Source: Rhodospirillales bacterium (GTDB taxonomy: Bacteria; Pseudomonadota; Alphaproteobacteria; Rhodospirillales; GLO-3). From it: DNA of 64,000 bases. This document shows positions 1-64,000 of this stretch, piece after piece. The DNA is taken from positions 2,224 through 66,223 of the forward strand of contig PIVK01000016.1 of assembly GCA_003354135.1 (NCBI GenBank), read 5' to 3'. The notes under the pieces were generated by a model. The model was not told where the DNA came from. It made no database searches and worked only from the letters and a program-made list of their open reading frames with translations. Within the stretch, counting starts at the first letter, position 1; every line of letters begins with the position of its first letter. Position numbers and translations under genes: made by a program.

Positions 1-1
1 G

Positions 2-934
2 CAGTCGTGTGGCTTGGTTTATGGAAGCGGTTTCGAGGCCGCAACCGAGGTGCTGCGCGATTTGTCCCGTGGCCGTCGCTTATTCGGCAACACTCCCGAA
101 TCCGTAGCGCGCGTCAAACAACCCGAGAGTTTCGCGGCGCTGGTCCGGGGGCTCGGTCTCCCCCTGCCGGAAACCCGTCGGGAGACGCCGGGCCGGACAG
201 AGGGATGGTTGATCAAACCTGTCGGCGGCTCGGGCGGCTGCCATATCCGAATCGCCGGAGCTTCGGAAAAAGCTGGTCCTGGTTGGTACTTTCAACGCCG
301 TGTCGCCGGAAAGTTGGTTTCGGCGAGCGTGATTTGCGATGGCCGCCACGCCCGATGCCTGGGGTTAAGCGAGCAGTGGACGCACCCTGGATCGAGTCGG
401 CATCCGCTTCGGTTTGGCGGCGCCCTGGCGCCGGCAATGGTGGAGCCCCAACTTCACCCCCACCTGAAGGCAGCGGCGGAAAATCTGATCCGGGAGGCCG
501 GATTGGTCGGTCTCAACGGAGTCGATTTTATCGTTGATAGGGATCGCGTCTTCGTCATCGAGATCAACCCACGTCCGTGCGCCACCATCGATCTGTTCGA
601 CCGGCTTTTGGATGCAAGCCTCTTTGATCTTCATATCCGCGCCTGCCTTGAAGAACTCCCCCGTAACGGCGCTGCGTTGGAAATAGCTCCGAAGCAATTT
701 CGCGGATGTGCGGTCGTCTACGCTGAGAGGCGTCTCACCGTGCCAAAAGGTTTCGACTGGCCGATTTGGAGCACCGACCGGCCTTGTGGGGAGGCCATAA
801 TCGAGCCGGATTCTCCACTCTGCACCGTCCACGCCAAGGCCAGACAAGTGGAAGACGTGAAAGCCTTGCTCCAAGCCCGCCGGTTGGAAGTGGTGGCGTT
901 AATGGAGCCATCTGGCTATAGTCCGCGGGGATGA
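2..934 (+). CDS. ATP-grasp domain protein, 5' end cut by window edge (H4MPT/methylofuran cofactor cluster)
   Basis: Reading frame is open back to position 2. ORF 14..934 contains an ATP-grasp C-terminal core (GLNGVDFIVDRDRVFVIEINPRP). It lies immediately upstream of mch. Confidence 0.7.
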   Translation, partial: QSCGLVYGSGFEAATEVLRDLSRGRRLFGNTPESVARVKQPESFAALVRGLGLPLPETRRETPGRTEGWLIKPVGGSGGCHIRIAGASEKAGPGWYFQRRVAGKLVSASVICDGRHARCLGLSEQWTHPGSSRHPLRFGGALAPAMVEPQLHPHLKAAAENLIREAGLVGLNGVDFIVDRDRVFVIEINPRPCATIDLFDRLLDASLFDLHIRACLEELPRNGAALEIAPKQFRGCAVVYAERRLTVPKGFDWPIWSTDRPCGEAIIEPDSPLCTVHAKARQVEDVKALLQARRLEVVALMEPSGYSPRG

Positions 935-969
935 GAGAATAATATCAAAACAAGCGGTTGGGAGTATTG

Positions 970-1965
970 ATGGCCCTTCAGGCAGGCGCCTTATTCGAAG
1001 AACGGCCAAGTTTGGCGCGGCTTTCCGCGCCACTGGTATCACGGCTGGTAAACGACGCCGATTCATTGCGGATCGGCGTAAGACAGGACGAGACCGGCGC
1101 GCTTTTGGTCGATGCCGGCATTGATAAACCGGGCGGCCTGGAAGCGGGACTTAGGATTGCGGAAATCTGCCTCGGCGGACTTGGCCGTGTTTCTCTTCAG
1201 TCGGGTGGAAGCTTCCCACGATGGCCGTGGTCACTGAACGTACATACAAGCAATCCGGTGCTGGCCTGTCTGGGAAGCCAATACGCGGGCTGGAGCTTGT
1301 CCCATAAGGATGGCGACGAATCTTTTCACGCATTGGGGTCAGGGCCGGGTCGGGCTTTAGCGGGCAAGGAAGAACTTTTCGCGGAGATTGACTACAGCGA
1401 CAACGGTGATAGCGCCGTATTGGTGCTGGAAGTGGATAAAGCGCCACCGAAACCCCTTATCGAGAAGATCGCCAACGACTGCGGTGTCACCCCTGGCCAT
1501 CTGAAGATCATTCTTACCCCGACCCAAAGCCTCGCCGGCGCCGTGCAGATCGTCGCCAGGGTTTTGGAGGTCGCCCTTCACAAGGCGCACGTTCTGGGCT
1601 TTCCTCTTACCGACATCGTCGACGGCGCCGGGTCCACCCCCTTGCCGCCACCGTCCCCTTCTTTTATCGACGCTATGGGCCGCACCAATGACGCCATACT
1701 TTTCGGCGGTCACGTTCATCTTTTCGTCAAGGGAGGCGATAGCGGAGCCCGCGATCTTGCCGAACAACTCCCGAGCAGCAACTCACGGGATTTTGGGAAA
1801 CTCTTTGCCGAGATTTTCACCCACTACAAGAACGATTTCTTCGCAATCGACCCCATGTTGTTCGCCCCGGCGCAAGTCATCGTCACGGCATTAGAGAGCG
1901 GTCGAAGTTTCCATGCCGGAGAACTCAACTCAGCCTTGATCGACCGTTCGTTTGGTTATGGTTAG
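970..1965 (+). CDS. mch: methenyl-tetrahydromethanopterin cyclohydrolase
   Basis: ORF 958..1965. ATG at 970 is preceded by GGGAG. Length (~330 aa) and sequence ([27 protein letters not shown]...) fit the Mch family. H4MPT gene context supports the call. Confidence 0.85.
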
Positions 1966-2099
1966 ACCTCGTGACAAAATAACTGCTCCGGATGGCGCCG
2001 GTTTTTTGTTCGTCCGCAAGGCACGACAAGGGACGCATACTGCCGGTAGGTAACCCTTGTCGCAACGCGGCGGACGGACAAAAAGACAAACAGGACGGA

Positions 2100-3050
2100 G
2101 TGGTTATTTTGTCACGAGCCCTCAGGCCGAATAGGGTCGTCATATTCGCGGACCCGCCCGACTGGCACTCTCGATGTTTGGGTGAAGCGTTGCAGGCTCG
2201 GGGCATCGATTTCGAGTGCCTCCCCTTGCGCCGTGTGACAGTAACGGTCGGTTGTGACGAACCGGCAATTCGGGTGCCCGGATTTGGCTCAAGCCTTCCG
2301 GCCGCGGCTCTTGTTAAAACGGTCTCCAAGGGAAGTTTCGAGCAGGTGACACGGCGGCTCACGATTCTCCATACCTTGGAGGATCAAGGCGTTGTCGTGT
2401 TCAATCGGGTGCGGTCGATCGAGCGTTGTGTGGATAAATCATGGACCAGCCTGCTCCTCCAAGCCGCCGGGTTGCCAATGCCTCCGAGTTGGACGGTTGA
2501 AACCCAGGAAGAAGCGGCGGAGATCGTCGCCGCTGAAACGGCGCAGGGTCATGAACTTGTATTCAAGCCCCTGTTCGGCGCACAAGGCCGAGGCCTCCTC
2601 CGCCTCGACGGTAAGACCCCCATTCCCTCCCCCGAGGATGTCAACGGGGTCTATTACCTCCAACGCTACATCGATTTGGGGGAGGGGCAATGGCGCGACT
2701 TTCGTGTTTTTGTCATCGGCGGGCGGGCGGTCACCGCGATGAGTCGCCGCGGCGTTTCCTGGATCACCAATGCCGGTCAAGGGGCTTCCTGCGAAACGGC
2801 CCGGGTTAGCGACGAGATGATGGAACTGGCGGAAGCCGCAGCTTGCGCTATCGGCGTTGACTACGCCGGCGTCGATATAATGGCCGACCGTCAGGGATGT
2901 CTTTATCTTCTCGAAGTCAACAGCATGCCGGCGTGGAAAGGTTTGCAGGGGGTCACATCCATCGATATCGCCGATGAAATCGTGAAGGCGTTGCTTTCCC
3001 GCCTTTCTGCCTCTTCCTCCCACACCATCGCCGCCCATAAGACTTCATGA
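2100..3050 (+). CDS. RimK-type ATP-grasp ligase (H4MPT:glutamate ligase-like, MptN-like)
   Basis: ORF 1992..3050. The RimK-like core includes LVFKPLFGAQGRGL and YLLEVNSMPAWKGLQ. Start is uncertain (GTG 2100 or TTG 2109 after GGACGGAG). Stop overlaps the next start in an ATGA. Confidence 0.75.
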   Translation: MVILSRALRPNRVVIFADPPDWHSRCLGEALQARGIDFECLPLRRVTVTVGCDEPAIRVPGFGSSLPAAALVKTVSKGSFEQVTRRLTILHTLEDQGVVVFNRVRSIERCVDKSWTSLLLQAAGLPMPPSWTVETQEEAAEIVAAETAQGHELVFKPLFGAQGRGLLRLDGKTPIPSPEDVNGVYYLQRYIDLGEGQWRDFRVFVIGGRAVTAMSRRGVSWITNAGQGASCETARVSDEMMELAEAAACAIGVDYAGVDIMADRQGCLYLLEVNSMPAWKGLQGVTSIDIADEIVKALLSRLSASSSHTIAAHKTS

Positions 3051-3913
3051 GCACCGGGCTTTCCGACCGGATCGGAAATTTTTTTATCGAGGCTTGTTTC
3101 GCTGAGCTCGACGCCCTCAAGCCGGGAAACGTTCACCGATACAGCGAAGGCCACGGCATGTCCGTCGCCGACTTTGAACGAAGTGCCATAGCCGCCGCCC
3201 CCGCCCTGGCGGCGCCCGGGGCCTCGGTCGGCCGGCGCATCGTTACGGCGGTCGAGAAGACACGCGTCGCCGCCGGCTGCAACACCAACCTGGGGATCAT
3301 CCTTCTCGCCGCCCCCCTGGTCCATGGGGCGTTGCTGGATGCCGGCGCCACCTGCCTGGTGGACAGGGTTGCGCGGACTCTTGCCGAGCTTACAGTGAAC
3401 GATGCCGAGTTGGCCTATGACGCCATCCGTTTGGCCGATCCCGCCGGTATGGGCGAAAGCAAGCGTCACGACATCCGTCACACCCCGACAGTTAACCTGC
3501 GCCGGACAATGGAGGCGGCGGCGGATCATGACCTGATCGCGCGCCAGTACGCCAACGGCTTTGCCGAGGTGATGGGCTTCGGCTGCTCGCGCGCCGTCGA
3601 GGCGGATGCTCTCTGGGGACCGGGACGATGGACGGCCGTCGCCGTATTCCTCGGTTTTCTCGGACGTTTCGCGGACACCCATGTCGCCCGCAAGTTCGGA
3701 GACGCATCCGCTGAACGTCTGCGGGAGCGCGCCAGACCCTATGACAGCCAGCTGATGGAAAGCCAAAACCCGGAGAATCTCGAAGCCGATCTGCTGGCGT
3801 TCGATGGATCGTTGAAGGATGATGGAATTAATCCGGGGACGTGCGCTGATTTAACAGTCGCAAGCTTGCTTGCGCGTCGTCTTGGCAATATGATAAACAA
3901 GGGTTATTACTAG
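3047..3913 (+). CDS. triphosphoribosyl-dephospho-CoA synthase (CitG/MdcB) family protein
   Basis: ORF 3047..3913. The N-terminus (FIEACFAELDALKPGNVHRYSEGHGMSVADF...NTNLGIILL) is typical of the CitG-like family found in H4MPT clusters. Confidence 0.7.
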   Translation: MSTGLSDRIGNFFIEACFAELDALKPGNVHRYSEGHGMSVADFERSAIAAAPALAAPGASVGRRIVTAVEKTRVAAGCNTNLGIILLAAPLVHGALLDAGATCLVDRVARTLAELTVNDAELAYDAIRLADPAGMGESKRHDIRHTPTVNLRRTMEAAADHDLIARQYANGFAEVMGFGCSRAVEADALWGPGRWTAVAVFLGFLGRFADTHVARKFGDASAERLRERARPYDSQLMESQNPENLEADLLAFDGSLKDDGINPGTCADLTVASLLARRLGNMINKGYY

Positions 3914-3975
3914 TTGGGGAAGGAAGGCGTGGGTGAACTCATACCTGAAATTCTCCAACATGGTAGTAGCTTGAG

Positions 3976-4040
3976 CTATCCGTCAACCGATCCAGCCTTT
4001 GTCTTTCTTCAGGGGGATGCTGAAAACGAGAAGATAGTTC
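3976..4040 (+). promoter_or_regulatory. conserved bipartite element, copy A (upstream of fae)
   Basis: Box 1 is TCCGTCAACCGATCCA (3979-3994). Box 2 is GGATGCTGAAAACGAGAAGATAGTT (4015-4039). Both recur at 15/16 and 24/25 identity upstream of xoxF (16175-16190 and 16208-16232). Confidence 0.6.
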
Positions 4041-4129
4041 ACACACAGTGAACGGAACTGCCAGGGCTCCTTTTCGGTGTTTTTGAACGGGATTACTTTG
4101 GGTGTATATAAACCTAGGGAGGAATGAAA

Positions 4130-4642
4130 ATGGCTAAAGTTACCGGCGTACTGGTTGGTGAATCCTTGGTTGGCGATGGGAACGAAGTCGCTCATATCGA
4201 TTTGCTTATTGGCCCACGGGGCAGCGCTGCCGAGACCGCGTTTTGTAACGCCTTGACCAACAACAAGGATGGTTTCACAAGCCTCTTGGCGGTTATTGGC
4301 CCGAATCTTTTGTGCAAACCGGCCACCGTGATGTTCAACAAGGTGACTATCAAGGGTGCGGGACAAGCCGTGCAGATGTTTGGCCCGGCCCAGCGTGCCG
4401 TAGCCATGGCTGTTGCCGATAGCGTCAAGGACGGTACCATCCCAGCCGACGAAGCCGACGACCTGTTTATCTGCGTTGGCGTATTCATCCACTGGGAAGC
4501 CACGGACGACAAAAAGATTCAGGACTACAACTACGAAGCTACCAAGTCCGCGATCCAGCGCGCCATGAGCGGTCAGCCGACCACACAGGACATGTTGGCT
4601 CAGATGGGCTCTACCGCCCATCCGTTTGCCGCCGCTGATTGA
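4130..4642 (+). CDS. fae: formaldehyde-activating enzyme
   Basis: ORF 4124..4642. The sequence [32 protein letters not shown]... is the canonical Fae N-terminus. GGAGGA at 4115-4120 favours the ATG at 4130. Confidence 0.93.
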
Positions 4643-4754
4643 AAGGCAGACAGCGATCAGCCTCCTGAACCAACGCCAGAAGACGGCGGGTGGTTGAGTC
4701 GTTGGTTAAACATGTTCAAGGGGTAGGGGGGTGGTTCGATCCCCGCCTTTAGAT

Positions 4755-5471
4755 TTAGGTTTGAGGGTCTGACACTTGTGTCAGGCCCTCTTTCTTGATG
4801 CTCCCGTCGTGAAGAGAACTGGCCAGCAAGACCCCTGCCGCACCGTCGGCGCGCAATTTCTGAATGTCGGCCGTGGTGCGGACGCCACCTGCCGCGAAAA
4901 CCTGTCGGTTGGGGGTGGTGTTTATGATTTGCGCCAGTCTCACATAATCCGGCCCATCTTTGCCGCCGACGCGCGCAAGGGACATGACGATAACCTGTTG
5001 TGGCCAGCTTTCATGGGATTCCAGGAGTTGACGCGGTCCCAGGAAATGGTCGGCGCGGAAGTCAAGAGATAGCACCACGCGCTCCCATCCAGCCCTGCCG
5101 AAGGTCTCTTTATGGATCGTGGCGCCCGTCTGGCTTTCGCTGCCTAATACGAGATAACCGGGGAAGGCCGCCAGCCATTCAAGGCAAGCCGGTCCGGCAA
5201 CGAGACCCTGATCAACCCATAGGGTCAGTTCGGGGAAGTCGGTGGCGAGACTTGCGATGATCGTATGGTTGTTACCGTTATCTTGTATGGCGTCCAGATC
5301 GGCGACGTAAAGATTCCGGAATGGATGCAGGTCAAGCAACGCTCGAACCACATCTTTTGGGGTGCTACTCTCGCACAAGCCGGAGCGCACGGGTTGGTAA
5401 AGGTGACGGTTGCCTCCACGGGCGTGGACAACCTGGCCACCGAGCAGATCGACAACGGGTATCAACTTCAT
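4755..5471 (-). CDS. HisA/HisF-family (beta/alpha barrel) protein of the H4MPT cluster
   Basis: The N-terminus MKLIPVVDLLGGQVVHARGG and the C-terminal VFAAGGVRTTADIQKL match the HisA/HisF fold signature. Confidence 0.75.
   Translation of the reverse strand: MKLIPVVDLLGGQVVHARGGNRHLYQPVRSGLCESSTPKDVVRALLDLHPFRNLYVADLDAIQDNGNNHTIIASLATDFPELTLWVDQGLVAGPACLEWLAAFPGYLVLGSESQTGATIHKETFGRAGWERVVLSLDFRADHFLGPRQLLESHESWPQQVIVMSLARVGGKDGPDYVRLAQIINTTPNRQVFAAGGVRTTADIQKLRADGAAGVLLASSLHDGSIKKEGLTQVSDPQT
4763..4796 (+). terminator. rho-independent terminator candidate downstream of fae
   Basis: Stem GAGGGTCTGACAC (4763-4775) pairs with GTGTCAGGCCCTC (4778-4790) at 12 of 13 positions. It is followed by TTTCTT. 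It overlaps the 3' end of the convergent gene 4755..5471. Confidence 0.6.
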
Positions 5472-5483
5472 AAGGGTAGAACC

Positions 5484-6470
5484 TTGCGTATTTTCGTTTG
5501 TGAATTTGTGACAGCGGGCGGCTTCATAAACTTAGACAAACCCCCGTCACTTTTGCGCGAGGCCGAGATGATGGTTTCGGCGCTGATCAATGATCTCACC
5601 GCCCTATCCGGTGTGCAAGTGTTAGCGGCGCGCGATCCGTCCCTTGATCCCTCCACCGACGCCGCCGAATGGATTTTTCCCACCGGGGCGGACGATGTCC
5701 GGACCTGCTGGCGGCAGGGGATGATGGATACGGACGCGTCCTGGATCATCGCTCCGGAATCGGGGGGCGAGCTTGAACGCCTTAACCGCGAGGTGCTCGA
5801 CGCCGGACGAATCCTTCTCGGCTGCCGGCCCGAGACCGTCGCCACCACGGCCAGCAAGTTGCAGACGTCACGTCTGCTGAAAAAAATAGGGGTTCCAACC
5901 ATCCCTACTTTTCATATTGACGAAATTCCAGAAGCCGCGGCCAACGGGTGGGTCGTCAAGCCCGATGACGGTGTGGGAAGCGACGATATCAGGCTATTTG
6001 CCGATCGGGATGGCATGTTGGACTGTCTGTCGGAGGAGCGGTGGGAAGAGAGCCATATCGTCCAGCCTTTTACGGCGGGACAACCGGCAAGCCTGTCTGT
6101 TCTGTGTGCCGACGGACGGGCTTGGCTGGTGAGTGTCAATACCCAGACACTCATGGAAGAAAATAATACGTTACACTATCGTGGAGGAAACATTGCGGGA
6201 CTGGAGTCATACCGAAACACCGCACAGCCTATTGCCGATGCCATTGCCCAAGCCCTGCCGGGTTTGTGGGGTTATGTGGGCGTGGATCTGATTTTTACCG
6301 AGAACGGTCCCCTGGTTGTTGAAGTCAATCCCCGGCTAACCACATCTTACATTGCGCTCAGCGCCGCCATCGGAAACAACATTGCCGGTCTGGTTTTGGA
6401 TTTATTGGAGGGCGCGCCGCGCTTCAAAACCTTCCCGCCGGATTCGCAGCCGGTGGAAATCAAGGTCTAG
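5484..6470 (+). CDS. ATP-grasp domain protein (H4MPT-associated)
   Basis: This is the in-frame part of ORF 5265..6470. A TTG at 5484 yields MRIFVCEFVTAGGF, the conserved family N-terminus. The C-terminal part contains GYVGVDLIFTENGPLVVEVNPRLT. Confidence 0.7.
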   Translation: MRIFVCEFVTAGGFINLDKPPSLLREAEMMVSALINDLTALSGVQVLAARDPSLDPSTDAAEWIFPTGADDVRTCWRQGMMDTDASWIIAPESGGELERLNREVLDAGRILLGCRPETVATTASKLQTSRLLKKIGVPTIPTFHIDEIPEAAANGWVVKPDDGVGSDDIRLFADRDGMLDCLSEERWEESHIVQPFTAGQPASLSVLCADGRAWLVSVNTQTLMEENNTLHYRGGNIAGLESYRNTAQPIADAIAQALPGLWGYVGVDLIFTENGPLVVEVNPRLTTSYIALSAAIGNNIAGLVLDLLEGAPRFKTFPPDSQPVEIKV

Positions 6471-6477
6471 AAAACGC

Positions 6478-7503
6478 ATGGAAAATGACACCATCATTGG
6501 CTGGGACTTGGGGGGCGCCCACTTAAAGGCGGCGGCACTCGACGGCACGGGAAAGCTAACGGCCGCCGTTCAGGAGCCTTGTCCCTTGTGGAAAGGCCTG
6601 GATAAGCTTGAGAGCGCCATGACCAAAGCCCTTGGCGGCCTCCATAAAACGGACCGCCACGCGGTAACCATGACCGGAGAACTAAGCGATCTGTTTGATG
6701 ACCGCACCGAAGGAGTGCGCCAAATTGCCGACACCATTACCAAGGTTCTTCCGACAGGTCGCGTCCTTGTTTATGGGGGGCGGGCGGGGTTTGTCGCTCT
6801 TTCCGGCGCCTTAGAAAATGCCGAGAACGTTGCTTCGTCAAACTGGCTGGCCTCGGCCACCATGGCGGCGCGCATGTTCAAGGGCGGGTTGTATGTTGAT
6901 ATGGGATCCACCACCACCGATATAGTTGCTTTCGCCGGGGGCGAAGTGTGCGCAAGGGGGTATAACGACCACCAGCGCATGGAGGCCGAGGAACTGGTTT
7001 ATACGGGCCTGACGAGAACCCCGGTCCTGGCGCTGGCCGACGAACGCATAGCCCTTATGGCGGAGATATTCGCCACAAGCGCTGACGTCTATCGCCTGAT
7101 CGGTGTTCTGCCCGAGGAGGCGGATCTGCATCCCGCCGCCGACGGCAAAGGCAAGACACAACTTGACAGCGCCCGCCGCCTCGCCCGCATGGTGGGACGC
7201 GATGTGGAGGATTCCGACTTGGCTCCCTGGCGTCGGCTTGCGCGCCGCTTTGCCGAAAACCAAATGCGGAAAATCCACTCAGCTTGTGAGTTTGTTCTTT
7301 CTCAGGGGGGGCTCGACGAAGGCGTTCCGCTCATCGGCGCCGGAGTTGGGTATTTCCTGCTTCCCGAATTGGCGCGGCGTCTCGGACGGCCTTATGTGGC
7401 CTTCCCATCCCTTGTCCATGCCGCCGCTGATTTGGAAGAAGACCGGGTTGCGGCATGCGCCCCGGCGTTGGCGGTGGCCTGGCTCGCCCGTAACGAAAGG
7501 TGA
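6478..7503 (+). CDS. hydantoinase/oxoprolinase-family H4MPT-associated protein
   Basis: The ATG at 6478 lies within ORF 6352..7503. MENDTIIGWDLGGAHLKAA is an ASKHA/hydantoinase A-like N-terminus. Confidence 0.7.
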   Translation: MENDTIIGWDLGGAHLKAAALDGTGKLTAAVQEPCPLWKGLDKLESAMTKALGGLHKTDRHAVTMTGELSDLFDDRTEGVRQIADTITKVLPTGRVLVYGGRAGFVALSGALENAENVASSNWLASATMAARMFKGGLYVDMGSTTTDIVAFAGGEVCARGYNDHQRMEAEELVYTGLTRTPVLALADERIALMAEIFATSADVYRLIGVLPEEADLHPAADGKGKTQLDSARRLARMVGRDVEDSDLAPWRRLARRFAENQMRKIHSACEFVLSQGGLDEGVPLIGAGVGYFLLPELARRLGRPYVAFPSLVHAAADLEEDRVAACAPALAVAWLARNER

Positions 7504-8171
7504 TCCTCAAAGGCAAGGCGCAGAGTGGCGATCCGGTCGGGATCCAACCCTGCCGTTCGTTTGTGAGCCTCACATAAAGCTCCGCGAAACCCAAGATAAT
7601 CAGGATTCAACATCAGCAAAGGATCCACATCCGACAAAGACAGGGAGCCCGCCAGCCCGGTGAGCAGGTCATGGGAACGGGCGTCTTCAATGAAAGCGCG
7701 TAGGCTTTCCGGTCCCAGATGGCGGCGTAGCGAGCCACCCGTCTTGTCGGCGGTATCCAGCATCACGCCGGCGAAACCTACGCAGGCGGCCTGGCGGATG
7801 ATGGAGAAATCCGGGTCTTGGTCGGCGAACAAAACGGCCACCATACGAATGCGACGCGTCAATGGCTGCAGGGCATCAAGCGTCGCTCCCTTATCACCTT
7901 GGAAAAAGCCAATTTTGATATAATCCACGCCGGTCTCCGCTGTTCGAACTACTGCATCGCAAACTGGCTGCGGCGACAGGGGCAAATCGCCGATGGTGGC
8001 GCTGACAGGCTTGCGCCCGGCAACTAAGCGGACGGTTTTCTCGATGGTTTGAACAGGCAAGGCGCCGAGAGCCCCGGCCTCGGGGTTCTTCATGTCGATA
8101 ATGTCGCACCCTCCGGCAAGGGCGGTCTCGGCTTCGCTTGGCCCGGTGACGCTGGCCAACAGTCCACTCAA
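7392..8171 (-). CDS. mfnB: (5-formylfuran-3-yl)methyl phosphate synthase-like protein (DUF556/MfnB family)
   Basis: MSGLLASVTGPSEAETALAGGCDIIDMKNPEAGALGALP matches the MfnB/DUF556 N-terminus. The 3' 112 nt overlap the convergent gene that ends at 7503. Confidence 0.7.
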   Translation of the reverse strand: MSGLLASVTGPSEAETALAGGCDIIDMKNPEAGALGALPVQTIEKTVRLVAGRKPVSATIGDLPLSPQPVCDAVVRTAETGVDYIKIGFFQGDKGATLDALQPLTRRIRMVAVLFADQDPDFSIIRQAACVGFAGVMLDTADKTGGSLRRHLGPESLRAFIEDARSHDLLTGLAGSLSLSDVDPLLMLNPDYLGFRGALCEAHKRTAGLDPDRIATLRLAFEDHLSLRASQATANAGAHAATRSSSKSAAAWTRDGKAT

Positions 8172-8746
8172 GGGGAAACCTCCCGCCGTGATTGGAGGTG
8201 ATGGGCGTTTATGTGCTCCATCAGCCAGTCCCAGGCTTCCCTTTCCTCGGGTCCGGCCGTCTTGTCGACGGCCGGCAGCAGTTGAGCGATTTCACGGCCA
8301 ATTTGTTCGGCGGGCATCATGTGAACACGGCTGGCCAGAATAGCCGCCTCCACAACCGCCGCTTTTGCCCGGTTAAATCCTCGAAACGGTGCATGGGTCT
8401 CCTCATGCACGATGCGGCAGATAAATCGTGGGCGAAGTGAATCGTCATGGAATTCCTCGACTTCCACCTCGGCGTGGGCGAGGGCGCCGGACAAGACGGC
8501 CCCCTGTACAACCGCCGCCGGCTTTATCGGCCAGTCATGGCGTCCGGTCAGACAACCGGCAAAAACCCGCACATCGTCGGTGTAATTAATGACTGCACAG
8601 GACGCCTTGATCAGATTGTCCAGGGTGCGCGCCGGGCGATACACCGCGATCATCAAGCGTTCTCCATCGACGGCGATCCCCATGGGAGCGAGGTGGGGGG
8701 CACCATTCTCCCCGTCGGTGGTGATGATTATCGCCTCACGTATCAC
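8168..8746 (-). CDS. DUF447-family protein (H4MPT biosynthesis-associated)
   Basis: ORF 8168..8746. Size, context and a flavin-reductase-like fold pattern support the call. There is a 4-nt overlap with both neighbouring genes. Confidence 0.6.
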   Translation of the reverse strand: MIREAIIITTDGENGAPHLAPMGIAVDGERLMIAVYRPARTLDNLIKASCAVINYTDDVRVFAGCLTGRHDWPIKPAAVVQGAVLSGALAHAEVEVEEFHDDSLRPRFICRIVHEETHAPFRGFNRAKAAVVEAAILASRVHMMPAEQIGREIAQLLPAVDKTAGPEEREAWDWLMEHINAHHLQSRREVSP

Positions 8747-10125
8747 CGGTCCTCATCCTCGCGGTTTTGTTTGCTTGATAAAGATGGGGGTCGATCCCCA
8801 GCGACCGCGCATCCCCAATCCAATTCCGTGTCCTGTATATAGCGTTTTCCCAATTGCCAGGCAATTTGAGCGCGGGCGGACTCTACGCCGATGTAAAAGG
8901 CATGAGACGCATCGCATTCCAGGTCAAGCCGAGAAAAAAGCTCAAAGGGATCGCCGGCGACGTGGTGGCCGTCCCGGTTGTAGGCGTGAATACCGTCTTC
9001 GCTGATCTCGACGCGGATGCTGGGGTCGGAGATCATCGCCGCGGTCTCGGCAATCTCCTCCGATGAATAAGGAAAGGGTTTGCGGTCATGAAGGGACATC
9101 AAGCTGTCGTCTATGCGGTTTGGGGCGCCGCCGGATTGCCGCGCCGCGAACATCAGACGCCGGGCCTGATCGGCCTCCCTGACGGCGCGCCGGCAATGGG
9201 GGCTGACCTGAGCCACCAAAACATTTCCGATGCGCAACTCACCGGCGATACCCATAAGCATGGCGGTAACGCCGCCGCTGTCCGCGTCGGTCAACTCGGT
9301 TAGATTGCCGATACCCATGAGTATCTCTGCATCGGGAAGGCGCTTGCGCAGATCATGATAGCGTCTCAGGGAGTCGGTAAATCCGCAATTGATGGGATCG
9401 AGGATAGGGTCGGCGAGGCAGGCCTTTCCTTTTGCGCGCAGGGCCTCGACCGCCCGGCACAGGGAGTCCATATCCCCGTGACGGGCCGGTATGACAACGG
9501 GAACGGACTCGATCCGGTCGGCCACCCAAAGCGTATCCTCCGTCAGACTGAGAAGGAACGCGGCACCGGCGTTTCCTCCGCGGACCAGTTCCTCCGGGTC
9601 GGCGGAATCCACGCTCACCGTATGACCGGCGTTGATCAGCGCCGAAACTGCGTCTTCAAGATGCGGAAACGGTGTGGCGGGCAGACATCCAAGGTCGATG
9701 ACATCGGCCCCGTTGCCGCTGAGATAAGCGGCGGCGGCGATGATAGCGTCCACATCCATGTGGGGAGCATTGGTGATTTCGGCAAAAATCCGGGTTTCGT
9801 GACGATCAATACTGAGTGGAGCCGCTTCCCGGCCGAAAAATTCCGGCAGATCTCTGAGTTCATCAGGACCGCGCTCGAAAGGGACCTTGAAGGTGTAGGT
9901 GAGGGCGTCAAGGTCTCCCCGGCATCGGCCCGGCACGATGATTCGCTGCGCCTCGCCAACGCTTTTCAGCCGATGACGGATCAAATCAGAAGTCATCAGG
10001 CCGGCGACCTTAATTCCGATCTGCTGGACCGAATAGGAAAAATCAGTCGGATTCAATTCATCGAGCACTTGGTGAAGTCGGCTTTCAGCCAGCTTGCCGG
10101 TTAGGAAGAGGATGTGTTCAGGCAT
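8743..10125 (-). CDS. dihydropteroate synthase-like protein (pterin-binding, H4MPT pathway)
   Basis: 460-aa ORF. The central region VIDLGCLPATP...SVDSADPEEL resembles a DHPS pterin-binding barrel. The gene sits in a cofactor operon. Confidence 0.7.
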   Translation of the reverse strand: MPEHILFLTGKLAESRLHQVLDELNPTDFSYSVQQIGIKVAGLMTSDLIRHRLKSVGEAQRIIVPGRCRGDLDALTYTFKVPFERGPDELRDLPEFFGREAAPLSIDRHETRIFAEITNAPHMDVDAIIAAAAYLSGNGADVIDLGCLPATPFPHLEDAVSALINAGHTVSVDSADPEELVRGGNAGAAFLLSLTEDTLWVADRIESVPVVIPARHGDMDSLCRAVEALRAKGKACLADPILDPINCGFTDSLRRYHDLRKRLPDAEILMGIGNLTELTDADSGGVTAMLMGIAGELRIGNVLVAQVSPHCRRAVREADQARRLMFAARQSGGAPNRIDDSLMSLHDRKPFPYSSEEIAETAAMISDPSIRVEISEDGIHAYNRDGHHVAGDPFELFSRLDLECDASHAFYIGVESARAQIAWQLGKRYIQDTELDWGCAVAGDRPPSLSSKQNREDEDR

Positions 10126-10658
10126 GCCAGCCGCCTTCCAATTGCGGCGTCCAGTTCCTCGACGGTCTCCACGACTTCCACAAGATCGAAACTTCGCAAG
10201 CGGTCCACGTTATCGAGATCGATCTGTCGAGGATAGACCTTGACCACGCCTCCGGGCGCGAGAGTTTCCATATCGGGGGCCGTATCACAACCTAAAACAA
10301 TTGTCGGAATCCGGCACTTTCCGGCTTGGGCGAACAGATTGGTGACCAGGGTGTCGGAGATGCCGGACACGAACTTTGCAACACTGTTGGACGTGGCGGG
10401 CGCCACCACCAAAGTGTGATAGTCGCCGGAATAAAACCGCGCAACGATGGGTGAACTGGCGGCCTTGTCATGATAAATCCTGGCGCCCTCGGGAAAGTCG
10501 CCTGAACCAAGGCCATACATGGGCAGAACCTCGGCGGCGGCCTTGCTCAGGAACACGTCGCAACCGTCTAGCGGTCTCATGGCACCCAGGCATTCAGGGA
10601 CAAAGTGACCTGCCCCCGTAAGCGCCCATGCGATATGTGAAATTTTATCGTTCTTCAT
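10101..10658 (-). CDS. archaeal-flavoprotein-like (AfpA/DmrB-type) flavoprotein
   Basis: IAWALTGAGHFV...VAPATSNSVAKFVSGISDTLVTN is the HFCD/flavoprotein signature. Confidence 0.7.
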   Translation of the reverse strand: MKNDKISHIAWALTGAGHFVPECLGAMRPLDGCDVFLSKAAAEVLPMYGLGSGDFPEGARIYHDKAASSPIVARFYSGDYHTLVVAPATSNSVAKFVSGISDTLVTNLFAQAGKCRIPTIVLGCDTAPDMETLAPGGVVKVYPRQIDLDNVDRLRSFDLVEVVETVEELDAAIGRRLACLNTSSS

Positions 10659-10730
10659 GTTGGTTGGCCAAGAACGAAGCTATCACCGCACCTTGGTATA
10701 ACATATTTTAACAGCCCCAGCATTACCTTC

Positions 10731-11336
10731 TCAATCGAAAGACATGGTATCGATTCGGATACCCGGCCCTTGGAGATTGGACAACGATTCCGGGTGATCG
10801 GAATCGGCACACCAGACCGCAAGATCAGGCGGACAGAAAGAAGGAAAGGCCACATCCAGGAACCCTTGGCGGCAAAGTTCGGATACGGTGTGCGGAACCG
10901 GCGGGGGCGTCGATTTCACAAGAACCAGCGTATCCGCGCCCAGACGGACGGCCAACCATGCGGCCAGACTGTCCGAGGTTACGTCCCAATTCATTGGAAT
11001 TTCCGGTTGTCCCAGGGTCATCGTCGACGGAGACCACACCGGGACTTTTTTCATTTCCTGTCCTTTGGAGATCGACCGGAGAGTGGCGGCGATACATAAC
11101 CGTGGTTCGATAGCGGACAACATCAGTCCGTATTGTTCCATGGCCAACAGGGCCATCCGATGAGCCGTTCCGTCATCCAACCCCCAAGACCCCTGAGCCT
11201 TGCGGACAGCGTCGGCAAAAGGCCCTCCTCCGGGGACGACCACGGTGGGGATATCCACACCATCGGCAATCGCCGCCAGCCAATCCGCCAGCAGCGGTGA
11301 ATTGGCTAAGCTGCCACCGACTTTAATTATCCTCAT
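10731..11336 (-). CDS. amino-acid (Asp/Glu/uridylate) kinase family protein
   Basis: The N-terminus MRIIKVGGSL...VVVPGGGPFAD is typical of this kinase family. Confidence 0.7.
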   Translation of the reverse strand: MRIIKVGGSLANSPLLADWLAAIADGVDIPTVVVPGGGPFADAVRKAQGSWGLDDGTAHRMALLAMEQYGLMLSAIEPRLCIAATLRSISKGQEMKKVPVWSPSTMTLGQPEIPMNWDVTSDSLAAWLAVRLGADTLVLVKSTPPPVPHTVSELCRQGFLDVAFPSFCPPDLAVWCADSDHPESLSNLQGPGIRIDTMSFD

Positions 11337-11782
11337 GCGGGATCGGTTTCGGGCAGAGGTCTGTCTTCGCGGGTCCGTTCAATCTCAATGCCGACACTTT
11401 TGATATCGGGATAAATATCCATTTTTTCCACCCTAACCATCACCTTCACCACACGATTGTCACCCAACGCCAATGTGGCAATTCTGTCAGCGAAATTCTC
11501 TACAAGATTATAGTGCCTCTCGCGGATCAGTTCCTTAATGCCGTCTATAATCCCCTCGTAGGACAATACGTTGGCGATATCGTCGTTTACAGAAGTCAGA
11601 GATTCCTTGACGGCCATATCCACATTGAGAAGCACTCTTTGTGGGGCAAGGTGCTCGCGGGGATAAATGCCGATATTGCACATGACCATAAAGTCACGGA
11701 CCAGGATGCGGTACAGCTTCTCGGACGGGCCTTCATCAACAATCGGAACCAGACCCTCGGCGAGGATATTCGTTGTATTCAA
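11333..11782 (-). CDS. folB: dihydroneopterin aldolase family protein
   Basis: The pattern ILVRDFMVMCNIGIYPREHLAPQRVLLNVDMAV is FolB-like. There is a 4-nt overlap with the downstream kinase gene. Confidence 0.65.
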   Translation of the reverse strand: MNTTNILAEGLVPIVDEGPSEKLYRILVRDFMVMCNIGIYPREHLAPQRVLLNVDMAVKESLTSVNDDIANVLSYEGIIDGIKELIRERHYNLVENFADRIATLALGDNRVVKVMVRVEKMDIYPDIKSVGIEIERTREDRPLPETDPA

Positions 11783-11820
11783 GGCTGGGTTCTCCTTTTT
11801 TCATCTATAAGTTGGCTTCA

Positions 11821-12561
11821 TCAAGGATCGGCGAAAAGAAACCCGTTTTTCATTATCAGCATGGAACGAAAATCCTCGATGCGACTGTCGTCGTGGCGCT
11901 CGTCGCGCGGAATATCAACGGCAATATCGGCAATGACGGTTGCCGGCCGCGTAGAAAGAAAAACGATACGGTCCGCCAACATCACAGCCTCGCGCAGATC
12001 ATGGGTGACAAAAAGGACTGTTGTTCGGCGGCGCTTCCACACATCCAGCAAAAGCATCCGCAACCGCCGCGCCGTTGGATCGTCAAGGGATATGAAGGGC
12101 TCGTCCATGAGCAAAAGATCGGGAGCGACGATGAAGGCCCGCGCCAAGGCGACACGGCGTCTCATGCCTACCGACAACCGGTTCGGATAGCTGTTGGCGA
12201 ACTCGGCAAGCCGCATATCTTCGATCAAAGCATCGGCCATTTCCAAATCGTTCTCATCGCCATCGAGCACAAGTTGGATGTTCTCTCTGACCGTTCTCCA
12301 CGGTAATAGGCGGGGGGTTTGAAAAACGTACCCGGTAACGGGATCGACTCGGCCCTCGGCGGAGGGGAGGCGAACATCACCCTCATAAAAAGCGTCCAGC
12401 CCGGCAATGATGTTTAGCAAGGTCGTCTTGCCGCAACCCGAAGGTCCGAACAGGACAACAAACTCTCCAGGACGAAGCTGAAGGTCGATATTTTCAAGAA
12501 CCGGCTGTTCCGAAGACAAGCCGCCGGTGGAAAAGCTTTTGGCGTGGATTTTGATTTCCAT
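11821..12561 (-). CDS. ABC transporter ATP-binding protein (NitT/TauT family)
   Basis: Walker A is GPSGCGKTT, the signature is LSVGMRRRV, and Walker B is LLLMDEPF. The start at MEIKIHA (12561) lies just after the permease stop. Confidence 0.85.
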   Translation of the reverse strand: MEIKIHAKSFSTGGLSSEQPVLENIDLQLRPGEFVVLFGPSGCGKTTLLNIIAGLDAFYEGDVRLPSAEGRVDPVTGYVFQTPRLLPWRTVRENIQLVLDGDENDLEMADALIEDMRLAEFANSYPNRLSVGMRRRVALARAFIVAPDLLLMDEPFISLDDPTARRLRMLLLDVWKRRRTTVLFVTHDLREAVMLADRIVFLSTRPATVIADIAVDIPRDERHDDSRIEDFRSMLIMKNGFLFADP

Positions 12562-12565
12562 GGCC

Positions 12566-13309
12566 TTATCGACGCCACCTGCTGATGCGCCGTTCAGCCG
12601 GCTGAAACAAGACAAGCTCTATGGCCTGCATGACGATAATAAAGGAAAGTGAGTAGGCGAGGATGTTGGTGATATCGAACAACTGGAAGAAAAGGTGGAG
12701 CTGGAATCCCATACCGTTTCCACGCCCCAAAAGTTCGACGACCAGGACTATTTTCCATATCAGGGCCAAACCCGACCGGGCCGTCGCCGCCAGATAAGGA
12801 TAAAGCTGGGGCAAGATCACATGAACCATGGTCTTGGCAAATCCAAGTCGGAAGCTCCGGGCCATCTCCTGGTAATCCTTGTCAAGCGCCCGGGTTCCTT
12901 CTCGCAAGGTGACCGCCACGTTGGGGATTTTGTTGAGGGCGACCGCGGAAACCGCCGCTATTTCAATCAGACCGAACCAGACATAGATCAAAATAATCAG
13001 GACCAGAGCCGGAATGTTGAGAAAGAAAACCAGCCAGGGGTCGAACAGACGGTTGAACGACCGCGACCATCCCATGGCGATGCCGATAGCGGTACCGATC
13101 ACCATGGCCAGGATGAAGCTGGCCAAAACACGCATCAGGGTGATCGCCAGATGGTAAGGAAGTTCGCCGCTGGCGATGGCCTCTCCTATGACCTCAATGA
13201 CCATCACGGGGTTGGGGAGAAGGCTGCTTTTAGCCAACACCGCCGCCAAATGCCAAAGGGCGAGCAGAGCAAGAAACGAACCGATCTGGATTCCGAGCGA
13301 AGAGCGCAT
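12566..13309 (-). CDS. ABC transporter permease (NitT/TauT family)
   Basis: The protein is multi-TM hydrophobic and has a BPD_transp_1-like EAA region (ARSFRLGFAKTMVHVILPQLYPYL). Confidence 0.8.
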   Translation of the reverse strand: MRSSLGIQIGSFLALLALWHLAAVLAKSSLLPNPVMVIEVIGEAIASGELPYHLAITLMRVLASFILAMVIGTAIGIAMGWSRSFNRLFDPWLVFFLNIPALVLIILIYVWFGLIEIAAVSAVALNKIPNVAVTLREGTRALDKDYQEMARSFRLGFAKTMVHVILPQLYPYLAATARSGLALIWKIVLVVELLGRGNGMGFQLHLFFQLFDITNILAYSLSFIIVMQAIELVLFQPAERRISRWRR

Positions 13310-13322
13310 ACTGGATGAACTA

Positions 13323-14318
13323 TCAGTAGGAGATCATGGGCCAGAATGTACCCGGTGCCAATTGGGTTCCCTTTCCGACCAGCTTGGAGCCGCCCAGTTT
13401 GGCGAGGATATGGAATAAGCGTGATGCATCGGCCCGTTCGCCATCACCCCACTTCCGAGGAATGCCGGCGCGAAATCCGTCACGCAGGGCGACCAGGGTG
13501 GCGTCATCCTTGGCCTTGGTCAATGGACGCAGACGTTCCCACTCGTCATCTGAATCGCGCATGATTTCCTTTGCCTTGCGCGAGGCGCGGGAGAAGGCTT
13601 GGAGGGTCTTTGGATTGGACTTTGCCCAGGTGCCGCTGAACACGTAGCCGAGCATGGGCACGTTGCTGGAAACGCCAAGCTTCTCCAGGGCTTCCCCGAT
13701 GTCGATCAACCGATGCATACCCATGGCCTCAAGGCGGGCAACGTAATGCCAAAAATTGATCACCGCGTCGATCTTGCCGCCCTCGATCTGCTTGGCGAGA
13801 AGTGGTGGCGCCCCGAATACCTTTTCCACGGTCTTGTCGAGATCCAGGCCGTAATGCTTGGTGGCTACCGCACTAATGATCAGCCAGCTCTTATCGACAG
13901 GGCCTCCCGCGATACCCAAGTTTGCGCCTTTGAGGTCGGACAGGGACTTTATCCGTGAATCGGCGGGAACCACCAGGGCGCCAACTGCCCGCGAATAGGG
14001 AATGAACGTGAAGTCCCTGCCGCTGTTACGTTGCCGCGAGACCCAGATCCAGTCGGATACCATGGCGTCGGCGTTTCCCGCTTGCAGGGCCACCGCCGTC
14101 GCCTGTTTACCGGCAAACTGAAGGATGTCGAGATCGAACCCTTCGGCCTTGTCCAGGCCGTGGTGTTTGATAACGTTCAATTCCCAATTGACCGTTCCGA
14201 ACTTTAATACCGCGATGCGTATTTTTTCGGCGTTCGCTTCGGCGCCGCTGGAACCCAGAGCAATCAGCGCCAATGCCGCCACGACCTTGGCCGCTCCCGG
14301 AAACAGCTTTTTATGCAT
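13323..14318 (-). CDS. ABC transporter periplasmic substrate-binding protein (NMT1/THI5-like)
   Basis: It has a signal peptide (MHKKLFPGAAKVVAALALIALGSSGAEA). It heads a three-gene ABC operon. Confidence 0.75.
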   Translation of the reverse strand: MHKKLFPGAAKVVAALALIALGSSGAEANAEKIRIAVLKFGTVNWELNVIKHHGLDKAEGFDLDILQFAGKQATAVALQAGNADAMVSDWIWVSRQRNSGRDFTFIPYSRAVGALVVPADSRIKSLSDLKGANLGIAGGPVDKSWLIISAVATKHYGLDLDKTVEKVFGAPPLLAKQIEGGKIDAVINFWHYVARLEAMGMHRLIDIGEALEKLGVSSNVPMLGYVFSGTWAKSNPKTLQAFSRASRKAKEIMRDSDDEWERLRPLTKAKDDATLVALRDGFRAGIPRKWGDGERADASRLFHILAKLGGSKLVGKGTQLAPGTFWPMISY

Positions 14319-14612
14319 CTAAAGAGTTTCCTTCCTCATCGCCACCGTCTTACCTTACAAAACGCCAAGGAATCTAGATAGCTTGAATGCAAGATTAATG
14401 GGTCCCGCCGAAAACGACCCTTGCCATGCTTCCCGGTAAGGGGAGAACAATACCGGGTCGCGCCTGAATTCACCGCATCGCCAAAACCGACCAGACGTTC
14501 AGGGTAATTCATTTCCTCTCGTAACCATTGAGTATGTTAATGCTATGACCAACGCGACACCTTTCTTGAAAATATCAGGCGTTGCACTTGACGTGAGAAT
14601 CCCCCCAGGCCG

Positions 14613-14646
14613 CCCCCTGATCAAATCAGCCCCCCGATCAAATCAG
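14613..14646. repeat. 17-bp tandem direct repeat containing the palindrome CTGATCAAATCAG
   Basis: The two units are CCCCCTGATCAAATCAG (14613-14629) and CCCCCCGATCAAATCAG (14630-14646). They lie in a 555-bp intergenic region. Confidence 0.8.
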
Positions 14647-14874
14647 AAAGGGATTGGTGTGCGCGCGTCGATGCCGGGAACCTTTTCTCCATGGGGGGCT
14701 TCTCCGTCAGGGCCGGTGGCTGAGTATTCACATCGAAGGATGCACTCCTTTCCAAATTTTCAGAAAGTTTAGGACTTCACCCATCACGGACCTCAAGCTA
14801 ATATCTCCCCCTTACAAGGGCGGCTCCTCATCCGCACTCCCATCCAGTCAAATTCTTTTATGGAGGAATGACGA

Positions 14875-15555
14875 TTGAAACTGTCACTGCTTGTAAGTTC
14901 GCTCTTCGCTTTGCTGGTTATGCAGCTTCCTTGCGCCGCCGATACTGTTGAAATTGAACTTACCGAGGCGCAGATACGAGTTTTCGAAAGCGACCACCTA
15001 AAGGGTCTTGTCGCCGGTACGGTGCTTCATTACGATTTCTCGAAATCGGGGAGCTTGGAAAAAAGTTTAAAGGATACCGTGGACATCATCGTCCGCGAGG
15101 CCTTGCCTGATGGCGACAAGAACCTGGACATCAATTTCCTGACCGGCGACAGCAAAGAGAGTTTTGGCCAGGTGTTCGGTTTCCGTGGCAACCCCTTGAT
15201 CATGGCGTTCCTGGAACGCGATGTCCGCGAGATGAAACGGCTCACCGGCGGGGCATCGGTTTTTTTCCGCAACCGCATTCGCAACGCCTTTGCCGGTGAT
15301 TATCTGATTAAACAAATCAGCGTGGATTTCGGCGGACGGAATATCCAGGCCACCGAGATTACGCTAAGGCCCTACGCCAATACCCTGGTGGCGAACCGTT
15401 TCAAGCGGTTCGTTGAGAAAAAATACATCTTTGTTCTGTCCGATGAAATCAGCGGAGCCGTATTCCGCATAGCCGCGGTGACGCCCGGCGAATCCGCAAA
15501 TGCGCCCCTGCTCGAAGAATCGGTGACCTTCACCGGCGTCGAAACCAAACCTTGA
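14875..15555 (+). CDS. secreted hypothetical protein
   Basis: A TTG start follows GGAGGA. The signal peptide is MKLSLLVSSLFALLVMQLPCAA. I recognise no family. Confidence 0.55.
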   Translation: MKLSLLVSSLFALLVMQLPCAADTVEIELTEAQIRVFESDHLKGLVAGTVLHYDFSKSGSLEKSLKDTVDIIVREALPDGDKNLDINFLTGDSKESFGQVFGFRGNPLIMAFLERDVREMKRLTGGASVFFRNRIRNAFAGDYLIKQISVDFGGRNIQATEITLRPYANTLVANRFKRFVEKKYIFVLSDEISGAVFRIAAVTPGESANAPLLEESVTFTGVETKP

Positions 15556-15587
15556 TTGAAGCCCCGATAATAAAGGAACTTTGAACC

Positions 15588-15953
15588 ATGAAATCACCCC
15601 TGCGATTGGCATTCGCCCTGCTTCTTGTCTACGGAACCGCGGCCGCCGCGCCCGGCGACGCCATCGCCGATGATAAGGAAAACGACTTTCCGACGGAAGC
15701 GCGCGCGGAATTCGTTTATGGCTGCATGGTTGCAAATGGCCAGACACCGGAAATGCTCAGGAAATGTTCTTGCAGCATTGATTATATCGCATCCGTTATT
15801 CCCTACGAAAAATACATTCAGATGGAGACGACCATACGGTTGCAACAGATTCCTGGGGAACGTGGGGGCCTCTACCGTGGAAATTCGTGGGCTAAAAGCC
15901 TGGTCGAGGAATTGAACAATGCGCAAGCGGAATCGACCCTCAAATGTTTCTGA
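15588..15953 (+). CDS. small secreted cysteine-containing hypothetical protein
   Basis: The signal peptide is MKSPLRLAFALLLVYGTAAAAPG. The mature part has 4 Cys (YGCMV, RKCSCS, LKCF). Confidence 0.55.
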   Translation: MKSPLRLAFALLLVYGTAAAAPGDAIADDKENDFPTEARAEFVYGCMVANGQTPEMLRKCSCSIDYIASVIPYEKYIQMETTIRLQQIPGERGGLYRGNSWAKSLVEELNNAQAESTLKCF

Positions 15954-16109
15954 GGCCGAGGGGGCGCGAACGCGCGCTCATCCTTCAAAAGGCGTTCGGG
16001 TAAAAAATGGGTTGCCATGGAGATCAAATAAAATATAGTATCGAGTCCGTGTAGGGGTTCTTTAAGCAGGGAGAGAAGAGCATTAAATTTTTTAAGCCAG
16101 CACTTTCAA

Positions 16110-16135
16110 TGTACATGTGAGTTTCTGTACATGTG
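16110..16135 (+). promoter_or_regulatory. direct repeat TGTACATGTG-N6-TGTACATGTG upstream of xoxF
   Basis: Perfect 10-mers sit at 16110-16119 and 16126-16135, about 195 nt upstream of the xoxF ATG. An AT-rich tract precedes them. Confidence 0.5.
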
Positions 16136-16171
16136 GCGCCGATTAATTTAATGGTTGCCCCGTAGCTGGGA

Positions 16172-16233
16172 CTGTCCGTCAACCGGTCCAATCGGCAAAT
16201 CGTGGTTGGATGCTGAAAACGAGAAGATGGTTT
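16172..16233 (+). promoter_or_regulatory. conserved bipartite element, copy B (upstream of xoxF)
   Basis: The boxes are TCCGTCAACCGGTCCA (16175-16190) and GGATGCTGAAAACGAGAAGATGGTT (16208-16232). They match copy A upstream of fae. Confidence 0.6.
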
Positions 16234-16328
16234 CATAAAGCCATGTGCTTGTCCTTATTGAGGGGTGCTTCAATAAGAAAAAGCGTGTTTGGCTTTTCGT
16301 TTTTCACCTTAATAAGGGAGGCGAACTG

Positions 16329-18191
16329 ATGAAGCTGTTTTGGAAAACAATGTTAGCCGGCGCAATAGTGTTTACGTTGCCTGGCGTGGCTTCGGCTAAT
16401 GATGAATTGGCCGCCCGCCAAGCTAATCCTGACGAGTGGGCACAGCCCAATCTTAATTTCTCGGCAACGCGTTACAGCCCGTTGACTCAGATCAACAATA
16501 AGAATGTCAAAAAGCTGAGAGTGGCTTGGAGCTTCTCGACCGGCGTGTTACGCGGTCATGAGGGGGGGCCCCTGGTTATCGGCGATACCTTGTACATACA
16601 TACCGCATTCCCAAACAAGGTGTTCGCTCTTGACCTCAAAAACGAGGGCAGAATCTTATGGGAGTACAGGCCCAGGCAGGATCCAACGGTCCCCGGGGTT
16701 ATGTGCTGCGATACCGTCAACCGCGGTCTCGCCTATGCCGGGGGCAAGATATTCCTCTACCAGGCCGACACCACGCTGGTGGCGATTAACGCCAAGACCG
16801 GCAAGAAGGTGTGGTCGATGGTCAACGGCAATCCTAAGGCGGGTGCGACCGGTACCAACGCCCCGCACGTGTATAAGGACAAGGTGTTTGTCGGTATTTC
16901 GGGTGGCGAGTTCGGCGTCCGTGGTTACATGACTGCCTACAACATCGACACCGGCAAGCTGGTCTGGCGCGGTTATTCCATGGGACCGGACAAGGACACC
17001 CTGATGAGCGCCAAGACCACCCATATGGGCAAGTCCGTGGGTAAGAATTCCGGCATCAACACCTGGAAGGGCGATCAATGGAAGATCGGCGGCGGCACCA
17101 CTTGGGGGTGGTATGCCTATGATCCAAAAGAAAACCTGATGTACTATGGAACGGGCAACCCCAGCACCTGGAACCCGGTTCAACGCCCGGGCGACAACCG
17201 CTGGTCGATGACCATCTTTGCTCGTGATGTCGACACTGGAATGGCCAAGTGGGTCTACCAGATGACCCCCCACGACGAATGGGACTATGACGGGATCAAC
17301 GAGATGATCCTTGCCGATATCCCTGTCAAGGGTAAGACCCGCAAGGCCCTGGTTCACTTCGACCGTGGCGGCGTTGGTTACACGCTTGACCGCGTGACGG
17401 GTGAGTTGCTGGTGGCGGAAAAGTTCGACCCCGCCGTCAACTGGCTGACCCACGTAGATATGAAGACCGGCCGCCCGCAAGTGGTGTCTAAATACTCGAC
17501 CGAGCAGAATGGCGAGGACGTGAACAGCAAGAACATTTGCCCGGCTGCCCTTGGTTCCAAGAATCAGGGACCGTCGTCGTACTCTCCGCGCACCAACCTG
17601 TTCTACATCTCGGGTAACCATGTGTGCATGGACTACGAGCCGTTCAAGGTGTCCTACACCGCCGGTAGCGCTTATGTCGGCGCGACCTTGAACATGTATC
17701 CTGCCCCAGGCGGCACGGATCTCGGGCGGTTTACCGCTTGGGACGCCGGCACCGGCAAGATCGCGTGGACCAACCCCGAGCCTTTCTCGGTGTGGAGCGG
17801 CAATCTGGCGACAGCCGGTGACGTTGTCTTCTACGGAACTCTTGAAGGGTATTTGAAGGCCGTTGACGCCGCCACTGGGCGTGAACTTTATCGTTTCAAG
17901 ACTCCGTCTGGAATCATTGGCAACCCCAACACCTGGATGCACAATGGCAAGCAATACATCGGCATTCTCTCCGGTGTTGGCGGCTGGGCCGGTGTCGGCG
18001 TGGGTGTCGGCATGATGGACTCCGAAGATATGGCCGCTGGCTGGCATAAAGCCGTTCATCCCGGGCGGGAGACGCCTAAAGGCGCGGATGCGATCGATAC
18101 CGCCGCTCTCGGCGCGGTCGGAGCCTACAAGGGCCTGACAAACTTTACGCGGGCAGGTGGTGTCCTGACCGTGCTTACCCTGGACGATTAA
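16329..18191 (+). CDS. xoxF: PQQ-dependent methanol/ethanol dehydrogenase, lanthanide-type XoxF
   Basis: ATG 16329 follows AAGGGAGG. A signal peptide is present. The vicinal Cys pair appears in GVMCCDTV. The WDYDG motif carries Asp at codon 17289-17291, whereas MxaF has Ala there. Confidence 0.92.
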
Positions 18192-18216
18192 TTCTCGCCC
18201 AGCGGTGAAATTTAGC

Positions 18217-18256
18217 CCCCGGCATTGCCTGTTTCGGTGATGCCGGGGTTCTTTTT
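18217..18256 (+). terminator. intercistronic stem-loop / terminator between xoxF and xoxG
   Basis: CCCCGGCAT (18217-18225) pairs with ATGCCGGGG (18240-18248). TTCTTTTT follows. Confidence 0.65.
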
Positions 18257-18345
18257 GCAAGAAACTGGAAACGGTGGGGCTTGACTGTTTAGAGCCCGGC
18301 ACGATTTTCGGATTATTAGCTTCAAGAAAAAAGGAGTCCGATTCA

Positions 18346-18843
18346 ATGTTTCTGAAGAAACATGGCCTCATGGCCGTAGCCCTTGGCATGGCGCTGGTTC
18401 TTGCCACATCTGTCTTCGTTCCCGCGAAGGCCGCCGAGGAAGAGGGGGAAAAACCCTATCGCATCGTTGATGGGAAGGTCGATTTTGGGACTTACAACGG
18501 TTATCGGCGATACCATAATTCCTGTCATTCATGCCACGGTCCCGGCGCAATGGGCAGTTCCTTCGCCCCGGCGCTGGTTGAATCCTTGCGCGCGATCGAT
18601 GAAAGCATGTTCTGGGATGTGGTGGTCAATGGCCGCATCAACGGCGTTATCGGCGGCGCGAGAGACATAAAAGCCCTGGACTTGTCGGCAAACTCCGCCA
18701 ATCCGCTGGTCATGCCCTCTTTTCATAACGATCCAAACGTTATGGAATACCTTGAAGACATCTATGCCTACGTGAAAGCGCGCTCCGATGGTGTCATTGG
18801 CGGCGGTCGCCCACCTCACCTTCCTAAGGAAAAGGATGACTAA
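18346..18843 (+). CDS. xoxG: c-type cytochrome (XoxG-like electron acceptor)
   Basis: ATG 18346 follows AAAAGGAG. A signal peptide is present. There is a single CHSCH heme-binding motif. Confidence 0.8.
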   Translation: MFLKKHGLMAVALGMALVLATSVFVPAKAAEEEGEKPYRIVDGKVDFGTYNGYRRYHNSCHSCHGPGAMGSSFAPALVESLRAIDESMFWDVVVNGRINGVIGGARDIKALDLSANSANPLVMPSFHNDPNVMEYLEDIYAYVKARSDGVIGGGRPPHLPKEKDD

Positions 18844-18886
18844 TGGCCGAAGCCGGGCGAAATCATGGCATAAGGCGATAGCTTCC

Positions 18887-19744
18887 ATGCTTGGGAGGTT
18901 TCTTTGTAGGATAGGAATACTAGGCATAGGAGCCACCCTGGCGTGCCTTGTTCTTCCGCTGGACGGCGGTGGCGCGGTTCATGCTGCGCAGCCGAGCCGG
19001 GAAACACAAATCACCCGCTTTCTGCGGGTCTGCGCCGATCCAAACAATCTTCCCTTCTCCAATAATAAGGAGGAGGGCTTCGAGAACAAGATCACAAAGT
19101 TGATCGCCGACGAACTGGAGCGGCCCATTCGCTACACTTGGTGGCCCCAGACCATCGGGTTTGTCCGCAATACTCTACGTCTGCGCCGTTGCGATCTGGT
19201 CGCGGGCATCGCCACCGTCAACGAGACCGTTCAAAATACCAACCCGTACTACCGTTCCGTCTACACCATGGTTTACCGGAGCAATTCGGGCCTGAAAGCG
19301 ACCACCTTGTCGGATCCGGCCATCAAGAACACTCGAATTGGAGTCATTGCCGGAACGCCGCCGGCGACGCTGATGGTATTTTATGATTTGATGGATAATA
19401 TGACGTCCTATCACAGGACCGTGGATACTAGGTTTTTTTCGCCATCGAACCAAGCCATCTCCGATGTGGCCGAGGGAAAGATCGACATCGCCCTCGTCTG
19501 GGGGCCGGTCGCCGGATACTTCGTCAAACAACAAAACGTTCCGCTCACCGTTGTTCCCCTGCTTAACGAGAAGAAGGGTGTGCGGTTGGACTTCCGGGTT
19601 TCCATGGCCGTGCGCTTCAGGGAGCCCGAATGGAAAAGGCTGATTAATCGAACCCTTCGACGGCTGCAGCCGAAGATCAATGAAATTCTCAAGTCGTACG
19701 CAATACCTCTTCTCGACGAGAGGGGGCGTTTGATAACAGACTGA
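18887..19744 (+). CDS. xoxJ: MxaJ/XoxJ-like periplasmic binding protein
   Basis: LRVCADPNNLPFSNNKEEGFENKI is typical of the quinoprotein-associated SBP_bac_3 family. The start (18887 or 18836) is uncertain. Confidence 0.75.
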   Translation: MLGRFLCRIGILGIGATLACLVLPLDGGGAVHAAQPSRETQITRFLRVCADPNNLPFSNNKEEGFENKITKLIADELERPIRYTWWPQTIGFVRNTLRLRRCDLVAGIATVNETVQNTNPYYRSVYTMVYRSNSGLKATTLSDPAIKNTRIGVIAGTPPATLMVFYDLMDNMTSYHRTVDTRFFSPSNQAISDVAEGKIDIALVWGPVAGYFVKQQNVPLTVVPLLNEKKGVRLDFRVSMAVRFREPEWKRLINRTLRRLQPKINEILKSYAIPLLDERGRLITD

Positions 19745-19755
19745 ACGAGTTGGTA

Positions 19756-20397
19756 TTAATCAAGATGTGTGGAAATGGCGTGGGACAGCTCGCCGAGTTT
19801 TTCCTCATCCTTTACCGGTCGTTCGCACACATACTGAATCATTTTCTCGCGATCCTCGAAGATGCGCGCTTGCGTGTTGATGGCGTGGCTGAGCTCTTTG
19901 AACTTGTCCTCATCGACAGCGGGATCCTGAGACATCCGGTCAAATTCAAGCATCCGTTCTTCGATCTGTTTGGCGCGGATACGTTGGTGGCGTGTGAACC
20001 TTCTGATTCCCTCGACCATCGTCCGGCGCTTGCCGTTTAGGGTCTCAAGCACACCGTTGAACAGCATGGTCAGCTGTTGATTTTTATCCTCTTTCTTTAA
20101 TGTCTTGGCGAAGGCCGCGATTTCGTTCGCGGCTTTTTCGGTCGTCATCGTGCTATCCGTCAATCGCTTCACAAGGGTAGCCAGGGGCTGTTCACGACGC
20201 CACTTGTCTTCCATGCCATCGACCGATGGGCCGTCCCAGACCACCGCCGCCGAAACTGTCGGCACGAAAGCCTGAATGCAGGGCCAATCCGGATCCTGAT
20301 TCATTTGGGCCGTGGAGGTTCCGGTGGCGAAACCACAAAAGAATATCCCCGTGACCAGGGCAAAAAGAGCAGAGCGTGGAATCATGATGATAATCAT
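19756..20397 (-). CDS. exported hypothetical protein (last gene of the PQQ-associated ABC operon)
   Basis: The hydrophobic N-terminus is MIIIMIPRSALFALVTGIFFCGFA. The C-terminal half looks coiled-coil and has an internal ELSHAI(N/S)T repeat. Confidence 0.5.
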   Translation of the reverse strand: MIIIMIPRSALFALVTGIFFCGFATGTSTAQMNQDPDWPCIQAFVPTVSAAVVWDGPSVDGMEDKWRREQPLATLVKRLTDSTMTTEKAANEIAAFAKTLKKEDKNQQLTMLFNGVLETLNGKRRTMVEGIRRFTRHQRIRAKQIEERMLEFDRMSQDPAVDEDKFKELSHAINTQARIFEDREKMIQYVCERPVKDEEKLGELSHAISTHLD

Positions 20398-20429
20398 CCA
20401 ATAAACAAAAGGCCGACCCGGAATTACCC

Positions 20430-21233
20430 TCACGTATCCTGTTTTCGGGCCATGAAACCACGCCCCGGGTCATAACCGTAAACAGCGATACCCAGAAACA
20501 AGATAGCGACCGCCGATACATAGACAAGGGAATACAGGTTCAATTGACCGTAAAGGGAAAAACGGATCAACTCAACGGCATGAGTGAACGGATTGTACGA
20601 GCTGATGTTGAAAAGAGAAATGCTGGAATCACGGATCTTCCACAAGGGATAAAGTGCGGAGGAAGCAAAGAACATGGGAAAAATAACAAAATTCATCACC
20701 CCGGCGAAGTTCTCAAGCTGACGGATTATGGACGACAGCATCAAGCCTATGGCGCCCAGCATGAAGCCCGAGATGAACATCGCCGGCAGCGCCGTGATGT
20801 ATCCGATGGGTGGCAACTGAACCTCCCAGAACCACGCCACGAGGAGGAATACATAGGCCTGAAGGATGGAAATGAACGTGCTGGCGATCAGGCGGCAGGT
20901 CAGCAGATACCAGCGCGGCAAGGGACTGACCAACAGAACCCGCATGCTGCCCATTTCTCGGTCGTACACCATGGAAAGGGAGCTTTGCATGCCGTTGAAA
21001 AGCTGGATCATGGCGACAAGCCCCGGCGCGATGTAGACTTCGTAGAGAATGTATGTCTCGTAAGGCGGTATGATCGAAACGCCAAGAACCGAACGAAAAC
21101 CGGCGGCAAAAATGAAAAGCCAAATCAGCGGTCGAACCAGGGCGCCCATGAACCGTTGACGTTGGTGCAGAAACCGCAGTCCTTCACGGATGATGATGCC
21201 GGCCAGGGCGCGATAGTAATGGCTGGCGTTCAC
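20430..21233 (-). CDS. ABC-2 type transporter permease
   Basis: It has six predicted TM segments and a 4-nt overlap with the ATPase gene. Confidence 0.8.
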   Translation of the reverse strand: MNASHYYRALAGIIIREGLRFLHQRQRFMGALVRPLIWLFIFAAGFRSVLGVSIIPPYETYILYEVYIAPGLVAMIQLFNGMQSSLSMVYDREMGSMRVLLVSPLPRWYLLTCRLIASTFISILQAYVFLLVAWFWEVQLPPIGYITALPAMFISGFMLGAIGLMLSSIIRQLENFAGVMNFVIFPMFFASSALYPLWKIRDSSISLFNISSYNPFTHAVELIRFSLYGQLNLYSLVYVSAVAILFLGIAVYGYDPGRGFMARKQDT

Positions 21234-22009
21234 TGTTTCCTCTCCCCGCCGGTCAAGGCAACGAAGGCTTCCTGAACCGTCGTTGCTCCCGTTTTCTCAA
21301 GGACGTCGGGAACGCTGCCGGAAAAAAGGACCCTGCCGGCATGAAGAACGAATAGGAGATCGCTCTCGTCGACCTCGTCGATCAAATGGGTCGACCAGAG
21401 CACACTGACCCCTTCTTTCAGACATAGATCGCGGACGTGCTCAAGGATGCTCTGGCGACTATGCACATCGAGACCGACGGTCGGCTCGTCGAGGAGGAGA
21501 AAACTGGGGCGGTGCAACAACGCCCGCGCCAACTCCACCCGGCGGCGTTGGCCGCCGCTCAAGTGACGGACCTTGTCTTTCGCCCGTCCGGCAAGGCCGT
21601 TGCGGTCCAGTTCGTCGGCCACCCTCCGCCGTGCGTCTTGAGGCCCAAGGCCTTGCAGGGCGGCAAAATAATAGAGGTTCTGGTTGATGCTCAAGTCCAG
21701 GTCCAGGGTCGGCTGCTGGAAGACCACTCCGATTCTGGACAAGGCGTGTGAAGGCTGTTTTCGGATATCGTCATCGAAGATGCGGATGGCGCCGGAACGG
21801 CAATTATAGAGCCGTGTCGCCAGAGAAAAGAAAGTTGTCTTGCCGGCGCCGTTAACCCCGAGAAGAACACAAAAGCGGGCCGAGGGAACGCTGATTGAAA
21901 CGTTGTCGAGGGCAAGCCGGCCAGGGAAGCTGAAGCTTACGCCATCGACGCTAAGCGCGTCCGGGGCGCTGTTCGGTTCCGGTTCCACTACTTTATCACC
22001 ACGCCCCAT
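21230..22009 (-). CDS. ABC transporter ATP-binding protein
   Basis: Walker A is GVNGAGKTT, the signature is LSGGQRRRV, and Walker B is FLLLDEPT. Confidence 0.85.
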   Translation of the reverse strand: MGRGDKVVEPEPNSAPDALSVDGVSFSFPGRLALDNVSISVPSARFCVLLGVNGAGKTTFFSLATRLYNCRSGAIRIFDDDIRKQPSHALSRIGVVFQQPTLDLDLSINQNLYYFAALQGLGPQDARRRVADELDRNGLAGRAKDKVRHLSGGQRRRVELARALLHRPSFLLLDEPTVGLDVHSRQSILEHVRDLCLKEGVSVLWSTHLIDEVDESDLLFVLHAGRVLFSGSVPDVLEKTGATTVQEAFVALTGGERKQ

Positions 22010-22962
22010 GGCATGCGACCGACCTTGATGCTCTTAATGACTTTCCGTTTCTCCACGTCAATGATCGAGATATCGTTGCTGACTCCGTTGGTCGTTACGA
22101 TGAATTTTTCATCCGGAGTCAACGCCAGATTCCATACCCGCAAGCCGACCAAAAGATATTTTTCGACCTCATAGGTCTTGGCGTTAATGACGGCGATCCG
22201 AGCGGCCGGTCCCAGAGCCGCGAAGACCCACTTGCCGTCCTTGGTGATACGGATGCCGACAGGTTGTATCGCCTCACGCCGGATACCTGGGATTTTGAAG
22301 GATATCTTGTGGCTGACTTTGTAGGTGGCGGCGTCGATCACGCTGATGGTTCCGCCGATCTCGGCCGACACCCAGACCTCCTTGCCGTCGGGGGTGTACT
22401 GGGCGACACGGGGGCGGCTGTCGACGAGCACGTTACCCTCTACCTTGCTGGTCGCCGTATTAATGAAATGAGCCATGTTGGTGGTCTCGGATGTGTTGAC
22501 CAGCCACTTGCCGTCTGGGCTTACCCCCATGCCTTCGGGCTCGACGCCCACCGGAATCTCATCGAGCACCCGGCGGTCGACCGTATCGACGACGGTCACC
22601 ATGTTGTCGTCCTCGTTGGCCACGTACAGAATCCGGCCTTTGGGGCCCAATGCCATCAATTCGGGGTCCGGCCCCGAGGGCAACGTATGTGTGATCTTCA
22701 GAGTCTCCAGGTCGAGCACTTCGATATGATCCTCATCGCTGGTGCAGATGTAGAGCACTTTCTGGTCCTTGCTGAGGAGCACGCCGCGCGGCCGCATTCC
22801 GACCTTGACGTTTTTTACCAACTTCCTTGCGGTGACGTCGATGATGCTGATGACGTTGTCTTTTTCACTGGAAACAAAAGCGGTTGCCGCCATAACCGGC
22901 AATGAGGAACCGACGGCGAATACTGTGGCAAGGGCAAGCTGTTTTAAATTCATCATTTTCAT
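21988..22962 (-). CDS. YVTN-type beta-propeller repeat protein (PQQ-dependent catabolism-associated)
   Basis: A signal peptide is present. Repeated units appear (VISIIDV, MVTVVDT, TISVIDA, IAVINA, ISIIDV). Confidence 0.8.
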   Translation of the reverse strand: MKMMNLKQLALATVFAVGSSLPVMAATAFVSSEKDNVISIIDVTARKLVKNVKVGMRPRGVLLSKDQKVLYICTSDEDHIEVLDLETLKITHTLPSGPDPELMALGPKGRILYVANEDDNMVTVVDTVDRRVLDEIPVGVEPEGMGVSPDGKWLVNTSETTNMAHFINTATSKVEGNVLVDSRPRVAQYTPDGKEVWVSAEIGGTISVIDAATYKVSHKISFKIPGIRREAIQPVGIRITKDGKWVFAALGPAARIAVINAKTYEVEKYLLVGLRVWNLALTPDEKFIVTTNGVSNDISIIDVEKRKVIKSIKVGRMPWGVVIK

Positions 22963-23000
22963 TTCCAATACAATCGAGATCATTAAGATTAAGAGCAAGA

Positions 23001-24206
23001 TCAACGCTCGATACGGCAGGTAGATTCAGGCCGATCATAGCCAAGGGTGTCAAGGGTCGAGAACTGGTGAAGGAACCTTTTCTGTGGGGAAACCGTCACC
23101 AGGATGCGAGGCGCCGTGACCAGAATGGGCTGGCGCAGTTGGCCGTTCCAGGCGCGGTAGGACACCGGAACCCCTTTGAACGCCGCCAGTTGGAAATCGG
23201 GACTGCGGATGTAGGCGGCAATTTTCGCCACATCGCCCGACGCCGCCCTGGTGACCGCATCTCCGATGCTGCGCAAGCCGATCCAGGCGGAATAATCCTT
23301 GGCGTTCATCCACCGTTTGGAAAGTTTATTGAAACGGCGCTGCACCTGGGTGGCTCCCCATTGTTCATTGACCCGGTGCCAAGCAATCGGGGTCAGGCCG
23401 TGTGTGCCCGCCACCGGTCTTGGAATGTGGGTTCGGTAACTCAAGTACTCCCCGAACTCGTCGCCCTCGTCTGAGACAATCAGGACGTCGAAATCGACTC
23501 CCTGTGTGAAGGCGGGAATTTCCTGCTGGGCGGAAATATGGCCGCTATCGGTGCGCCGGGAGGTGGCCTCGAATGTCCACTCCTTCTCGGCGACGATCTT
23601 AAGACCGAAACGTTTTATTGCGCGCTTCAGAGAGCGGGCATAAGCCCTGTCCGCAGGTGTCTTGCCAACCACCAGAAAGATTTCCCGCCACTGCTTCCAG
23701 GACAAATATTGGGCGAGGGCATCCGCCAGCATGGCGCGGCTCGCATTGACATGAAGAATATTTGCGCGGCACTGGCCGTTGCGCAATTCATCGTCATTGG
23801 CGCCGATGTTGAACAGCAATGCACCGGCGGCTTCGGGCTGATCGGCGATGGCAAGCAGTTTGTCCATGGGAAGATCCACGAGAAAAAGCCGCACGCCATC
23901 GGCGGCCATTTTCTTGAAGGCGCCCAGGACATCTCCGTTTGCGGGAACAATGACCTCATCGAGCAGAAAATTCTGGCCGGTAAACTTCCCTGTTGTGTTG
24001 TTGTCCTTGATCGCCAACCGTGCGCCTTGGAGGCCGGAATCTTCGAGAATGGGCTCGAGGAGAGATAGGGGGATATGGGCATCACTTTTTTGGGTGATGT
24101 ATCCCATCTTTACGGTCTCAACATCGGATTGCGCCCGCACTGCCGTCGCCGACACCAAGGCCGTCAACATAAGAGCGGCCATAACCAGCGGCCAGTTTTT
24201 CGTCAT
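23001..24206 (-). CDS. periplasmic substrate-binding protein (Leu/Ile/Val-binding-like, PQQ-associated)
   Basis: The signal peptide is MTKNWPLVMAALMLTALVSATAVRA. It is the first gene of the SBP / propeller / ATPase / permease operon. Confidence 0.75.
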   Translation of the reverse strand: MTKNWPLVMAALMLTALVSATAVRAQSDVETVKMGYITQKSDAHIPLSLLEPILEDSGLQGARLAIKDNNTTGKFTGQNFLLDEVIVPANGDVLGAFKKMAADGVRLFLVDLPMDKLLAIADQPEAAGALLFNIGANDDELRNGQCRANILHVNASRAMLADALAQYLSWKQWREIFLVVGKTPADRAYARSLKRAIKRFGLKIVAEKEWTFEATSRRTDSGHISAQQEIPAFTQGVDFDVLIVSDEGDEFGEYLSYRTHIPRPVAGTHGLTPIAWHRVNEQWGATQVQRRFNKLSKRWMNAKDYSAWIGLRSIGDAVTRAASGDVAKIAAYIRSPDFQLAAFKGVPVSYRAWNGQLRQPILVTAPRILVTVSPQKRFLHQFSTLDTLGYDRPESTCRIER

Positions 24207-24300
24207 TCCTTGAACCCTTTCAATCTTGTCTGAAATGACAGCCCATGATTTGCTATGCTTTAACATCTGGACATTACCAAGAGGTCAGAGAAGAATTATC

Positions 24301-24816
24301 ATGATAAGCCAAGATTCAAAGTGCGCCTATTTGTTCCGATTTGTTGCCGTTATCCTGCTTTTGTTTTTATCGTTGTCAAGTCAGACAAGTGCGGAATCGA
24401 TAAAAATCGCAGTCTTTGACCTACAGTTGGTCGACACCAGCGATGAGGGGAAAACGCGGGAAATTCGCGGCCGCCTCCAGCGGGCAAGCGAGCAGTTGCG
24501 GAACATGCTCGGAGAATCGGGGCAGTTCACCGTCGTCGATTTGGCCCCCGCCGCCAAACAGATCGAGGAAGCCGGCGATCTTAACTTCTGCAATGGATGT
24601 GAAAGAGACATCGCCCGCGATCTTGGCGCCGACGTTGCCCTGATCGGCACTGTCAGAAAGGTAAGCTACCTGATCCTCAATATTGTCGTGCTCGTTACCG
24701 ATGTTAGCACCGGAAAGCCGTTGGTGATGCGAAATATCGGCCTTCATGGCGATGATGATGATCAGTGGCGCAGGGGTATCAGTTACCTTGTACGGCATTA
24801 CCTTCTGGAAGAATAA
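24301..24816 (+). CDS. DUF2380/DUF3280-like exported protein
   Basis: The ATG is at 24301. A signal sequence is present. The protein contains KIAVFDLQLVDTSDEG and FCNGCERDIA. Confidence 0.55.
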   Translation: MISQDSKCAYLFRFVAVILLLFLSLSSQTSAESIKIAVFDLQLVDTSDEGKTREIRGRLQRASEQLRNMLGESGQFTVVDLAPAAKQIEEAGDLNFCNGCERDIARDLGADVALIGTVRKVSYLILNIVVLVTDVSTGKPLVMRNIGLHGDDDDQWRRGISYLVRHYLLEE

Positions 24817-24887
24817 CTTTCCGATACTGGAATACGGTCATATTGTCGACTGCCTTCCTTGAGCATAACAATTTAAGGTGAAAAACC

Positions 24888-25529
24888 ATGACCATGAGGG
24901 AGCCGCCCGGTTTCGTCGAGGACAAGGACAGTGCCGTCGCCGGCAGGCCCAGCCGCGCCGAGGCCGAGGACGCGGTGCGCACCCTGATCCGCTGGTGCGG
25001 CGACGACGCCGATCGCGAGGGGCTGCGCGACACCCCGGCCCGGGTGGTGCGCGCCCACGAGGAAATGTTCTCGGGCTATGAAGCCGATCCCGAGGACATT
25101 CTCAGGCGCACCTTCGAGGAAACCGACGGCTATGACGAGATGATCCTGCTCAAGGATATCCGCTTCGAATCCCACTGCGAGCACCACATGGCGGCCTTCA
25201 TCGGCAAGGCCCACATCGCCTATCTGCCGTCGCGGCGGGTGGTCGGCATCAGCAAGCTGGCGCGTCTGGTGGACGCTTATGCACGCCGCCTTCAGATCCA
25301 GGAGAAGATGACCTCGCAGATCGCCAATGCCATCAGCGGCGTCCTCCAGCCCGAGGGCGTGGCTGTGGTCATCGAGGCAGTCCACCAGTGCATGACCACG
25401 CGCGGCGTCCATAAGCCCGGCGTCGTCATGGTTACCAGCCGCATGCTCGGGGCGTTCCGCGACAACCCGTCGACGCGGCGTGAATTCCTGGCGATGATCG
25501 GGAACTCCGCCGGCGGCGAAACCACTTAA
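24888..25529 (+). CDS. folE: GTP cyclohydrolase I
   Basis: The motifs GLRDTPARV...FESHCEHHM...[11 protein letters not shown] are canonical FolE motifs. Confidence 0.9.
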
Positions 25530-25548
25530 TTACGAGAAGAACCTTCCG

Positions 25549-27036
25549 TTATCCGGTTCTTTTTGTATGCCTTCCGGGAGCACAATCGGCCGTAAGGCTC
25601 TCCAGGAGGGGAGCGGCCTTGACGAGCGTTTCCGCGTATTCGGCGGAGGGGTCCGAATCCGAGACCACCGCTCCCCCGGCCTGGGCGACCACGCAATCAT
25701 CCTCAATGACGATGGTGCGGATCGAAATGCTGGATTCGGATGCACCATTGAAACCCATCCAGACAATGGCGCCGCAATAAGGGCCGCGCCGCGCGGGTTC
25801 CAGTTCGTTGATGATCTCCATGGCCCGTATCTTGGGCGCCCCGGTGATCGATCCGCCTGGAAAGGACGCGCGGAACAGATCGATACAGCCGAGATCCGGC
25901 ATGAGCCGCCCCTGAATTCCAGAGACCAAGTGATGGACGGAAGCAAAGGTTTCGAGAGTCAACAGGTCGGTGGCTCGGACGCTTCCGGTCCGGCAGACCC
26001 GGGACAGGTCGTTGCGCAGCAGGTCGACGATCATCAGGTTCTCAGCCCGGTCTTTCTCGCTTGCGAGCAGGGAGGCCGCCAACGCCGCGTCATCGTCTGG
26101 TGTTTGCCCCCGTGGCCGCGTCCCCTTTATGGGGCGAGTGTCTACCAAACCATCAAACGACAGGCGTAGAAAACGTTCCGGAGACGCGGATAGCAGGTGA
26201 AAATTTTTACCGCAGGCGAGAAATGCGGCGAAGGGTGCGGGACTAAGCGCACGCAGACGACGATAGAGATGAATAGATTCGAGCCCGTCCACAAGTTTTC
26301 CCAGAAACCGTTGGGTGAGGTTAACCTGAAAGACGTCGCCAGCGTAGATGTAGTCGATGATCTTGGAGACCCTCTGTTCGTATTCGCTTTGGGTGACTTC
26401 CAAATTCCAGGAGCCTTTCAGCGTCCAGTCGATGGGCGCCAATGACGGTGCGTTCTCGATCCGCAAAGCCATGACTTTGGAGCGGGCTTCGGCGTTTCCT
26501 CTGGCTACGGATGTGGAGATGACCCAGGCCTGACGCTGGACGAGGTCGAAAACGGCGATGGTGTCATAGAAACCTATCACCATATCTGGAGCGCGGAGCC
26601 CCTCGGAGCTGGGGGCGGGCAGGCGTTCGATATGCCGCCCCAATTCGTAGCCAAGGAAGCCAACGGCGCCAGCCTGGAATGGGGGCAGGTCGGGATGGGT
26701 CTCCAACCGGTATTTTTCAAGCTCTCGCTCAAGGACGGTGAAGGGGTCACCCGAAACGGCTGTTCCGTCAACGGTGACACACGCCCCCGCTTCAATCACC
26801 CGGAAAGGGTCGGCGGCTATATAGGAAAACCGGCCCTGCCCGCTTGAACTGTCGGCGCTGTCCAGAAAAGCCGCCATCTTATCGTTGGCGAAAGGCGCAA
26901 AGGCTTCAAGAGGATCCCGAAAGGTGAGACGTTGAATATGAAAGTGTGAACATGCGGCCACTATGATAATTCCGTAAAATGTGGCTATCCGTAAAGTAGA
27001 CGCGAATATCCAAGAAATTGATGTAGATATCCGCAA
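25549..27036 (-). CDS. pabB: aminodeoxychorismate synthase component I
   Basis: It has chorismate-binding family motifs (SPERFL, FPGGSITGAPK, RGPYCGA). The start is uncertain (ATG 27036 or GTG 26961). Confidence 0.85.
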   Translation of the reverse strand: MRISTSISWIFASTLRIATFYGIIIVAACSHFHIQRLTFRDPLEAFAPFANDKMAAFLDSADSSSGQGRFSYIAADPFRVIEAGACVTVDGTAVSGDPFTVLERELEKYRLETHPDLPPFQAGAVGFLGYELGRHIERLPAPSSEGLRAPDMVIGFYDTIAVFDLVQRQAWVISTSVARGNAEARSKVMALRIENAPSLAPIDWTLKGSWNLEVTQSEYEQRVSKIIDYIYAGDVFQVNLTQRFLGKLVDGLESIHLYRRLRALSPAPFAAFLACGKNFHLLSASPERFLRLSFDGLVDTRPIKGTRPRGQTPDDDAALAASLLASEKDRAENLMIVDLLRNDLSRVCRTGSVRATDLLTLETFASVHHLVSGIQGRLMPDLGCIDLFRASFPGGSITGAPKIRAMEIINELEPARRGPYCGAIVWMGFNGASESSISIRTIVIEDDCVVAQAGGAVVSDSDPSAEYAETLVKAAPLLESLTADCAPGRHTKRTG

Positions 27037-27330
27037 AGCCGTAAGTTAAATGGTTTGCAGCCTTAAACCAAGGATTATATCGAACCAAGAATCACCGACC
27101 CCTCGTTATAGAAATAAAGACCTATAGAAAAAAGTCCTATGCCGTTAAGGAAGATTTTCTCGTTGCCCCCAAGCTCCAATTATGGCATCGTACAGTTCGT
27201 CTGGGAGGATAAATCGTCTAGTTTGATCGACTAGATTGCAATCAGAGCTATTAGTCTCACCAGGAAGTTTAAGCATTGGCGACGGTCCTAATTTATTGAT
27301 CCCGTTACCTATATGTGGAGGCGATAAGCC

Positions 27331-27405
27331 ATGAAGTGGGAAACGCCAGATTATTGCGACGTGCGTCTTGGTTTTGAAGTCACCGCTTACGCGTACGTAC
27401 GTTAA
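27331..27405 (+). CDS. pqqA: PQQ precursor peptide PqqA (24 aa)
   Basis: This ORF is not in the supplied track. The ATG follows GGAGG. It translates to MKWETPDYCDVRLGFEVTAYAYVR, which has the conserved E-x3-Y (EVTAY) cross-link motif. It lies directly upstream of pqqD/pqqE. Confidence 0.85.
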   Translation: MKWETPDYCDVRLGFEVTAYAYVR

Positions 27406-27499
27406 ACCCTGTGTGTTAAGGATAAAGCGGGACGTTGGATTCAGCGTCTCGCTTTCCTTTTTTTTCTTTAAATGATTTAACAGAACCCCAGATGTAACG

Positions 27500-27811
27500 A
27501 TGAACGTTAATGTTGACAATGCCCCGATCAAGCTAAGTGATCGGCCGGTGATTAACCCCCTGTATCTCTTCCGATGGGAAGAGCAAGAGAAGGCGTTCCT
27601 GCTGCTCTATCCCGAGGGCATCATCAAGCTTAACGATTCTGCGGGACAAATTCTCAATCTTTGCGGCGGCGAAAAGACTCTCGAAGAGATTCTCATCGAG
27701 CTGAAACAGATTTTCAGCACCGAAGACATCGACAGCGAAGACATCGACGAAGACATTTACAAATTTATGGAGGTCGCCATTGCCAAAGGATGGGTCAGAA
27801 TTAAGGCTTGA
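27500..27811 (+). CDS. pqqD: PQQ biosynthesis peptide chaperone PqqD
   Basis: The core YPEGIIKLNDSAGQILNLCGG is PqqD-like. It overlaps the pqqE start. Confidence 0.85.
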   Translation: MNVNVDNAPIKLSDRPVINPLYLFRWEEQEKAFLLLYPEGIIKLNDSAGQILNLCGGEKTLEEILIELKQIFSTEDIDSEDIDEDIYKFMEVAIAKGWVRIKA

Positions 27812-28931
27812 CGGTAGCGGGAGGCCATTATGGTTGGTTCTCGAATTAACCTACCGTTGCCCCCTGAAATGCCCGTGGTGCAACAACCCTCTGAATTATG
27901 GTGATTTCAGCAAAGAGGAGCTGACCACGGATGAGTGGAAGCATGTGTTGCGCGAGGCCAGACGGATCGGCAGCTTGCAATTGGGCTTTTCCGGTGGGGA
28001 GCCGCTTCTTCGCCCCGACCTGGAGGAGCTCATGGCGGAAGCCGATGGGCTTGGTTTCTACACCAACCTGATCACTTCGGGGGTGGGACTCACCCGTAAA
28101 CGTCTCGAAGCCCTTAAAAAGGCTGGGCTCAAGCAGATTCAGATCAGTCTCCAGCACAGCGACCCGGTCATCAACAACGCCATGGTCGGCGTCGATTCCT
28201 TCGAAGAAAAGATGGAAGCGATCCGCCACATTAAGGAACTGGGCTTCCCGGTTGTCATGAACGTGCCCATGTCGCGCTTCAACATCGATACGGCCGGCGA
28301 CATGATCGATCTTTGCGAAAAGAGCGGCATCGAGTTCCTGGAACTCGTCAATCTTCAGTACTACAACTGGGCGCTTCTCAACCGGGCCGAACTGCTGCCG
28401 TCCCGCGAGCAATTGGAAGAAGCCGAAGAGAAGGTCATCAAGGCGCGGGAGCGCCTCGGCAACGCCATGACCATCTACTTCGTCGTCCCCGATTATTTCG
28501 ATGGCCGGCCAAAGGCCTGTATGAACGGATGGGGCGCCATCCACATGACCATCGCCCCTGACGGCGCTGTCCTGCCCTGCCAGGAGGCGCGGGTGATCGA
28601 GGGCATGGAATTCCCCAAGGTTACCGAGCACGATCTGGGGTGGATATGGCATGAATCCCCCACTTTCATGAAGTTCCGGGGAAATGAATGGATGAAGGAA
28701 CCCTGTCAAAGCTGCGACGAAAAGGAAAAGGACTTTGGCGGATGCCGATGCCAGTCGTTCGTCCTGACGGGAGACGCGGCCAATACCGATCCCGCATGCA
28801 GCAAGTCCGAGCATTTCAAGATCATTGAATCCTCCGTTGAAAACGCACGCAACCGAATAGGACCGGGACTGCCTCTGGTGATGCGGTCCCGCGGTTCTAT
28901 CGGGTCCGATTTGAAGGCGTTGAGACCGTGA
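27780..28931 (+). CDS. pqqE: PQQ biosynthesis radical SAM protein PqqE
   Basis: A TTG start follows GGAGG. PLWLVLELTYRCPLKCPWCNNP contains the CxxxCxxC motif. The C-terminal SPASM cysteines are present. Confidence 0.9.
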   Translation: MPKDGSELRLDGSGRPLWLVLELTYRCPLKCPWCNNPLNYGDFSKEELTTDEWKHVLREARRIGSLQLGFSGGEPLLRPDLEELMAEADGLGFYTNLITSGVGLTRKRLEALKKAGLKQIQISLQHSDPVINNAMVGVDSFEEKMEAIRHIKELGFPVVMNVPMSRFNIDTAGDMIDLCEKSGIEFLELVNLQYYNWALLNRAELLPSREQLEEAEEKVIKARERLGNAMTIYFVVPDYFDGRPKACMNGWGAIHMTIAPDGAVLPCQEARVIEGMEFPKVTEHDLGWIWHESPTFMKFRGNEWMKEPCQSCDEKEKDFGGCRCQSFVLTGDAANTDPACSKSEHFKIIESSVENARNRIGPGLPLVMRSRGSIGSDLKALRP

Positions 28932-29062
28932 AGCTGCCCCACGATTCCTTCTCCGGAACGGTGACCACAAGCATGGTGCTGGTGGTTCTGTTTTCCCTAG
29001 CAGCACGGATGTTGGCAACCGGCGATTGAGCCACCCGCCGGAGTGTAGATAAGATCACGGAT

Positions 29063-29563
29063 TTGGATCTGATAGATATTCTTGCGCGGTGGCTGCACAT
29101 CATGGGTGTGGTGGTCTGGGTAGGCCATAACTGGGCCAACGTGGTCACCAATCCTGTCTTCAAAAAGGTCAAGCTTTCAGCGCCGCTGGAGGAAAAGGGC
29201 AAAGTCTTCTCCTCTGCGCTGAAGCGGGAGCATGGTATTTTCCGCTATGCTTCGCTGGTAACCGTCGCCACCGGACTGTTCATGCTCTGGAATCGCGGTA
29301 TCCTCGCCGATACGCTGCTTTTATCGAAAGAGTGGGCGGTTCTGGGCTTGGGAGTGTGGGCAGGGGTATTCATGGTGCTCAATCTGTGGTTTGTCCTGTG
29401 GCCCCATCAAAAGAAGGTTCTCGGTTTCATCCCGGCGCCCGACGACGAGCGGATTCGCTGTTCGCGCATTACCTTTCTTTCTTCGCGCACCAACACGATG
29501 CTGTCGTTTCCAACCATATTCCTGATGGTTGCCGGGGCTCACGGCGCTTTCTTGTTTCACTAG
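29063..29563 (+). CDS. integral membrane protein (4 TM, unknown function)
   Basis: TTG start. Hydrophobic segments include WLHIMGVVVWVGHNWANV, LVTVATGLFMLW, LGLGVWAGVFMVLNLWFVLW and FPTIFLMVAGAHGAFLF. Confidence 0.55.
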   Translation: MDLIDILARWLHIMGVVVWVGHNWANVVTNPVFKKVKLSAPLEEKGKVFSSALKREHGIFRYASLVTVATGLFMLWNRGILADTLLLSKEWAVLGLGVWAGVFMVLNLWFVLWPHQKKVLGFIPAPDDERIRCSRITFLSSRTNTMLSFPTIFLMVAGAHGAFLFH

Positions 29564-29630
29564 AGCGACTCTATTCACGTGAGAATTCGGCGCCACGAAG
29601 TGGCTTCGATTTCTCACGATCCGCTCTAGT
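29559..29630 (+). other. 72-nt three-tier imperfect hairpin between the membrane-protein gene and serC
   Basis: The outer stem is ACTAGAGCG/CGCTCTAGT. The middle stem is CGTGAGAA/TTCTCACG. The inner stem is GCCAC/GTGGC. No T-tract follows. Confidence 0.55.
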
Positions 29631-29678
29631 AGTGTATTAAAATCGCTTGAGTGCTTTTCTTGAAGGAAAGGGACGTTC

Positions 29679-30764
29679 ATGGCGACTTTTAATTTTGCCG
29701 CCGGTCCCGCGGCCCTGCCCGGCCCGGTTCTAAAGACGATTCAAGGCGAGATTTTGGACTGGCGGGAAACAGGCCAATCGGTTCTTGAGATGCCCTTTAC
29801 CGGCGAGGCCTTCGCGTGCATCCTCGGAGAGACCGAAGCCGACCTGCGTCAACTCCTGGATATTCCGGAAAACTATTGCGTCCTGTTCATGCAGGGAGGC
29901 GCCTATGGCCATTCCGCTCTGGTTCCCCTGAACTTGTTCAAGCACCGTTCAAGGGCGGATTATGTGGAAACCGGCCACTGGTCCAAACGGGCGATTGGCG
30001 AAGCCAGGCGTTACGGAACCGTCTCCATCGCCGCCAGCGGCGCAGATTGCGACTTTACCCGAATTCCTCCGAGGGAGACGTGGCGACTGGACCCCGAAGC
30101 CGCATACTGCCATATCACCACCAACGAAACCGGCGAGGGGCTTCAGTTTCATTGGCTGCCCGATATCGGGGACGTGCCGTTGGTGGCAGACATGACCTCC
30201 GACTTCCTGTCACGGCCCCTGGACGTATCCCGGTTCGGATTGATCTATCTTAGCGCCCAGAAAAACGTTGGGACGTCTGGATTGACGCTGGTGATCGCCC
30301 GCCAGGATTTGTTGGATGGGGCTCTTCCCGAGACGCCCGCGGTTTTCGATTACGCCCGGCAAGCGAAGAACAACTCCAAGGTCAACACGCCCCCCACCTT
30401 CCCCGTCTACGTGGCCGGTCTGGTTTTAAAATGGATCAAACAGCAGGGCGGGCTCAAGGAAATGGAACATCGAAACCGGCGCAAGAGCCAGGATCTTTAC
30501 GCCGCCATCGACGGCAGCGGTTTCTATCGCTGCCAGGTTGCCGTTGAGGACCGTTCATGGATGAACGTGTGCTTCAACCTGCCCTCCCCGTCCCTTGAGG
30601 ACGCGTTCCTTGCCGCCGCTGAGGCCAGGGGGCTGCTTAATCTCAAGGGTCATTCGGCCATCGGCGGCATTCGCGCCAGTCTCTACAACGCCATCCCCCA
30701 GGAAGCCGTCGAGGCCTTGATCGCTTTTATGGACGGCTTCGCCCAAGAACCGGCCGGCGGCTGA
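29679..30764 (+). CDS. serC: phosphoserine aminotransferase
   Basis: The N-terminus FNFAAGPAALPGPVL and the segment SAQKNVGTSGLTLVI (PLP lysine region) are typical of SerC. Confidence 0.9.
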   Translation: MATFNFAAGPAALPGPVLKTIQGEILDWRETGQSVLEMPFTGEAFACILGETEADLRQLLDIPENYCVLFMQGGAYGHSALVPLNLFKHRSRADYVETGHWSKRAIGEARRYGTVSIAASGADCDFTRIPPRETWRLDPEAAYCHITTNETGEGLQFHWLPDIGDVPLVADMTSDFLSRPLDVSRFGLIYLSAQKNVGTSGLTLVIARQDLLDGALPETPAVFDYARQAKNNSKVNTPPTFPVYVAGLVLKWIKQQGGLKEMEHRNRRKSQDLYAAIDGSGFYRCQVAVEDRSWMNVCFNLPSPSLEDAFLAAAEARGLLNLKGHSAIGGIRASLYNAIPQEAVEALIAFMDGFAQEPAGG

Positions 30765-30767
30765 GGC

Positions 30768-31604
30768 GTGCTCGTGCGGTCCCCACTTCAATTGGCCCGG
30801 AAATTTGCCACCCTGCGTCTTGAACTTCTCTGCCGGACGGCAAAACTGTTTGGGCGGAACCGTCCAATCCCGGAACGTCCGGTCGAAGTCATGGGGTTGC
30901 GGTTTCCAAATCCACTCGGTCTTGCCGCCGGCGTCGATAAAACCGGCGCATTAACGCATCTTCTCGACGCCGCCGGGGTCGGTTCTCTGGAGGTGGGAAC
31001 GCTAAATCCGGACAGTCCCATGCATTCCGTCGCCCGGCGAGACGGGAATGGACCGTTGCTCGGCGTCAATATCGGCTGCCGTCCAGGCAGCATGGGACCA
31101 CAGGCTGTGGATGAAATCGTTGATATGATGGACGTTTTCTGGGAATCGGCTGATTATCTGGCGGTCAACCTGAGCTCGCCCTTTCATCGCCAGGCCGGGA
31201 TGATCGCCGATGCCACATGGCTCGGCGAACTGTTTGCCCGTGTGAAATCCCAACAGGAGCGTTTGATCTCCCTCCATGGACGGCGGGTTCCCGTTGCCGC
31301 AAAGGTTTTGATCGAGCCCCCTTTTCCGTCCCTGCCCCTGGCCATGGCGAGGGATGCCGGGCTCGATGGAATTGTCGGGGTGACCTTGCCTGGAACAGAT
31401 GAAACATGTTCCGCGGAACGTGTCGCCTCCTGGTTGGCGCCTGTTCCGTTGATCTCGGTCGGCGGCATTCATGACGCGGTGGAGGCGCGCCGACGTCTTG
31501 ACGGGGGATCAGCCCTGGTTCAGGTCTATTCACTGGTCATGACGGGCGGCCCGGCGAGGGTCCGGGCCTTGGCCAGAGACTTATGCGGAGTTACGGAAGA
31601 ATGA
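30768..31604 (+). CDS. short dihydroorotate dehydrogenase-family protein (278 aa)
   Basis: It has RFPNPLGLAAGVDK, NLSSP and SVGGI...ALVQVYS motifs. Relative to ~340-aa class-2 PyrD, it lacks the segment between GT(L)NP and the GVNIG strand. Confidence 0.6.
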   Translation: MLVRSPLQLARKFATLRLELLCRTAKLFGRNRPIPERPVEVMGLRFPNPLGLAAGVDKTGALTHLLDAAGVGSLEVGTLNPDSPMHSVARRDGNGPLLGVNIGCRPGSMGPQAVDEIVDMMDVFWESADYLAVNLSSPFHRQAGMIADATWLGELFARVKSQQERLISLHGRRVPVAAKVLIEPPFPSLPLAMARDAGLDGIVGVTLPGTDETCSAERVASWLAPVPLISVGGIHDAVEARRRLDGGSALVQVYSLVMTGGPARVRALARDLCGVTEE

Positions 31605-32803
31605 GCCAAACCGTAATCGGCTTGATCGTGGTTGTTTTTCTGGTGGTGCTGGGTCAGGTGTGGCTGGTGCGGCGCCAGGCAATGCACTTGCGCCGGCAAA
31701 AAGGACAAGGTTCAGACCGTTCAAACGGGGATATGACCCCAGACTACGCCATTGCCCGCACGTGGCTGGTCGCATGGAGAGCGGCGCTGGGTGGAGCCGT
31801 GTTCCTGGCATGGACCGCCGGCGGCGGTCTCGACGCCTTTACGCGATGGAGCGCGGGGTGGGACTTCCCCCCCCTTGTCCATGATGTCGGCATGATCGTC
31901 GCCGTAGCCCTGTCGTGGGAAACGGTTCAGTGGACTGTCGGGGGCTACGGCCGTTTCGGTATCGAACGGCGGTTCGGGTTCAATCGGACGACCCCTTTAT
32001 TGTTCCTTGCCGACACCCTGTCCAAGGCCGGCCTTCTTGTCGGTTTGACCACCGGTCTTGCCGCCGCCGTTCTGATGACCGGCGGATCCTGGTTTGCCGC
32101 CTGGGCTTTTTGGACGGGGTTCGTCCTGTTGGGAACCTGGGTCTATCCGGCCCTGATCGCCCCCATGTTCAACCGTTTCACGCCGCTTCCGCCGGGTGAA
32201 TTGGCAAGCGGACTCGAGACCTTGGCCGAGCGTTGCGGAGTCAGCTTGCGCCAGGTGTTGATCATGGACGGCTCACGCCGCTCCACCCACGGCAACGCCA
32301 ACGCAAACGGCTTTGGCAGAACCAGAAGGATCGTTTTACTGGACACCTTGGTGGATCTCCTGACCCCCGGCGAGACGGTAGCGGTGGCCGCCCACGAACT
32401 GGGCCACCTCGAGCACCATCACGTAACCAAGTATCACTTCTTGGTTGCCGCTGTTTCCCTGATCTGGATCACCGCCTTCGGATGGGCGGTGGACCGCGCC
32501 GGTTTGCTTGACGGCATCGTCCGGGGAGAACCGGACTTTGCCACGGCCTTGGCTGTTCTGGTGGCAGCGACACCCGTATTTTCCGTCTTCATAAAGCCCC
32601 TCATGGGATTTTTCATCCGCCGCTTCGAGTTCGAGGCCGATCATTTCACCGCCCGCCATGCCGATGGCGAGGCTCTTCGCCGGGCTCTGCTCAAACTCCA
32701 TCAGCGCAACGCAACGCCGCACACCGCGGATCCCTTGTATGCCGCTGTTTATCAATCTCATCCTCAACTGGATATCCGTCTGGCCCGATTGGAGACGCTT
32801 TAA
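31601..32803 (+). CDS. M48 (Ste24-type) zinc metallopeptidase, membrane-bound
   Basis: It has multi-TM segments and the HELGH motif (AAHELGHLEHHH). The start ATG overlaps the upstream stop in an ATGA. Confidence 0.8.
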   Translation: MSQTVIGLIVVVFLVVLGQVWLVRRQAMHLRRQKGQGSDRSNGDMTPDYAIARTWLVAWRAALGGAVFLAWTAGGGLDAFTRWSAGWDFPPLVHDVGMIVAVALSWETVQWTVGGYGRFGIERRFGFNRTTPLLFLADTLSKAGLLVGLTTGLAAAVLMTGGSWFAAWAFWTGFVLLGTWVYPALIAPMFNRFTPLPPGELASGLETLAERCGVSLRQVLIMDGSRRSTHGNANANGFGRTRRIVLLDTLVDLLTPGETVAVAAHELGHLEHHHVTKYHFLVAAVSLIWITAFGWAVDRAGLLDGIVRGEPDFATALAVLVAATPVFSVFIKPLMGFFIRRFEFEADHFTARHADGEALRRALLKLHQRNATPHTADPLYAAVYQSHPQLDIRLARLETL

Positions 32804-32834
32804 GCACGGTTCGGAGTGATGTATCCTGTCCGCC

Positions 32835-33578
32835 ATGCAACTCCAGTTCCTTACATGGCCGGACGTCGAGGCCTACCTGAAACACTCGCAAGGCATTATC
32901 CTGCCTATCGGCTCCAACGAACAGCATGGCCCCAACGGCCTCATCGGCACCGACTCCCTTTGCGCCGACGCCATCGCGCGTGCCGCCGGAGAAAACCTTG
33001 AGGCCGTAGTGGCGCCGCCCCTCGCCGTTGGCATGGCGGAGCATCACATGGCATTTCCGGGAACCATAACCTTGCGGCCATCGACATTGCTCTCGGTTAT
33101 CGTTGATTGCGTGTTGTCCTTGTCATCGCACGGTTTCCGCCGTTTCCTATTCATCAATGGGCACGGCGGCAACACACCGACGCTCAAGGCCGCGGTCTCG
33201 GAGATTTACGGCGAGGTCCGGCGGCAGAAAAAAGACGGGGATCCAGACATCCGATGCGAGATGATCAATTGGTACGAGACGGAACCGGTTCGAAAGCTCC
33301 GGGAGGAACTCTTCGGCGATCGCGAGGGCAGCCACGCTACGCCGAGCGAGATTGCCATCACCCATCACCTTTATCCCGATCATATCAGGACGGCGAAAGT
33401 TGATACGCTCCTTGCTCCGGGAGGACCGTTCCATTCCGCATCCGATCTGCGAAGCCGCTATCCCGACGGCAGCATCGGATCCGACAGCTCCCTGGCAACG
33501 ATCGAAAACGGCGCCCTTCTATTCAATGCTGCGGTTGATGGAATTTCCAAGGCTTATGCTGAATTTTTGAAGCCGTAA
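32835..33578 (+). CDS. creatininase-family amidohydrolase (ArfB-like formamide hydrolase candidate)
   Basis: GIILPIGSNEQHGPNGLIGTD and GSHATPSE are creatinine-amidohydrolase family motifs. Confidence 0.75.
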   Translation: MQLQFLTWPDVEAYLKHSQGIILPIGSNEQHGPNGLIGTDSLCADAIARAAGENLEAVVAPPLAVGMAEHHMAFPGTITLRPSTLLSVIVDCVLSLSSHGFRRFLFINGHGGNTPTLKAAVSEIYGEVRRQKKDGDPDIRCEMINWYETEPVRKLREELFGDREGSHATPSEIAITHHLYPDHIRTAKVDTLLAPGGPFHSASDLRSRYPDGSIGSDSSLATIENGALLFNAAVDGISKAYAEFLKP

Positions 33579-33586
33579 GACCCCAT

Positions 33587-33634
33587 GTCCTATTCGGACA
33601 TAGGGTCTAAGTCCTATTCGGACATAGGGTCTAA
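33587..33634. repeat. perfect 24-bp tandem duplication forming hairpins between convergent genes
   Basis: The unit GTCCTATTCGGACATAGGGTCTAA occurs at 33587-33610 and again at 33611-33634. The first copy lies within the palindrome AGACCCCATGTCC-TATTC-GGACATAGGGTCT. Confidence 0.85.
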
Positions 33635-33636
33635 GA

Positions 33637-34221
33637 TTATTTGGAGATCGGGAGAGCCAGCGGGACTGGACTATTGGGTTCAAGAGGCAGCCCCTCCGCT
33701 TCCCAACCATCGGTGCCATCGGGATACCAATATACCGACGTGTAACCATAGGCAGCGGCGCGTTTGGCGGCATTCCAGGACATCCAGCACTTGGGCAAGC
33801 AGTATATAACCAGCGCACGCCCTCTATTCCCGTCTGTGGCCTTTGCCAAATTTTTCCGAAAGTACAGGTCCACGGAATCGGAAAGCTTTCCAGAGCCGAC
33901 TTCCGGCAACCACACACTGCCTGGGATGTCGTGGCGGGCAATGGGAAGCCAGGGGGCGCCGGGCCTCATTCCCTCGGGCTTGCGATGTGTCGGAAGAACA
34001 TCGATCAGAACCGGTTTTCCGGTCTCCACCATGGCCGCCAATTGCCGGGTGGTGACGGTAACCGCCCCAGCGGCGGCATCTGGAACCGGAGCCCGGTAAT
34101 TCCCCAAACGGTAGCCCGCCGGCTCCACGATTTTCTCTCCGGCTCCGGCGGTGTTTCCCAGGCTGAACATTAATTCCGCGACAAGGAGAGCGACAAGGAA
34201 AGGACCACGCGTTTCGATCAT
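33637..34221 (-). CDS. rhodanese-like periplasmic protein (PQQ-associated CXXCW-type family)
   Basis: The internal ATG at 34221 gives a signal peptide, MIETRGPFLVALLVAELMFSLGNTAGA. The loop is VIYCLPKCWMSWNAAKR. Confidence 0.65.
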   Translation of the reverse strand: MIETRGPFLVALLVAELMFSLGNTAGAGEKIVEPAGYRLGNYRAPVPDAAAGAVTVTTRQLAAMVETGKPVLIDVLPTHRKPEGMRPGAPWLPIARHDIPGSVWLPEVGSGKLSDSVDLYFRKNLAKATDGNRGRALVIYCLPKCWMSWNAAKRAAAYGYTSVYWYPDGTDGWEAEGLPLEPNSPVPLALPISK

Positions 34222-34317
34222 AATGTCCTCATGGAATAACGATACGCCAACCGACTGGACAGATATTCCGCCGCCCCCGATAATAGTCTTAAGTGGGAAA
34301 CGCGGAGAAGAGAGAAA

Positions 34318-35259
34318 ATGACCGGCATGGCGCGGGTGGCCTGGGCTGCCGTAATTGCGTTGACCCTGGTGGCGGAACTTGCCGTATCGCCTCGGGTGAT
34401 GGCCTCGGGACTGCCGGTGGACGAAGTGGCGCAAGGGGTCTTTGTCCATCGGGGTGTTCACGAGGACGCCTCAAACGCCAACCTGGGGGACATCGCCAAC
34501 ATCGGCTTCATCGTCGGCGGGAAGGCGGTGGCGGTTATCGATCCCGGAGGGAGTCCGCGGGTGGGAGGGTTATTGCGCGAGACGGTGCGCAGCTTTACCG
34601 ACAAGCCAATCCGCTATCTGATCCTCACCCACGCTCATCCCTATCATGTTTTCGGGGCTTCGGCCTTTGCTGCCGACAAACCGCGCATCTTCGGCCACGC
34701 CAAGCTGCCCTCCGCGATAGCCCGCCGGAGCGCCTACTACATCAGCACCTTTACCGGCATCCTCGGCGTTGAGGCCAAGGCATTGAAGCCTCCCGCGGTC
34801 ACCGACACGGTATCGGACAGACTGGAGCTGGATTTAGGAGGGCGGACCCTGGTGCTGCGCGCTCACCCCACCGCCCATACCGACCACGACCTCACGGTCT
34901 TTGACACCCAGACACAAACCTTGTGGGCGTCCGACTTGTTGTTTCGTGAAAGGATTCCGGTGGTCGATGGCAGCATCAAGGGCTGGTTGCGGGTAGGGGA
35001 GCATCTGAGCACTATCAGCGCACAGCGGGTGGTGCCCGGCCACGGTCCCGTAAGCGCCGACTGGCCGGAAGCGCTGGCGGATCAGCGCCGTTACCTGGAA
35101 ATTCTGGTTCGCGATGTCCGTGCCGTTCTTAAAGCGAACGGCACCTTGGAATCGGCGGTAGCCACGGTGGGCGAGGAGGAGCGGCCCCATTGGCTTCTGT
35201 TCGACGACTATAACAAGCGCAACGTCACTGCCAGTTTCGTTGAGTTGGAATGGGAGTAA
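34318..35259 (+). CDS. metallo-beta-lactamase-fold hydrolase (quinoprotein-associated)
   Basis: A signal peptide is present. The motif is THAHPYH, a variant of HxHxDH with Tyr in place of Asp. Later His residues occur in AHTDHD and PGHGP. Confidence 0.75.
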   Translation: MTGMARVAWAAVIALTLVAELAVSPRVMASGLPVDEVAQGVFVHRGVHEDASNANLGDIANIGFIVGGKAVAVIDPGGSPRVGGLLRETVRSFTDKPIRYLILTHAHPYHVFGASAFAADKPRIFGHAKLPSAIARRSAYYISTFTGILGVEAKALKPPAVTDTVSDRLELDLGGRTLVLRAHPTAHTDHDLTVFDTQTQTLWASDLLFRERIPVVDGSIKGWLRVGEHLSTISAQRVVPGHGPVSADWPEALADQRRYLEILVRDVRAVLKANGTLESAVATVGEEERPHWLLFDDYNKRNVTASFVELEWE

Positions 35260-35338
35260 GCGGATGCTGAAACAGGCTTTTAAAGCATTGTTCGGAAACA
35301 CCATAAAAAACCGCATGCGACAGGAAAGGGGGCAGATA

Positions 35339-36229
35339 ATGATTAATTCGAGATCCGGATTGGGGGCGATGACGGCGCTGATCCTGGGACTGGCGACGAT
35401 TTTCAGCGCCGGCGCGATGGCCGGCGAACAGGACGAGCGGGATGAGTCGCGCTGGCCGGCCATTCGCGATTTCATTTTCTATGAGAATCAGAACATCCAG
35501 GACGGGTCCGAAGTCATCGATTTGGGGGTGCCCTATCGCGCCCTTGACGCGGCGGTCGTCCCGGTGACCATGAAGGCCCTGTTTCCTCAGACCAAGGAAC
35601 GCTTCATCAAGACTCTGTACCTGATCATCGACAACAACCCCTCTCCCCTGGGAGGAATGTACAAATTCAACGGCAAGAACGGCGACGCCTCCATCACCAC
35701 ACGCGTGCGCGTCAACGACTACACCTACGTTAGGGCCATAGCCGAGACCAACGACGGCAAGGTTTACATGGTGAAGCGCTACGTCAAGGCCTCGGGCGGT
35801 TGCGCTGCGCCGGTCGCCAAGGATCAGGAAGCCGCCAAGGCTAATATCGGACGGATGAAGCTAAAACTGCCCGAACGAATTGTGGCGGGGCAAACGACCG
35901 TCGCCCAAATCCTGGTCAGCCACCCCAACAACTCCGGCTTCCAGGCGGACCCCATCACCCTTCTCTCTATCCCGTCCTATTACATGAAACGGATGGAGGT
36001 GACCTATAACGGCGACACGGTGTTCACCCTCGACACGGACATCTCAATGAGCACCGACCCCAGCGTTCACTTCTCGTTTGTCCCCAAGGACAAGGGTGAG
36101 ATCAAGGTTCGGGTGATAGACTCAAAAGAGAAGGTGTTCGTTAAGAAATGGAAGATCAATCCGGTCCCGGATAATCAATGCAGCACACCCCGAACCGCGG
36201 AAAAGAAAACTCAGTGCGTGGAAGGGTAA
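35339..36229 (+). CDS. fused SoxY-SoxZ-like carrier protein (quinoprotein dehydrogenase-associated)
   Basis: ATG 35339 follows AAGGGGG. A signal peptide is present. An internal KASGGCAAP (SoxY-type GGC) is followed by a SoxZ-like half (ILVSHPNNSGFQ). Confidence 0.65.
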   Translation: MINSRSGLGAMTALILGLATIFSAGAMAGEQDERDESRWPAIRDFIFYENQNIQDGSEVIDLGVPYRALDAAVVPVTMKALFPQTKERFIKTLYLIIDNNPSPLGGMYKFNGKNGDASITTRVRVNDYTYVRAIAETNDGKVYMVKRYVKASGGCAAPVAKDQEAAKANIGRMKLKLPERIVAGQTTVAQILVSHPNNSGFQADPITLLSIPSYYMKRMEVTYNGDTVFTLDTDISMSTDPSVHFSFVPKDKGEIKVRVIDSKEKVFVKKWKINPVPDNQCSTPRTAEKKTQCVEG

Positions 36230-36239
36230 CGCCGTCCCC

Positions 36240-36527
36240 GTCGTCCGGTGGGGGCAGTGTGACGGTCGTGCCGGATGACTGAAGGCACAGCCCCCCCACG
36301 TATTGTGCCGCGAAGTCGTGCCACCAGCAGAAAACAGGTGGCAATGCCTGCCCCACCTCTCCCGCCCCCAGCCACATCAGGCCATGTCCGGAACCTTGGG
36401 CAAAGGCATCCACAAGCCGCGCCGCGATCTTGTCTTCCAGGTCGGGAGAATCCTCGGCTTTTTCGGAAACGAGGTGTCCTTGCGGGGTCAGGCGGAGGCC
36501 CAGGCGGGACACGGTTTTCGGGGGCAT
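36240..36527 (-). pseudogene. N-terminal remnant of an SNF2-like helicase gene
   Basis: ORF 36156..36527 starts MPPKTVSRLGLRLTPQGHLV...GLMWLGAGEVGQALPPVFCWWHDFAAQYV. It then runs into the soxYZ-like 3' end with no helicase domain. Confidence 0.35.
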
Positions 36528-36602
36528 GGCGTTCCCTCACCGTCTTATTTAAGCGGTTTGTCGGCCCGGCGCGCCGTTGGGATAGAGAAGCAGGGAGATC
36601 GA

Positions 36603-36688
36603 CATTTCATTCCGTTTCTGTCCGGCTGGACGACGCATCCCCCCGCTTCCGTCACGGCCAGGACGGCGGCCGCGAAGTCCCAGACCTT
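36603..36688. repeat. 86-bp duplicated fragment of the IMPase-family gene (second copy 38932-39017)
   Basis: 82 of 86 nt are identical to 38932-39017, which is internal to CDS 38715..39644. The two copies are in direct orientation. Confidence 0.9.
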
Positions 36689-36691
36689 TTA

Positions 36692-36827
36692 TCTGTAATG
36701 ACGGCGCAGCTGTGCCGGGGTCAATGCGGTATCGAATGCTATCGTTGCGTATTTGTCCTGCAAAGCAGTCCACAACGGAATCGACGGCTTCGGTTTGATA
36801 GGACTGGACCTTGAATCTCAGCTTCAT
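36692..36827 (-). pseudogene. N-terminal remnant of a type III restriction res / DEAD-box helicase gene
   Basis: MKLRFKVQSYQTEAVDSVVDCFAGQIRNDSIRYRIDPG is the typical res-subunit N-terminus. It breaks off after ~45 aa at the IMPase fragment. Confidence 0.5.
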
Positions 36828-36971
36828 TGTTTCGACCCCTTGAAGGTCACAAACGTTGCGTTGGCGCTGTAGCAGGATTGAACCATTCGGAATTTCCGAA
36901 GGGTTGCTCTGGAGAAGCTTTTCTGCCCGTCCCACAGAATTATTCTGCATTTATTCTGCAAAAGGCGTTTT

Positions 36972-38615
36972 TTATTCTGCGTTTTTTATCACCAAAACCC
37001 ACTGAGAAGCTTTCTTAGGCCCTTGATTTTCAATAACTCCCGACCTTTTTAGTTTGGTCAAAAGATTGTCCAGCTTCCTTTTTTTCTGCACCGGTGTCAG
37101 GGCCTCGCTTAATTTATCGAGCAAAAGATTATCGATCTCTTCGCGTGACGCCGTGTTGAATTTTTGCAAATAATCGGTAATCAGCTTGGCGTAAAATTCA
37201 TCATCTTGTGCCCGTGTACGAATGTAGGCGGTCCTGCTGGCCGTCGCCGCCGCAACCGTTGCTGACACATGGAAATTGGGTTTACGCCCTTCGATCAGTT
37301 TGTTACGGCGCAAGCGTTTGATCATGTCATCGGTCAACGGCAGGTGTTTCTGCACCCGGTCGAGGGCCAGGATTTCATCAAGCGGCAAATCGGTTTTCTG
37401 GATTAGCATGCGGCTGTATGCCGGATCGACCACCCGGCCATGAATGGTGAGTTTTACCGCCCCCGCCTCTTTCAGGTCGTAATCCGGCATGGGGAAATAT
37501 CGTTTGGCTTGGCTGACATGGATTGAGTGAATGCCGTAACCCATGGTGTCGATCATATTCAGTTCGGCCATGACCTGGGCAAGAAACGGGTTTCGATAGC
37601 GGCGCGGAGTTTTTTCTCCCGTAATGTAGTCGTCGGGCGCGCCTTCAAAGAAAGCGCCTTCGTTTTCAAACACCAGACGGTCGGGAAACTCCGTGACGAT
37701 AACGCGGCCGTTACGGGCGTAATCCTGGTGAGCGATACAGTTATGCAGAGCCTCCAGAACACTACGCTGATCATATTTAGCGACTTCGATCGCCAGCAAT
37801 TGATCTTCTGGCAGAATACGGACCTGAATGTTGCGAATTTTACCATAGAGCGCGGTACTGTTGAGCAAAAACGGTGCGCCGAAATGTTCATAGGCGCGCT
37901 CTTCTCCCTCCAGCTTCCAGGTAAGCTGCGCCGGGTGGGGGGTTAGCAAATGAGTGGCTTCCGGCTTGCCGAGCAACAGTAAAGCCGTGCGCGTGATCTG
38001 ACCGTTCTGAGTGACCTTTGCCCGGTCCAGAAACGTCGCCAAGGGCCATTCCATGACTTCTTTTTCGGGAATGCGGTTGGCGTGTTTGCGGGCGAACGCC
38101 TCTCGCGCCATTTGCGCGGCGGCCTCGTCCAGATCATCGAGTGTGGCACCGGGCACCGTTTGCGCCGACCAGTCGGTCGCCCCCGTTTGCTGGCGAATTT
38201 CATCCTGCTTGTCCAGCCCCAGCCCAACCAGGCTTTCTCCGGCACGGGCATAGTAATGCCCCTTCCAGGCAATCGGGATGCCGTGCGGGGTCGCCGGAAT
38301 TTGCATCATCACAACACGGCCCTGCGCATGTTGCAGAACATGCAGTTCCTTGAAGTGAATTCCCGGGTCCGTATCGTCGGCGATTTGCCGTTTTAGGCTC
38401 TGCAAACGCTCCGGTTCCTGGCGGTAATCGGTGCCTACAACGTGTCGGTCATCATTACGCACACCGAAAACAAGCCATGCTTGCTCAAGCCCCCGCAGAT
38501 TGGCTTCGTTGGCGAGTGCCGAGAAATAGCGCCCGATTTTATCTGTGCTGAAATCATTCGTCGCTTCCTTGAACTCGATCACCTCGTTTTCCCAGGTATC
38601 GATCAGGTCGTTCAA
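36972..38615 (-). CDS. AlbA_2 (Schlafen-type) domain protein with HATPase_c_4-like and C-terminal wHTH regions
   Basis: ENEVIEFKEATNDFSTDKIGRYFSALANE...WLVFGV is the AlbA_2 region. ALHNCIAHQDYARNGRVIV is the ATPase-like region. The C-terminus looks like a winged helix. Confidence 0.75.
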   Translation of the reverse strand: MNDLIDTWENEVIEFKEATNDFSTDKIGRYFSALANEANLRGLEQAWLVFGVRNDDRHVVGTDYRQEPERLQSLKRQIADDTDPGIHFKELHVLQHAQGRVVMMQIPATPHGIPIAWKGHYYARAGESLVGLGLDKQDEIRQQTGATDWSAQTVPGATLDDLDEAAAQMAREAFARKHANRIPEKEVMEWPLATFLDRAKVTQNGQITRTALLLLGKPEATHLLTPHPAQLTWKLEGEERAYEHFGAPFLLNSTALYGKIRNIQVRILPEDQLLAIEVAKYDQRSVLEALHNCIAHQDYARNGRVIVTEFPDRLVFENEGAFFEGAPDDYITGEKTPRRYRNPFLAQVMAELNMIDTMGYGIHSIHVSQAKRYFPMPDYDLKEAGAVKLTIHGRVVDPAYSRMLIQKTDLPLDEILALDRVQKHLPLTDDMIKRLRRNKLIEGRKPNFHVSATVAAATASRTAYIRTRAQDDEFYAKLITDYLQKFNTASREEIDNLLLDKLSEALTPVQKKRKLDNLLTKLKRSGVIENQGPKKASQWVLVIKNAE

Positions 38616-38714
38616 GGTTTATGTTAATTGATTTTCGTCCATAGTGCGCCTCATGGAACAGTTTGACGAACTTGGTCAGGCGGATCACCCACCCTTCGGG
38701 TGTGGTCGGCGAAT

Positions 38715-39644
38715 TCACCGTTTCTTGTCCCATGCCTCGATCATGTCTTCAACGCGTTTCTTGTCATCGGGATCAAGCTTGCCGAACTTCCGAAAGAAGG
38801 CCTCCCTTACGGCTTTTTCATCGGGATCTGCCGGCTCGTCGAGCAGATCATCCGGTGTCGCCTCCAGGGCCGTCGCGAACTCCATGATTTCCCGGTTCTC
38901 CGCCATCAGGACGCCGGTATGGAGCCGGTCCCATTTCATCCCGGTTCCGTCCGGCTGGACGACGCATCCCCCCGCTTCCGTCACGGCCAGGGCGGCGGCC
39001 GCGAAGTCCCAGACCTTCCCTCCCCGGCAGTTGACGTATAGGGCTGCATGTCCCCGCAGCAACGCCACGGCGCTCCCGACGGCGGTGGCAAGGGCGCGGT
39101 TCGCCAGGCTGGCGGCGACGATCTCCGCCATCCAGGCGAATTCGTTCGTTCGCAGGTGTGCATTGAGTTCGAAAAGGGCGATCCCGTCCGAAAGGCGTTG
39201 CCCCTGGTCCAGGACGACGCGACGGCCGTCCAGCCATGTGCCGCCACCCCGCCAAGCGGTAAGCGTCGATCCGAGGGCAGGCTGGTGCAGAACCCCCGCC
39301 ACCGGTTCACCACGGTCCACGAACGCCAGACTGAGGCCCCATTCGGGACACCCGTGGACGAAAATGTTCGTTCCGTCGAGTTCGTCTACGGCGATGTACG
39401 TTTCCGGCAGAACCGCGTCATTGTCCTGCTCTTCCATGACCAGGGGGATGGACGGAAAAGCGGCGGCGAGTTTGCCTGAAAGCACGCGGTGGGATTCTTC
39501 ATCCGCGGCCGTCACCAGATCGGCCGGAGCCTTCTTCCGCACGTCAAGCGGCCCGCCCCGCATATCCAGCAACAGCTCCCCGGCATCGCATGCAAACCCC
39601 CGAAGCGTTTCCGCGATTCCGGGAAGGTCTCGGTTTCTCCTCAT
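38715..39644 (-). CDS. inositol monophosphatase/CysQ-family phosphatase with acidic C-terminal tail
   Basis: The motifs are DLVTAADEESH, AVDELDGTNIF and WDFAAAALAVTEAGG. The start at MRRNRDL (39644) follows GGGAG. Confidence 0.75.
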   Translation of the reverse strand: MRRNRDLPGIAETLRGFACDAGELLLDMRGGPLDVRKKAPADLVTAADEESHRVLSGKLAAAFPSIPLVMEEQDNDAVLPETYIAVDELDGTNIFVHGCPEWGLSLAFVDRGEPVAGVLHQPALGSTLTAWRGGGTWLDGRRVVLDQGQRLSDGIALFELNAHLRTNEFAWMAEIVAASLANRALATAVGSAVALLRGHAALYVNCRGGKVWDFAAAALAVTEAGGCVVQPDGTGMKWDRLHTGVLMAENREIMEFATALEATPDDLLDEPADPDEKAVREAFFRKFGKLDPDDKKRVEDMIEAWDKKR

Positions 39645-39956
39645 CGACAACTCCCGAATGCCTCCCGAAGATTGGAGTTGGGCTCCCTTGGCACACAATA
39701 GATGGGTAATCTTAATAAAGGGAAAGATTGAGCAACCTGATGTTCGGCATCCTGGCGCTCACCGTGGACCAGCTCTTCCGCCTCCTGCCGCAGTTCCGCC
39801 TTCGCCGTTCCTTCTGCCGTCGCGGCGGCCAACCCGCCGCACGCTTGTTGTTATGTCGAGATGCCCGGATAACGGCCTTTTCACACATGACAAGCCACCA
39901 TCGAGGGTATATTCCCCACATCCTGGAATGTGGGTTCCTGGCCACGTGTCAGCAAC

Positions 39957-41084
39957 TCAGTTTCTGGGATAGTTTTGCACGGGCCTCTTTAGTTTATTGA
40001 GGTGAGACCAAGGCAAATGACCACCGTGCTGAAGCCTGCCAACAACGATTCCAGGTGCAATTCCCTGCTGATCGGCAAATGCACGTATAACCCGCTCACT
40101 ACGTGGCGATCCTTCTACGAACGTTGCCCATGCTTTACTTGGGATAAGAGTATTGGATGCCCACTCATCAGCCTCAGCCTCAGCCTCAGCCTCAGCCTCA
40201 AAGTCACAGCCATCGCCGTCGGCCCCCCCATCAACAAAAATACTCTTCTTGCTATGCAGCAGAATATGCCCAGCCTCGTGGAAGAAGCTGAACCAGAGAT
40301 GATCATCCGACTTGTGCCGCGCACTCAGCTGAATGACGGCCTTTCGGGGTGAGACCCACCACGCAGCACCACTGAGCGCGGTCTTGGGAAGCTGCGGCAC
40401 CAGTGCGAGGGTAACGCCTGCCTTATTACATAGCTCAACAGTCCGCTGAAGAGCTTCGTCAACCGGTTCGCGCGTTAAACCCCGGATTTTTCGGGCGGCT
40501 TGCTTAAATCGGCTCTCATTATAATCTGCACAATCTTGGCGTTCAGCTTCAAGTTCGCCAAGCCGCCGCCACGTAGCCAAAGCGACCTCGCTGCTATCGA
40601 AGCTTGGGGAATGCCGATAGGCCACATTCGCAAAACTATAGCGCGCGACCCAAGCATCGATCGATCCTACTCCAAAGAACGCAAGCAACTTCGATACGGC
40701 ATCGACATCCGATTCAGGCTGCTGAATACATCCGCGATTCATCAGATCACGAACCGGGAAGGCCTTGCTCCACTCCGCCGATGCAGCCGCACATTCTGCC
40801 TCGGTCTCCCGGGCCCTATGAAGCTGGTAGTCAGTTTCGATTCCAAGCCAGATACTGGCATCAACGCCGAGCACCTTCTCAAATTGGAGTGCCGTTTCCG
40901 GTTCAAGCGAGGCCTTACCCGCGATGATTTCGCTGATCAGCTTGGGAGAACGCCCACACCTGCGCGCAAATTCCGCATGCGAAATTCCCTGGACATCCAA
41001 ACGCTCCTCCAAAACCCACCCCGGTGGAATCGCATAGTCTGGATTATATTTTTTTGTAGCTGTGGCCATAGTCCTCTCCTCCAT
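39957..41084 (-). CDS. XRE-family HTH antitoxin fused to ImmA/IrrE-type zinc peptidase
   Basis: The N-terminal HigA-like HTH is GISHAEFARRCGRSPKLISEIIAG. The C-terminal HEXXH is FFHEAGHILLH. It lies immediately downstream of higB. Confidence 0.75.
   Translation of the reverse strand: MEERTMATATKKYNPDYAIPPGWVLEERLDVQGISHAEFARRCGRSPKLISEIIAGKASLEPETALQFEKVLGVDASIWLGIETDYQLHRARETEAECAAASAEWSKAFPVRDLMNRGCIQQPESDVDAVSKLLAFFGVGSIDAWVARYSFANVAYRHSPSFDSSEVALATWRRLGELEAERQDCADYNESRFKQAARKIRGLTREPVDEALQRTVELCNKAGVTLALVPQLPKTALSGAAWWVSPRKAVIQLSARHKSDDHLWFSFFHEAGHILLHSKKSIFVDGGADGDGCDFEAEAEAEAEADEWASNTLIPSKAWATFVEGSPRSERVIRAFADQQGIAPGIVVGRLQHGGHLPWSHLNKLKRPVQNYPRN
40171..40200. repeat. hexanucleotide microsatellite (GCCTCA)x5 inside the XRE-ImmA CDS
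   Basis: There are five perfect copies. On the minus strand they encode (EA)5. Confidence 0.9.
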
Positions 41085-41419
41085 CAGTGATAGTCGATCA
41101 CGTCCAAAATGGTGATCGCGGTCACCTGTTCCGTATCGATCCCTCCATCGCCCTTGCGCGGGAGCGATTCGTGATTGGGTTCGAAAACAAGTCTATGAGG
41201 GTGAACAAGATCGACAGCGAACTGTTCGTCTCGGTCTCCGCTGAGCTGATGTCGCCTATCCGGTGGCGTTGTCGGCACCAGCCCCAGATTACGGGCCACC
41301 TTCAAAACCGCCATTCGCTTCTTGATCACCTTCGCCATCCGCGCTCCATAGGTCTTCTGGAGAGCAACTGCCGCATTGAATGTCTTTCTGAGCTTGAGGG
41401 TCCGGAAGGCGATATCCAA
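41084..41419 (-). CDS. higB: HigB-like (COG3549 'killer protein') toxin
   Basis: The C-terminal pattern is HQLSGDRDEQFAVDLVHPHRLVFEP...ILDVIDYH. Compare the family consensus L.GDR.GQ.SIRIN.Q.R..F....V.I.DYH. Confidence 0.7.
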   Translation of the reverse strand: MDIAFRTLKLRKTFNAAVALQKTYGARMAKVIKKRMAVLKVARNLGLVPTTPPDRRHQLSGDRDEQFAVDLVHPHRLVFEPNHESLPRKGDGGIDTEQVTAITILDVIDYH

Positions 41420-41539
41420 TAATCTTACTCGTTTTCGTTACGTGATAAGTAATTATTTACACCAGAACACCAAGGGACACAAGGAGGAATACGCTGGAAA
41501 CAGCCCTACCTTCTCATCGCGGATTGATGGGCGGCCAAG

Positions 41540-42247
41540 TTATGAATGTTCACGGGCCTTCAAAATCGAGACGATCTGAGGGGCGCTCAAATCACCACCA
41601 GTCAGCATGCGCCGCATCGGCTCGAACGTCATGAGCATCTGCCTGTATCCGGTAAGCCGTCCAGAATGTGAATTCAAATCCCGGTTTTTAAACGACGGGA
41701 ACCGGTTCATCTTGTCAACGAGGAATCGCGCAATGCTGTAATGGTCAGATTCATAGTTTCCATCGAAACCAGGAAAGCGAACATCTTTACCGAATGGGTC
41801 CAGTTCCGCCGCAACCTGTTTCTTCTGCTCATCCGAGAGACGTCCGTAACCACTTTCCAGGAATAACCACATATCCAGAATATTTGCGACCTCAGAGACG
41901 ATCTGTTCACGATCCTGGTGGCTATGAAGAATGCCAGGGTATTCCCATGCCAAACCCCAATAGTGACCACCCATGAGCGCCGACAGAATAAAATCAGGGT
42001 CGACTTCGCCGTTCTTAATGTTCAGCCCACGATAGATATCGCAGAGCATGGTCATAATAAGCTTCTCGCCATCACTAATCAGCACTCCGTTTTCACCGAA
42101 CTGCTGGAGACCAACCTCCATGAGACGACGAACCGCCTCAGCCCTGGATACGCCATCATCTTGTCCTCTACGCCATCGGTCGAGCCGGTCGAGCATTCCT
42201 TGATCAAGGCGCATCTCAAATCGTTCTGTTTTAGACTTCATTGTCAA
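41540..42247 (-). CDS. YfbU (UPF0304)-family protein with N-terminal ribbon-helix-helix segment
   Basis: The N-terminus FEMRLDQGMLDRLDRWRR...SRAEAVRRLMEVGL is RHH-like. The remainder aligns by eye with the YfbU pattern (LIMTMLCDIY...ILDMWLFLE). Confidence 0.6.
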   Translation of the reverse strand: MTMKSKTERFEMRLDQGMLDRLDRWRRGQDDGVSRAEAVRRLMEVGLQQFGENGVLISDGEKLIMTMLCDIYRGLNIKNGEVDPDFILSALMGGHYWGLAWEYPGILHSHQDREQIVSEVANILDMWLFLESGYGRLSDEQKKQVAAELDPFGKDVRFPGFDGNYESDHYSIARFLVDKMNRFPSFKNRDLNSHSGRLTGYRQMLMTFEPMRRMLTGGDLSAPQIVSILKAREHS

Positions 42248-42292
42248 TCCCCATATACATTACGGCACAAATGCGGGTAGCCCGTACATTTA

Positions 42293-42307
42293 TCCGTATA
42301 ATACGGA
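42293..42307. promoter_or_regulatory. 15-bp palindrome TCCGTAT-A-ATACGGA upstream of the RHH-YfbU gene
   Basis: The arms are perfect 7-bp inverted repeats. It lies 46-60 nt upstream of ATG 42247 and contains a TATAAT/TATTAT -10-like core. Confidence 0.45.
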
Positions 42308-42784
42308 CGTTTGCCGCAGAACACAATAGGGCATGTCGGCGTGACCGTCCCACTCGCTGACATGTCGCGCTACAACCTTCAAAGGGTGCCTCGATGGGAG
42401 CCGGTCGGGTCAAAAACAATACAAGGTTGGGCCATTTCATTGAGAACCAGGGCCTAACCCAAATAACCTGAAGGTCATAGCGCCTATGCCTCTGAAAACG
42501 TCGGGTTCAGATTGAGCAACCCGAAGTATGGCAATTCGGATTTCCGTTGATCAGTCATCCTGGAAATTTCCATTTGATGTCCGGCTTTTCGGCGGACGCC
42601 CATTTGTCGTCGATTTCAACCGGGCAGTCCAGGTCCGCTTGCGCAACAAAGCCCCTTCCGGACGGCATTCGCTTTCGAATGGATGGGGATGGATTTTTGG
42701 CGGGGTTCGTGGATTAATTGTGCCCGCAGACTTTGTAAGCATTCGGAACGTGTTCGAATTTTTGATTTTGGGGAGCCTTTCGTA

Positions 42785-45700
42785 ATGATTTCGGCAAGAG
42801 GAATTCTGGTTGGTGCCTTTTTGGGGGTCTTCACCACAATTTTCCTTTCCGCGGAGGCGGTCGCGGATTTCCGGGTGGAGGCATTCTCCCCTCAGGGAAA
42901 TGTCCGTGACGTTCGGCAGGTCCATGTCCGGTTTTCCGAGGAGGCCGTCGCCTTTGGCGATCCGCGGGACCGAGATGCCCCGTTCACGACCGACTGCCCG
43001 CAAACAGCCCAATCGCGCTGGGTCGACGGCAGGAACTGGGTCCATGAGTACAAGGAGCAGCTTCCCGGCGGGGTGCGCTGTGTTTTCAACGCCCGACCGA
43101 GTTTGAAATCGTTGGCGGGTCAGCCCCTGACCGGGGAGAGCGCGTTCATCTTTTCTACGGGGGGCGCGACACCGCTCGCGGTCTATCCCGGCGAGGGGTT
43201 CAGGGACATCTCTCCCGATCAGGTCTTTATCCTGGCACTCGATGCGCCGGCCGATCCCTCGTCCGTCGAGCAGCATGCCTATTTCGAGGTGGAGGGCATC
43301 GCAAGCCGGGTGGAGGTCTCCGTCCTTCCGGCCGGGAAAACGTCCGAGATCGCAGAAGATATCTACCGCTCGGTCTGGCCGGAGCAAAGCGGGTCGGTCG
43401 AGGAAACGGCCAAAATCGCGGAAGGGATCTACCTTTTTCGCCGCATGAGGGAAAAGCCCAAGATCGGCCTGCGGGCCAAACAGAGATTCCCGCCCGGCAG
43501 GAAGATCAGGCTGATATGGGCGCGGGACATAGAAACGCCGGGCGGTGTGCCCACGGGTCGGGATGAACACCGGGCTTTCGACTACACAAGTGCGCCGCCG
43601 TTCACCGTGAGCGTTCGCTGTCGGCGAAAAGACGAGTCCGAAGGGTGTGACCCCTTAGGCGAAATTCGGCTCGTCTTTTCATCGTTTGTCGATGCGGCGC
43701 AGGTCGCGGAGATCAAACTGATGGGCGGGCCGAGGGGGAAACGGGTGGCGGAACCCAGGAGCAAGGGCGCCACGCGCCACGCGGTGTTCCATCCACCGTT
43801 TCCACCGAACACGGAATTCCGGGTGGTAATTCCGGAGAACCTGCGGAGCATGGACGGTCGCAGTCTCCCCGGAGGGGGAAGCGGAACGGTCGAAATCGCC
43901 ACCGGTGACTTTCCACCCCTCGCCAAGTTTTCCGGCCGTTTCGGTATTTTGGAACGAGAGGACAGCCCGGTCCTCCCGGTCACCATCCGAAACCTTGAGC
44001 CCGACCTGAAGGTCAGATCCGAAGTCAGCTCTTCCCCGGCCTACGGACTGCGTCATTGGCTGCAGGACGCCATTCGGGATCTTAGCGGCAGGACTCTTCG
44101 GCTGTCACCTGACCAGAGCGGGCACGCCTCGGAACAGCGCCGGGAAATCGTGCGCTACATGCAGAAGCTCCATGCAGTCGATGGCGTCGCGCAGTATCGA
44201 AACAGCCTGATCGGCGGCCAGGAAACGGGGCCGTCGGCGGAGCGGCTCAGGATTCCTCCCCCCAAAGGCAGAAACCGGACCGAAGTGGTCGGCATTCCCC
44301 TGGAGGACCCTGGTTTCTACATCGTCGAAATCGCGAGCCGAAATCTGGCGGAGCAGCTGCTGAACAGGCCCGACCGGCCGGTGGAGGAACCGCCAAAATA
44401 CATGTACGCCGCGACCGGCGCGTTGGTGACCAACATGTCCGCGCACTTGAAACGCGGGCGGGAGAACGCGTTGATTTGGGTGACCCGCCTGAACGACGCA
44501 GAACCGGTGCAGGGCGCAAAGGTCTCGGTCCTCAATTGCCGGGGCGAAGAGATTTGGATCGACGAAACCAATGCCGACGGCGTCGCGATCTCCAAGACGC
44601 CCTTACCGGAAACCCGGTGCAGTTTGCGGCCCTACCAATCCGGTCTGTTCGTTTTTGCCGAACACCGTGGCGACGTCACCTTCGCCCATTCCTCTTGGGA
44701 CGACGGAATAGAGGTCTGGCGGTTTCCGGGAACACGCCATTCGACGGCCAACAGGCAAACACCGCTGATCGGTCATACCGTATTGGGCCGCTCCCTTTTC
44801 CGGGCGGGCGAGACCGTATCCATGAAGCATTTCCTGCGGCGGCACCGGAGCAACGGCATGGATGTTCCCGATACCCTCGAGGCGTGGAACTCCATGGAAA
44901 TCATCCACCGGGGTTCGGGTCAGAAGTTTCAATTCAATCTCGACTGGGACGCGCTGGGGATCGCGCAGACCACCTGGACAATTCCGAACGCGGCCAAGCT
45001 CGGCACCTACACGGTTTCGTTCAAGAAGAAGAAAAAGAAACGCCGCTGGAAAACCATCATAACCGGGAGTTTCGACGTCCAGGAATTCAAGGTGCCTCTG
45101 ACCAGAGGAACCATCAAAGGACCGGAGACCAAGCTGGTCCGGGCCACGTCATTCCCGCTAGATTTCGGCGTCCGCTATCTTGCCGGTGGAGGGGCCGGCG
45201 GACTGCCGGTGAAACTGCGAAGCCAGTTTACCGAGGCCCGTTCCGTCTTTCGATCCAAGGGATACCCCGGTTTTGCCTTCAACGCCGGAGCCCCGCGCAA
45301 GGACCCGTGGAAACCGGAACGCCGGACACTGGCCCATACGGCGCTGAAATTGGATGACGCGGGGACCGGTCGATACACTTTGTCGGATATTCCCGCCTCC
45401 GATAAGGCGGTCAACGTGCTCACGGAAATGAGCTACCGCGATCCCAACGGGAACATTCGTACGGTCGTTCACCGCGAAACCGTCCATCCGTCCCGCTGGA
45501 ACGTCGGCATCAAGGCGAAGAGCTGGATTCCGAAAGACGGCGAACTCTCCTTTACCGCGGTACTCCTGGATTTGGACGGCACGCCCGTGCCGGGCAAGAG
45601 CCTCGGGATTGATCTCGTCAAGCAAGAACACCTATCCCACAGGAAGAAGCTTGCCGGCGGGATCTATGGTTATGAACATGAGGTGAAACTGACGCCCCTG

Positions 45701-48538
45701 GGGCCGTTTTGCGAGGGAACAACGGACGACGATGGACGTCTTACGTGCGCGAAACGCGTCGAGCACTCCGGTAAAATCTACGGTGTCGCTCGGGTCGATA
45801 CCCCCGAGGGCATAGAGCAGGTTACACATGCCGGCGCTTGGGTGCCGGGGAAGGACGCATGGTGGTTCAGGGCCTCGGACACGGACCAGATGGATGTCCT
45901 GCCCGAGAAACGGAGTTACGAGCCCGGAGACACCGCGCGCTTTCAGGTCCGCATGCCGTTCCGGAAGGCTCGTGCCCTGGTTACCGTGGAGCGCGAGGGC
46001 GTTCTCGATTACTTCCTTCAGACGCTCGACGGGAATGCGCCCATTGTCTCGGTGCCCATCCGCGATACCTTTGCCCCCAATGTCTATGTGGGGGTTCTCG
46101 CGGTGCGGGGGCGGGTGGCCGACATCAAGCCCACCGGCCTCGTGGACCTTGGGCGGCCCGCATTCAAGTTGGGCATGGCCGAGATCGATGTCGGATGGAG
46201 ACGCCATCGGCTGGATGTTGTCGTAGAAGCCGAGCGCGAAGTCTATGAAGTTCGCGATAAGGCAACCGTGCGTGTTCGCGTAAAACCGAGGAACGGCAAT
46301 CCTCTTCCAAAGAACGCCGAAGTCGCGGTTGCCGCAGTCGACGCAGGCCTACTGGAATTGAAACCCAATAACAATTGGGATCTCCTCGGCACCATGATGG
46401 GACCGCGTTCCAACGAGACCGTTACCGCCACCGCTCAGATGCGGGTCGTTGGAAAGCGGCATTATGGTCAGAAGACGCGCCCCGACGGTGGCGGTGGCGG
46501 ACGGGGCACGGTCCGCGAGGTGTTCGACTCACTGTTGTTGTGGAAAGGAAGGGTGGCGCTCGACGAGAACGGAGAGGCGGTCGTCCGGATTCCGCTCAAC
46601 GATTCCCTGACGCGGTTCAAGATCGTCGCGGTCGCGTCGGCCGGAGAGGACAAATTCGGCACCGGATCGACGTCGATCCGGACTACGCAGAGTCTAATGA
46701 TCTTTCCGGGAATTACGCCCCTGGTGCGCGAGGGCGATCGGATTATCACGCCGTTCACGCTTCGCAATACGACGGACGATCCCATGGATCTGTCCGTATC
46801 CCTTTCAGTGCAGGGGATGGAGCAGGCACCGTCTCCGCGCGACGTCACGGTTCCGGCCAAGGACAGCGTGATGGTTTCTTGGGATATGACGATCCCATTC
46901 GATCAACGTGTTCTTCGGTATCATCTCGAAGTCCGCAAAGGGGACCAGATCGCCGATGCCCTTTCGATAGAGCAGAAGGTCAAACCGGCCGTCCCCGTGC
47001 GCGCCCTGCAGGGCACGTTTGCCCAGTTGACCGAGCCCTTCACGATGACGGCACGCATTCCCGACGACGCCGTGCCGGGGCGCGGCGGCATGAAGATCGA
47101 GGCCAGTACCAGCTTGGTCGACGTGGGTTTGAGCGGGGTGGTCGATTATATGCGGAGCTACCCATATAGCTGTTTCGAACAGCAGGCATCCGTGGCCGTT
47201 GCACTCGGCGATGCCGCCCGGTGGGAATCCCTGATGAGCAGGCTCGCCCTGTATCTGGATGGTAACGGGCTGATCAAGTATTTCCCCCGCATGCGGCGCG
47301 GAAGCGTGGTGTTGAGCGCCTATATCCTGGCTATTGCCCATGAGCGCGGCTGGGCCGTTCCGGACGGTGAGCGCCAGCGGGTTCTTCGGGGATTGCGGAA
47401 CTTCGTGACCGGGCGTTTGCACCGCGTCGACATCTTCGTCGAGGAATACATGAGCGTCGTCAAGCTGCAGGCGATCGAGGTCTTGAGCCGCTACGAGATG
47501 GCATCCCCGGACCTTCTTGAGAGCATCGAAATCCATCCCCGCGAGCTTCCAACCTCGGCCTTGATGGATTGGCTCAACATCCTTTACCGCGTGACGGGGA
47601 TTGCCGATGCCGATCGTCTGAGGAGCGAAAGCGAGAACCTCCTTCGGTCGCGTATTCGCTACGACGGCCGCATCATGCGGTTCACCACAAGTGAACGCGA
47701 CGACCTGTGGTGGCTCATGACCGACGGTGACTCCAATGCGATCCGTTTTCTTCTCACGGCAATGGAGTTCGGCCTTTGGTCCGACGACCGGGCGCGCCTC
47801 CTGGAGGGAGCCCTATCGCGACAGCAAAAAGGACATTGGAAGCTGACGACCTCCAATGCCTATGGCGCGGTCGCGTTGCGGAAATTCGCTGCCGCATTCG
47901 AGAGAGAGACGCTCGACGGACTGACCCGCATCCGCTTCGGGCCCGAGACAGCGGACGTCCCTTGGCAGGACGGGAAGACGAAAGGCGAAGCCCTGCTTCC
48001 CTGGGGCGGGATCGGAGAACGGAGGGACCTTGAGATGCGTCACGAGGGGAAGGGGGCCCCCTGGGTCTCGGTGCTGAGCATGGCGGCCGTTCCCTTCAAG
48101 GTCCCCGTCGACGCCGGCTTCGCCGTCCGCAAGACGATAACACCCATCACCCGTAAATCGGAAGACAGGTGGAGCGTAGGAGACGAAATCCGGGTCCATC
48201 TGGAAATCGATGCTCCGGCCGACATGACATGGGTGGTCATCGATGATCCGGTCCCGGCCGGCGCCGCAATGATGGGGAGCGGCCTCGGCGGTGAAACCGT
48301 CATTGCCCAGCAGGGGGAAGAGACCAAGGGACGCGCCCGTCTCGCGTTTAAGGAGCATGCCTTTGACGGCATGCGAGCCTATTTTTCCTTCGTTCGTCAA
48401 GGGACATGGTCTTTGGATTACACCTATCTCTTGAACGCTGCGGGAACCTTCCAAATGCCTCCGACCCGGGTCGAGGCTTTGTACAAACCCGAAATGTTCG
48501 GTGTTCTGCCCAATGAGACATTTGTTGTCGAGGAATAG
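42785..48538 (+). CDS. bacterial alpha-2-macroglobulin family protein (thioester-containing)
   Basis: It is 1917 aa from ATG 42785 and has a signal peptide. The thioester motif CFEQ lies at 47171-47182. pbpC follows directly. Confidence 0.88.
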   Translation: MISARGILVGAFLGVFTTIFLSAEAVADFRVEAFSPQGNVRDVRQVHVRFSEEAVAFGDPRDRDAPFTTDCPQTAQSRWVDGRNWVHEYKEQLPGGVRCVFNARPSLKSLAGQPLTGESAFIFSTGGATPLAVYPGEGFRDISPDQVFILALDAPADPSSVEQHAYFEVEGIASRVEVSVLPAGKTSEIAEDIYRSVWPEQSGSVEETAKIAEGIYLFRRMREKPKIGLRAKQRFPPGRKIRLIWARDIETPGGVPTGRDEHRAFDYTSAPPFTVSVRCRRKDESEGCDPLGEIRLVFSSFVDAAQVAEIKLMGGPRGKRVAEPRSKGATRHAVFHPPFPPNTEFRVVIPENLRSMDGRSLPGGGSGTVEIATGDFPPLAKFSGRFGILEREDSPVLPVTIRNLEPDLKVRSEVSSSPAYGLRHWLQDAIRDLSGRTLRLSPDQSGHASEQRREIVRYMQKLHAVDGVAQYRNSLIGGQETGPSAERLRIPPPKGRNRTEVVGIPLEDPGFYIVEIASRNLAEQLLNRPDRPVEEPPKYMYAATGALVTNMSAHLKRGRENALIWVTRLNDAEPVQGAKVSVLNCRGEEIWIDETNADGVAISKTPLPETRCSLRPYQSGLFVFAEHRGDVTFAHSSWDDGIEVWRFPGTRHSTANRQTPLIGHTVLGRSLFRAGETVSMKHFLRRHRSNGMDVPDTLEAWNSMEIIHRGSGQKFQFNLDWDALGIAQTTWTIPNAAKLGTYTVSFKKKKKKRRWKTIITGSFDVQEFKVPLTRGTIKGPETKLVRATSFPLDFGVRYLAGGGAGGLPVKLRSQFTEARSVFRSKGYPGFAFNAGAPRKDPWKPERRTLAHTALKLDDAGTGRYTLSDIPASDKAVNVLTEMSYRDPNGNIRTVVHRETVHPSRWNVGIKAKSWIPKDGELSFTAVLLDLDGTPVPGKSLGIDLVKQEHLSHRKKLAGGIYGYEHEVKLTPLGPFCEGTTDDDGRLTCAKRVEHSGKIYGVARVDTPEGIEQVTHAGAWVPGKDAWWFRASDTDQMDVLPEKRSYEPGDTARFQVRMPFRKARALVTVEREGVLDYFLQTLDGNAPIVSVPIRDTFAPNVYVGVLAVRGRVADIKPTGLVDLGRPAFKLGMAEIDVGWRRHRLDVVVEAEREVYEVRDKATVRVRVKPRNGNPLPKNAEVAVAAVDAGLLELKPNNNWDLLGTMMGPRSNETVTATAQMRVVGKRHYGQKTRPDGGGGGRGTVREVFDSLLLWKGRVALDENGEAVVRIPLNDSLTRFKIVAVASAGEDKFGTGSTSIRTTQSLMIFPGITPLVREGDRIITPFTLRNTTDDPMDLSVSLSVQGMEQAPSPRDVTVPAKDSVMVSWDMTIPFDQRVLRYHLEVRKGDQIADALSIEQKVKPAVPVRALQGTFAQLTEPFTMTARIPDDAVPGRGGMKIEASTSLVDVGLSGVVDYMRSYPYSCFEQQASVAVALGDAARWESLMSRLALYLDGNGLIKYFPRMRRGSVVLSAYILAIAHERGWAVPDGERQRVLRGLRNFVTGRLHRVDIFVEEYMSVVKLQAIEVLSRYEMASPDLLESIEIHPRELPTSALMDWLNILYRVTGIADADRLRSESENLLRSRIRYDGRIMRFTTSERDDLWWLMTDGDSNAIRFLLTAMEFGLWSDDRARLLEGALSRQQKGHWKLTTSNAYGAVALRKFAAAFERETLDGLTRIRFGPETADVPWQDGKTKGEALLPWGGIGERRDLEMRHEGKGAPWVSVLSMAAVPFKVPVDAGFAVRKTITPITRKSEDRWSVGDEIRVHLEIDAPADMTWVVIDDPVPAGAAMMGSGLGGETVIAQQGEETKGRARLAFKEHAFDGMRAYFSFVRQGTWSLDYTYLLNAAGTFQMPPTRVEALYKPEMFGVLPNETFVVEE

Positions 48539-50645
48539 GCTCATCGGCGGGGTTGCCGTCCTCGTCCTCCTCGGGGGCGGATTTTGGGTTGGGGAGCTTT
48601 CTCCCCAGCCGGCGGTCCCGACTTTCGAACACGTTCTCGCCACCTACCGTTCCTCCGAGACGGCCCTGCTTGACCGACACGGAGAGGTCTTGCACGTGAC
48701 CCGGTCAGATTTTTCCGGACGGCGCCTTTCCTGGACGCCGTTGGGAAGGATTTCCCCCGCATTGACCCGGAGCGTAATCGCTGCCGAAGATCGGCGGTTC
48801 CATGGGCATGAAGGTGTCGATGTTCTTGCCCTGCTCGGGTCCGCGTCTGCTCTCCTGCGGCTGGAGCGGCCGCGGGGGGCCAGTACGATCAGCATGCAGT
48901 TGGCGGGCCTTCTCCTTCCCGACATCGCGCCTCGGTCAGGCGGGCGGACACTCGCTCAGAAATGGCGTCAGATGCGGGCCGCATGGGCGATCGAGACCCT
49001 TTGGAGCAAGGCCGGAATCCTTGAGGCCTATCTCAACCTCGTTTCGTACCGGAGCGAGTTGAAGGGCATCTCGGCAGCGGCGCGGGCACTCTTCGATAAG
49101 GACCCGTCAGGCCTCAATCTCCGGGAGGCGGCGATCCTCGCCGCTCTGATCCGGGCGCCGAATGCACCCCCGGCAAGGGTCGCCGCTCGCGCTTGCGCCC
49201 TTCTGGACGGCGACTGTGTCCGTATCGAGGCCAGTGTTTCCAAAGCCCTGACGCCCCCCTACCGGGTGCGCCGCGCCGAGAACGATGCCTACCATGCCCT
49301 GCACCGCCTGGCTGCTCCGGTTGGTCCCGCGGAAGCCGTCCCCTCGACCTTGGATGCCGGCTTGCAGCGTTTTGTCCTTCAGGTGGTGCAAAATCATGTC
49401 GAGGGGGTGGCCGATCGGAACCTGCACGACGCAGCCGTGATCGTTGCCGACAATGCGACCGGGGAGGTGCTGGCCTATGTCGGGAGCAGCGGGGATCTGT
49501 CGGAGGCACGTTTCGTCGATGGGGTGCAGGCGAGGCGCCAAGCCGGTTCGACTCTCAAGCCCTTCATCTATGGACTGGCTATCGAACGCAGGTACCTGAC
49601 GGCGGCAACTCTCCTCGATGACAGCCCCATCGAGATTCCAATTGCCGCGAGCGGGGTATATCGGCCACGGAACTACGACGGGATCTTTCGCGGGCCGGTC
49701 ACCGTCCGCGAGGCCTTGGCGTCGTCCCTCAACACACCGGCCGTGCGGACAATTCTTTCCGTTGGGCCGGAAGAGGCGGTTGTCCGCCTTTCCAACCTGG
49801 GTCTCCGCAACCTGATGGCTCCGGAGTTCTACGGGGCTTCCCTTGCCTTGGGCAGCGCGGATGTGACCCTCTGGGAATTAACCAACGCTTATCGAGCACT
49901 GGCCAATGGCGGTCTGCGGGGACCGCTGCGCCTGTCGCCCAGGAAGGGTGTGGAACCGGAGAGGCGGGTTATGGCGCAGGGGCCCGCTTTCATCGTTACC
50001 TCGATCCTATCGGACCGCGACGCCCGGTCCCTGGGGTTCGGGTTGGACTCACCGCTCGCAACGCCTTACTTCTCGGCGGTCAAGACGGGCACCAGCAAGG
50101 ACATGCGGGACAATTGGTGCATCGGGTTCTCGGATGCCTATACCGTCGGCGTCTGGGCCGGGAATTTCTCGGGCGAACCCATGTGGAATGTTAGCGGCAT
50201 TTCGGGAGCGGCCCCCATTTGGCGGGACATCATGGATCGCCTCAACGGCCATCGCCCCGGTCGGATGCCGTTACCGCCCAAAGGCGTCCACGCCCATCGT
50301 GTCGCGATCGCACCGACGGGGAAGGTCTATGAAGAATGGTTCCTGGCCGGGACCGAACCGACTTACGAAGTGGCGCGCCCCCGGCCTTCGGAGGCGCGGC
50401 CGCGGATCCTCTATCCCACGAACGGAACCATTCTTGCCGTCGATCCCGACATCCCACGGACCTTGCAGAAAGTCGTGTTCCAGGCGTCGGAAGACGACGA
50501 GGAATTGTCCTGGGTCCTCAACGGGAGAAAGCTTGGCCCAATCGACGCTTTCGAAGCGTGGAGCCCAGAGCCTGGAGAATTCCAACTGAGCTTGGAAAAG
50601 AATGGCGGAGAACCCGTCGACCACATCAGGTTTTCCGTTCGCTGA
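48513..50645 (+). CDS. pbpC: penicillin-binding protein 1C
   Basis: The glycosyltransferase motifs are AAEDRRFHGHEGVD and RKWRQMRAA. The transpeptidase motifs are STLKP and KTGTS. The C-terminal domain is PbpC-type. Confidence 0.88.
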   Translation: MRHLLSRNRLIGGVAVLVLLGGGFWVGELSPQPAVPTFEHVLATYRSSETALLDRHGEVLHVTRSDFSGRRLSWTPLGRISPALTRSVIAAEDRRFHGHEGVDVLALLGSASALLRLERPRGASTISMQLAGLLLPDIAPRSGGRTLAQKWRQMRAAWAIETLWSKAGILEAYLNLVSYRSELKGISAAARALFDKDPSGLNLREAAILAALIRAPNAPPARVAARACALLDGDCVRIEASVSKALTPPYRVRRAENDAYHALHRLAAPVGPAEAVPSTLDAGLQRFVLQVVQNHVEGVADRNLHDAAVIVADNATGEVLAYVGSSGDLSEARFVDGVQARRQAGSTLKPFIYGLAIERRYLTAATLLDDSPIEIPIAASGVYRPRNYDGIFRGPVTVREALASSLNTPAVRTILSVGPEEAVVRLSNLGLRNLMAPEFYGASLALGSADVTLWELTNAYRALANGGLRGPLRLSPRKGVEPERRVMAQGPAFIVTSILSDRDARSLGFGLDSPLATPYFSAVKTGTSKDMRDNWCIGFSDAYTVGVWAGNFSGEPMWNVSGISGAAPIWRDIMDRLNGHRPGRMPLPPKGVHAHRVAIAPTGKVYEEWFLAGTEPTYEVARPRPSEARPRILYPTNGTILAVDPDIPRTLQKVVFQASEDDEELSWVLNGRKLGPIDAFEAWSPEPGEFQLSLEKNGGEPVDHIRFSVR

Positions 50646-50874
50646 CGTGTCTCCTCGGCATTCGTTTCGAGGCAGCTACAAACGAAACCGCTTGATTGAA
50701 GTTCAACAGTTTGGCACCATATCTGGAGCTAGGAATCCTGTAATTTTCAATATGTTGAGGATCGGCTGAGTAACAGGGGCAACCCCCCGGGCATTCATGC
50801 GTTGCTGTGCTGACGGACGAGGTTGGGCAGGAGTGGGATGTTGGGTGCACCTTGGACATGGAGTCGGTTGCCCA

Positions 50875-53800
50875 ATGCCGATTGTTAAAAGGTTCTTTAA
50901 AAGGTTCTCTAAACTATCCGAGGCAATGGCCAGTTCCGCTAATGCGGAACCTTTACCGCTTTCCGCGTTCTTCGACTATCGCGCCATTGTTATTCTCGGG
51001 GAGCCTGGAATCGGCAAGACCACGGCGTTTGCTGCATCCAACAAAGAGGAAGGGAATGCCATATGCTGCACTGTCAGCGAGTTCCTGAATTTTCCTGACG
51101 GTGAATTTTGGGGCAAGACGATTTACCTCGATGCCTTGGATGAGCATCGGGCGGAGGAGGCCGGACAATCCGTAATAGCGGCGATTGTCGGTAAACTTCG
51201 AAAGCTCGGATCACCGAAAGTCCGCCTGTCCTGCCGAACGTTAGAATGGCACGGGGGGAGTGACGTCCGGGGACTGGGAAAGGCCGCGCAAGGCGAGGAC
51301 GTCCAAATTCTCAATTTGCTGCCCCTTTCGCCGGAGGATATCGAAACCATAGTTGCCGAGCAGGTGAATGATGTAAGTGCGTTCCTCGATGGTGCACGGC
51401 AAAGGGACTTGGAAAAACTCCTTTCCAACCCTGAAACCCTGAAGCTCTATTTGGAGGTATACAAGGATAGTGGCGGGTGGCCCGAGACCCGAAAAGACTT
51501 AATGAAAAAATCCGTCGCTTTGCTGCTGCGCGAGGAAAACGAGCAGCACACTCGTGTGCGAAGCGACAAAGTCTCTGATGAGAGGTTGAGGGCCGCCGCC
51601 GAAGACCTATCGGCGATTCACGCGTTCAGTAATGCGAAGGGGTTTACCTTATCGAAAGCAACTAAGGTAGCTGAGCATCCACCAATCCAGGAACTGACGG
51701 ATATCGACCTTGAGGCGGCAGGAATTGCAGCGCGGAGTAGACTGTTTGAGTCCAAGCCTTCCGGTTCCATAAAACCACAGCACAAGACGACGGGGGATTT
51801 CCTGGCAGCAACGGCATTGGCGCGCAGAATCTTAAAAGGTCATTTATCTCGGGGACGCGCCGACGGTCATTTATCTCGGGGACGCGCCATGTCCCTGATC
51901 ACGGGTAAGGATGGGAGGACACTGTCCCACCTTCGGGACATATACGCATGGCTAATCGCCCTGTTGCCGGGAGACGGGCAATATCTCTTACATGCCGATC
52001 CGTTCGGCGCATTGGTTTACGGGGATGTGGCGCAGTGGCCTGACGCGACCAGACGGGATTCCCTGAACATCTTGAGAGAGTATGCAACCAAGGATGATCC
52101 GTGGTTCCGCTCCGGGCATTGGCAGACTCCGTTGCTCGGTGGTTTGGCATCCGAGGGCATGGTGGAAGATTTCCGCCGAATTTTGAAAAACGAAGAAGAC
52201 CCCGGTGTAACGGGTGTCGTATTGAGCGCTCTTAAATACGGTTCCCGGTTACCGGAAATGGGTGATGACCTGTTGGTGTTTGTGCGCGATGAATCACGCC
52301 TTGAATGGCTCAAAAACGAAGCCCTGTTTGCACTCATCAATAATTGCCCGGATCGCATTTCTGACCTGAAAGAGATTCTGGGTGAAGTCCATTCGGGAGA
52401 TATCTCTGACAAAGACTTGGCCCTACGCACAACGCTTTTGTGTCAGCTTTATCCATCCGTCATCACCCCAGACGAGGTCGTTGAGTATTTCGTTAACGAT
52501 GGCCAAATAGCCTTAGGCAATTTCGGTTATTTCATTCACTGCAAATTAGTGCCCCTCACTCCTGACGAGGCATTGCCGAATCTGGCCGATGCCATGATTG
52601 CCCGTTCCGATAAGGTGAGACTGCTGAGTGATTTTGATAAAAAGCATATGGTCGGGCCCTTGGTGATCCAACTTCTAAAAGTACATGGAGACACGGCAAC
52701 GCCGGGAATGATTTTCAAGTGGCTAGGGCTCTATTTGGACAAGTACGGTCAGCACCGTCTGGACAACGATCATCAGAAATTTATCAGGGCCTATATCGAA
52801 GGGCGTGATGGCCTTTATGAGGCATTGTTCCGGTATTGGTTAGCGCACAGCAAGCCATCGGAGGACGAGCCTTGGTACGAATATGAATTTGGGTACCGAG
52901 TGCTCCATGCCGCAAAGCCAAGCAGCTTCTGCGCTACCCTACTTTCGATGGCGGAAAGGGAATCGGATCAATCTAAAGCCGATATGTTGTTCACTGAAGC
53001 GGCAAACCAGGTCATGCATGCCGATCCTGGGATCTTGCCGATTGTTTTGGATGACCTATATGAATTTGCTGTTCAGCATCCTCGTTTCTTATCGACATGG
53101 GACAAGGTGTGCTGGTGTGGTCTGTATGACCGCCATTTCGAACATAAGCTAGAGAAGCAGAGCCATCAGGATGATCAGAAGGCGCGCCGCACGGCGGATG
53201 TCAAATTTCTAAAAAGCCAGATTGCTGATCTTCGCGCCGGCCGGGCCATTCAAAGTCTCCGTTATGGGGCAGAGCATTGGTTTGGCTATTCAATGGGATC
53301 AGATGGAAAACTTCAGCCGTTTGAGCGCCTTGCTGAGGTAACAAGCACTGACATTGCGAAAGCCATGGCGGCCGGATTCGAGGTTCTTCTAAAAGGCAAG
53401 GAGCAGCACAGCCCAGCGTCCATTGCCGAGCTTGCCTGCAAATCACAGAGTCACTATGTGGGCTACCCAATTCTAGCCGGTGCCGATATCGTAGCGGCAC
53501 GCTCCCAGGAGGAATTCCTTGCGTTACCTGACGCAAATCTCAAGGCCGCACTAGCCTATCGAGTTCTTTTTCCGTGCCCTGAGCACGATTGGGAGGACTG
53601 GATTTTTAAGCACAAACCAGCTTTGGGACAGGAGGTTCTTGAGGATGTATGGCGTGCCGAAATTAAGGGTGGAAAAACGCGGGACTTGAGCAGACTTTAT
53701 ATCGAAAAAACAGAGAATCCCGTCACCCTGCTGATCCTTAGGGGCATTCAAAAAGTTCTTACTGAAAATCCGCAGCCTTCCGCAGAAATTTTGCGCACCA

Positions 53801-54927
53801 TGTTAACCGCCATTCTACAACATGGCGATCCTGAGGTGTTGCGAAGCATTGCCGTACCCACGCTCCAAAGCGGCAAGCTGCGTGGCGAAAAACATACCCT
53901 TTGGCTGGCCACTGCGAGCCTGCTGGACCCGGGAACCTACTCCCAGAAACTGAAACGGAAAGCGAAAGAAAGTGTTCGGGACATGTGGGCGGCCTATCAT
54001 ATTTTGATAGCAGGCGCGGGAAGTCCGATGAACGGTTATGAGAGGACCCCACAGCTACAGATGGCGATTTCGATCCTTGGTAGTATGTTCGGGTTTAAGC
54101 GTAAAAAGCGTAAAAAACGTGATAGGTGCGTCTCAGAAGTGGACCCTAATGAGAAAGCGACCCGAGAGATCAACGACCTGATCAACGCCCTGTCAGGCTT
54201 ACCAACGCAAGATGCGGCCCATTCATTAGAGGCGCTGTGTACGGACCAGTCATTGCATGAATGGAGCGAGCACCTACTCCATGCAAAGACGCTGCAGGCC
54301 AAGAACATGCGGGATATGACGTTTAAACCTGTCAGCCCGGCGGAGGTCTGCAAATTCCTGGCAAACGGTGCTCCGGCGAACATGCAGGATCTGCAAGCGA
54401 CCACATTGGATATTCTAGACGATATCGCTCCAACGATTCATGACTCGAACACCAACCGTTGGAAGAATTTCTGGGGGCTTCGCGGGCGCGGCAAACCAGA
54501 ACGACCGAAGATCGAAAACGATTGCCGTGATGTCTTGCTGGATATGATGCGGCCCGCATTTGCTGCGCGTGACATAACAGCCGAGCCTGAAGCGTGTGCC
54601 GCAAACGACAAGCGTGTCGATATCCGCCTGACATCAAGAGATATCGGTACGCTGCCCATAGAGATCAAACGTGACGAGAACCCGGAAGTGTGGTCCGGCA
54701 TGGAGGAACAGCTGGTCCGGCTCTACGCTAACGACCCGAACACGCATGGGCGCGGAGTATTCTTGGTGTTTTGGTTCGGAGACGGGAATTTGGCGGGGCC
54801 TCCGAAAAAACTAGGGATATCAAAGCCAAAGACCGCCGATGAATTGCAAAAGGCACTTGAGAGAATCAAGCCTAATCGATGTATCGAAGTGAGGGTCATG
54901 GATGTATCCAAGCCTAATGACGGGTGA
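50875..54927 (+). CDS. NACHT/STAND-type P-loop NTPase with long helical region and C-terminal PD-(D/E)xK-like nuclease module
   Basis: Walker A is GEPGIGKTT (50998-51024), and the Walker B-like segment is IYLDALDE. SNPETLKL is also present. About 900 aa are helical. The C-terminus has ENDCRD...RVDIRL...LPIEIKRD (D at 54619, ExK at 54661). The gene is more AT-rich than its flanks. Confidence 0.75.
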   Translation: MPIVKRFFKRFSKLSEAMASSANAEPLPLSAFFDYRAIVILGEPGIGKTTAFAASNKEEGNAICCTVSEFLNFPDGEFWGKTIYLDALDEHRAEEAGQSVIAAIVGKLRKLGSPKVRLSCRTLEWHGGSDVRGLGKAAQGEDVQILNLLPLSPEDIETIVAEQVNDVSAFLDGARQRDLEKLLSNPETLKLYLEVYKDSGGWPETRKDLMKKSVALLLREENEQHTRVRSDKVSDERLRAAAEDLSAIHAFSNAKGFTLSKATKVAEHPPIQELTDIDLEAAGIAARSRLFESKPSGSIKPQHKTTGDFLAATALARRILKGHLSRGRADGHLSRGRAMSLITGKDGRTLSHLRDIYAWLIALLPGDGQYLLHADPFGALVYGDVAQWPDATRRDSLNILREYATKDDPWFRSGHWQTPLLGGLASEGMVEDFRRILKNEEDPGVTGVVLSALKYGSRLPEMGDDLLVFVRDESRLEWLKNEALFALINNCPDRISDLKEILGEVHSGDISDKDLALRTTLLCQLYPSVITPDEVVEYFVNDGQIALGNFGYFIHCKLVPLTPDEALPNLADAMIARSDKVRLLSDFDKKHMVGPLVIQLLKVHGDTATPGMIFKWLGLYLDKYGQHRLDNDHQKFIRAYIEGRDGLYEALFRYWLAHSKPSEDEPWYEYEFGYRVLHAAKPSSFCATLLSMAERESDQSKADMLFTEAANQVMHADPGILPIVLDDLYEFAVQHPRFLSTWDKVCWCGLYDRHFEHKLEKQSHQDDQKARRTADVKFLKSQIADLRAGRAIQSLRYGAEHWFGYSMGSDGKLQPFERLAEVTSTDIAKAMAAGFEVLLKGKEQHSPASIAELACKSQSHYVGYPILAGADIVAARSQEEFLALPDANLKAALAYRVLFPCPEHDWEDWIFKHKPALGQEVLEDVWRAEIKGGKTRDLSRLYIEKTENPVTLLILRGIQKVLTENPQPSAEILRTMLTAILQHGDPEVLRSIAVPTLQSGKLRGEKHTLWLATASLLDPGTYSQKLKRKAKESVRDMWAAYHILIAGAGSPMNGYERTPQLQMAISILGSMFGFKRKKRKKRDRCVSEVDPNEKATREINDLINALSGLPTQDAAHSLEALCTDQSLHEWSEHLLHAKTLQAKNMRDMTFKPVSPAEVCKFLANGAPANMQDLQATTLDILDDIAPTIHDSNTNRWKNFWGLRGRGKPERPKIENDCRDVLLDMMRPAFAARDITAEPEACAANDKRVDIRLTSRDIGTLPIEIKRDENPEVWSGMEEQLVRLYANDPNTHGRGVFLVFWFGDGNLAGPPKKLGISKPKTADELQKALERIKPNRCIEVRVMDVSKPNDG
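51838..51891. repeat. 27-bp in-frame tandem duplication inside the NACHT gene
   Basis: GGTCATTTATCTCGGGGACGCGCC occurs at 51838-51861 and 51865-51888. This gives GHLSRGRA-D-GHLSRGRA. Confidence 0.9.
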
Positions 54928-55103
54928 GTGGACTGGCCCCCGTTTCGACCGGACAGTCGGCATGGACGCGGTGGCGGTAGCCGGCGCCCTCGATCCGAAC
55001 GACGATGGGGGCCCTGAACGCCTCGCCCCATTCGGCGAAGCCGCAGCTTTCATTTACCGGGAGAACCGACAAAAGCCCCATGAAGGGGGCCCGTTCACGG
55101 GTA

Positions 55104-55179
55104 TGGCTGGGGCGGGAGGACTCGAACCTCCGAATGCCGGTACCAAAAACCGGTGCCTTAACCACTTGGCTACGCCCCA
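55104..55179 (-). tRNA. tRNA-Gln (anticodon TTG)
   Basis: The manual cloverleaf is as follows. The acceptor is TGGGGCG/CGCCCCA. The anticodon arm is CCGGT-TTTTGGT-ACCGG. The T arm is GGAGG-TTCGAGT-CCTCC. The 3' end is an encoded GCCA. It is close to E. coli tRNA-Gln. Confidence 0.9.
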
Positions 55180-55240
55180 TCGGCTACTCGAACGGCGCGA
55201 ACATAAGCCTATTCGCGACGCCCCGCAACAGGGCACCCCG

Positions 55241-57658
55241 TCAAAATTGCCGCAGCAGGCGCTGGATGTAGTCCCGTTCGATTTCCGGCCGCGTGGGATC
55301 GCCGGCGCGGCGGCGCAGCTCGTCGAGAATGGCCCGCACCCGGTGTCGTCCGGCTGTCTTCGGCACCTCGGCGGATCCGCCGACTGCGGTGCCAAATCCG
55401 CCGGACGGCATCCGGCCGAAGGGGTCCCGTCCCCGAAGGGGAAATCCCCGGCGCCCGAACAGGCCCGGCATGTTCCGGTCGAGCGCCGTCGAAATCTGTT
55501 CCAGGGCGCGGTGAAGTTGGTCGAGCGCCTGCCCCTGGGCCTGCACCGCCTCGTCCGGGCTGCCCGCATCGAGCAACGAACGGGCCTGGGCCATGGCCCC
55601 TTCGGCCTTCCTCAGGCTCCCCGGTATCCGCTCCACGAGGTCTGCGGTTTCGTCCATCAGCCGGTTCAGGTCCCGGCGCAGCTCTTCCTGCTCCGCACTT
55701 CCCCTGGCGGGCCCCGGGGGATCGCTGCCTCCGGTTTCCCGGCCCTGGCCGGGGGACGACTCGCGCAACCTTCGGAAGGTCTCGTCCATAAGGTTCTTCT
55801 GGCGCCGTTCGATATCACGAAGCCGGTTCATGGCCGATGACGCCTTGGCGAGGCGTTCCGGATCCACGCGCTGCTGCATGGCCGCGCCCATGGTGTCGAG
55901 CAGGCTCCGGAGTTGAGCCAGCTTCTCGCGGGCATCGTCCAGATCTCCGTCTGCCACCAGTTCGCGGATCTCGTCCACGAGCCGTCGCAGCAGATCGCTT
56001 CCGGGCACTTGGCCCGAGGTGTCCAAGGACAGGTCTGCGAGGCCCCGGCGTTGAAGTTCCTTCATCAGCGACGGCAAATAGCTGTCCAGCGCCTGCTTGA
56101 GAGCCTGGGCCAGGCGTTTTGCGGCTTCCGGCTCCGCACCGGCTTCCAGGGCCCGCTGCAATTCCTGTCCCAGGTCCGAAAGCCGGCGTTCGGCTTCTGC
56201 AAAGCGGCCCTCTTCGAGGCGGAGTGCGATGCGCCACAAGATGTCACGGACCGAAGCCGCCTGGGAGGCGGTTTCGTCCAGCAGCAACCGGTTGCTGGCG
56301 ACACGGAGCGCCAGATGAACGACCACGCTTCCTTCGTAGCTCCCCGGATCGACGGCGATGGCCGCCAGGCCGTCGGCGACACGGCCCCGCACAGCGGGTG
56401 TCGGATCAACCAACCGCTTGCGAAGCGCAACGATGGCCCTGGCCACGGGATGGGCGAAGGAGCGTTCCGGCAGGACCATGTCCACCCAGCCGCCGCGTCC
56501 CGTCTTGCCTGCCGCGTCGACGGCCTCCACGGAAAGGCGCACCGGCAGACCGGCCCAGGAATGCGCACTCAGATCCTGACGGCTCGATGCGTGGAACGCC
56601 TGACGGCTCGATGCGTGGAACGCCTGACGGCGGAGCGGCAGAGGCAGGGTGATGCGCAGGGGTTCCTTTTCCCCGTTGCGCGCCACCACCAGCAAGACAT
56701 CGGACACGCCGTAATCGTCGCGCGCTTCGTAAGCGAGCGTCAAGCGCCCGCGGGGCGTGGCCTTCGGGGGAGCGGAGAAAGCCACGGTCGGGGCCCTGTC
56801 GGGAACGACGGTTACCGGCCAGGCCGCAATCTCGCGTTCGTCCAGCCCAATTGCGATCCGGTCCCCGTGACCAATAACCATCTCGCCCCGATGGGCTCCC
56901 GGACCGATCTCCGTCAAGGACACACGCCGGTCTCCGGCCTTAAGCCAAGGAACTTCGTCGGAGCCGCCGACCTGCGCGAGGACGGTGCTTCCCTCGGGCA
57001 CCATCGTCGGGTCGGGCGATCGGCTGTCCTGCGTCAGATGTCGGGTCGCCCGGCCGGTGTAGGTGGGGGGCGTGATCCAAAGATCGATGGTCCTGTCGGC
57101 CGGCGGTGGGGACAAACTCGGGGATAGGGCGCGGCCGAAACGCTCCCCGGCCTCGCTTCCCCCCGCCACCAGAGCGCCGGTCAACAGCACCGCAACCGCG
57201 GCCCGGAGGGCCCGGGGATCATGTCGTGCGACGCCGGGACGGGGCCATTTCAGCCTAAGCCGTTGCAGGGCCTTTGCCGCCCGTTGGCGATGGACCCGCC
57301 ACAGCGCCTCGGCTTTGGCGTCGCCGTTCCCTGCGGCAAGGTCGTCGGCGAGTGTATCGAACGGGCGGTGGGCGAGGCCGCTATCCCATTCCAGACGGGC
57401 GCGTCCCTCTGCCGGGCTTGGGAGCTTAAGACCGGAAAAGCCGTGTGTCAGGAGGGTGGCGATCAGCACGCCGAATCCGGCCACAACCCCAAAATGACCC
57501 CAGCCCCCAAGGGCGGGCAAGACGTCGAATAACGCCAGCGCCGCAAACAGACCGGCCACGGACAGGGCCGGCCACAACCGGACCCAGACTCTCTCCCACA
57601 AGACGATGGCGCGCGCCGTGCCCAGAAGCCCCCCCGGGATCGGTGCGCGCCAGCTCAT
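55241..57658 (-). CDS. TIGR02302-family membrane protein (alphaproteobacterial, low-complexity)
   Basis: 805 aa. It has N-terminal TM segments and coiled, Arg/Ala-rich regions. It is in conserved position downstream of lysA with an ATGA overlap. Confidence 0.65.
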   Translation of the reverse strand: MSWRAPIPGGLLGTARAIVLWERVWVRLWPALSVAGLFAALALFDVLPALGGWGHFGVVAGFGVLIATLLTHGFSGLKLPSPAEGRARLEWDSGLAHRPFDTLADDLAAGNGDAKAEALWRVHRQRAAKALQRLRLKWPRPGVARHDPRALRAAVAVLLTGALVAGGSEAGERFGRALSPSLSPPPADRTIDLWITPPTYTGRATRHLTQDSRSPDPTMVPEGSTVLAQVGGSDEVPWLKAGDRRVSLTEIGPGAHRGEMVIGHGDRIAIGLDEREIAAWPVTVVPDRAPTVAFSAPPKATPRGRLTLAYEARDDYGVSDVLLVVARNGEKEPLRITLPLPLRRQAFHASSRQAFHASSRQDLSAHSWAGLPVRLSVEAVDAAGKTGRGGWVDMVLPERSFAHPVARAIVALRKRLVDPTPAVRGRVADGLAAIAVDPGSYEGSVVVHLALRVASNRLLLDETASQAASVRDILWRIALRLEEGRFAEAERRLSDLGQELQRALEAGAEPEAAKRLAQALKQALDSYLPSLMKELQRRGLADLSLDTSGQVPGSDLLRRLVDEIRELVADGDLDDAREKLAQLRSLLDTMGAAMQQRVDPERLAKASSAMNRLRDIERRQKNLMDETFRRLRESSPGQGRETGGSDPPGPARGSAEQEELRRDLNRLMDETADLVERIPGSLRKAEGAMAQARSLLDAGSPDEAVQAQGQALDQLHRALEQISTALDRNMPGLFGRRGFPLRGRDPFGRMPSGGFGTAVGGSAEVPKTAGRHRVRAILDELRRRAGDPTRPEIERDYIQRLLRQF
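56575..56631. repeat. 24-bp in-frame tandem duplication inside the TIGR02302-family gene
   Basis: CCTGACGGCTCGATGCGTGGAACG occurs at 56575-56598 and 56599-56622, with a partial third copy. This gives RQAFHASS twice. Confidence 0.9.
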
Positions 57659-58950
57659 GAATCCTCTATCCAGATCGGCAGGGATTCATGGGTCAGGATG
57701 TCGTCCGTGTCGATGCGTTCGCGCACCACCGAGAACCGGTTGCCCCTGACCATAACCTCGGGGACCAGCGAACGGGAATTGTAGAGCGATGCCATCGCCG
57801 CCCCGTAGGCTCCGGCGGTCCGGATCACCATCAGATCCCCGGCTGCCACCGGAGGCATCCTCACGCCACGCGTAAAGGTATCCCCGGTCTCGCAGATCGG
57901 GCCGACAACGTCCACCAGGTCTATCTGCTCCAGCATGTCCGCGTCTTCCGCCATCTCGCCGGTGACGGGCTCGACCACCGGCTCGATAGCGTGGCGGGCG
58001 CCGTAGAGCGAAGGCCGCATCAGGTCGTTCATGGCCGCATCCAGGATCACGAAGCGCCGTGTTGCGCCTTCCTTGATATAGGTAACGCGGGAGACCAGAA
58101 CACCCGCGTTGCCCGCGATGGCCCGCCCGGGTTCGATGACGAGGTCGTAATCATGGCCGCCGAAGACGTCGCCGACGACCGCTGCGTAGTCACTAGGCGA
58201 AGGGGCGAGTTCTCCCTCATAGGAAATTCCCAAGCCGCCGCCGAGATCGAGACGCTTAATGTCATGACCGTCTGCCCGCAGCATGGCCGCCAGGTCGCGA
58301 AGGCGCAGGTAGGCGGTGCGGAAGGGCGTCAGGTCCAGGATCTGCGAGCCGATATGCACCGCCGCCCCCTCGATGCGGATGCCGGGCATCTTCGCCGCCC
58401 GTGCATAGACTTCGTGCGCCCGGGTCCATTCGATGCCGAACTTGTTCTCGCGTTTGCCGGTGGTAATCTTCTCGTGGGTGCCGGCGTCGATGTCGGGATT
58501 GACCCGGACGGCGACGGCGACCTCGGTTCCCTTGGAGACGGCGACTTCGGACAGGGCCTCCAGTTCCGGTTCCGATTCAACATTGACCTGCAGAATCCGG
58601 GCATCCAGGGCCTGGGCCAACTCGTCCCGCGTCTTGCCGATGCCGGAAAAGACGATGCGCGCCGGGTCCACCCCGGCGGTCAATGCCCGCTTTAATTCCC
58701 CACCGGACACCACGTCGGCTCCGGCCCCGAGATCCGCCAGGGTGCGGACCACGGAGATGTTCGGGTTGGCCTTGACGGCATAGCAGATGGTAACCGGAAT
58801 TTTCCTGAAAGCCTCGGCGAAGGCGTGGTAATGGCGCTCCAGCGTCGCCGTGGAATAGCAGTAGAACGGAGTCCCCACGGCTTCGGCGATGTCGGACAGC
58901 GGCACGTCCTCGGCAGACAGGCGTCCGTCCTTGTACTGGAAGTGGTCCAT
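57655..58950 (-). CDS. lysA: diaminopimelate decarboxylase
   Basis: The start is at MDHFQYKDGRL (58950). The motifs are YAVKANPN, GGGLGI and the EPGRAIAG family motif. Confidence 0.9.
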   Translation of the reverse strand: MDHFQYKDGRLSAEDVPLSDIAEAVGTPFYCYSTATLERHYHAFAEAFRKIPVTICYAVKANPNISVVRTLADLGAGADVVSGGELKRALTAGVDPARIVFSGIGKTRDELAQALDARILQVNVESEPELEALSEVAVSKGTEVAVAVRVNPDIDAGTHEKITTGKRENKFGIEWTRAHEVYARAAKMPGIRIEGAAVHIGSQILDLTPFRTAYLRLRDLAAMLRADGHDIKRLDLGGGLGISYEGELAPSPSDYAAVVGDVFGGHDYDLVIEPGRAIAGNAGVLVSRVTYIKEGATRRFVILDAAMNDLMRPSLYGARHAIEPVVEPVTGEMAEDADMLEQIDLVDVVGPICETGDTFTRGVRMPPVAAGDLMVIRTAGAYGAAMASLYNSRSLVPEVMVRGNRFSVVRERIDTDDILTHESLPIWIEDS

Positions 58951-58960
58951 ATGGTCGGCC

Positions 58961-59095
58961 TCAGCGGGTGGGATAGATTTTCTGTTCCTTGTCTTCGGGC
59001 AGGTGTTCCAGCCTAGCCTTACGGCCACAGGCGGAAACGCTGGAGATCAGCGCGGCGACCAGAAACACCAAGACGATCTTACGCAGGACAACCAT
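58961..59095 (-). CDS. small lipoprotein (LptM/YifL-like)
   Basis: MVVLRKIVLVFLVAALISSVSACGRKARLEHLP has a lipobox (VSAC). It lies in the conserved argH-lysA gap. Confidence 0.6.
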   Translation of the reverse strand: MVVLRKIVLVFLVAALISSVSACGRKARLEHLPEDKEQKIYPTR

Positions 59096-59096
59096 T

Positions 59097-60512
59097 CTAA
59101 TCCTCCAGGAACCTTTGGCGGGCCTCAATCGCTGCCCGACGGACGTTGTCAGGCGCCGTGCCGCCGTAGCTGGTCCGGCTGCACACCGACTCGTCAATGC
59201 CCAGGACTGAATAGACGTCATCGGTGATGCCGGGCTCGACCGATTGCATGTCTTGCAGGCTCAGGCTCTCGAGGCCGCAGCCCCTGTCCTCGGCCGTCTT
59301 CACCAATGCTCCCGTCACGTGATGGGCGTGGCGGAAAGGTAGCCCCAGGACGCGGACCAGCCAGTCGGCGAGATCGGTGGCGGTCACGAAACCTTGTTCC
59401 AAGGCGGTCCGCATTTTCCCTGTATTGAACTCCGCCTCCGCCAGCATGCCTGTCATGGCTGCGATGCAGAGCTCCAGGCTGTCGGCGGCGTCGAAGACCG
59501 GCTCCTTGTCTTCCTGCATGTCTTTGCCATAGGCCAGAGGCAGTCCCTTCATCACCACCATCAACGTATTCAAGCTGCCCAGTACCCGACCGGCCTTGGC
59601 GCGCACGAGTTCGGCGGCGTCGGGATTGCGCTTCTGGGGCATAATGGAACTGCCGGTCGAGAACGAATCGGAAAGCCTGAGAAAGGCGAATTGATCGGTG
59701 CACCAGAGCACGATTTCCCCGGCCATGCGCGACAAGTGCACGGCCAGCACCGATCCGGCGGACAGAAATTCGAGCGCGAAGTCACGATCCGAGACCGCAT
59801 CCAGAGAATTGGCCATGGGCGCATCGAAGCCAAGGGCCTTGGCGGTCATGTGCCGGTCGGTGGGGAATGAGGTCCCGGCCAGTGCGGCCGCGCCCAACGG
59901 ACTTTCATTGAGCCGCCTGCGGCAGTCGGCCAACCGTCCGCGATCGCGGCCCAGCATCTCGGTCCAGGCCAACAGGTGGTGGCCCAGGGTCACGGGCTGT
60001 GCCGCCTGCAGGTGGGTAAAGCCGGGCATGACGGTTCCGGCGTGAGACTCGGCGTGACCGATCAACACGCGTTGCAGTCCTTGCAGGGCGTCATCCAGCC
60101 CATCGATGGAATCCCGCACCCAGAGGCGGAGATCGGTCGCCACCTGGTCGTTGCGCGAGCGCGCCGTGTGCAGCCTTCCCGCGGCCTCGCCGACGATTTC
60201 GGCCAGGCGCGATTCCACGTTCATGTGGATGTCTTCCTGAACGCTCTTGAATTCGAAGCGCCCATCATTAATCTCTTGGAGCACTTGGTCGAGACCGCGA
60301 AGGATCGCCTCGCCGTCGTCGCGCGGAATGATCCCGCGAGAGACCAGCATCTTACAATGGGCCTTGGAGCCCCTGATATCTTGGGCGTAAAGCCGTTTGT
60401 CGAAATTGATGGAAGTGTTGATTTCCTCCATCACGGCGGACGGCCCGGCGGCGAAACGCCCGCCCCAGATGGCACTGGTCCCGGTATTCTGGTTCTTGCG
60501 GTTGCTGCTCAT
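59097..60512 (-). CDS. argH: argininosuccinate lyase
   Basis: It contains WGGRF, SRNDQV and the [12 protein letters not shown] signature. Confidence 0.93.
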
Positions 60513-60551
60513 AATGTGGCAAGGAGAAAGGAAGTTGGAGAAGAAAACAAC

Positions 60552-61202
60552 ATGAAAAACACCTTATTGGCAGCCATTGCCGTTTCATTGATCCTGGTCG
60601 TTGTTTCCATTGTAACCCTGTTCGGTCCCGAAGAACACGCAAGCGTTGGTCCCCCGTCACTCGAATCGACCGCCGGCGCGACCGGAAACGCCGTGCCGCC
60701 TGCAACGGGTTTATGTCTGCTGAAAGGCACAGAATTCGTTGGTTTCCGGGTAACCGAACCGCCCATTCCCGTCCCCGGGGAACCTTTCGTCGTAGGGGCC
60801 GACAAGCTGGCGACCTTGGGTGATTACAAGGGCAAGGGCGTGGTGCTCAATTTCTGGGCGACATGGTGCGCTCCCTGTGTGCGCGAAATGCCGGCCCTGT
60901 CGCGCCTGCAGACGCAACTGGAAAAAGATGGCGGGGGAATCGTGGTCCTCACCTTGTCCCGGGACCTGGATGGCGCACCCGTGGTGGAAGAATTTTTCGA
61001 AAAGAAGCAGATTACAAACCTGCCGGTCCTCATCGACAAGAAAAGCCGGTTGGGAGCAAAAATGAAAATCTACGGGTTGCCCGCCACGATCTTCATCGAT
61101 CCGGACGGCATGGAGCGGGGCCGCGTAATGGGTTCTGTACATTGGGATTCGAAGGCCGCGCTGGATTTGGTCAAAGCCTGTACGGCGCGCGCCTCCGGTT
61201 AA
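60552..61202 (+). CDS. tlpA: thiol:disulfide interchange protein TlpA-like (periplasmic thioredoxin)
   Basis: ATG 60552 follows AAGGAG. A membrane anchor is present. The active site is WATWCAPC. Confidence 0.8.
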
Positions 61203-61226
61203 TCGGGTCGGGGATTCCGGGTCGCT

Positions 61227-61547
61227 ATGAACCGATTGAACGACGGAATCATTGTCCGCGACGCCGAAGGCACCGTCATCTTCTGCTAACCAATCCTACC
61301 GGGACTGTTACCCCGGAGTTTGCGATCGGATCTAAACCCATTACATCAACGGCCGTTGGCGGGAAATCCACGAACACACGGCGGACGACGGCATATGGCG
61401 GGCCCAGTTTTCCTGGACACGGAATGGAGCCAACCGAGTGACCAAGGCCTTTGTCGAATTGCATGGCGGGACACGGAACTGCAAAGGACCCTTGGCGAAG
61501 GCACCCCGGCTATCGTACGATTCCCCAAGACCGGCATCGTTGGTTGA
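61227..61547 (+). pseudogene. decayed sensor histidine kinase remnant (PAS start plus frameshifted HATPase end)
   Basis: A 20-codon ORF, MNRLNDGIIVRDAEGTVIFC*, is PAS-like. Downstream, FVELHGG occurs in one frame and ELQRTLGEGTPAIVRFPKTG in another; together they resemble a HATPase_c G2 box and C-terminus. Confidence 0.4.
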
Positions 61548-61564
61548 TGGGATGGAAAGGGATT

Positions 61565-62572
61565 ATGCCGCTCACTCTGCGCCTTGCGACCTTCAACGTG
61601 GAAAACCTGGGCGAAGCCGCAAAGGACGCGGCGCCGCTCATGGACAGGATCGCCATCCTGCGCCCGCAATTGATTCGCCTTCGGGCCGACGTTCTATGCC
61701 TGCAGGAAGTGGACGGCCAACGCCTGGCTCCCGGCAAGACGCGCCACCTCGAAGCGCTGAGGCATCTGCTGGAAGACACACCCTACGCCGATTACCACAT
61801 CACCCATACCGTTAGCACGTCGCGTGGCGGCGGGGTGCGGGATAAGCATAACATGGTGCTGGTGTCGCGTTTTCCTGTCCTCGACAGTGGTCAGGTGCGC
61901 CACGACATCGTCTCTCCGCCCGCCTACGCACGGGTGACCGCCCATCCGCCGGCCACCGGGGCGGAGATGGTGGATTGGGACCGGGCCTTCATTTGGGCCC
62001 GGATCGATCTGCCGGGGGGCAAGCCGCTGACCGTGCTCAACTTGCACCTGAGGGCACCGCGTGCAGCCTGGATCGACGGCCAGAAGGTGGATTCGAAGAC
62101 GTGGCGGAGTGTTCCCGGCTGGGCCGAGGGCTATTTCCTGGCCGCCATGAAACGTGCCGGTCAGGCGTTGGAGGTCCGCCTGTTCATTGATCGCGTCATG
62201 GACGATGATCCGGATGCGATGATTGCGGTCTGTGGGGACTTCAACGCCGACATGTACGAAACCCCCGTGCGCATCATCCGCGGCGACGAGGAGGATCTGG
62301 GGAACGGCAAGCTGGTCCGGCGCCTGCTGGTGCCGCTGGAGCGCAGCCTACCTCAGTCCCAACGGTTCTCGGTCATTCATGGAGGCCGACCGGTGATGCT
62401 GGATCACATCCTGGTCTCCCGCTCCTTGCTCGCCTGGTACCGTACGGGCGAGATCCACAACGAAGCCCTGGGTGACGAACTCTCGACCCCCGCCGTGGTC
62501 CGCGGCGCCCCGTCCTCCTACCATGCTCCGGTGGCAGCCGAGTTTGAGGTCGGGAACGGGGACGGAGCCTGA
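61565..62572 (+). CDS. endonuclease/exonuclease/phosphatase (EEP) family protein
   Basis: It contains LRLATFNVENLG, DVLCLQEV, GDFN and SYHAPV motifs. Confidence 0.75.
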   Translation: MPLTLRLATFNVENLGEAAKDAAPLMDRIAILRPQLIRLRADVLCLQEVDGQRLAPGKTRHLEALRHLLEDTPYADYHITHTVSTSRGGGVRDKHNMVLVSRFPVLDSGQVRHDIVSPPAYARVTAHPPATGAEMVDWDRAFIWARIDLPGGKPLTVLNLHLRAPRAAWIDGQKVDSKTWRSVPGWAEGYFLAAMKRAGQALEVRLFIDRVMDDDPDAMIAVCGDFNADMYETPVRIIRGDEEDLGNGKLVRRLLVPLERSLPQSQRFSVIHGGRPVMLDHILVSRSLLAWYRTGEIHNEALGDELSTPAVVRGAPSSYHAPVAAEFEVGNGDGA

Positions 62573-62741
62573 GATGAACGACCATGGTTGGCGGAGTGGC
62601 GGGCGTTCACGGATCGCCCATGCGGATCGGCGCCCGGCATTGCGTTCCGGTTCCCCGGTCACACGGGGAGGTGGCTTGGCGAAGCCCGGGGGGATCTTCC
62701 GAATCTGGGGCTTTGCTGCAAACCATCGAAGGCCTGAACTG

Positions 62742-63047
62742 ATGAGACCGCTGGCCATTCTTTTCGCCCTTGTTCTGCTTGGGGGGTGCCTGTCCTCCAA
62801 GCCCCGTTGGTGGAATCCCAACCTGCCGGAGGCCCAGTGGTCCAAGGACGCCGCCGCTTGCAAGCGCTGGGCGTCGGCCGAGGCGGGACAGGAATATCGT
62901 CGGGACCAGGATATCGAAGCCGACCGGGACCTGGACGGTGGAACCTATTCCGCCCAGATGGGCCGCCACGACACCCGCAGGCGTGCCGTGCGCCTGGAGG
63001 TCGATTGTATGCGTGCGCGGGGCTATCGGCCGATGACGAAGAAATAG
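62742..63047 (+). CDS. small lipoprotein, unknown function
   Basis: MRPLAILFALVLLGGCLSS is a lipobox signal sequence. Confidence 0.6.
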   Translation: MRPLAILFALVLLGGCLSSKPRWWNPNLPEAQWSKDAAACKRWASAEAGQEYRRDQDIEADRDLDGGTYSAQMGRHDTRRRAVRLEVDCMRARGYRPMTKK

Positions 63048-63049
63048 AG

Positions 63050-63298
63050 TCAGTCGGCTATCCGTGCCGTGCCGTGGACCTGGGACATGGCCGAGTCGAT
63101 CAGGGTGCAAGTGCGTTTCTTCAAACCCTGCAGAACGTAGCGCAAGGCCGTCTGCATCACACGGGCCCGGTAGTCCCGGGCCCAGGTATGGAGAGTCTGG
63201 GTGTCGACATCATTGGTTTGCCCCTGGTCTGTGAGGGGGAAGGCCACCGGCCCGGTTCCGAACCGAATGGTGTCATCAAGCGTCTTTCTGTCGGTCAT
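63050..63298 (-). CDS. hypothetical protein (82 aa)
   Basis: The ORF has GGAG 6 nt upstream of its ATG. I recognise no family. Confidence 0.35.
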   Translation of the reverse strand: MTDRKTLDDTIRFGTGPVAFPLTDQGQTNDVDTQTLHTWARDYRARVMQTALRYVLQGLKKRTCTLIDSAMSQVHGTARIAD

Positions 63299-63564
63299 GG
63301 CCCACTCCTATGATGCCTGTCCAGCGGACGATGGCGATGTGCCTCTTTGCGGGGCAGGAGCGGGCCCTCGGCCACTGGAGAACGGGGTTTGGCGTTCGTC
63401 TTTCGCGCCATCGCGTTCCAAAGGGGGAGACCGGGTCGAGGGACCGCCCATCCGCTGGGAGGTATCCCTCAACATATCGACTTTTCACATGGAGATAAGC
63501 GCAAATGCTGCAGTGCAGAAATGCACGAAACGCATGTTGGATGGCAAATTTAACGCAACATTGC

Positions 63565-63866
63565 GCCGTTGTTATGCGTGCAAGGACTATCGGCAAATTC
63601 TGGAAAATCGGGGGCTCATGGCCTTCATGAGCAAGAAGGGAGACTGCTGCGACAACGCTCCCATGGAAAGCTTCTTTGGATCGCCCATGGAAAGCTTCTT
63701 TGGATCGAATGTGTCCACCAGACCCGGTTTGGCGACCCGCAAGGAATCCAGGGCCGCCCTGTTCGAATACATTGAGGTGTTCTACAATCGCTGGCGTCTG
63801 CATTCGGGTGGTGGCTACAGGACACCGGCACAGACCTACGCGGAGTTGACCGCCATGGTCGCATAA
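63565..63866 (+). mobile_element. IS3-family transposase (OrfB) C-terminal fragment, degraded
   Basis: KGDCCDNAPMESFFGS...ALFEYIEVFYNRWRLHSGGGYRTP is the end of the rve core. The N-terminal two-thirds are absent. It carries a 24-bp tandem duplication at 63660-63707. Confidence 0.7.
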
Positions 63867-63909
63867 CCTGAAGAGCGTACTGGAGCCGGGGTGAGGAAAG
63901 CACGCAAAT

Positions 63910-64000
63910 ATGAATAGAACCGAAAGACGTCGCCTACAGAAGACGGCCAAGAAAGCAAAGCCTGCCGTCCGTCGGAAGGCTCGCGCCGTCAAATCCGATT
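63910..64000 (+). CDS. hypothetical protein, 3' end beyond window
   Basis: ATG 63910 follows GGGGTGAGGAAAG. The N-terminus MNRTERRRLQKTAKKAKPAVRRKA is basic. The frame is open to the window edge. Confidence 0.3.
   Translation, partial: MNRTERRRLQKTAKKAKPAVRRKARAVKSD

Follow-up and report, generated by a model that had tools for sequence, protein, structure and literature searches.

The window, a 64,000-nucleotide stretch of a Rhodospirillales genome, carries fae, which encodes the formaldehyde-activating enzyme, and the cluster xoxF-xoxG-xoxJ, the first gene of which encodes a XoxF5-like PQQ methanol dehydrogenase (Table 1). The closest named homologues of the window XoxF are annotated as lanthanide-dependent XoxF5, and exact-protein look-ups of Fae and XoxF returned no record. 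P0002, a candidate close relative of Fae, was rejected: this Fae is internally duplicated and comes from a contig of 695 nt. Both fae and xoxF are preceded by the same two boxes, at the coordinates given in the original prediction. Box 1 (TCCGTCAACCGRTCCA) lies at 3979-3994 and 16175-16190 with 15/16 identical positions, and box 2 (GGATGCTGAAAACGAGAAGATRGTT) at 4015-4039 and 16208-16232 with 24/25 identical positions. Our recount likewise gave spacers of 20 nt in the fae copy and 17 nt in the xoxF copy, and distances from the end of box 2 to the ATG of 91 nt for fae (ATG at 4130) and 97 nt for xoxF (ATG at 16329). Box 2 had no match in 100 dinucleotide-preserving shuffles of the window, even at three mismatches, so the two-box pattern is beyond chance. 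The intergenic sequence around the boxes had been described as unrelated; in fact, the likeness continues for about another 13 nt on the upstream side, where GTAGCTKGRRCTRTCC begins at 3966 and 16162. This shared stretch is the 5' strand of a helix, P1. Two covariance models run with filters off located only these two copies in the window. A third box-1-like site at 20152-20171 is a chance match, as it sits inside an ORF of the other strand, lacks box 2 and scores 11-14 bits with the covariance models; the segment 52443-52512 (15.5 bits) was rejected as a weak model match within a 1376-aa ORF.

The two boxes very probably are the conserved loops of a folded RNA of about 70 nt, which would act in cis as a structured element in the 5' leaders of fae and xoxF. 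The consensus fold is a single long interrupted helix with one terminal hairpin and a loop of variable size. The outer helix P1 comprises the core CUAUC/GAUAG and three to five further covarying pairs. It encloses a near-invariant, asymmetric internal loop, with CGUCAACCG on the 5' side and GCUG(A/U)AAACGAGAA on the 3' side, followed by the distal hairpin P2, which is free in sequence and length. An obvious hairpin had been denied for these boxes; that view does not hold, as the spacer between them forms a hairpin and their outer ends pair with each other. In the fae copy, P2 takes in the last part of box 1, all of the 20-nt spacer and four nucleotides at the start of box 2. The P2 of the xoxF copy is unrelated to it in sequence, yet keeps the same pairing register, and the minimum free energy and centroid folds of the isolated xoxF element are exactly P1 plus P2. 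The single A/G difference in box 2 (4036 versus 16229) falls in the P1 3' strand and turns U-A into U·G, so that pairing in P1 is preserved. P2 is closed by an A-U pair in the fae copy and by G·U in that of xoxF; most relatives have G-C there.

Table 1. Genes, leader elements and predicted signals in the window
Feature	Position	Strand	Remarks
P1 5' strand, fae copy (UGAGCUAUC)	3972..3980	+	Pairs with 4033-4041; P1 recovered by RNAalifold and by the single-sequence fold
Internal loop, 5' side, fae copy (CGUCAACCG)	3981..3989	+	Core of box 1; invariant in the 12 sequences of alignment A3
Hairpin P2, fae copy	3990..4018	+	ATCC...GGAT closing pairs; pyrimidine-rich loop
Internal loop, 3' side, fae copy (GCUGAAAACGAGAA)	4019..4032	+	Core of box 2; invariant in A3 save one A/U position
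P1 3' strand, fae copy (GAUAGUUCA)	4033..4041	+	Pairs with 3972-3980
Shine-Dalgarno GGGAGG of fae	4117-4122	+	
fae (formaldehyde-activating enzyme)	4130..4642	+	Pfam PF08714, E 1.8e-70; downstream of the first copy
Predicted sigma-70-like promoter	16012..16039	+	TTGCCA-16 nt-TATAGT, 10/12; consensus scan
P1 5' strand, xoxF copy (UGGGACUGUC)	16167..16176	+	Pairs with 16226-16235; four G·U wobbles
Internal loop, 5' side, xoxF copy (CGUCAACCG)	16177..16185	+	Identical to the fae copy and relatives
Hairpin P2, xoxF copy (GUCCAAUC...GGUUGGAU)	16186..16211	+	Stem of 8-9 bp in the predicted fold
Internal loop, 3' side, xoxF copy (GCUGAAAACGAGAA)	16212..16225	+	Identical to the fae copy
P1 3' strand, xoxF copy (GAUGGUUUCA)	16226..16235	+	Pairs with 16167-16176
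Shine-Dalgarno GGGAGG of xoxF	16316-16321	+	
xoxF (XoxF5-like PQQ methanol dehydrogenase)	16329..18191	+	Pfam PQQ methanol/ethanol-type dehydrogenase, E 1.4e-60
xoxG	18274-18843		After xoxF; Pfam PQQ, cytochrome c and SBP_bac_3 domains across the xoxF-xoxG-xoxJ cluster
xoxJ	18788-19744		After xoxG

Covariation analysis was based on two alignments, A3 with 12 sequences and A4 with 21 distinct copies from the window and metagenomic relatives. Unguided RNAalifold predicted P1 and P2, with compensatory changes in 10 of 18 pairs. When the fold named here was imposed on A3, 93.9% of the cells were paired, compared to 36-49% in slid controls, and 10 of the 15 pairs showed changes on both sides, which none of 500 shuffles reached. 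The corresponding values for A4 were 92.7% paired (slid controls 36-46%) and 13/15 pairs changed on both sides, again with 0/500 shuffles. Both helices contribute: such changes affect 4/8 pairs of P1 in A3 and 6/8 in A4, and all seven pairs of P2 show compensatory changes across the 21 copies. The wobbles in paired columns are strongly biased, with 35 G·U or U·G versus 4 A·C or C·A, which identifies the folding strand as the sense transcript. Copies that were found only by the covariance model and never matched by pattern bring new compensatory helices, such as the fae copy of locus L130, with P1 formed by GGCGCAUC/GAUUGCGCC, and the DUF4440 copies of L130 and L132, which have a long P2 with an insertion. 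The lineages contributing independently amount to about 12 types of P2, apparently all from one alphaproteobacterial group.

The invariance of the loop among the metagenome matches is partly imposed by the search pattern; however, copies reached through XoxF homology also keep CGUCAACCG, independently of any motif search. GAGAAGAU lies outside the search pattern, yet it follows every true match and none of the 12 chance matches. Outside A3, CGUCAACCG changes at single positions only, and in a marine clade the 3' loop is longer by an all-purine insertion of 8 nt (AAAGAGAAAGAAAGAUAG).

The element is kept upstream of xoxF in relatives whose XoxF is 71-87% identical to that of the window. It is present in L108, L109 and L156 (XoxF about 86-87% identical), in the marine clade L110-117 (81%) and in L142-145 (XoxF P0168, 71%). 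It also precedes fae in a second lineage, at L130, a locus syntenic with the window that bears four copies in 13.6 kb. No element was found at the fae locus of the P0080 lineage, within a syntenic tetrahydromethanopterin cluster, which indicates that the motif is lineage-specific and not inherent to fae. The metagenome pattern scan yielded 11 true and 12 chance loci. Under model R1 the true copies score 34.8-89 bits (54-89 outside the marine clade and 35-38 within it) and the chance matches at most 23 bits. The two most diverged candidates, L141 and the upstream member of the tandem in L108, stay at chance level under R1, at 17-18 bits; only model R2, which was trained on both, scores them well. 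In all 14 leaders examined the element has the same orientation as the gene that follows; the distance to the ATG of this gene is 30-122 nt, and 78-103 nt in 12 of the leaders. The downstream genes are xoxF in many lineages, fae in two, a gene for a secreted DUF4440/SnoaL protein twice, and genes for a type I phosphodiesterase-family protein and a small secreted peptide; this regulon reflects what the 64-kb window and some 30 short loci contain. The plasmid collection and viral contigs contained no copy. A scan of GTDB with the 17-mer ATGCTGAAAACGAGAAG was discarded: it returned 106 single matches in unrelated phyla, with about 70 expected by chance and none near a box 1, and the best of them (L024, 24/25) also arose by chance, within a small ORF on the minus strand of a Neorhizobium MAG. 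The first two bases of this 17-mer belong to the lineage-specific end of P2, and the scan was unable to find relatives because these carry ACGCTG.

About 127 nt separate the predicted sigma-70-like promoter from the xoxF copy downstream of it, which would put this copy within a 5' UTR of about 280 nt, so that it would be transcribed. By eye, the alignment A5 has TTGCCT-16 nt-TATAGG at a similar distance upstream in the leaders L130a, L132a, L127 and L137. For fae, the intergenic region of which is 216 nt long, no recognisable sigma-70 promoter was found within 3850-4140. Inside either element there is no standard -35/-10 pair, consistent with how the boxes had been read. Three further candidates were dismissed. 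A sigma-54 promoter (GG-N10-GC) matches in the xoxF copy only, and neither in fae nor in relatives; an extended -10 (TGCTATCC) lacks the conserved final T and is missing from the window copies; and a leader peptide (ATG-CTG-AAA-ACG-AGA-AGA-TAG, MLKTRR) is not conserved, as relatives read ACG or GTG-CTG-TAA and the ORF owes its existence solely to the AT at the end of P2 in this genome.

Downstream of the internal loop, the P1 3' strand has potential competing partners. In the fae copy it overlaps the hairpin GUUCAC/GUGAAC at 4037-4053 (reported by the scan on the minus strand), and in the xoxF copy AUGGUUU/AAAGCCAU, identified by eye, competes with it likewise. The P1 3' strand tends only weakly to be complementary to the Shine-Dalgarno region, with a mean z of -0.59 over 13 leaders and one individually significant leader, that of L130 fae (z = -3.2). 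A pairing between the purine loop and the region of translation start was rejected (mean z -0.15 over 13 leaders). The leaders with the element all have a strong GGGAGG-type Shine-Dalgarno sequence, and the sequence from the element to it differs by lineage, with no uniform expression platform; most leaders lack U-tract terminators, and they share no common terminator. In L130a, L132a, L127 and L137, the loop of an upstream hairpin, AUAUCUUCUC, complements GAGAAGAUA within the element, which suggests that this tract is accessible to base-pairing partners.

The original prediction did not recognise the boxes as a described motif, which agrees with our searches. At gathering thresholds, Rfam 15 matched only tRNA in the whole window and had no match to the element, including the THF-II/folE, NMT1, ZTP and Methylobacterium-1 families. 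Permissive Rfam scans of the two window copies and four copies from related loci gave noise, with E of about 0.2 or higher and far below gathering scores, and the literature searched held no description of the element. In the THF-II riboswitch the ligand sits in the internal loop. According to PMC9180208, THF-II (the folE motif) is about 60 nt long, occurs in Rhizobiales and is associated with folE. Like the element, it is a small rod-like alphaproteobacterial 5'-UTR RNA with helices joined by conserved loops, and it serves a gene related to a C1 cofactor. They share no sequence or covariance-model similarity and differ in their loops and in the genes served, folE in one case and xoxF, fae and exported accessory proteins in the other. 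The NMT1 motif, a xanthine/urate riboswitch of proteobacterial 5' UTRs, has two helices around a conserved asymmetric internal loop and a variable terminal hairpin. As generally described, NMT1 and other single-internal-loop riboswitches share their architecture with the element, which is not a member of NMT1, having no Rfam match and unrelated conserved nucleotides.

Resemblance to known protein-based control is partial as well. The "lanthanide switch" consists of the two-component systems MxbDM, MxcQE and MxaB/MxaY, the response regulators of which act on promoter DNA. It has its target in common with the element, namely the joint control of xoxF and formaldehyde handling; however, the element is an RNA fold in the leader, and none of the copies has a gene for such a regulator next to it. 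The 3' loop of the element, AAACGAGAAGAUAG (AAAGAGAAAGAAAGAUAG in the marine clade), resembles Hfq/small-RNA sites in being all-purine, A-R-N-like and single-stranded beside helices. Hfq sites are not known to lie in a covarying two-helix scaffold with a second invariant loop strand, and the element differs from them in having such a scaffold and, as this strand, CGUCAACCG. ANTAR targets have two tandem hexaloop hairpins, and RAT is a fold of about 29 nt overlapping a terminator; by these features an antiterminator target of either kind was ruled out for the element, with its one interrupted helix and one terminal hairpin. The cores of the K-turn, loop E, hammerhead and pistol motifs were likewise rejected, since the loops do not fit their usual consensus and Rfam gave no match.

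The element adopts a defined fold with sense polarity, is conserved, and occupies a fixed position before one functional gene set. It was originally predicted to be a shared cis signal linking fae and xoxF, and this part is borne out by its conservation before both genes in relatives. Of the two forms then offered, the sense-strand fold and the predicted upstream promoter favour a 5'-UTR element over an activator site plus promoter. The latter, with box 1 as the activator site, box 2 as part of an unusual promoter and incidental helices, is very improbable. Both boxes are indeed strongly conserved as sequence, a recognisable sigma-70 promoter is missing from the rest of the fae intergenic region, and model methylotrophs are well known to control their methanol-oxidation genes through regulatory proteins. 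But a spacing between the two boxes that ranges from 17 to about 37 nt clashes with fixed promoter geometry, the element contains neither a -35/-10 pair nor a sigma-54 match beyond that of the xoxF copy, and two helices with 13/15 covarying pairs and the excess of G·U over A·C (35 versus 4) are not expected from duplex DNA. Scarcely credible is a generic repeat or recent intragenomic duplication (REP/MITE-like, or by gene conversion) that has no function of its own. The window copies alone share an A-U/G·U closing pair giving GGATGCTG, and GTAGCT upstream of P1; such window-only details make some concerted evolution within this genome likely. Against a repeat, there are only two copies in the 64 kb and none on plasmids or viral contigs, copies elsewhere precede the same gene class on the sense strand, the loops are invariant although the P2 sequence of one copy bears no relation to that of another, and the 106 GTDB matches are single, unrelated chance matches. 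Scatter regardless of gene function, for which the test had been set beforehand, was not seen within the window and the related loci.

Among the readings at the RNA level, a constitutive leader module that stabilises the mRNA or enhances translation and senses nothing is unlikely. The products of fae and xoxF rank among the most abundant proteins of methylotrophs, and this very high expression would suit such a module, as would the strong GGGAGG-type Shine-Dalgarno sequence and the fairly constant, cassette-like distance of 78-103 nt to the ATG. A stabilising hairpin, however, needs structure and not some 23 invariant loop nucleotides. Protective stem-loops usually work at the 5' end of the transcript, whereas the promoters predicted about 115-125 nt upstream make the element internal. 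An operator for an RNA-binding protein or an Hfq-dependent small RNA, acting on translation or stability with no small-molecule ligand, is a serious contender, if short of probable. The fold is simple, with one internal loop between two helices, and its 3' loop is a purine tract with AGA/AAG (A-R-N) triplets; that the marine clade tolerates 8 further purines fits a single-stranded tract of the protein or Hfq type better than a tight ligand pocket. The missing uniform expression platform and the GAGAAGAUA tract, open to base-pairing in the four leaders named above, point the same way. On the other side, no candidate RNA-binding regulator gene lies near any copy, and about 23 near-invariant unpaired nucleotides across XoxF divergence of up to about 30% exceed the needs of most protein operators; a second copy that may stand in tandem (L108, L109) and the strictness with which P1 closes are classic aptamer traits.

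Overall, a structured leader RNA through which one signal would control all its carrier genes is the best explanation, and on the sequence evidence we lean towards it with modest confidence; a riboswitch-like ON switch is the mechanism we prefer. The element shows two hallmarks of riboswitches, a conserved covarying domain and a position in the sense 5' leader of a coherent gene set, and has a promoter-like site upstream. It probably ties the expression of the genes that carry it to one signal, and as receiver of that signal an operator for a protein or small RNA is about as likely as a riboswitch-like sensor; that the signal is a small molecule or ion, making this a true riboswitch, is possible though rather less than an even prospect. 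The invariant loop would be the recognition surface for one trans-acting signal, and the carrier genes would be controlled together, after transcription start. In the riboswitch-like ON switch, the bound signal would stabilise P1; the C-rich P1 3' strand would then be freed from pairing with the leader next to the Shine-Dalgarno sequence or with local hairpins, and translation would be allowed once this strand is sequestered in P1. The P1 3' strand as an anti-Shine-Dalgarno sequence is our preferred guess. Candidate signals may include a cytoplasmic light lanthanide ion, PQQ, and the C1 status of formaldehyde and tetrahydromethanopterin. We put forward only tentatively a new class of methylotrophy riboswitch, which would directly sense a signal specific to methanol oxidation and turn on xoxF and fae jointly with the exported accessory proteins.

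How XoxF expression is chosen, and how formaldehyde production is matched to capture by Fae, is only partly understood, and what is known concerns regulatory proteins of a handful of model strains. The compact RNA fold described here singles out xoxF and fae in uncultured Rhodospirillales-like bacteria, among them an abundant marine clade, and its near-invariant recognition loop points to a post-transcriptional layer over one-carbon metabolism that is new to the searched literature. Even if bound only by a protein, the element defines a regulon that includes secreted DUF4440 proteins, a phosphodiesterase-family lipoprotein and small acidic peptides, and its secreted members become candidates for methanol or lanthanide handling. 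A sensor role would make it a candidate genetic part responsive to methanol, formaldehyde or rare earths. Should the riboswitch reading be true, the element would represent an RNA-based sensor for the lanthanide switch or for formaldehyde homeostasis in widespread uncultured marine and terrestrial alphaproteobacteria.

The coordinates of the two boxes, near-identical between copies, originally noted upstream of both fae and xoxF were confirmed, as were the spacers between box 1 and box 2, which measure 20 nt in the fae copy and 17 nt in the xoxF copy. No match to box 2 was found in 100 dinucleotide-preserving shuffles of the window, even with up to three mismatches permitted, and two models run with filters off detected exactly two copies of the element in these 64 kb. 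The window dehydrogenase, whose nearest named homologues carry the annotation XoxF5, precedes a cytochrome c and then a periplasmic binding protein, the usual xoxFGJ order. The window also encodes tetrahydromethanopterin and methanofuran biosynthesis genes, and an ABC system associated with PQQ dehydrogenases. One window protein matches TIGR02302 (NCBIfam aProt_lowcomp), which we take to be an alphaproteobacterial family, slightly under the curated cutoff.

Positions of the boxes, their genes and further features in the window and in related metagenomic loci (L numbers)
Feature	Position	Strand	Remark
Box 1 (TCCGTCAACCGRTCCA)	3979-3994; 16175-16190	+	fae copy; xoxF copy
Box 2 (GGATGCTGAAAACGAGAAGATRGTT)	4015-4039; 16208-16232	+	fae copy; xoxF copy
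fae, formaldehyde-activating enzyme	4130-4642	+	Pfam Fae, E 1.8e-70; downstream of first copy
xoxF, PQQ methanol/ethanol-type dehydrogenase	16329-18191	+	downstream of second copy
Secreted cysteine-containing protein	15588-15953		112-121 aa; immediately upstream of xoxF; no Pfam family
Protein downstream of xoxJ	19756-20433	-	~210-225 aa; opposite strand; no Pfam family
TGTACATGTG pair	16110-16119; 16126-16135		xoxF leader; 16 nt apart
Degenerate tandem copy	L108 886-963; L109 126-203; L110 about 3840-3925		homologous stretch in L110
Stretch resembling the tandem copy	L141 7765-7849
Upstream hairpin	L130 9715-9745; L132 about 975-1005	; -	matching stretches in L127, L137
46-aa ORF	L130 9933-10073		signal peptide; no Pfam match
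Perfect tandem duplications	33587-33634; 51838-51888; 56575-56622; 63660-63707
86-nt direct repeat	36603-36688; 38932-39017		95% identical; 2.3 kb apart
HigA-like antitoxin fusion	39957-41084
Very large ORFs	42683-48538; 50797-54927		1951 aa; 1376 aa
tRNA	55107-55179

Outside their own contig, the window proteins lack near-identical counterparts; for Fae, the next sequence shares 83% identity. The XoxF relatives form a ladder of 87, 86, 81, 80 and 74% identity, and the closest come from MAGs labelled 'Rhodospirillales bacterium' at NCBI. Their contigs are syntenic with the window, with a small secreted protein upstream of xoxF, and xoxG, xoxJ, a 210-aa protein and an ABC-2 transporter downstream. 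The two Pfam-less proteins are kept beside xoxFGJ in every relative (L108, L110-117, L142, L156) and are uncharacterised companions of this xox cluster. Alignment of the xoxF upstream regions, a check proposed with the original prediction, revealed that both boxes are kept while all surrounding sequence has diverged. The stretch between the boxes varies in sequence and always forms a stem: UCCAA/UUGGA in the window, GUCUGG/CCAGAC in L108 and UUUGG/CCGGG in the marine clade.

A bipartite pattern drawn from the conserved parts matched 23 loci in the metagenome collection, comprising 11 true copies and 12 chance matches; GAGAAGAU, which lies outside the pattern, continues all 11 true copies and none of the chance matches. 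Loop invariance among these matches is partly imposed by the pattern, and is also seen in the homology-anchored copies. A scan of GTDB genomes with a 17-mer, whose first two bases turned out to be lineage-specific, gave 106 unrelated singletons, regarded as chance matches. A covariance model built from an alignment of 12 distinct sequences recovered copies beyond the reach of the pattern, including the L130 fae copy with an outer helix of GGCGCAUC/GAUUGCGCC, two copies that precede a DUF4440 gene and have a long insertion in the inter-box hairpin (L130, L132), and the xoxF copies of L142-145 and L156.

Unguided RNAalifold analysis of the 12 sequences predicted an outer helix (P1) pairing the start of box 1 with the end of box 2 (CUAUC/GAUAG plus an extension), and a hairpin between the boxes (P2). 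A three-pair CGU/ACG helix is also possible, at positions that are invariant in the 12 sequences and so permit no covariation signal. Across P1 and P2, 93.9% of alignment cells pair, compared to 36-49% after a shift of the 3' partners by 1-3 columns, and 10 of the 15 pairs change on both sides, a count reached by none of 500 shuffles. The original remark that the boxes form no obvious hairpin thus did not hold: among 21 distinct sequences, in an alignment fitted to the covariance model, 13 of the 15 pairs covary and 92.7% of cells are paired. G·U and U·G wobbles number 35, against four A·C and C·A mismatches; such an imbalance would arise only from folding of the sense-strand RNA. The fold also explains both small differences between the window copies, since the A/G change in box 1 affects the opening base of P2 (A-U or G·U) and that in box 2 falls in P1 (U-A or U·G).

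In all 14 leaders examined, the element lies on the strand of the next gene, 30-122 nt from the start codon (78-103 nt in 12 of them), with a strong GGGAGG-type ribosome site in between. At least seven sequence groups have it before xoxF, and the window and L130 also before fae. The other genes that it precedes encode a secreted DUF4440/SnoaL-like protein (L130, L132), a lipoprotein of the type I phosphodiesterase family (L123) and a 46-aa secreted acidic peptide (L130). Between fae and xoxF, locus L130 keeps the gene order of the window, and it has four copies within 13.6 kb. The mature part of its 46-aa product is short and His/Glu-rich (QDVTGQEHWVEHKDGQDEVKL), and could be a periplasmic metal-binding peptide, or else the ORF is spurious. 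A sigma-70-like promoter is predicted ~127 nt upstream of the window xoxF copy, and L130a-type leaders have a similar one, judged by eye, at equal distance, which would place the element within the leader and not at its end. What stands before the ribosome sites of this functional set of genes, with little variation in distance, is a conserved RNA fold of the sense strand whose internal loop is invariant. No copies were found in the plasmids and viral contigs searched, nor at a syntenic fae locus of another lineage, an abundant soil clade (P0080). In that lineage (fae loci L146-L155), a sigma-54-dependent activator (MimR_N, GAF, AAA+) is encoded two genes downstream of fae, which suggests a different, protein-based control of the same pathway genes there.

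Several leaders have additional features. A degenerate tandem copy, reading GCGUCCGUCGACCG...CGCUAUAACCAAGAAACCGGCGC, lies ~85 nt upstream of the main element in the xoxF leaders of two clades; at 17-22 bits under the first model, it is a duplicate in decay or else a divergent variant. The copy in L108/L109 and the L141 stretch score 17-18 bits under this model, in the range of chance matches (up to 23 bits), and are at most possible members of the family. In the window xoxF leader, TGTACATGTG occurs twice in the stretch that separates the predicted promoter from the element, with the palindrome TGTACA inside both copies. This pair, which was not seen in the relatives' leaders, might bind a protein. 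In the small-peptide subgroup, the leaders have a hairpin, GAUCGG...CCGAUC, ~75 nt upstream of the element, with AUAUCUUCUC in its loop, the complement of GAGAAGAUA in the 3' loop and P1 strand of the element; immediately upstream, GAUAGA can pair with the P1 5' strand UCUAUC. Such contacts are perhaps alternative pairings specific to this lineage. CCUCC, the complement of the Shine-Dalgarno core, occurs in 3 of 17 P2 hairpins (L118, L133, L141) versus ~0.5 expected by shuffling (P about 0.014 in a post hoc test), which no more than hints at possible contact between some P2 loops and the ribosome site.

Elsewhere in the window, three of the perfect tandem duplications measure 24 nt and the fourth 27 nt (24-nt copies at 27-nt spacing); one is intergenic and three lie inside long ORFs, where units in multiples of three would preserve the frame. 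Four exact duplications per 64 kb are unusual, and could be recent slippage or assembly artefacts. The region of the 86-nt repeat, HigA-like fusion, tRNA and large ORFs, of which the larger had no NCBIfam match when scanned, could represent a mobile or defence island with no connection to the element.

The element is very probably a functional structured leader RNA. The activator-site or promoter reading first offered is unlikely, given the elastic box spacing and the lack of a -35/-10 pair inside the element; sigma-54-like spacing occurs in one copy only, a leader peptide was rejected because its ATG is confined to this genome, and a dispersed repeat was rejected on the evidence of the window and the related loci. 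A DNA site and a generic repeat, even taken together, are highly improbable. For the leader RNA, we propose that the internal loop would be read by one trans-acting signal, so that the gene set would be co-regulated after transcription start. The initial guess that the element co-ordinates formaldehyde activation with methanol oxidation appears correct.

How the signal might be read can be stated tentatively. A riboswitch sensing a small molecule or ion is one possibility, less likely than not: ~23 near-invariant loop nucleotides are flanked by freely covarying helices, the terminal hairpin varies in length, L108/L109 may hold a second tandem copy, and the P1 3' strand overlaps competing hairpins in both window copies. 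In the short fae leader of L130, this strand also complements the ribosome site (z -3.2), but the trend is weak overall (mean z -0.59), and there is no common expression platform. Moreover, the marine clade accommodates 8 additional purines in the purine tract of the 3' loop, a tolerance more reminiscent of single-stranded sites for proteins or Hfq. An operator for a protein or small RNA is about as likely as a riboswitch; a constitutive stabiliser or enhancer is unlikely. If there is a ligand, the obvious candidates are a lanthanide, PQQ, or the status of formaldehyde or tetrahydromethanopterin, and the gene set alone names none.

In Rfam 15, no family matches six copies, as short stretches, at gathering thresholds or at permissive E-values. 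The architecture resembles that of small riboswitches with one internal loop, notably THF-II, described in PMC9180208 as an alphaproteobacterial element of ~60 nt linked to a C1 cofactor gene. However, the Rfam models of THF-II and its kin, the only membership test available, do not match the element, and no loop sequence is shared, which together indicate a new RNA family within a known broad type. Full-text searches of a library that spans part of the journals, extending to the box sequences and a 224-motif survey, yielded no description of an RNA element on xoxF or fae; the association with this gene set has no precedent in Rfam or that literature. Altogether, the element is probably a new family of cis-regulatory leader RNA. 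It bears directly on the control of xoxF and fae, defines a small regulon with unstudied secreted proteins, and, at 70 nt, is open to immediate in vitro testing.

Follow-up and report, generated by a model that had tools for sequence, protein, structure and literature searches.

A probable divergent member of the Erebus (EruA)/Avs10 family of antiviral STAND receptors in a Rhodospirillales genome

A large, low-GC gene lies between pbpC and a tRNA-Gln gene in an assembly of a Rhodospirillales bacterium (GCA_003354135.1, contig PIVK01000016.1), and the question it raises is what kind of protein it encodes and whether that protein defends the cell. The stretch of contig analysed, here called the window, is 64,000 nucleotides long (contig positions 2,224 to 66,223, forward strand), and all coordinates below are window coordinates. 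A first-pass annotation, made from the sequence alone, had read the product as an NLR-like defence protein with an inverted layout, NTPase followed by sensor and nuclease, and possibly an undescribed family. Our analysis points, with a probability of about 0.8, to an antiviral STAND/NLR-like receptor that stands alone and falls in the Erebus (EruA)/Avs10 family, within a divergent, mainly alphaproteobacterial subclade.

50875..54927, + strand: EruA-like (Erebus/Avs10-family) NACHT-sensor-nuclease gene, complete including stop codon, 1350 aa (ORF list, translation, homologue alignment, NF058535 match)
50797..50874, + strand: upstream in-frame extension of 26 codons, probably untranslated (absent from homologues; GGAG 11 nt upstream of the 50875 ATG)

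The longest open reading frame spans 50797-54927 (1376 aa); since all 17 of the closest homologues begin at the MPIV.RFF start, in which V4 and R6 are invariant in the alignment, 50875-54927 (1350 aa) was taken as the right gene. Translation placed every motif where the first-pass annotation had put it: GEPGIGKTT at residues 42-50, IYLDALDE at 83-90, SNPETLKL at 184-191, ENDCRD at 1214-1219, RVDIRL at 1247-1252, LPIEIKRD at 1260-1267 and GVFLVFWFG at 1294-1302. Conservation was assessed over 109 full-length homologues, some only ~25% identical to the window protein, and the invariant or nearly invariant positions included G42, P44, G45, G47, K48, D86, D89, E90 and P186 in the N-terminal half, and E1214, R1218, E1239, D1249, E1263, K1265 and W1300 at the C-terminal end. 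Judged by sequence comparison, a motif set kept across 109 homologues exceeds what chance would leave.

50980..51474, + strand: NACHT nucleotide-binding domain (NBD), residues 36-200 (invariant columns, AF2 pLDDT 91.2, Foldseek matches to NLRC4/NAIP, NLRP3 and Avs4)
50998-51024, + strand: Walker A, G42-T50 (invariant columns)
51121-51144, + strand: Walker B, IYLDALDE, residues 83-90 (invariant columns)
51475..51906, + strand: NACHT helical and winged-helix part, residues ~201-344 (AF2 model, Foldseek, alignment)

The Walker A motif GxxGxGK[ST] (G42-E-P-G-I-G-K48-T) and the Walker B motif D-x-x-D-E (I-Y-L-D86-A-L-D89-E90) are invariant in the 109 sequences, and R117 and R121 fall in the sensor-1 region of the NBD. 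Also invariant is H303 (codon 51781-51783), which sits within HKTTGDFLAA, follows the family motif H-[KR]-T-x-x-[DE]-[FY]-L-A-A and agrees with the winged-helix histidine signature of NLRs. An AF2 model of residues 1-540 matched NLRP, NAIP/NLRC4, NLRP3 and Avs4 structures in Foldseek with probability 1.00 and E=3e-8 to 1e-4 (NLRC4/NAIP, E=1e-7; Avs4, among the best matches, E=2e-6). Together with the invariant Walker motifs and winged-helix histidine, this NLR-module fold bears out the NACHT/STAND identity proposed from the sequence. The Pfam NACHT profile PF05729 matched neither the window protein nor any of 36 family members, in which the only Pfam NTPase matches were weak ones to AAA_16, AAA_22, nSTAND3 and nSTAND5. 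The absence of an N-terminal effector, as earlier claimed, is evident in the AF2 model, where just 35 residues precede the first NTPase strand. Animal NLRs (NLRC4/NAIP, NLRP3) are the best structural matches to residues 1-540 and share their Walker B D-x-x-D-E and winged-helix His, but the window protein lacks an LRR sensor and any CARD or PYD adaptor, and there is no detectable sequence-profile similarity between them.

51907..54351, + strand: alpha-solenoid (HEAT/TPR-like) helical region, presumed sensor, residues ~345-1159 (identity profile, AF2 model, HEAT-repeat match)
54352..54924, + strand: C-terminal domain, residues ~1160-1350 (AF2 model, invariant residues, Foldseek)
54490-54789, + strand: PD-(D/E)xK core, residues ~1206-1305 (AF2 model, invariant residues)
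54619-54621 and 54661-54669, + strand: D1249 on beta2 and E1263-x-K1265 on beta3 (AF2 model)

The region that follows the NACHT module is all-helical in its modelled parts (residues 541-1049 lie outside the models), and the profile of a HEAT-repeat TOG domain matched it weakly. Beyond it, the AF2 model shows a core in the order alpha-beta-beta-beta-alpha-beta with pLDDT 91.9, built of a helix (1214-1230), three strands (1235-1241, 1247-1254, 1258-1266), a second helix (1275-1284) and a final strand (1294-1300). E1214 lies on the first helix, E1239 on beta1 and Q1279 and Y1284 on the helix after beta3; E1214, E1239, D1249 and E1263-x-K1265 are invariant in the 109 homologues. This canonical topology in a confident model, with invariant catalytic residues, upholds the restriction-endonuclease fold that had been proposed for the C-terminus, although the Foldseek matches are weak: the top ones, to NucS/EndoMS, SfsA, Can2, McrC, Mus81, SwaI, EcoRV and Cas4, all had E>=0.02, and the leading PDB matches, every one a PD-(D/E)xK nuclease, had TM scores of 0.26-0.32 on a 301-residue model. 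No Pfam nuclease profile matched any of the 36 family members. The order of NTPase, variable helical region and C-terminal nuclease-fold domain is thus as first proposed, on the AF2 models and Foldseek results, and the nuclease domain was always C-terminal in the best 150 of 1722 related cluster representatives.

The protein as a whole matches a family that already has a name. NCBIfam NF058535, "NACHT domain-containing antiphage protein EruA", aligned over the full length, covering positions 12-1318 of the 1318 in the profile, with E=7.6e-246 and a score of 819.5 bits. This match to a curated antiphage family model agrees with the antiphage-type identity first suggested and does not bear out the suggestion of an undescribed family. 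The score lies beneath the equivalog cut-off of 1000 bits, so functional equivalence to the tested Erebus proteins is not guaranteed. Nine homologues passed that cut-off at 1009-1155 bits (P0035, P0066, P0039, P0071, P0056, P0045, P0060, P0074 and P0050) and share 27-30% identity with the window protein. In homologues 1310-1440 aa long, the alignment spans 100% of the query. The related HyoA model, NF058534, matched far more weakly (E=2e-43; 148 bits, where the cut-off is 1200). We infer that the symbols EruA and HyoA denote the Erebus and Hypnos systems from the letters of the names, from the fact that both models describe NACHT antiphage proteins, have adjacent accessions and match the same protein, and from the placement of Erebus and Hypnos in one STAND family. 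The Erebus and Hypnos systems were reportedly named by van den Berg et al. in 2024. A 2026 Nature paper (PMC13581612) places Erebus, Hypnos and bNACHT64 together under the name Avs10 and describes activation of Avs10 by the phage major capsid protein. The window gene is therefore best read as an ordinary new member of this family and not as a new system. A search of the protein against PADLOC-DB v2.0.0 (2023; its models cover defence systems both known and candidate), a check that the first-pass annotation had proposed, matched 0 families at E<=1.

Comparison with described systems places the protein closest to Erebus/EruA (Avs10), with which it shares a length of ~1340 aa, a collinear arrangement of NACHT module, helical sensor and the same C-terminal domain, and a single-gene organisation that occurs on plasmids and in defence islands; it differs in its low EruA score, in an identity of 25-30% to proteins that pass the cut-off and in falling within an alphaproteobacterial subclade (Rhodospirillales, Azospirillum), with a 9-aa duplication of its own. 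Hypnos (HyoA) is homologous to it over a stretch that runs from the NTPase into the C-terminal domain, with window residues 137-1305 aligned to positions 195-1384 of the 1430 in the HyoA profile (up to 1429 in other family members), but the HyoA model is ~100 residues longer and the match begins ~60 positions deeper in the profile than in the window protein. bNACHT25 likewise joins a NACHT module to a restriction-endonuclease-fold effector in a single-gene, abortive-type defence; its Mrr-like nuclease is N-terminal, whereas the nuclease domain of the window protein follows the sensor. Avs1-4 and Avs7 (Cap4/Mrr-type nucleases) have a STAND NTPase and a large helical sensor, but their effector is N-terminal and their sensors are of other kinds. 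The novelty that had been supposed for the inverted layout is not supported, since effectors at the extreme C-terminus were noted in some bacterial NACHT proteins by Kibby et al. (bioRxiv 10.1101/2022.07.19.500537). What the locus adds to this recently named antiviral STAND family is a divergent branch from alphaproteobacteria (Rhodospirillales, Azospirillum, Rhizobiales plasmids) that escapes both the equivalog thresholds now in use and the PADLOC models of 2023; it opens no new question, as the family, a defence role and a trigger are already published.

55104..55179, - strand: tRNA-Gln(ttg), 3' end towards the gene, 177 nt from its stop codon (ARAGORN)
50650..54930, strand not applicable: low-GC single-gene islet (~0.52 GC), boundaries approximate, between pbpC (48501-50645) and a GC-rich spacer before tRNA-Gln (composition profile, flank identities)

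Both the position of the tRNA-Gln gene and the AT-richness of the gene relative to pbpC and TIGR02302 were confirmed, the former by ARAGORN and the latter by a GC profile. GC inside the gene is 0.49-0.56, against 0.60-0.69 in pbpC, TIGR02302, lysA and argH; the contrast is a local one, as values across the window range over 0.47-0.68 and the 10-30 kb region is also at 0.51-0.58. The ORF list and a repeat search revealed no integrase or att-like direct repeat flanking the gene, so the adjacency of the tRNA, which had been offered as the mark of an integrase-type island, is circumstantial. The gene most likely arrived as a single-gene islet beside tRNA-Gln.

Elsewhere, the family is horizontally mobile and often found in defence islands. 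Homologues are carried by 34 plasmids, 20 of them conjugative, and one Burkholderia island combines a homologue with NERD, a TerB/BrxC-D-like/DEAD module, JAB-ThiF, BrxR and Wadjet. Another homologue lies with BrnTA and an MmeI restriction-modification enzyme, and a Pantoea plasmid carries one with Ppl, an integrase and Abi; the 116 neighbouring ORFs at 14 loci include Hachiman, type IIG restriction-modification, Borvo and PDC-S01. No neighbour family recurs over unrelated loci, and neither a conserved syntenic partner nor a regulon was seen across the family, in keeping with the single-gene system first suggested. The window copy and the homologue loci L002, L022 and L024 have housekeeping neighbours only, but gene context varies across the family.

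A mechanism can be proposed if the protein behaves like Avs1-4, Avs7 and bNACHT25 and in the way that PMC13581612 reports for Avs10. The resting protein would be an autoinhibited monomer. In an infected cell the helical sensor would wrap a phage protein, as the sensors of Avs1-4 and Avs7 wrap conserved phage structural proteins; for Avs10 this would be the HK97-fold major capsid protein. Binding may then free the NTPase module for ATP-dependent oligomerisation, gathering the C-terminal nuclease domains into an active assembly, much as oligomerisation activates the nuclease in Avs1-4 and Avs7. That assembly would cut DNA indiscriminately, stopping phage replication and killing or arresting the cell (abortive infection). 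Mutagenesis predictions can be made at the level of residues: K48, D86/D89/E90, H303, D1249 and E1263/K1265.

Two other readings deny the gene this role in whole or in part. That it is not an immune gene at all, being instead a housekeeping or regulatory STAND ATPase or part of a multi-gene system with a distant partner, could draw on the housekeeping neighbours in the window and at the three similar loci, but is scarcely credible given the shifting context without a recurring partner, the frequent presence on plasmids and in defence islands, the match to a curated antiphage model and a composition at odds with the flanking genes. It is also very improbable, if less so, that the PD-(D/E)xK-fold domain is a DNA-binding, DNA-end-sensing or oligomerisation module, with toxicity arising elsewhere. 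Inactive PD-(D/E)xK folds are known, and the likeness of this one to solved nucleases is weak and unaccompanied by any nuclease-family profile match; yet the full catalytic set of E, D and ExK is invariant in the most conserved region of the protein (44% mean pairwise identity), profile searches and the AF2 model offer no other candidate effector domain, and Avs10 effector mutants reportedly lose cell death and toxicity, although the domain mutated there may not be this one. An Erebus/Avs10-type receptor with a C-terminal nuclease effector remains the preferred reading.

More room is left for doubt about what the receptor senses. Variability is greatest in residues 541-1150, which have a mean pairwise identity of 0.21-0.23 against 0.37 in the NBD and 0.44 in the nuclease core; a conserved nuclease core and a variable central helical region are what would be expected of an immune receptor. 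With a sensor only ~21-23% identical across the family, the trigger of the window copy may differ, and the alphaproteobacterial subclade might keep the family's killing mechanism while recognising some component of a phage or plasmid that is not the major capsid protein. Consistent with this, the window protein and its closest relatives score below the EruA equivalog cut-off (820-990 bits), and sensor swapping is known among STAND clades (PMC12803255). We regard the shift as possible and rather unlikely, as the EruA alignment is collinear through the whole sensor, with no domain replacement, and Avs sensors are reported to recognise folds over very divergent homologues. Still more doubtful is the conjunction of a sensor re-targeted from the HK97 capsid protein in this sub-threshold subclade with a nuclease placed after the sensor in an activation geometry structurally undescribed for any STAND, in which the sensor end, instead of the NTPase end, would drive nuclease assembly.

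51838..51891, + strand: tandem repeat with a period of 27 nt (24 nt identical, 3 differing), encoding GHLSRGRA twice (sequence comparison, alignment)

The window copy also carries a private duplication, described at first as a perfect 27-bp in-frame repeat. It is in frame, but the identity covers 24 nt of the 27-nt period: 51838-51861 equals 51865-51888 exactly, and the final three bases of the units are GAC and ATG. The resulting 9-aa insertion is lineage-specific, occurring in none of the 17 closest homologues and thus in one of 18 aligned sequences, and it directly precedes a conserved L-P-L-x-R motif whose R337 is invariant, so that it could impair the window copy. A decaying or inactive allele, in which signal transmission from winged helix to sensor is broken near the R337 motif, is nonetheless improbable, even with an invariant Arg inside the duplicated segment: the reading frame is intact across 1350 codons, all invariant residues are kept, and the in-frame insertion falls in a lower-confidence loop of the AF2 model (residues 321-330, pLDDT 74) that joins two helices.

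Profile searches identified the 1350-aa NACHT protein as a new and divergent member of an antiphage protein family that is already known and was characterised recently. The NCBIfam model NF058535, "NACHT domain-containing antiphage protein EruA", matched residues 24-1345 on profile positions 12-1318 of 1318 (E=7.6e-246), with a score of 819.5 bits that lies below the curated equivalog cut-off of 1000, and the HyoA model (NF058534) also matched (E=2e-43). Searches of Pfam, PADLOC (2023) and the PDB with the single protein sequence gave no significant match. A search of 5.8 billion proteins recovered 171 relatives, about 110 of them full length (1300-1440 aa), with identities down to about 25% and precomputed Pfam DUF8371 annotations on many; the closest came from a Rhodospirillales MAG (59% identity). 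The exact protein also has an entry in the protein collection. Nine relatives, among them a Pseudomonas cluster and an Azotobacter protein, reached the EruA cut-off (1009-1155 bits; 27-30% identical to our protein), and the clade of the protein itself scored 820-990 bits, indicating that it represents a divergent branch of the EruA family. When a Pantoea homologue was used as a DNA query against E. coli genomes, no match was returned. The phage collection yielded a single match, MT835554.1:30142-33372, which is partial (27% identity; residues 271-1344). On this 33-kb "Bacteriophage sp." contig from human faeces, the homologue begins about 30 nt from the contig end; it may be a phage- or satellite-borne defence gene, or belong to a mis-binned contig.

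A literature search under the symbols EruA and HyoA found no relevant record; the names Erebus and Hypnos do appear. We infer that the symbols denote these two systems, because the two are NACHT antiphage proteins listed under adjacent accessions in NCBIfam, because both models match the same protein, and because the literature puts Erebus and Hypnos in one family. PMC13581612 (Nature 2026; preprint PMC12803255) names "Avs10 (Erebus/Hypnos/bNACHT64)", with citations of Kibby et al. 2023 and van den Berg et al. 2024. Erebus is an existing DefenseFinder subtype known from Pseudomonas and plasmid pQBR49, where the literature calls its mechanism unclear. The suggestion in the first-pass annotation that the family might be undescribed is not supported: the EruA model matches end to end, and the systems that the symbols probably denote, Erebus and Hypnos, are grouped as Avs10 in the literature.

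The gene and the features discussed with it are:

50875-54927, plus strand: EruA-like gene, 1350-aa product
51838-51861 and 51865-51888: two repeat copies, 24 nt identical, 27-nt period
55104-55179, minus strand: tRNA-Gln(ttg), predicted by ARAGORN, the sole tRNA of the window

The longest ORF at the locus spans 50797-54927. The ATG at 50875, which gives the 1350-aa translation, is taken as the true start because all 17 of the closest homologues begin at an equivalent MPIV.RFF in the alignment. The motifs quoted in the first-pass annotation were each recovered at their residues in the translation, and its claim that an N-terminal effector is absent was borne out, as the NTPase begins after just 35 residues. 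Across 109 aligned full-length family members, the Walker A motif (G42-x-P-G-x-G-K48), the Walker B motif with its NACHT-type acidic pair (D86-x-L-D89-E90), R117/R121, W125, P186 and the winged-helix H303 were invariant or nearly so. Residues 1-540, modelled with AlphaFold2 (pLDDT 91.2), matched NLR NACHT modules and antiviral STANDs in structure comparison, including an NLRP in 9w2m (3e-8), NAIP/NLRC4 (1e-7) and Avs4 (2e-6), with further matches to NLRP3, a TPR-STAND, SAMD9 and Avs5.

The model of residues 1050-1350 (pLDDT 91.9) ends in an alpha-beta-beta-beta-alpha-beta unit, with E1214 at the start of the helix, E1239 on beta1, D1249 on beta2, E1263-x-K1265 on beta3, and Q1279 and Y1284 on the helix that follows. 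Mean pairwise identity was highest for the family in this nuclease core (0.44), second in the nucleotide-binding domain (0.37), and lowest across residues 541-1150 (0.21-0.23), a profile that would be expected of a diversifying sensor between a conserved effector and a conserved switch. In each of the 150 best of 1722 cluster representatives related to the C-terminal domain, the domain stands at the C-terminus of the protein. Extreme C-terminal effectors have already been noted in some bacterial NACHT proteins (Kibby et al., bioRxiv 10.1101/2022.07.19.500537). The observations of the first-pass annotation are largely right, and the layout of NTPase, sensor and nuclease that it proposed, together with a role in defence, is supported. 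What the analysis shows directly is the identity of the domains, how they are conserved, and a mobile and defence-linked setting.

For this copy we infer a trigger, oligomerisation and nuclease activity, as follows. The protein would rest as an autoinhibited monomer until a phage protein, most likely the capsid protein, binds to its variable helical sensor; nucleotide exchange at the NACHT module and oligomerisation would come next, bringing the C-terminal PD-(D/E)xK domains side by side and activating them, and the resulting DNA cleavage would lead to abortive infection. PMC13581612 reports AlphaFold models in which the HK97-fold A-domain is bound at its penton/hexon-forming interface, and cell death that was abolished by effector mutation or deletion in all families tested.

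The duplication reported in the first-pass annotation is indeed an in-frame repeat with a 27-nt period, but it is not a perfect 27 bp: only 24 bases are identical, and the three completing each unit differ (GAC vs ATG). The nine inserted residues (GHLSRGRAD) are missing from 17/17 of the closest homologues in the alignment, and they lie in a lower-confidence loop of the AlphaFold2 model (pLDDT 74 at residues 321-330) adjoining the invariant R337. This private duplication is probably tolerated in the allele, which it could also weaken.

Homologues of the gene are found in mobile and defence-linked surroundings, with defence genes and plasmids frequent and some copies, including the one in the window, standing as lone insertions among housekeeping genes. 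Of 34 homologue-bearing plasmids, 20 were conjugative. In a Burkholderia cenocepacia island the homologue has a TerB/BrxC-D-like/DEAD module on one side and JAB-ThiF, BrxR and Wadjet on the other, and a NERD gene is close by; on a Pantoea plasmid it lies between Ppl, an integrase and an Abi gene. The Shinella homologue adjoins Hachiman, those of Pararhizobium and Mesorhizobium adjoin type IIG restriction-modification enzymes, and another is flanked by BrnTA and an AAA_14/DUF4143 ATPase on one side and an MmeI-type enzyme on the other. Among 116 ORFs within 5 kb at 14 loci, there were also matches to Borvo, PDC-S01, DrmC and methyltransferases, as well as conjugation genes and HipA. Given these varied contexts, often a plasmid or defence island, a conserved housekeeping role was rejected. 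A multi-gene system was likewise rejected, as neighbour families recur only among closely syntenic genomes; no family was found to recur in unrelated loci, which indicates a single-gene system.

Several neighbours merit mention. At locus L004 just 4 nt separate the end of an AAA_14/DUF4143 ATPase gene (8740-9996) from the EruA-like gene that follows, and this pair of domains also occurred in 2/116 of the surveyed neighbour ORFs. Three ORFs of about 338, 100 and 281-315 aa lie directly downstream of the EruA-like gene at L026:14039-16604, L027:14069-16736 and L034:14060-16631, conserved among Shinella, Pseudotabrizicola and a Mesorhizobium MAG. Neither Pfam nor PADLOC gave a match for them, and they could travel together with the gene as a cassette or be cargo that the islands share. 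The EruA-like gene of Rhizobium leguminosarum has, at a distance of 2.6 kb, a gene for another giant protein (L020:6759-10790, minus strand, 1343 aa). This protein combines an HTH at its N-terminus with an nSTAND5-type NTPase and shows no BLAST homology to the EruA family, so that two different STAND receptors are neighbours there. Beside the Thalassococcus homologue is a ribonucleotide reductase large subunit (L022:18130-21804, minus strand) whose intein contains a LAGLIDADG homing endonuclease.

The tRNA-Gln adjacency was confirmed, with 177 nt between the stop codon and the tRNA 3' end. The locus of the closest homologue is similar, with the tRNA on the 5' side of the gene and about 180 nt from the tRNA 3' end to the gene:

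L001:396-470: tRNA-Thr (ggt)
L001:650-4654: closest homologue

Other homologues have a tRNA-Ser 1.5 kb away (L015) and a tRNA-Arg 4 kb away (L027). Together these positions hint at recurrent tRNA-proximal insertion, with no integrase to be seen in the window; neither an integrase nor an att-like repeat was found around the gene. A search of metagenomes for the pbpC-tRNA-Gln site in its empty state gave pbpC relatives that were at best only about 50% identical, and none had a downstream tRNA-Gln.

The gene is flanked by pbpC (TIGR02073), a TIGR02302-family gene, lysA and argH. Its surroundings showed neither a sigma-70-like promoter nor a terminator above chance. The usual partner of pbpC is an alpha-2-macroglobulin gene. 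A 1951-aa ORF (42683-48538, plus strand) overlaps the pbpC start by 38 nt and had no NCBIfam match at E<=1e-5. The gene is more AT-rich than its flanks, as claimed (GC 0.49-0.56 vs 0.60-0.69), but GC across the whole window is heterogeneous (0.47-0.68), so it stands out only against its immediate surroundings. Stretches with GC as low as that of the gene occur in 10000-30000 (0.51-0.58), at 27001-28000 (0.467) and at 41001-43000 (0.51-0.53), and the window may contain further acquired regions beyond the EruA-like gene.
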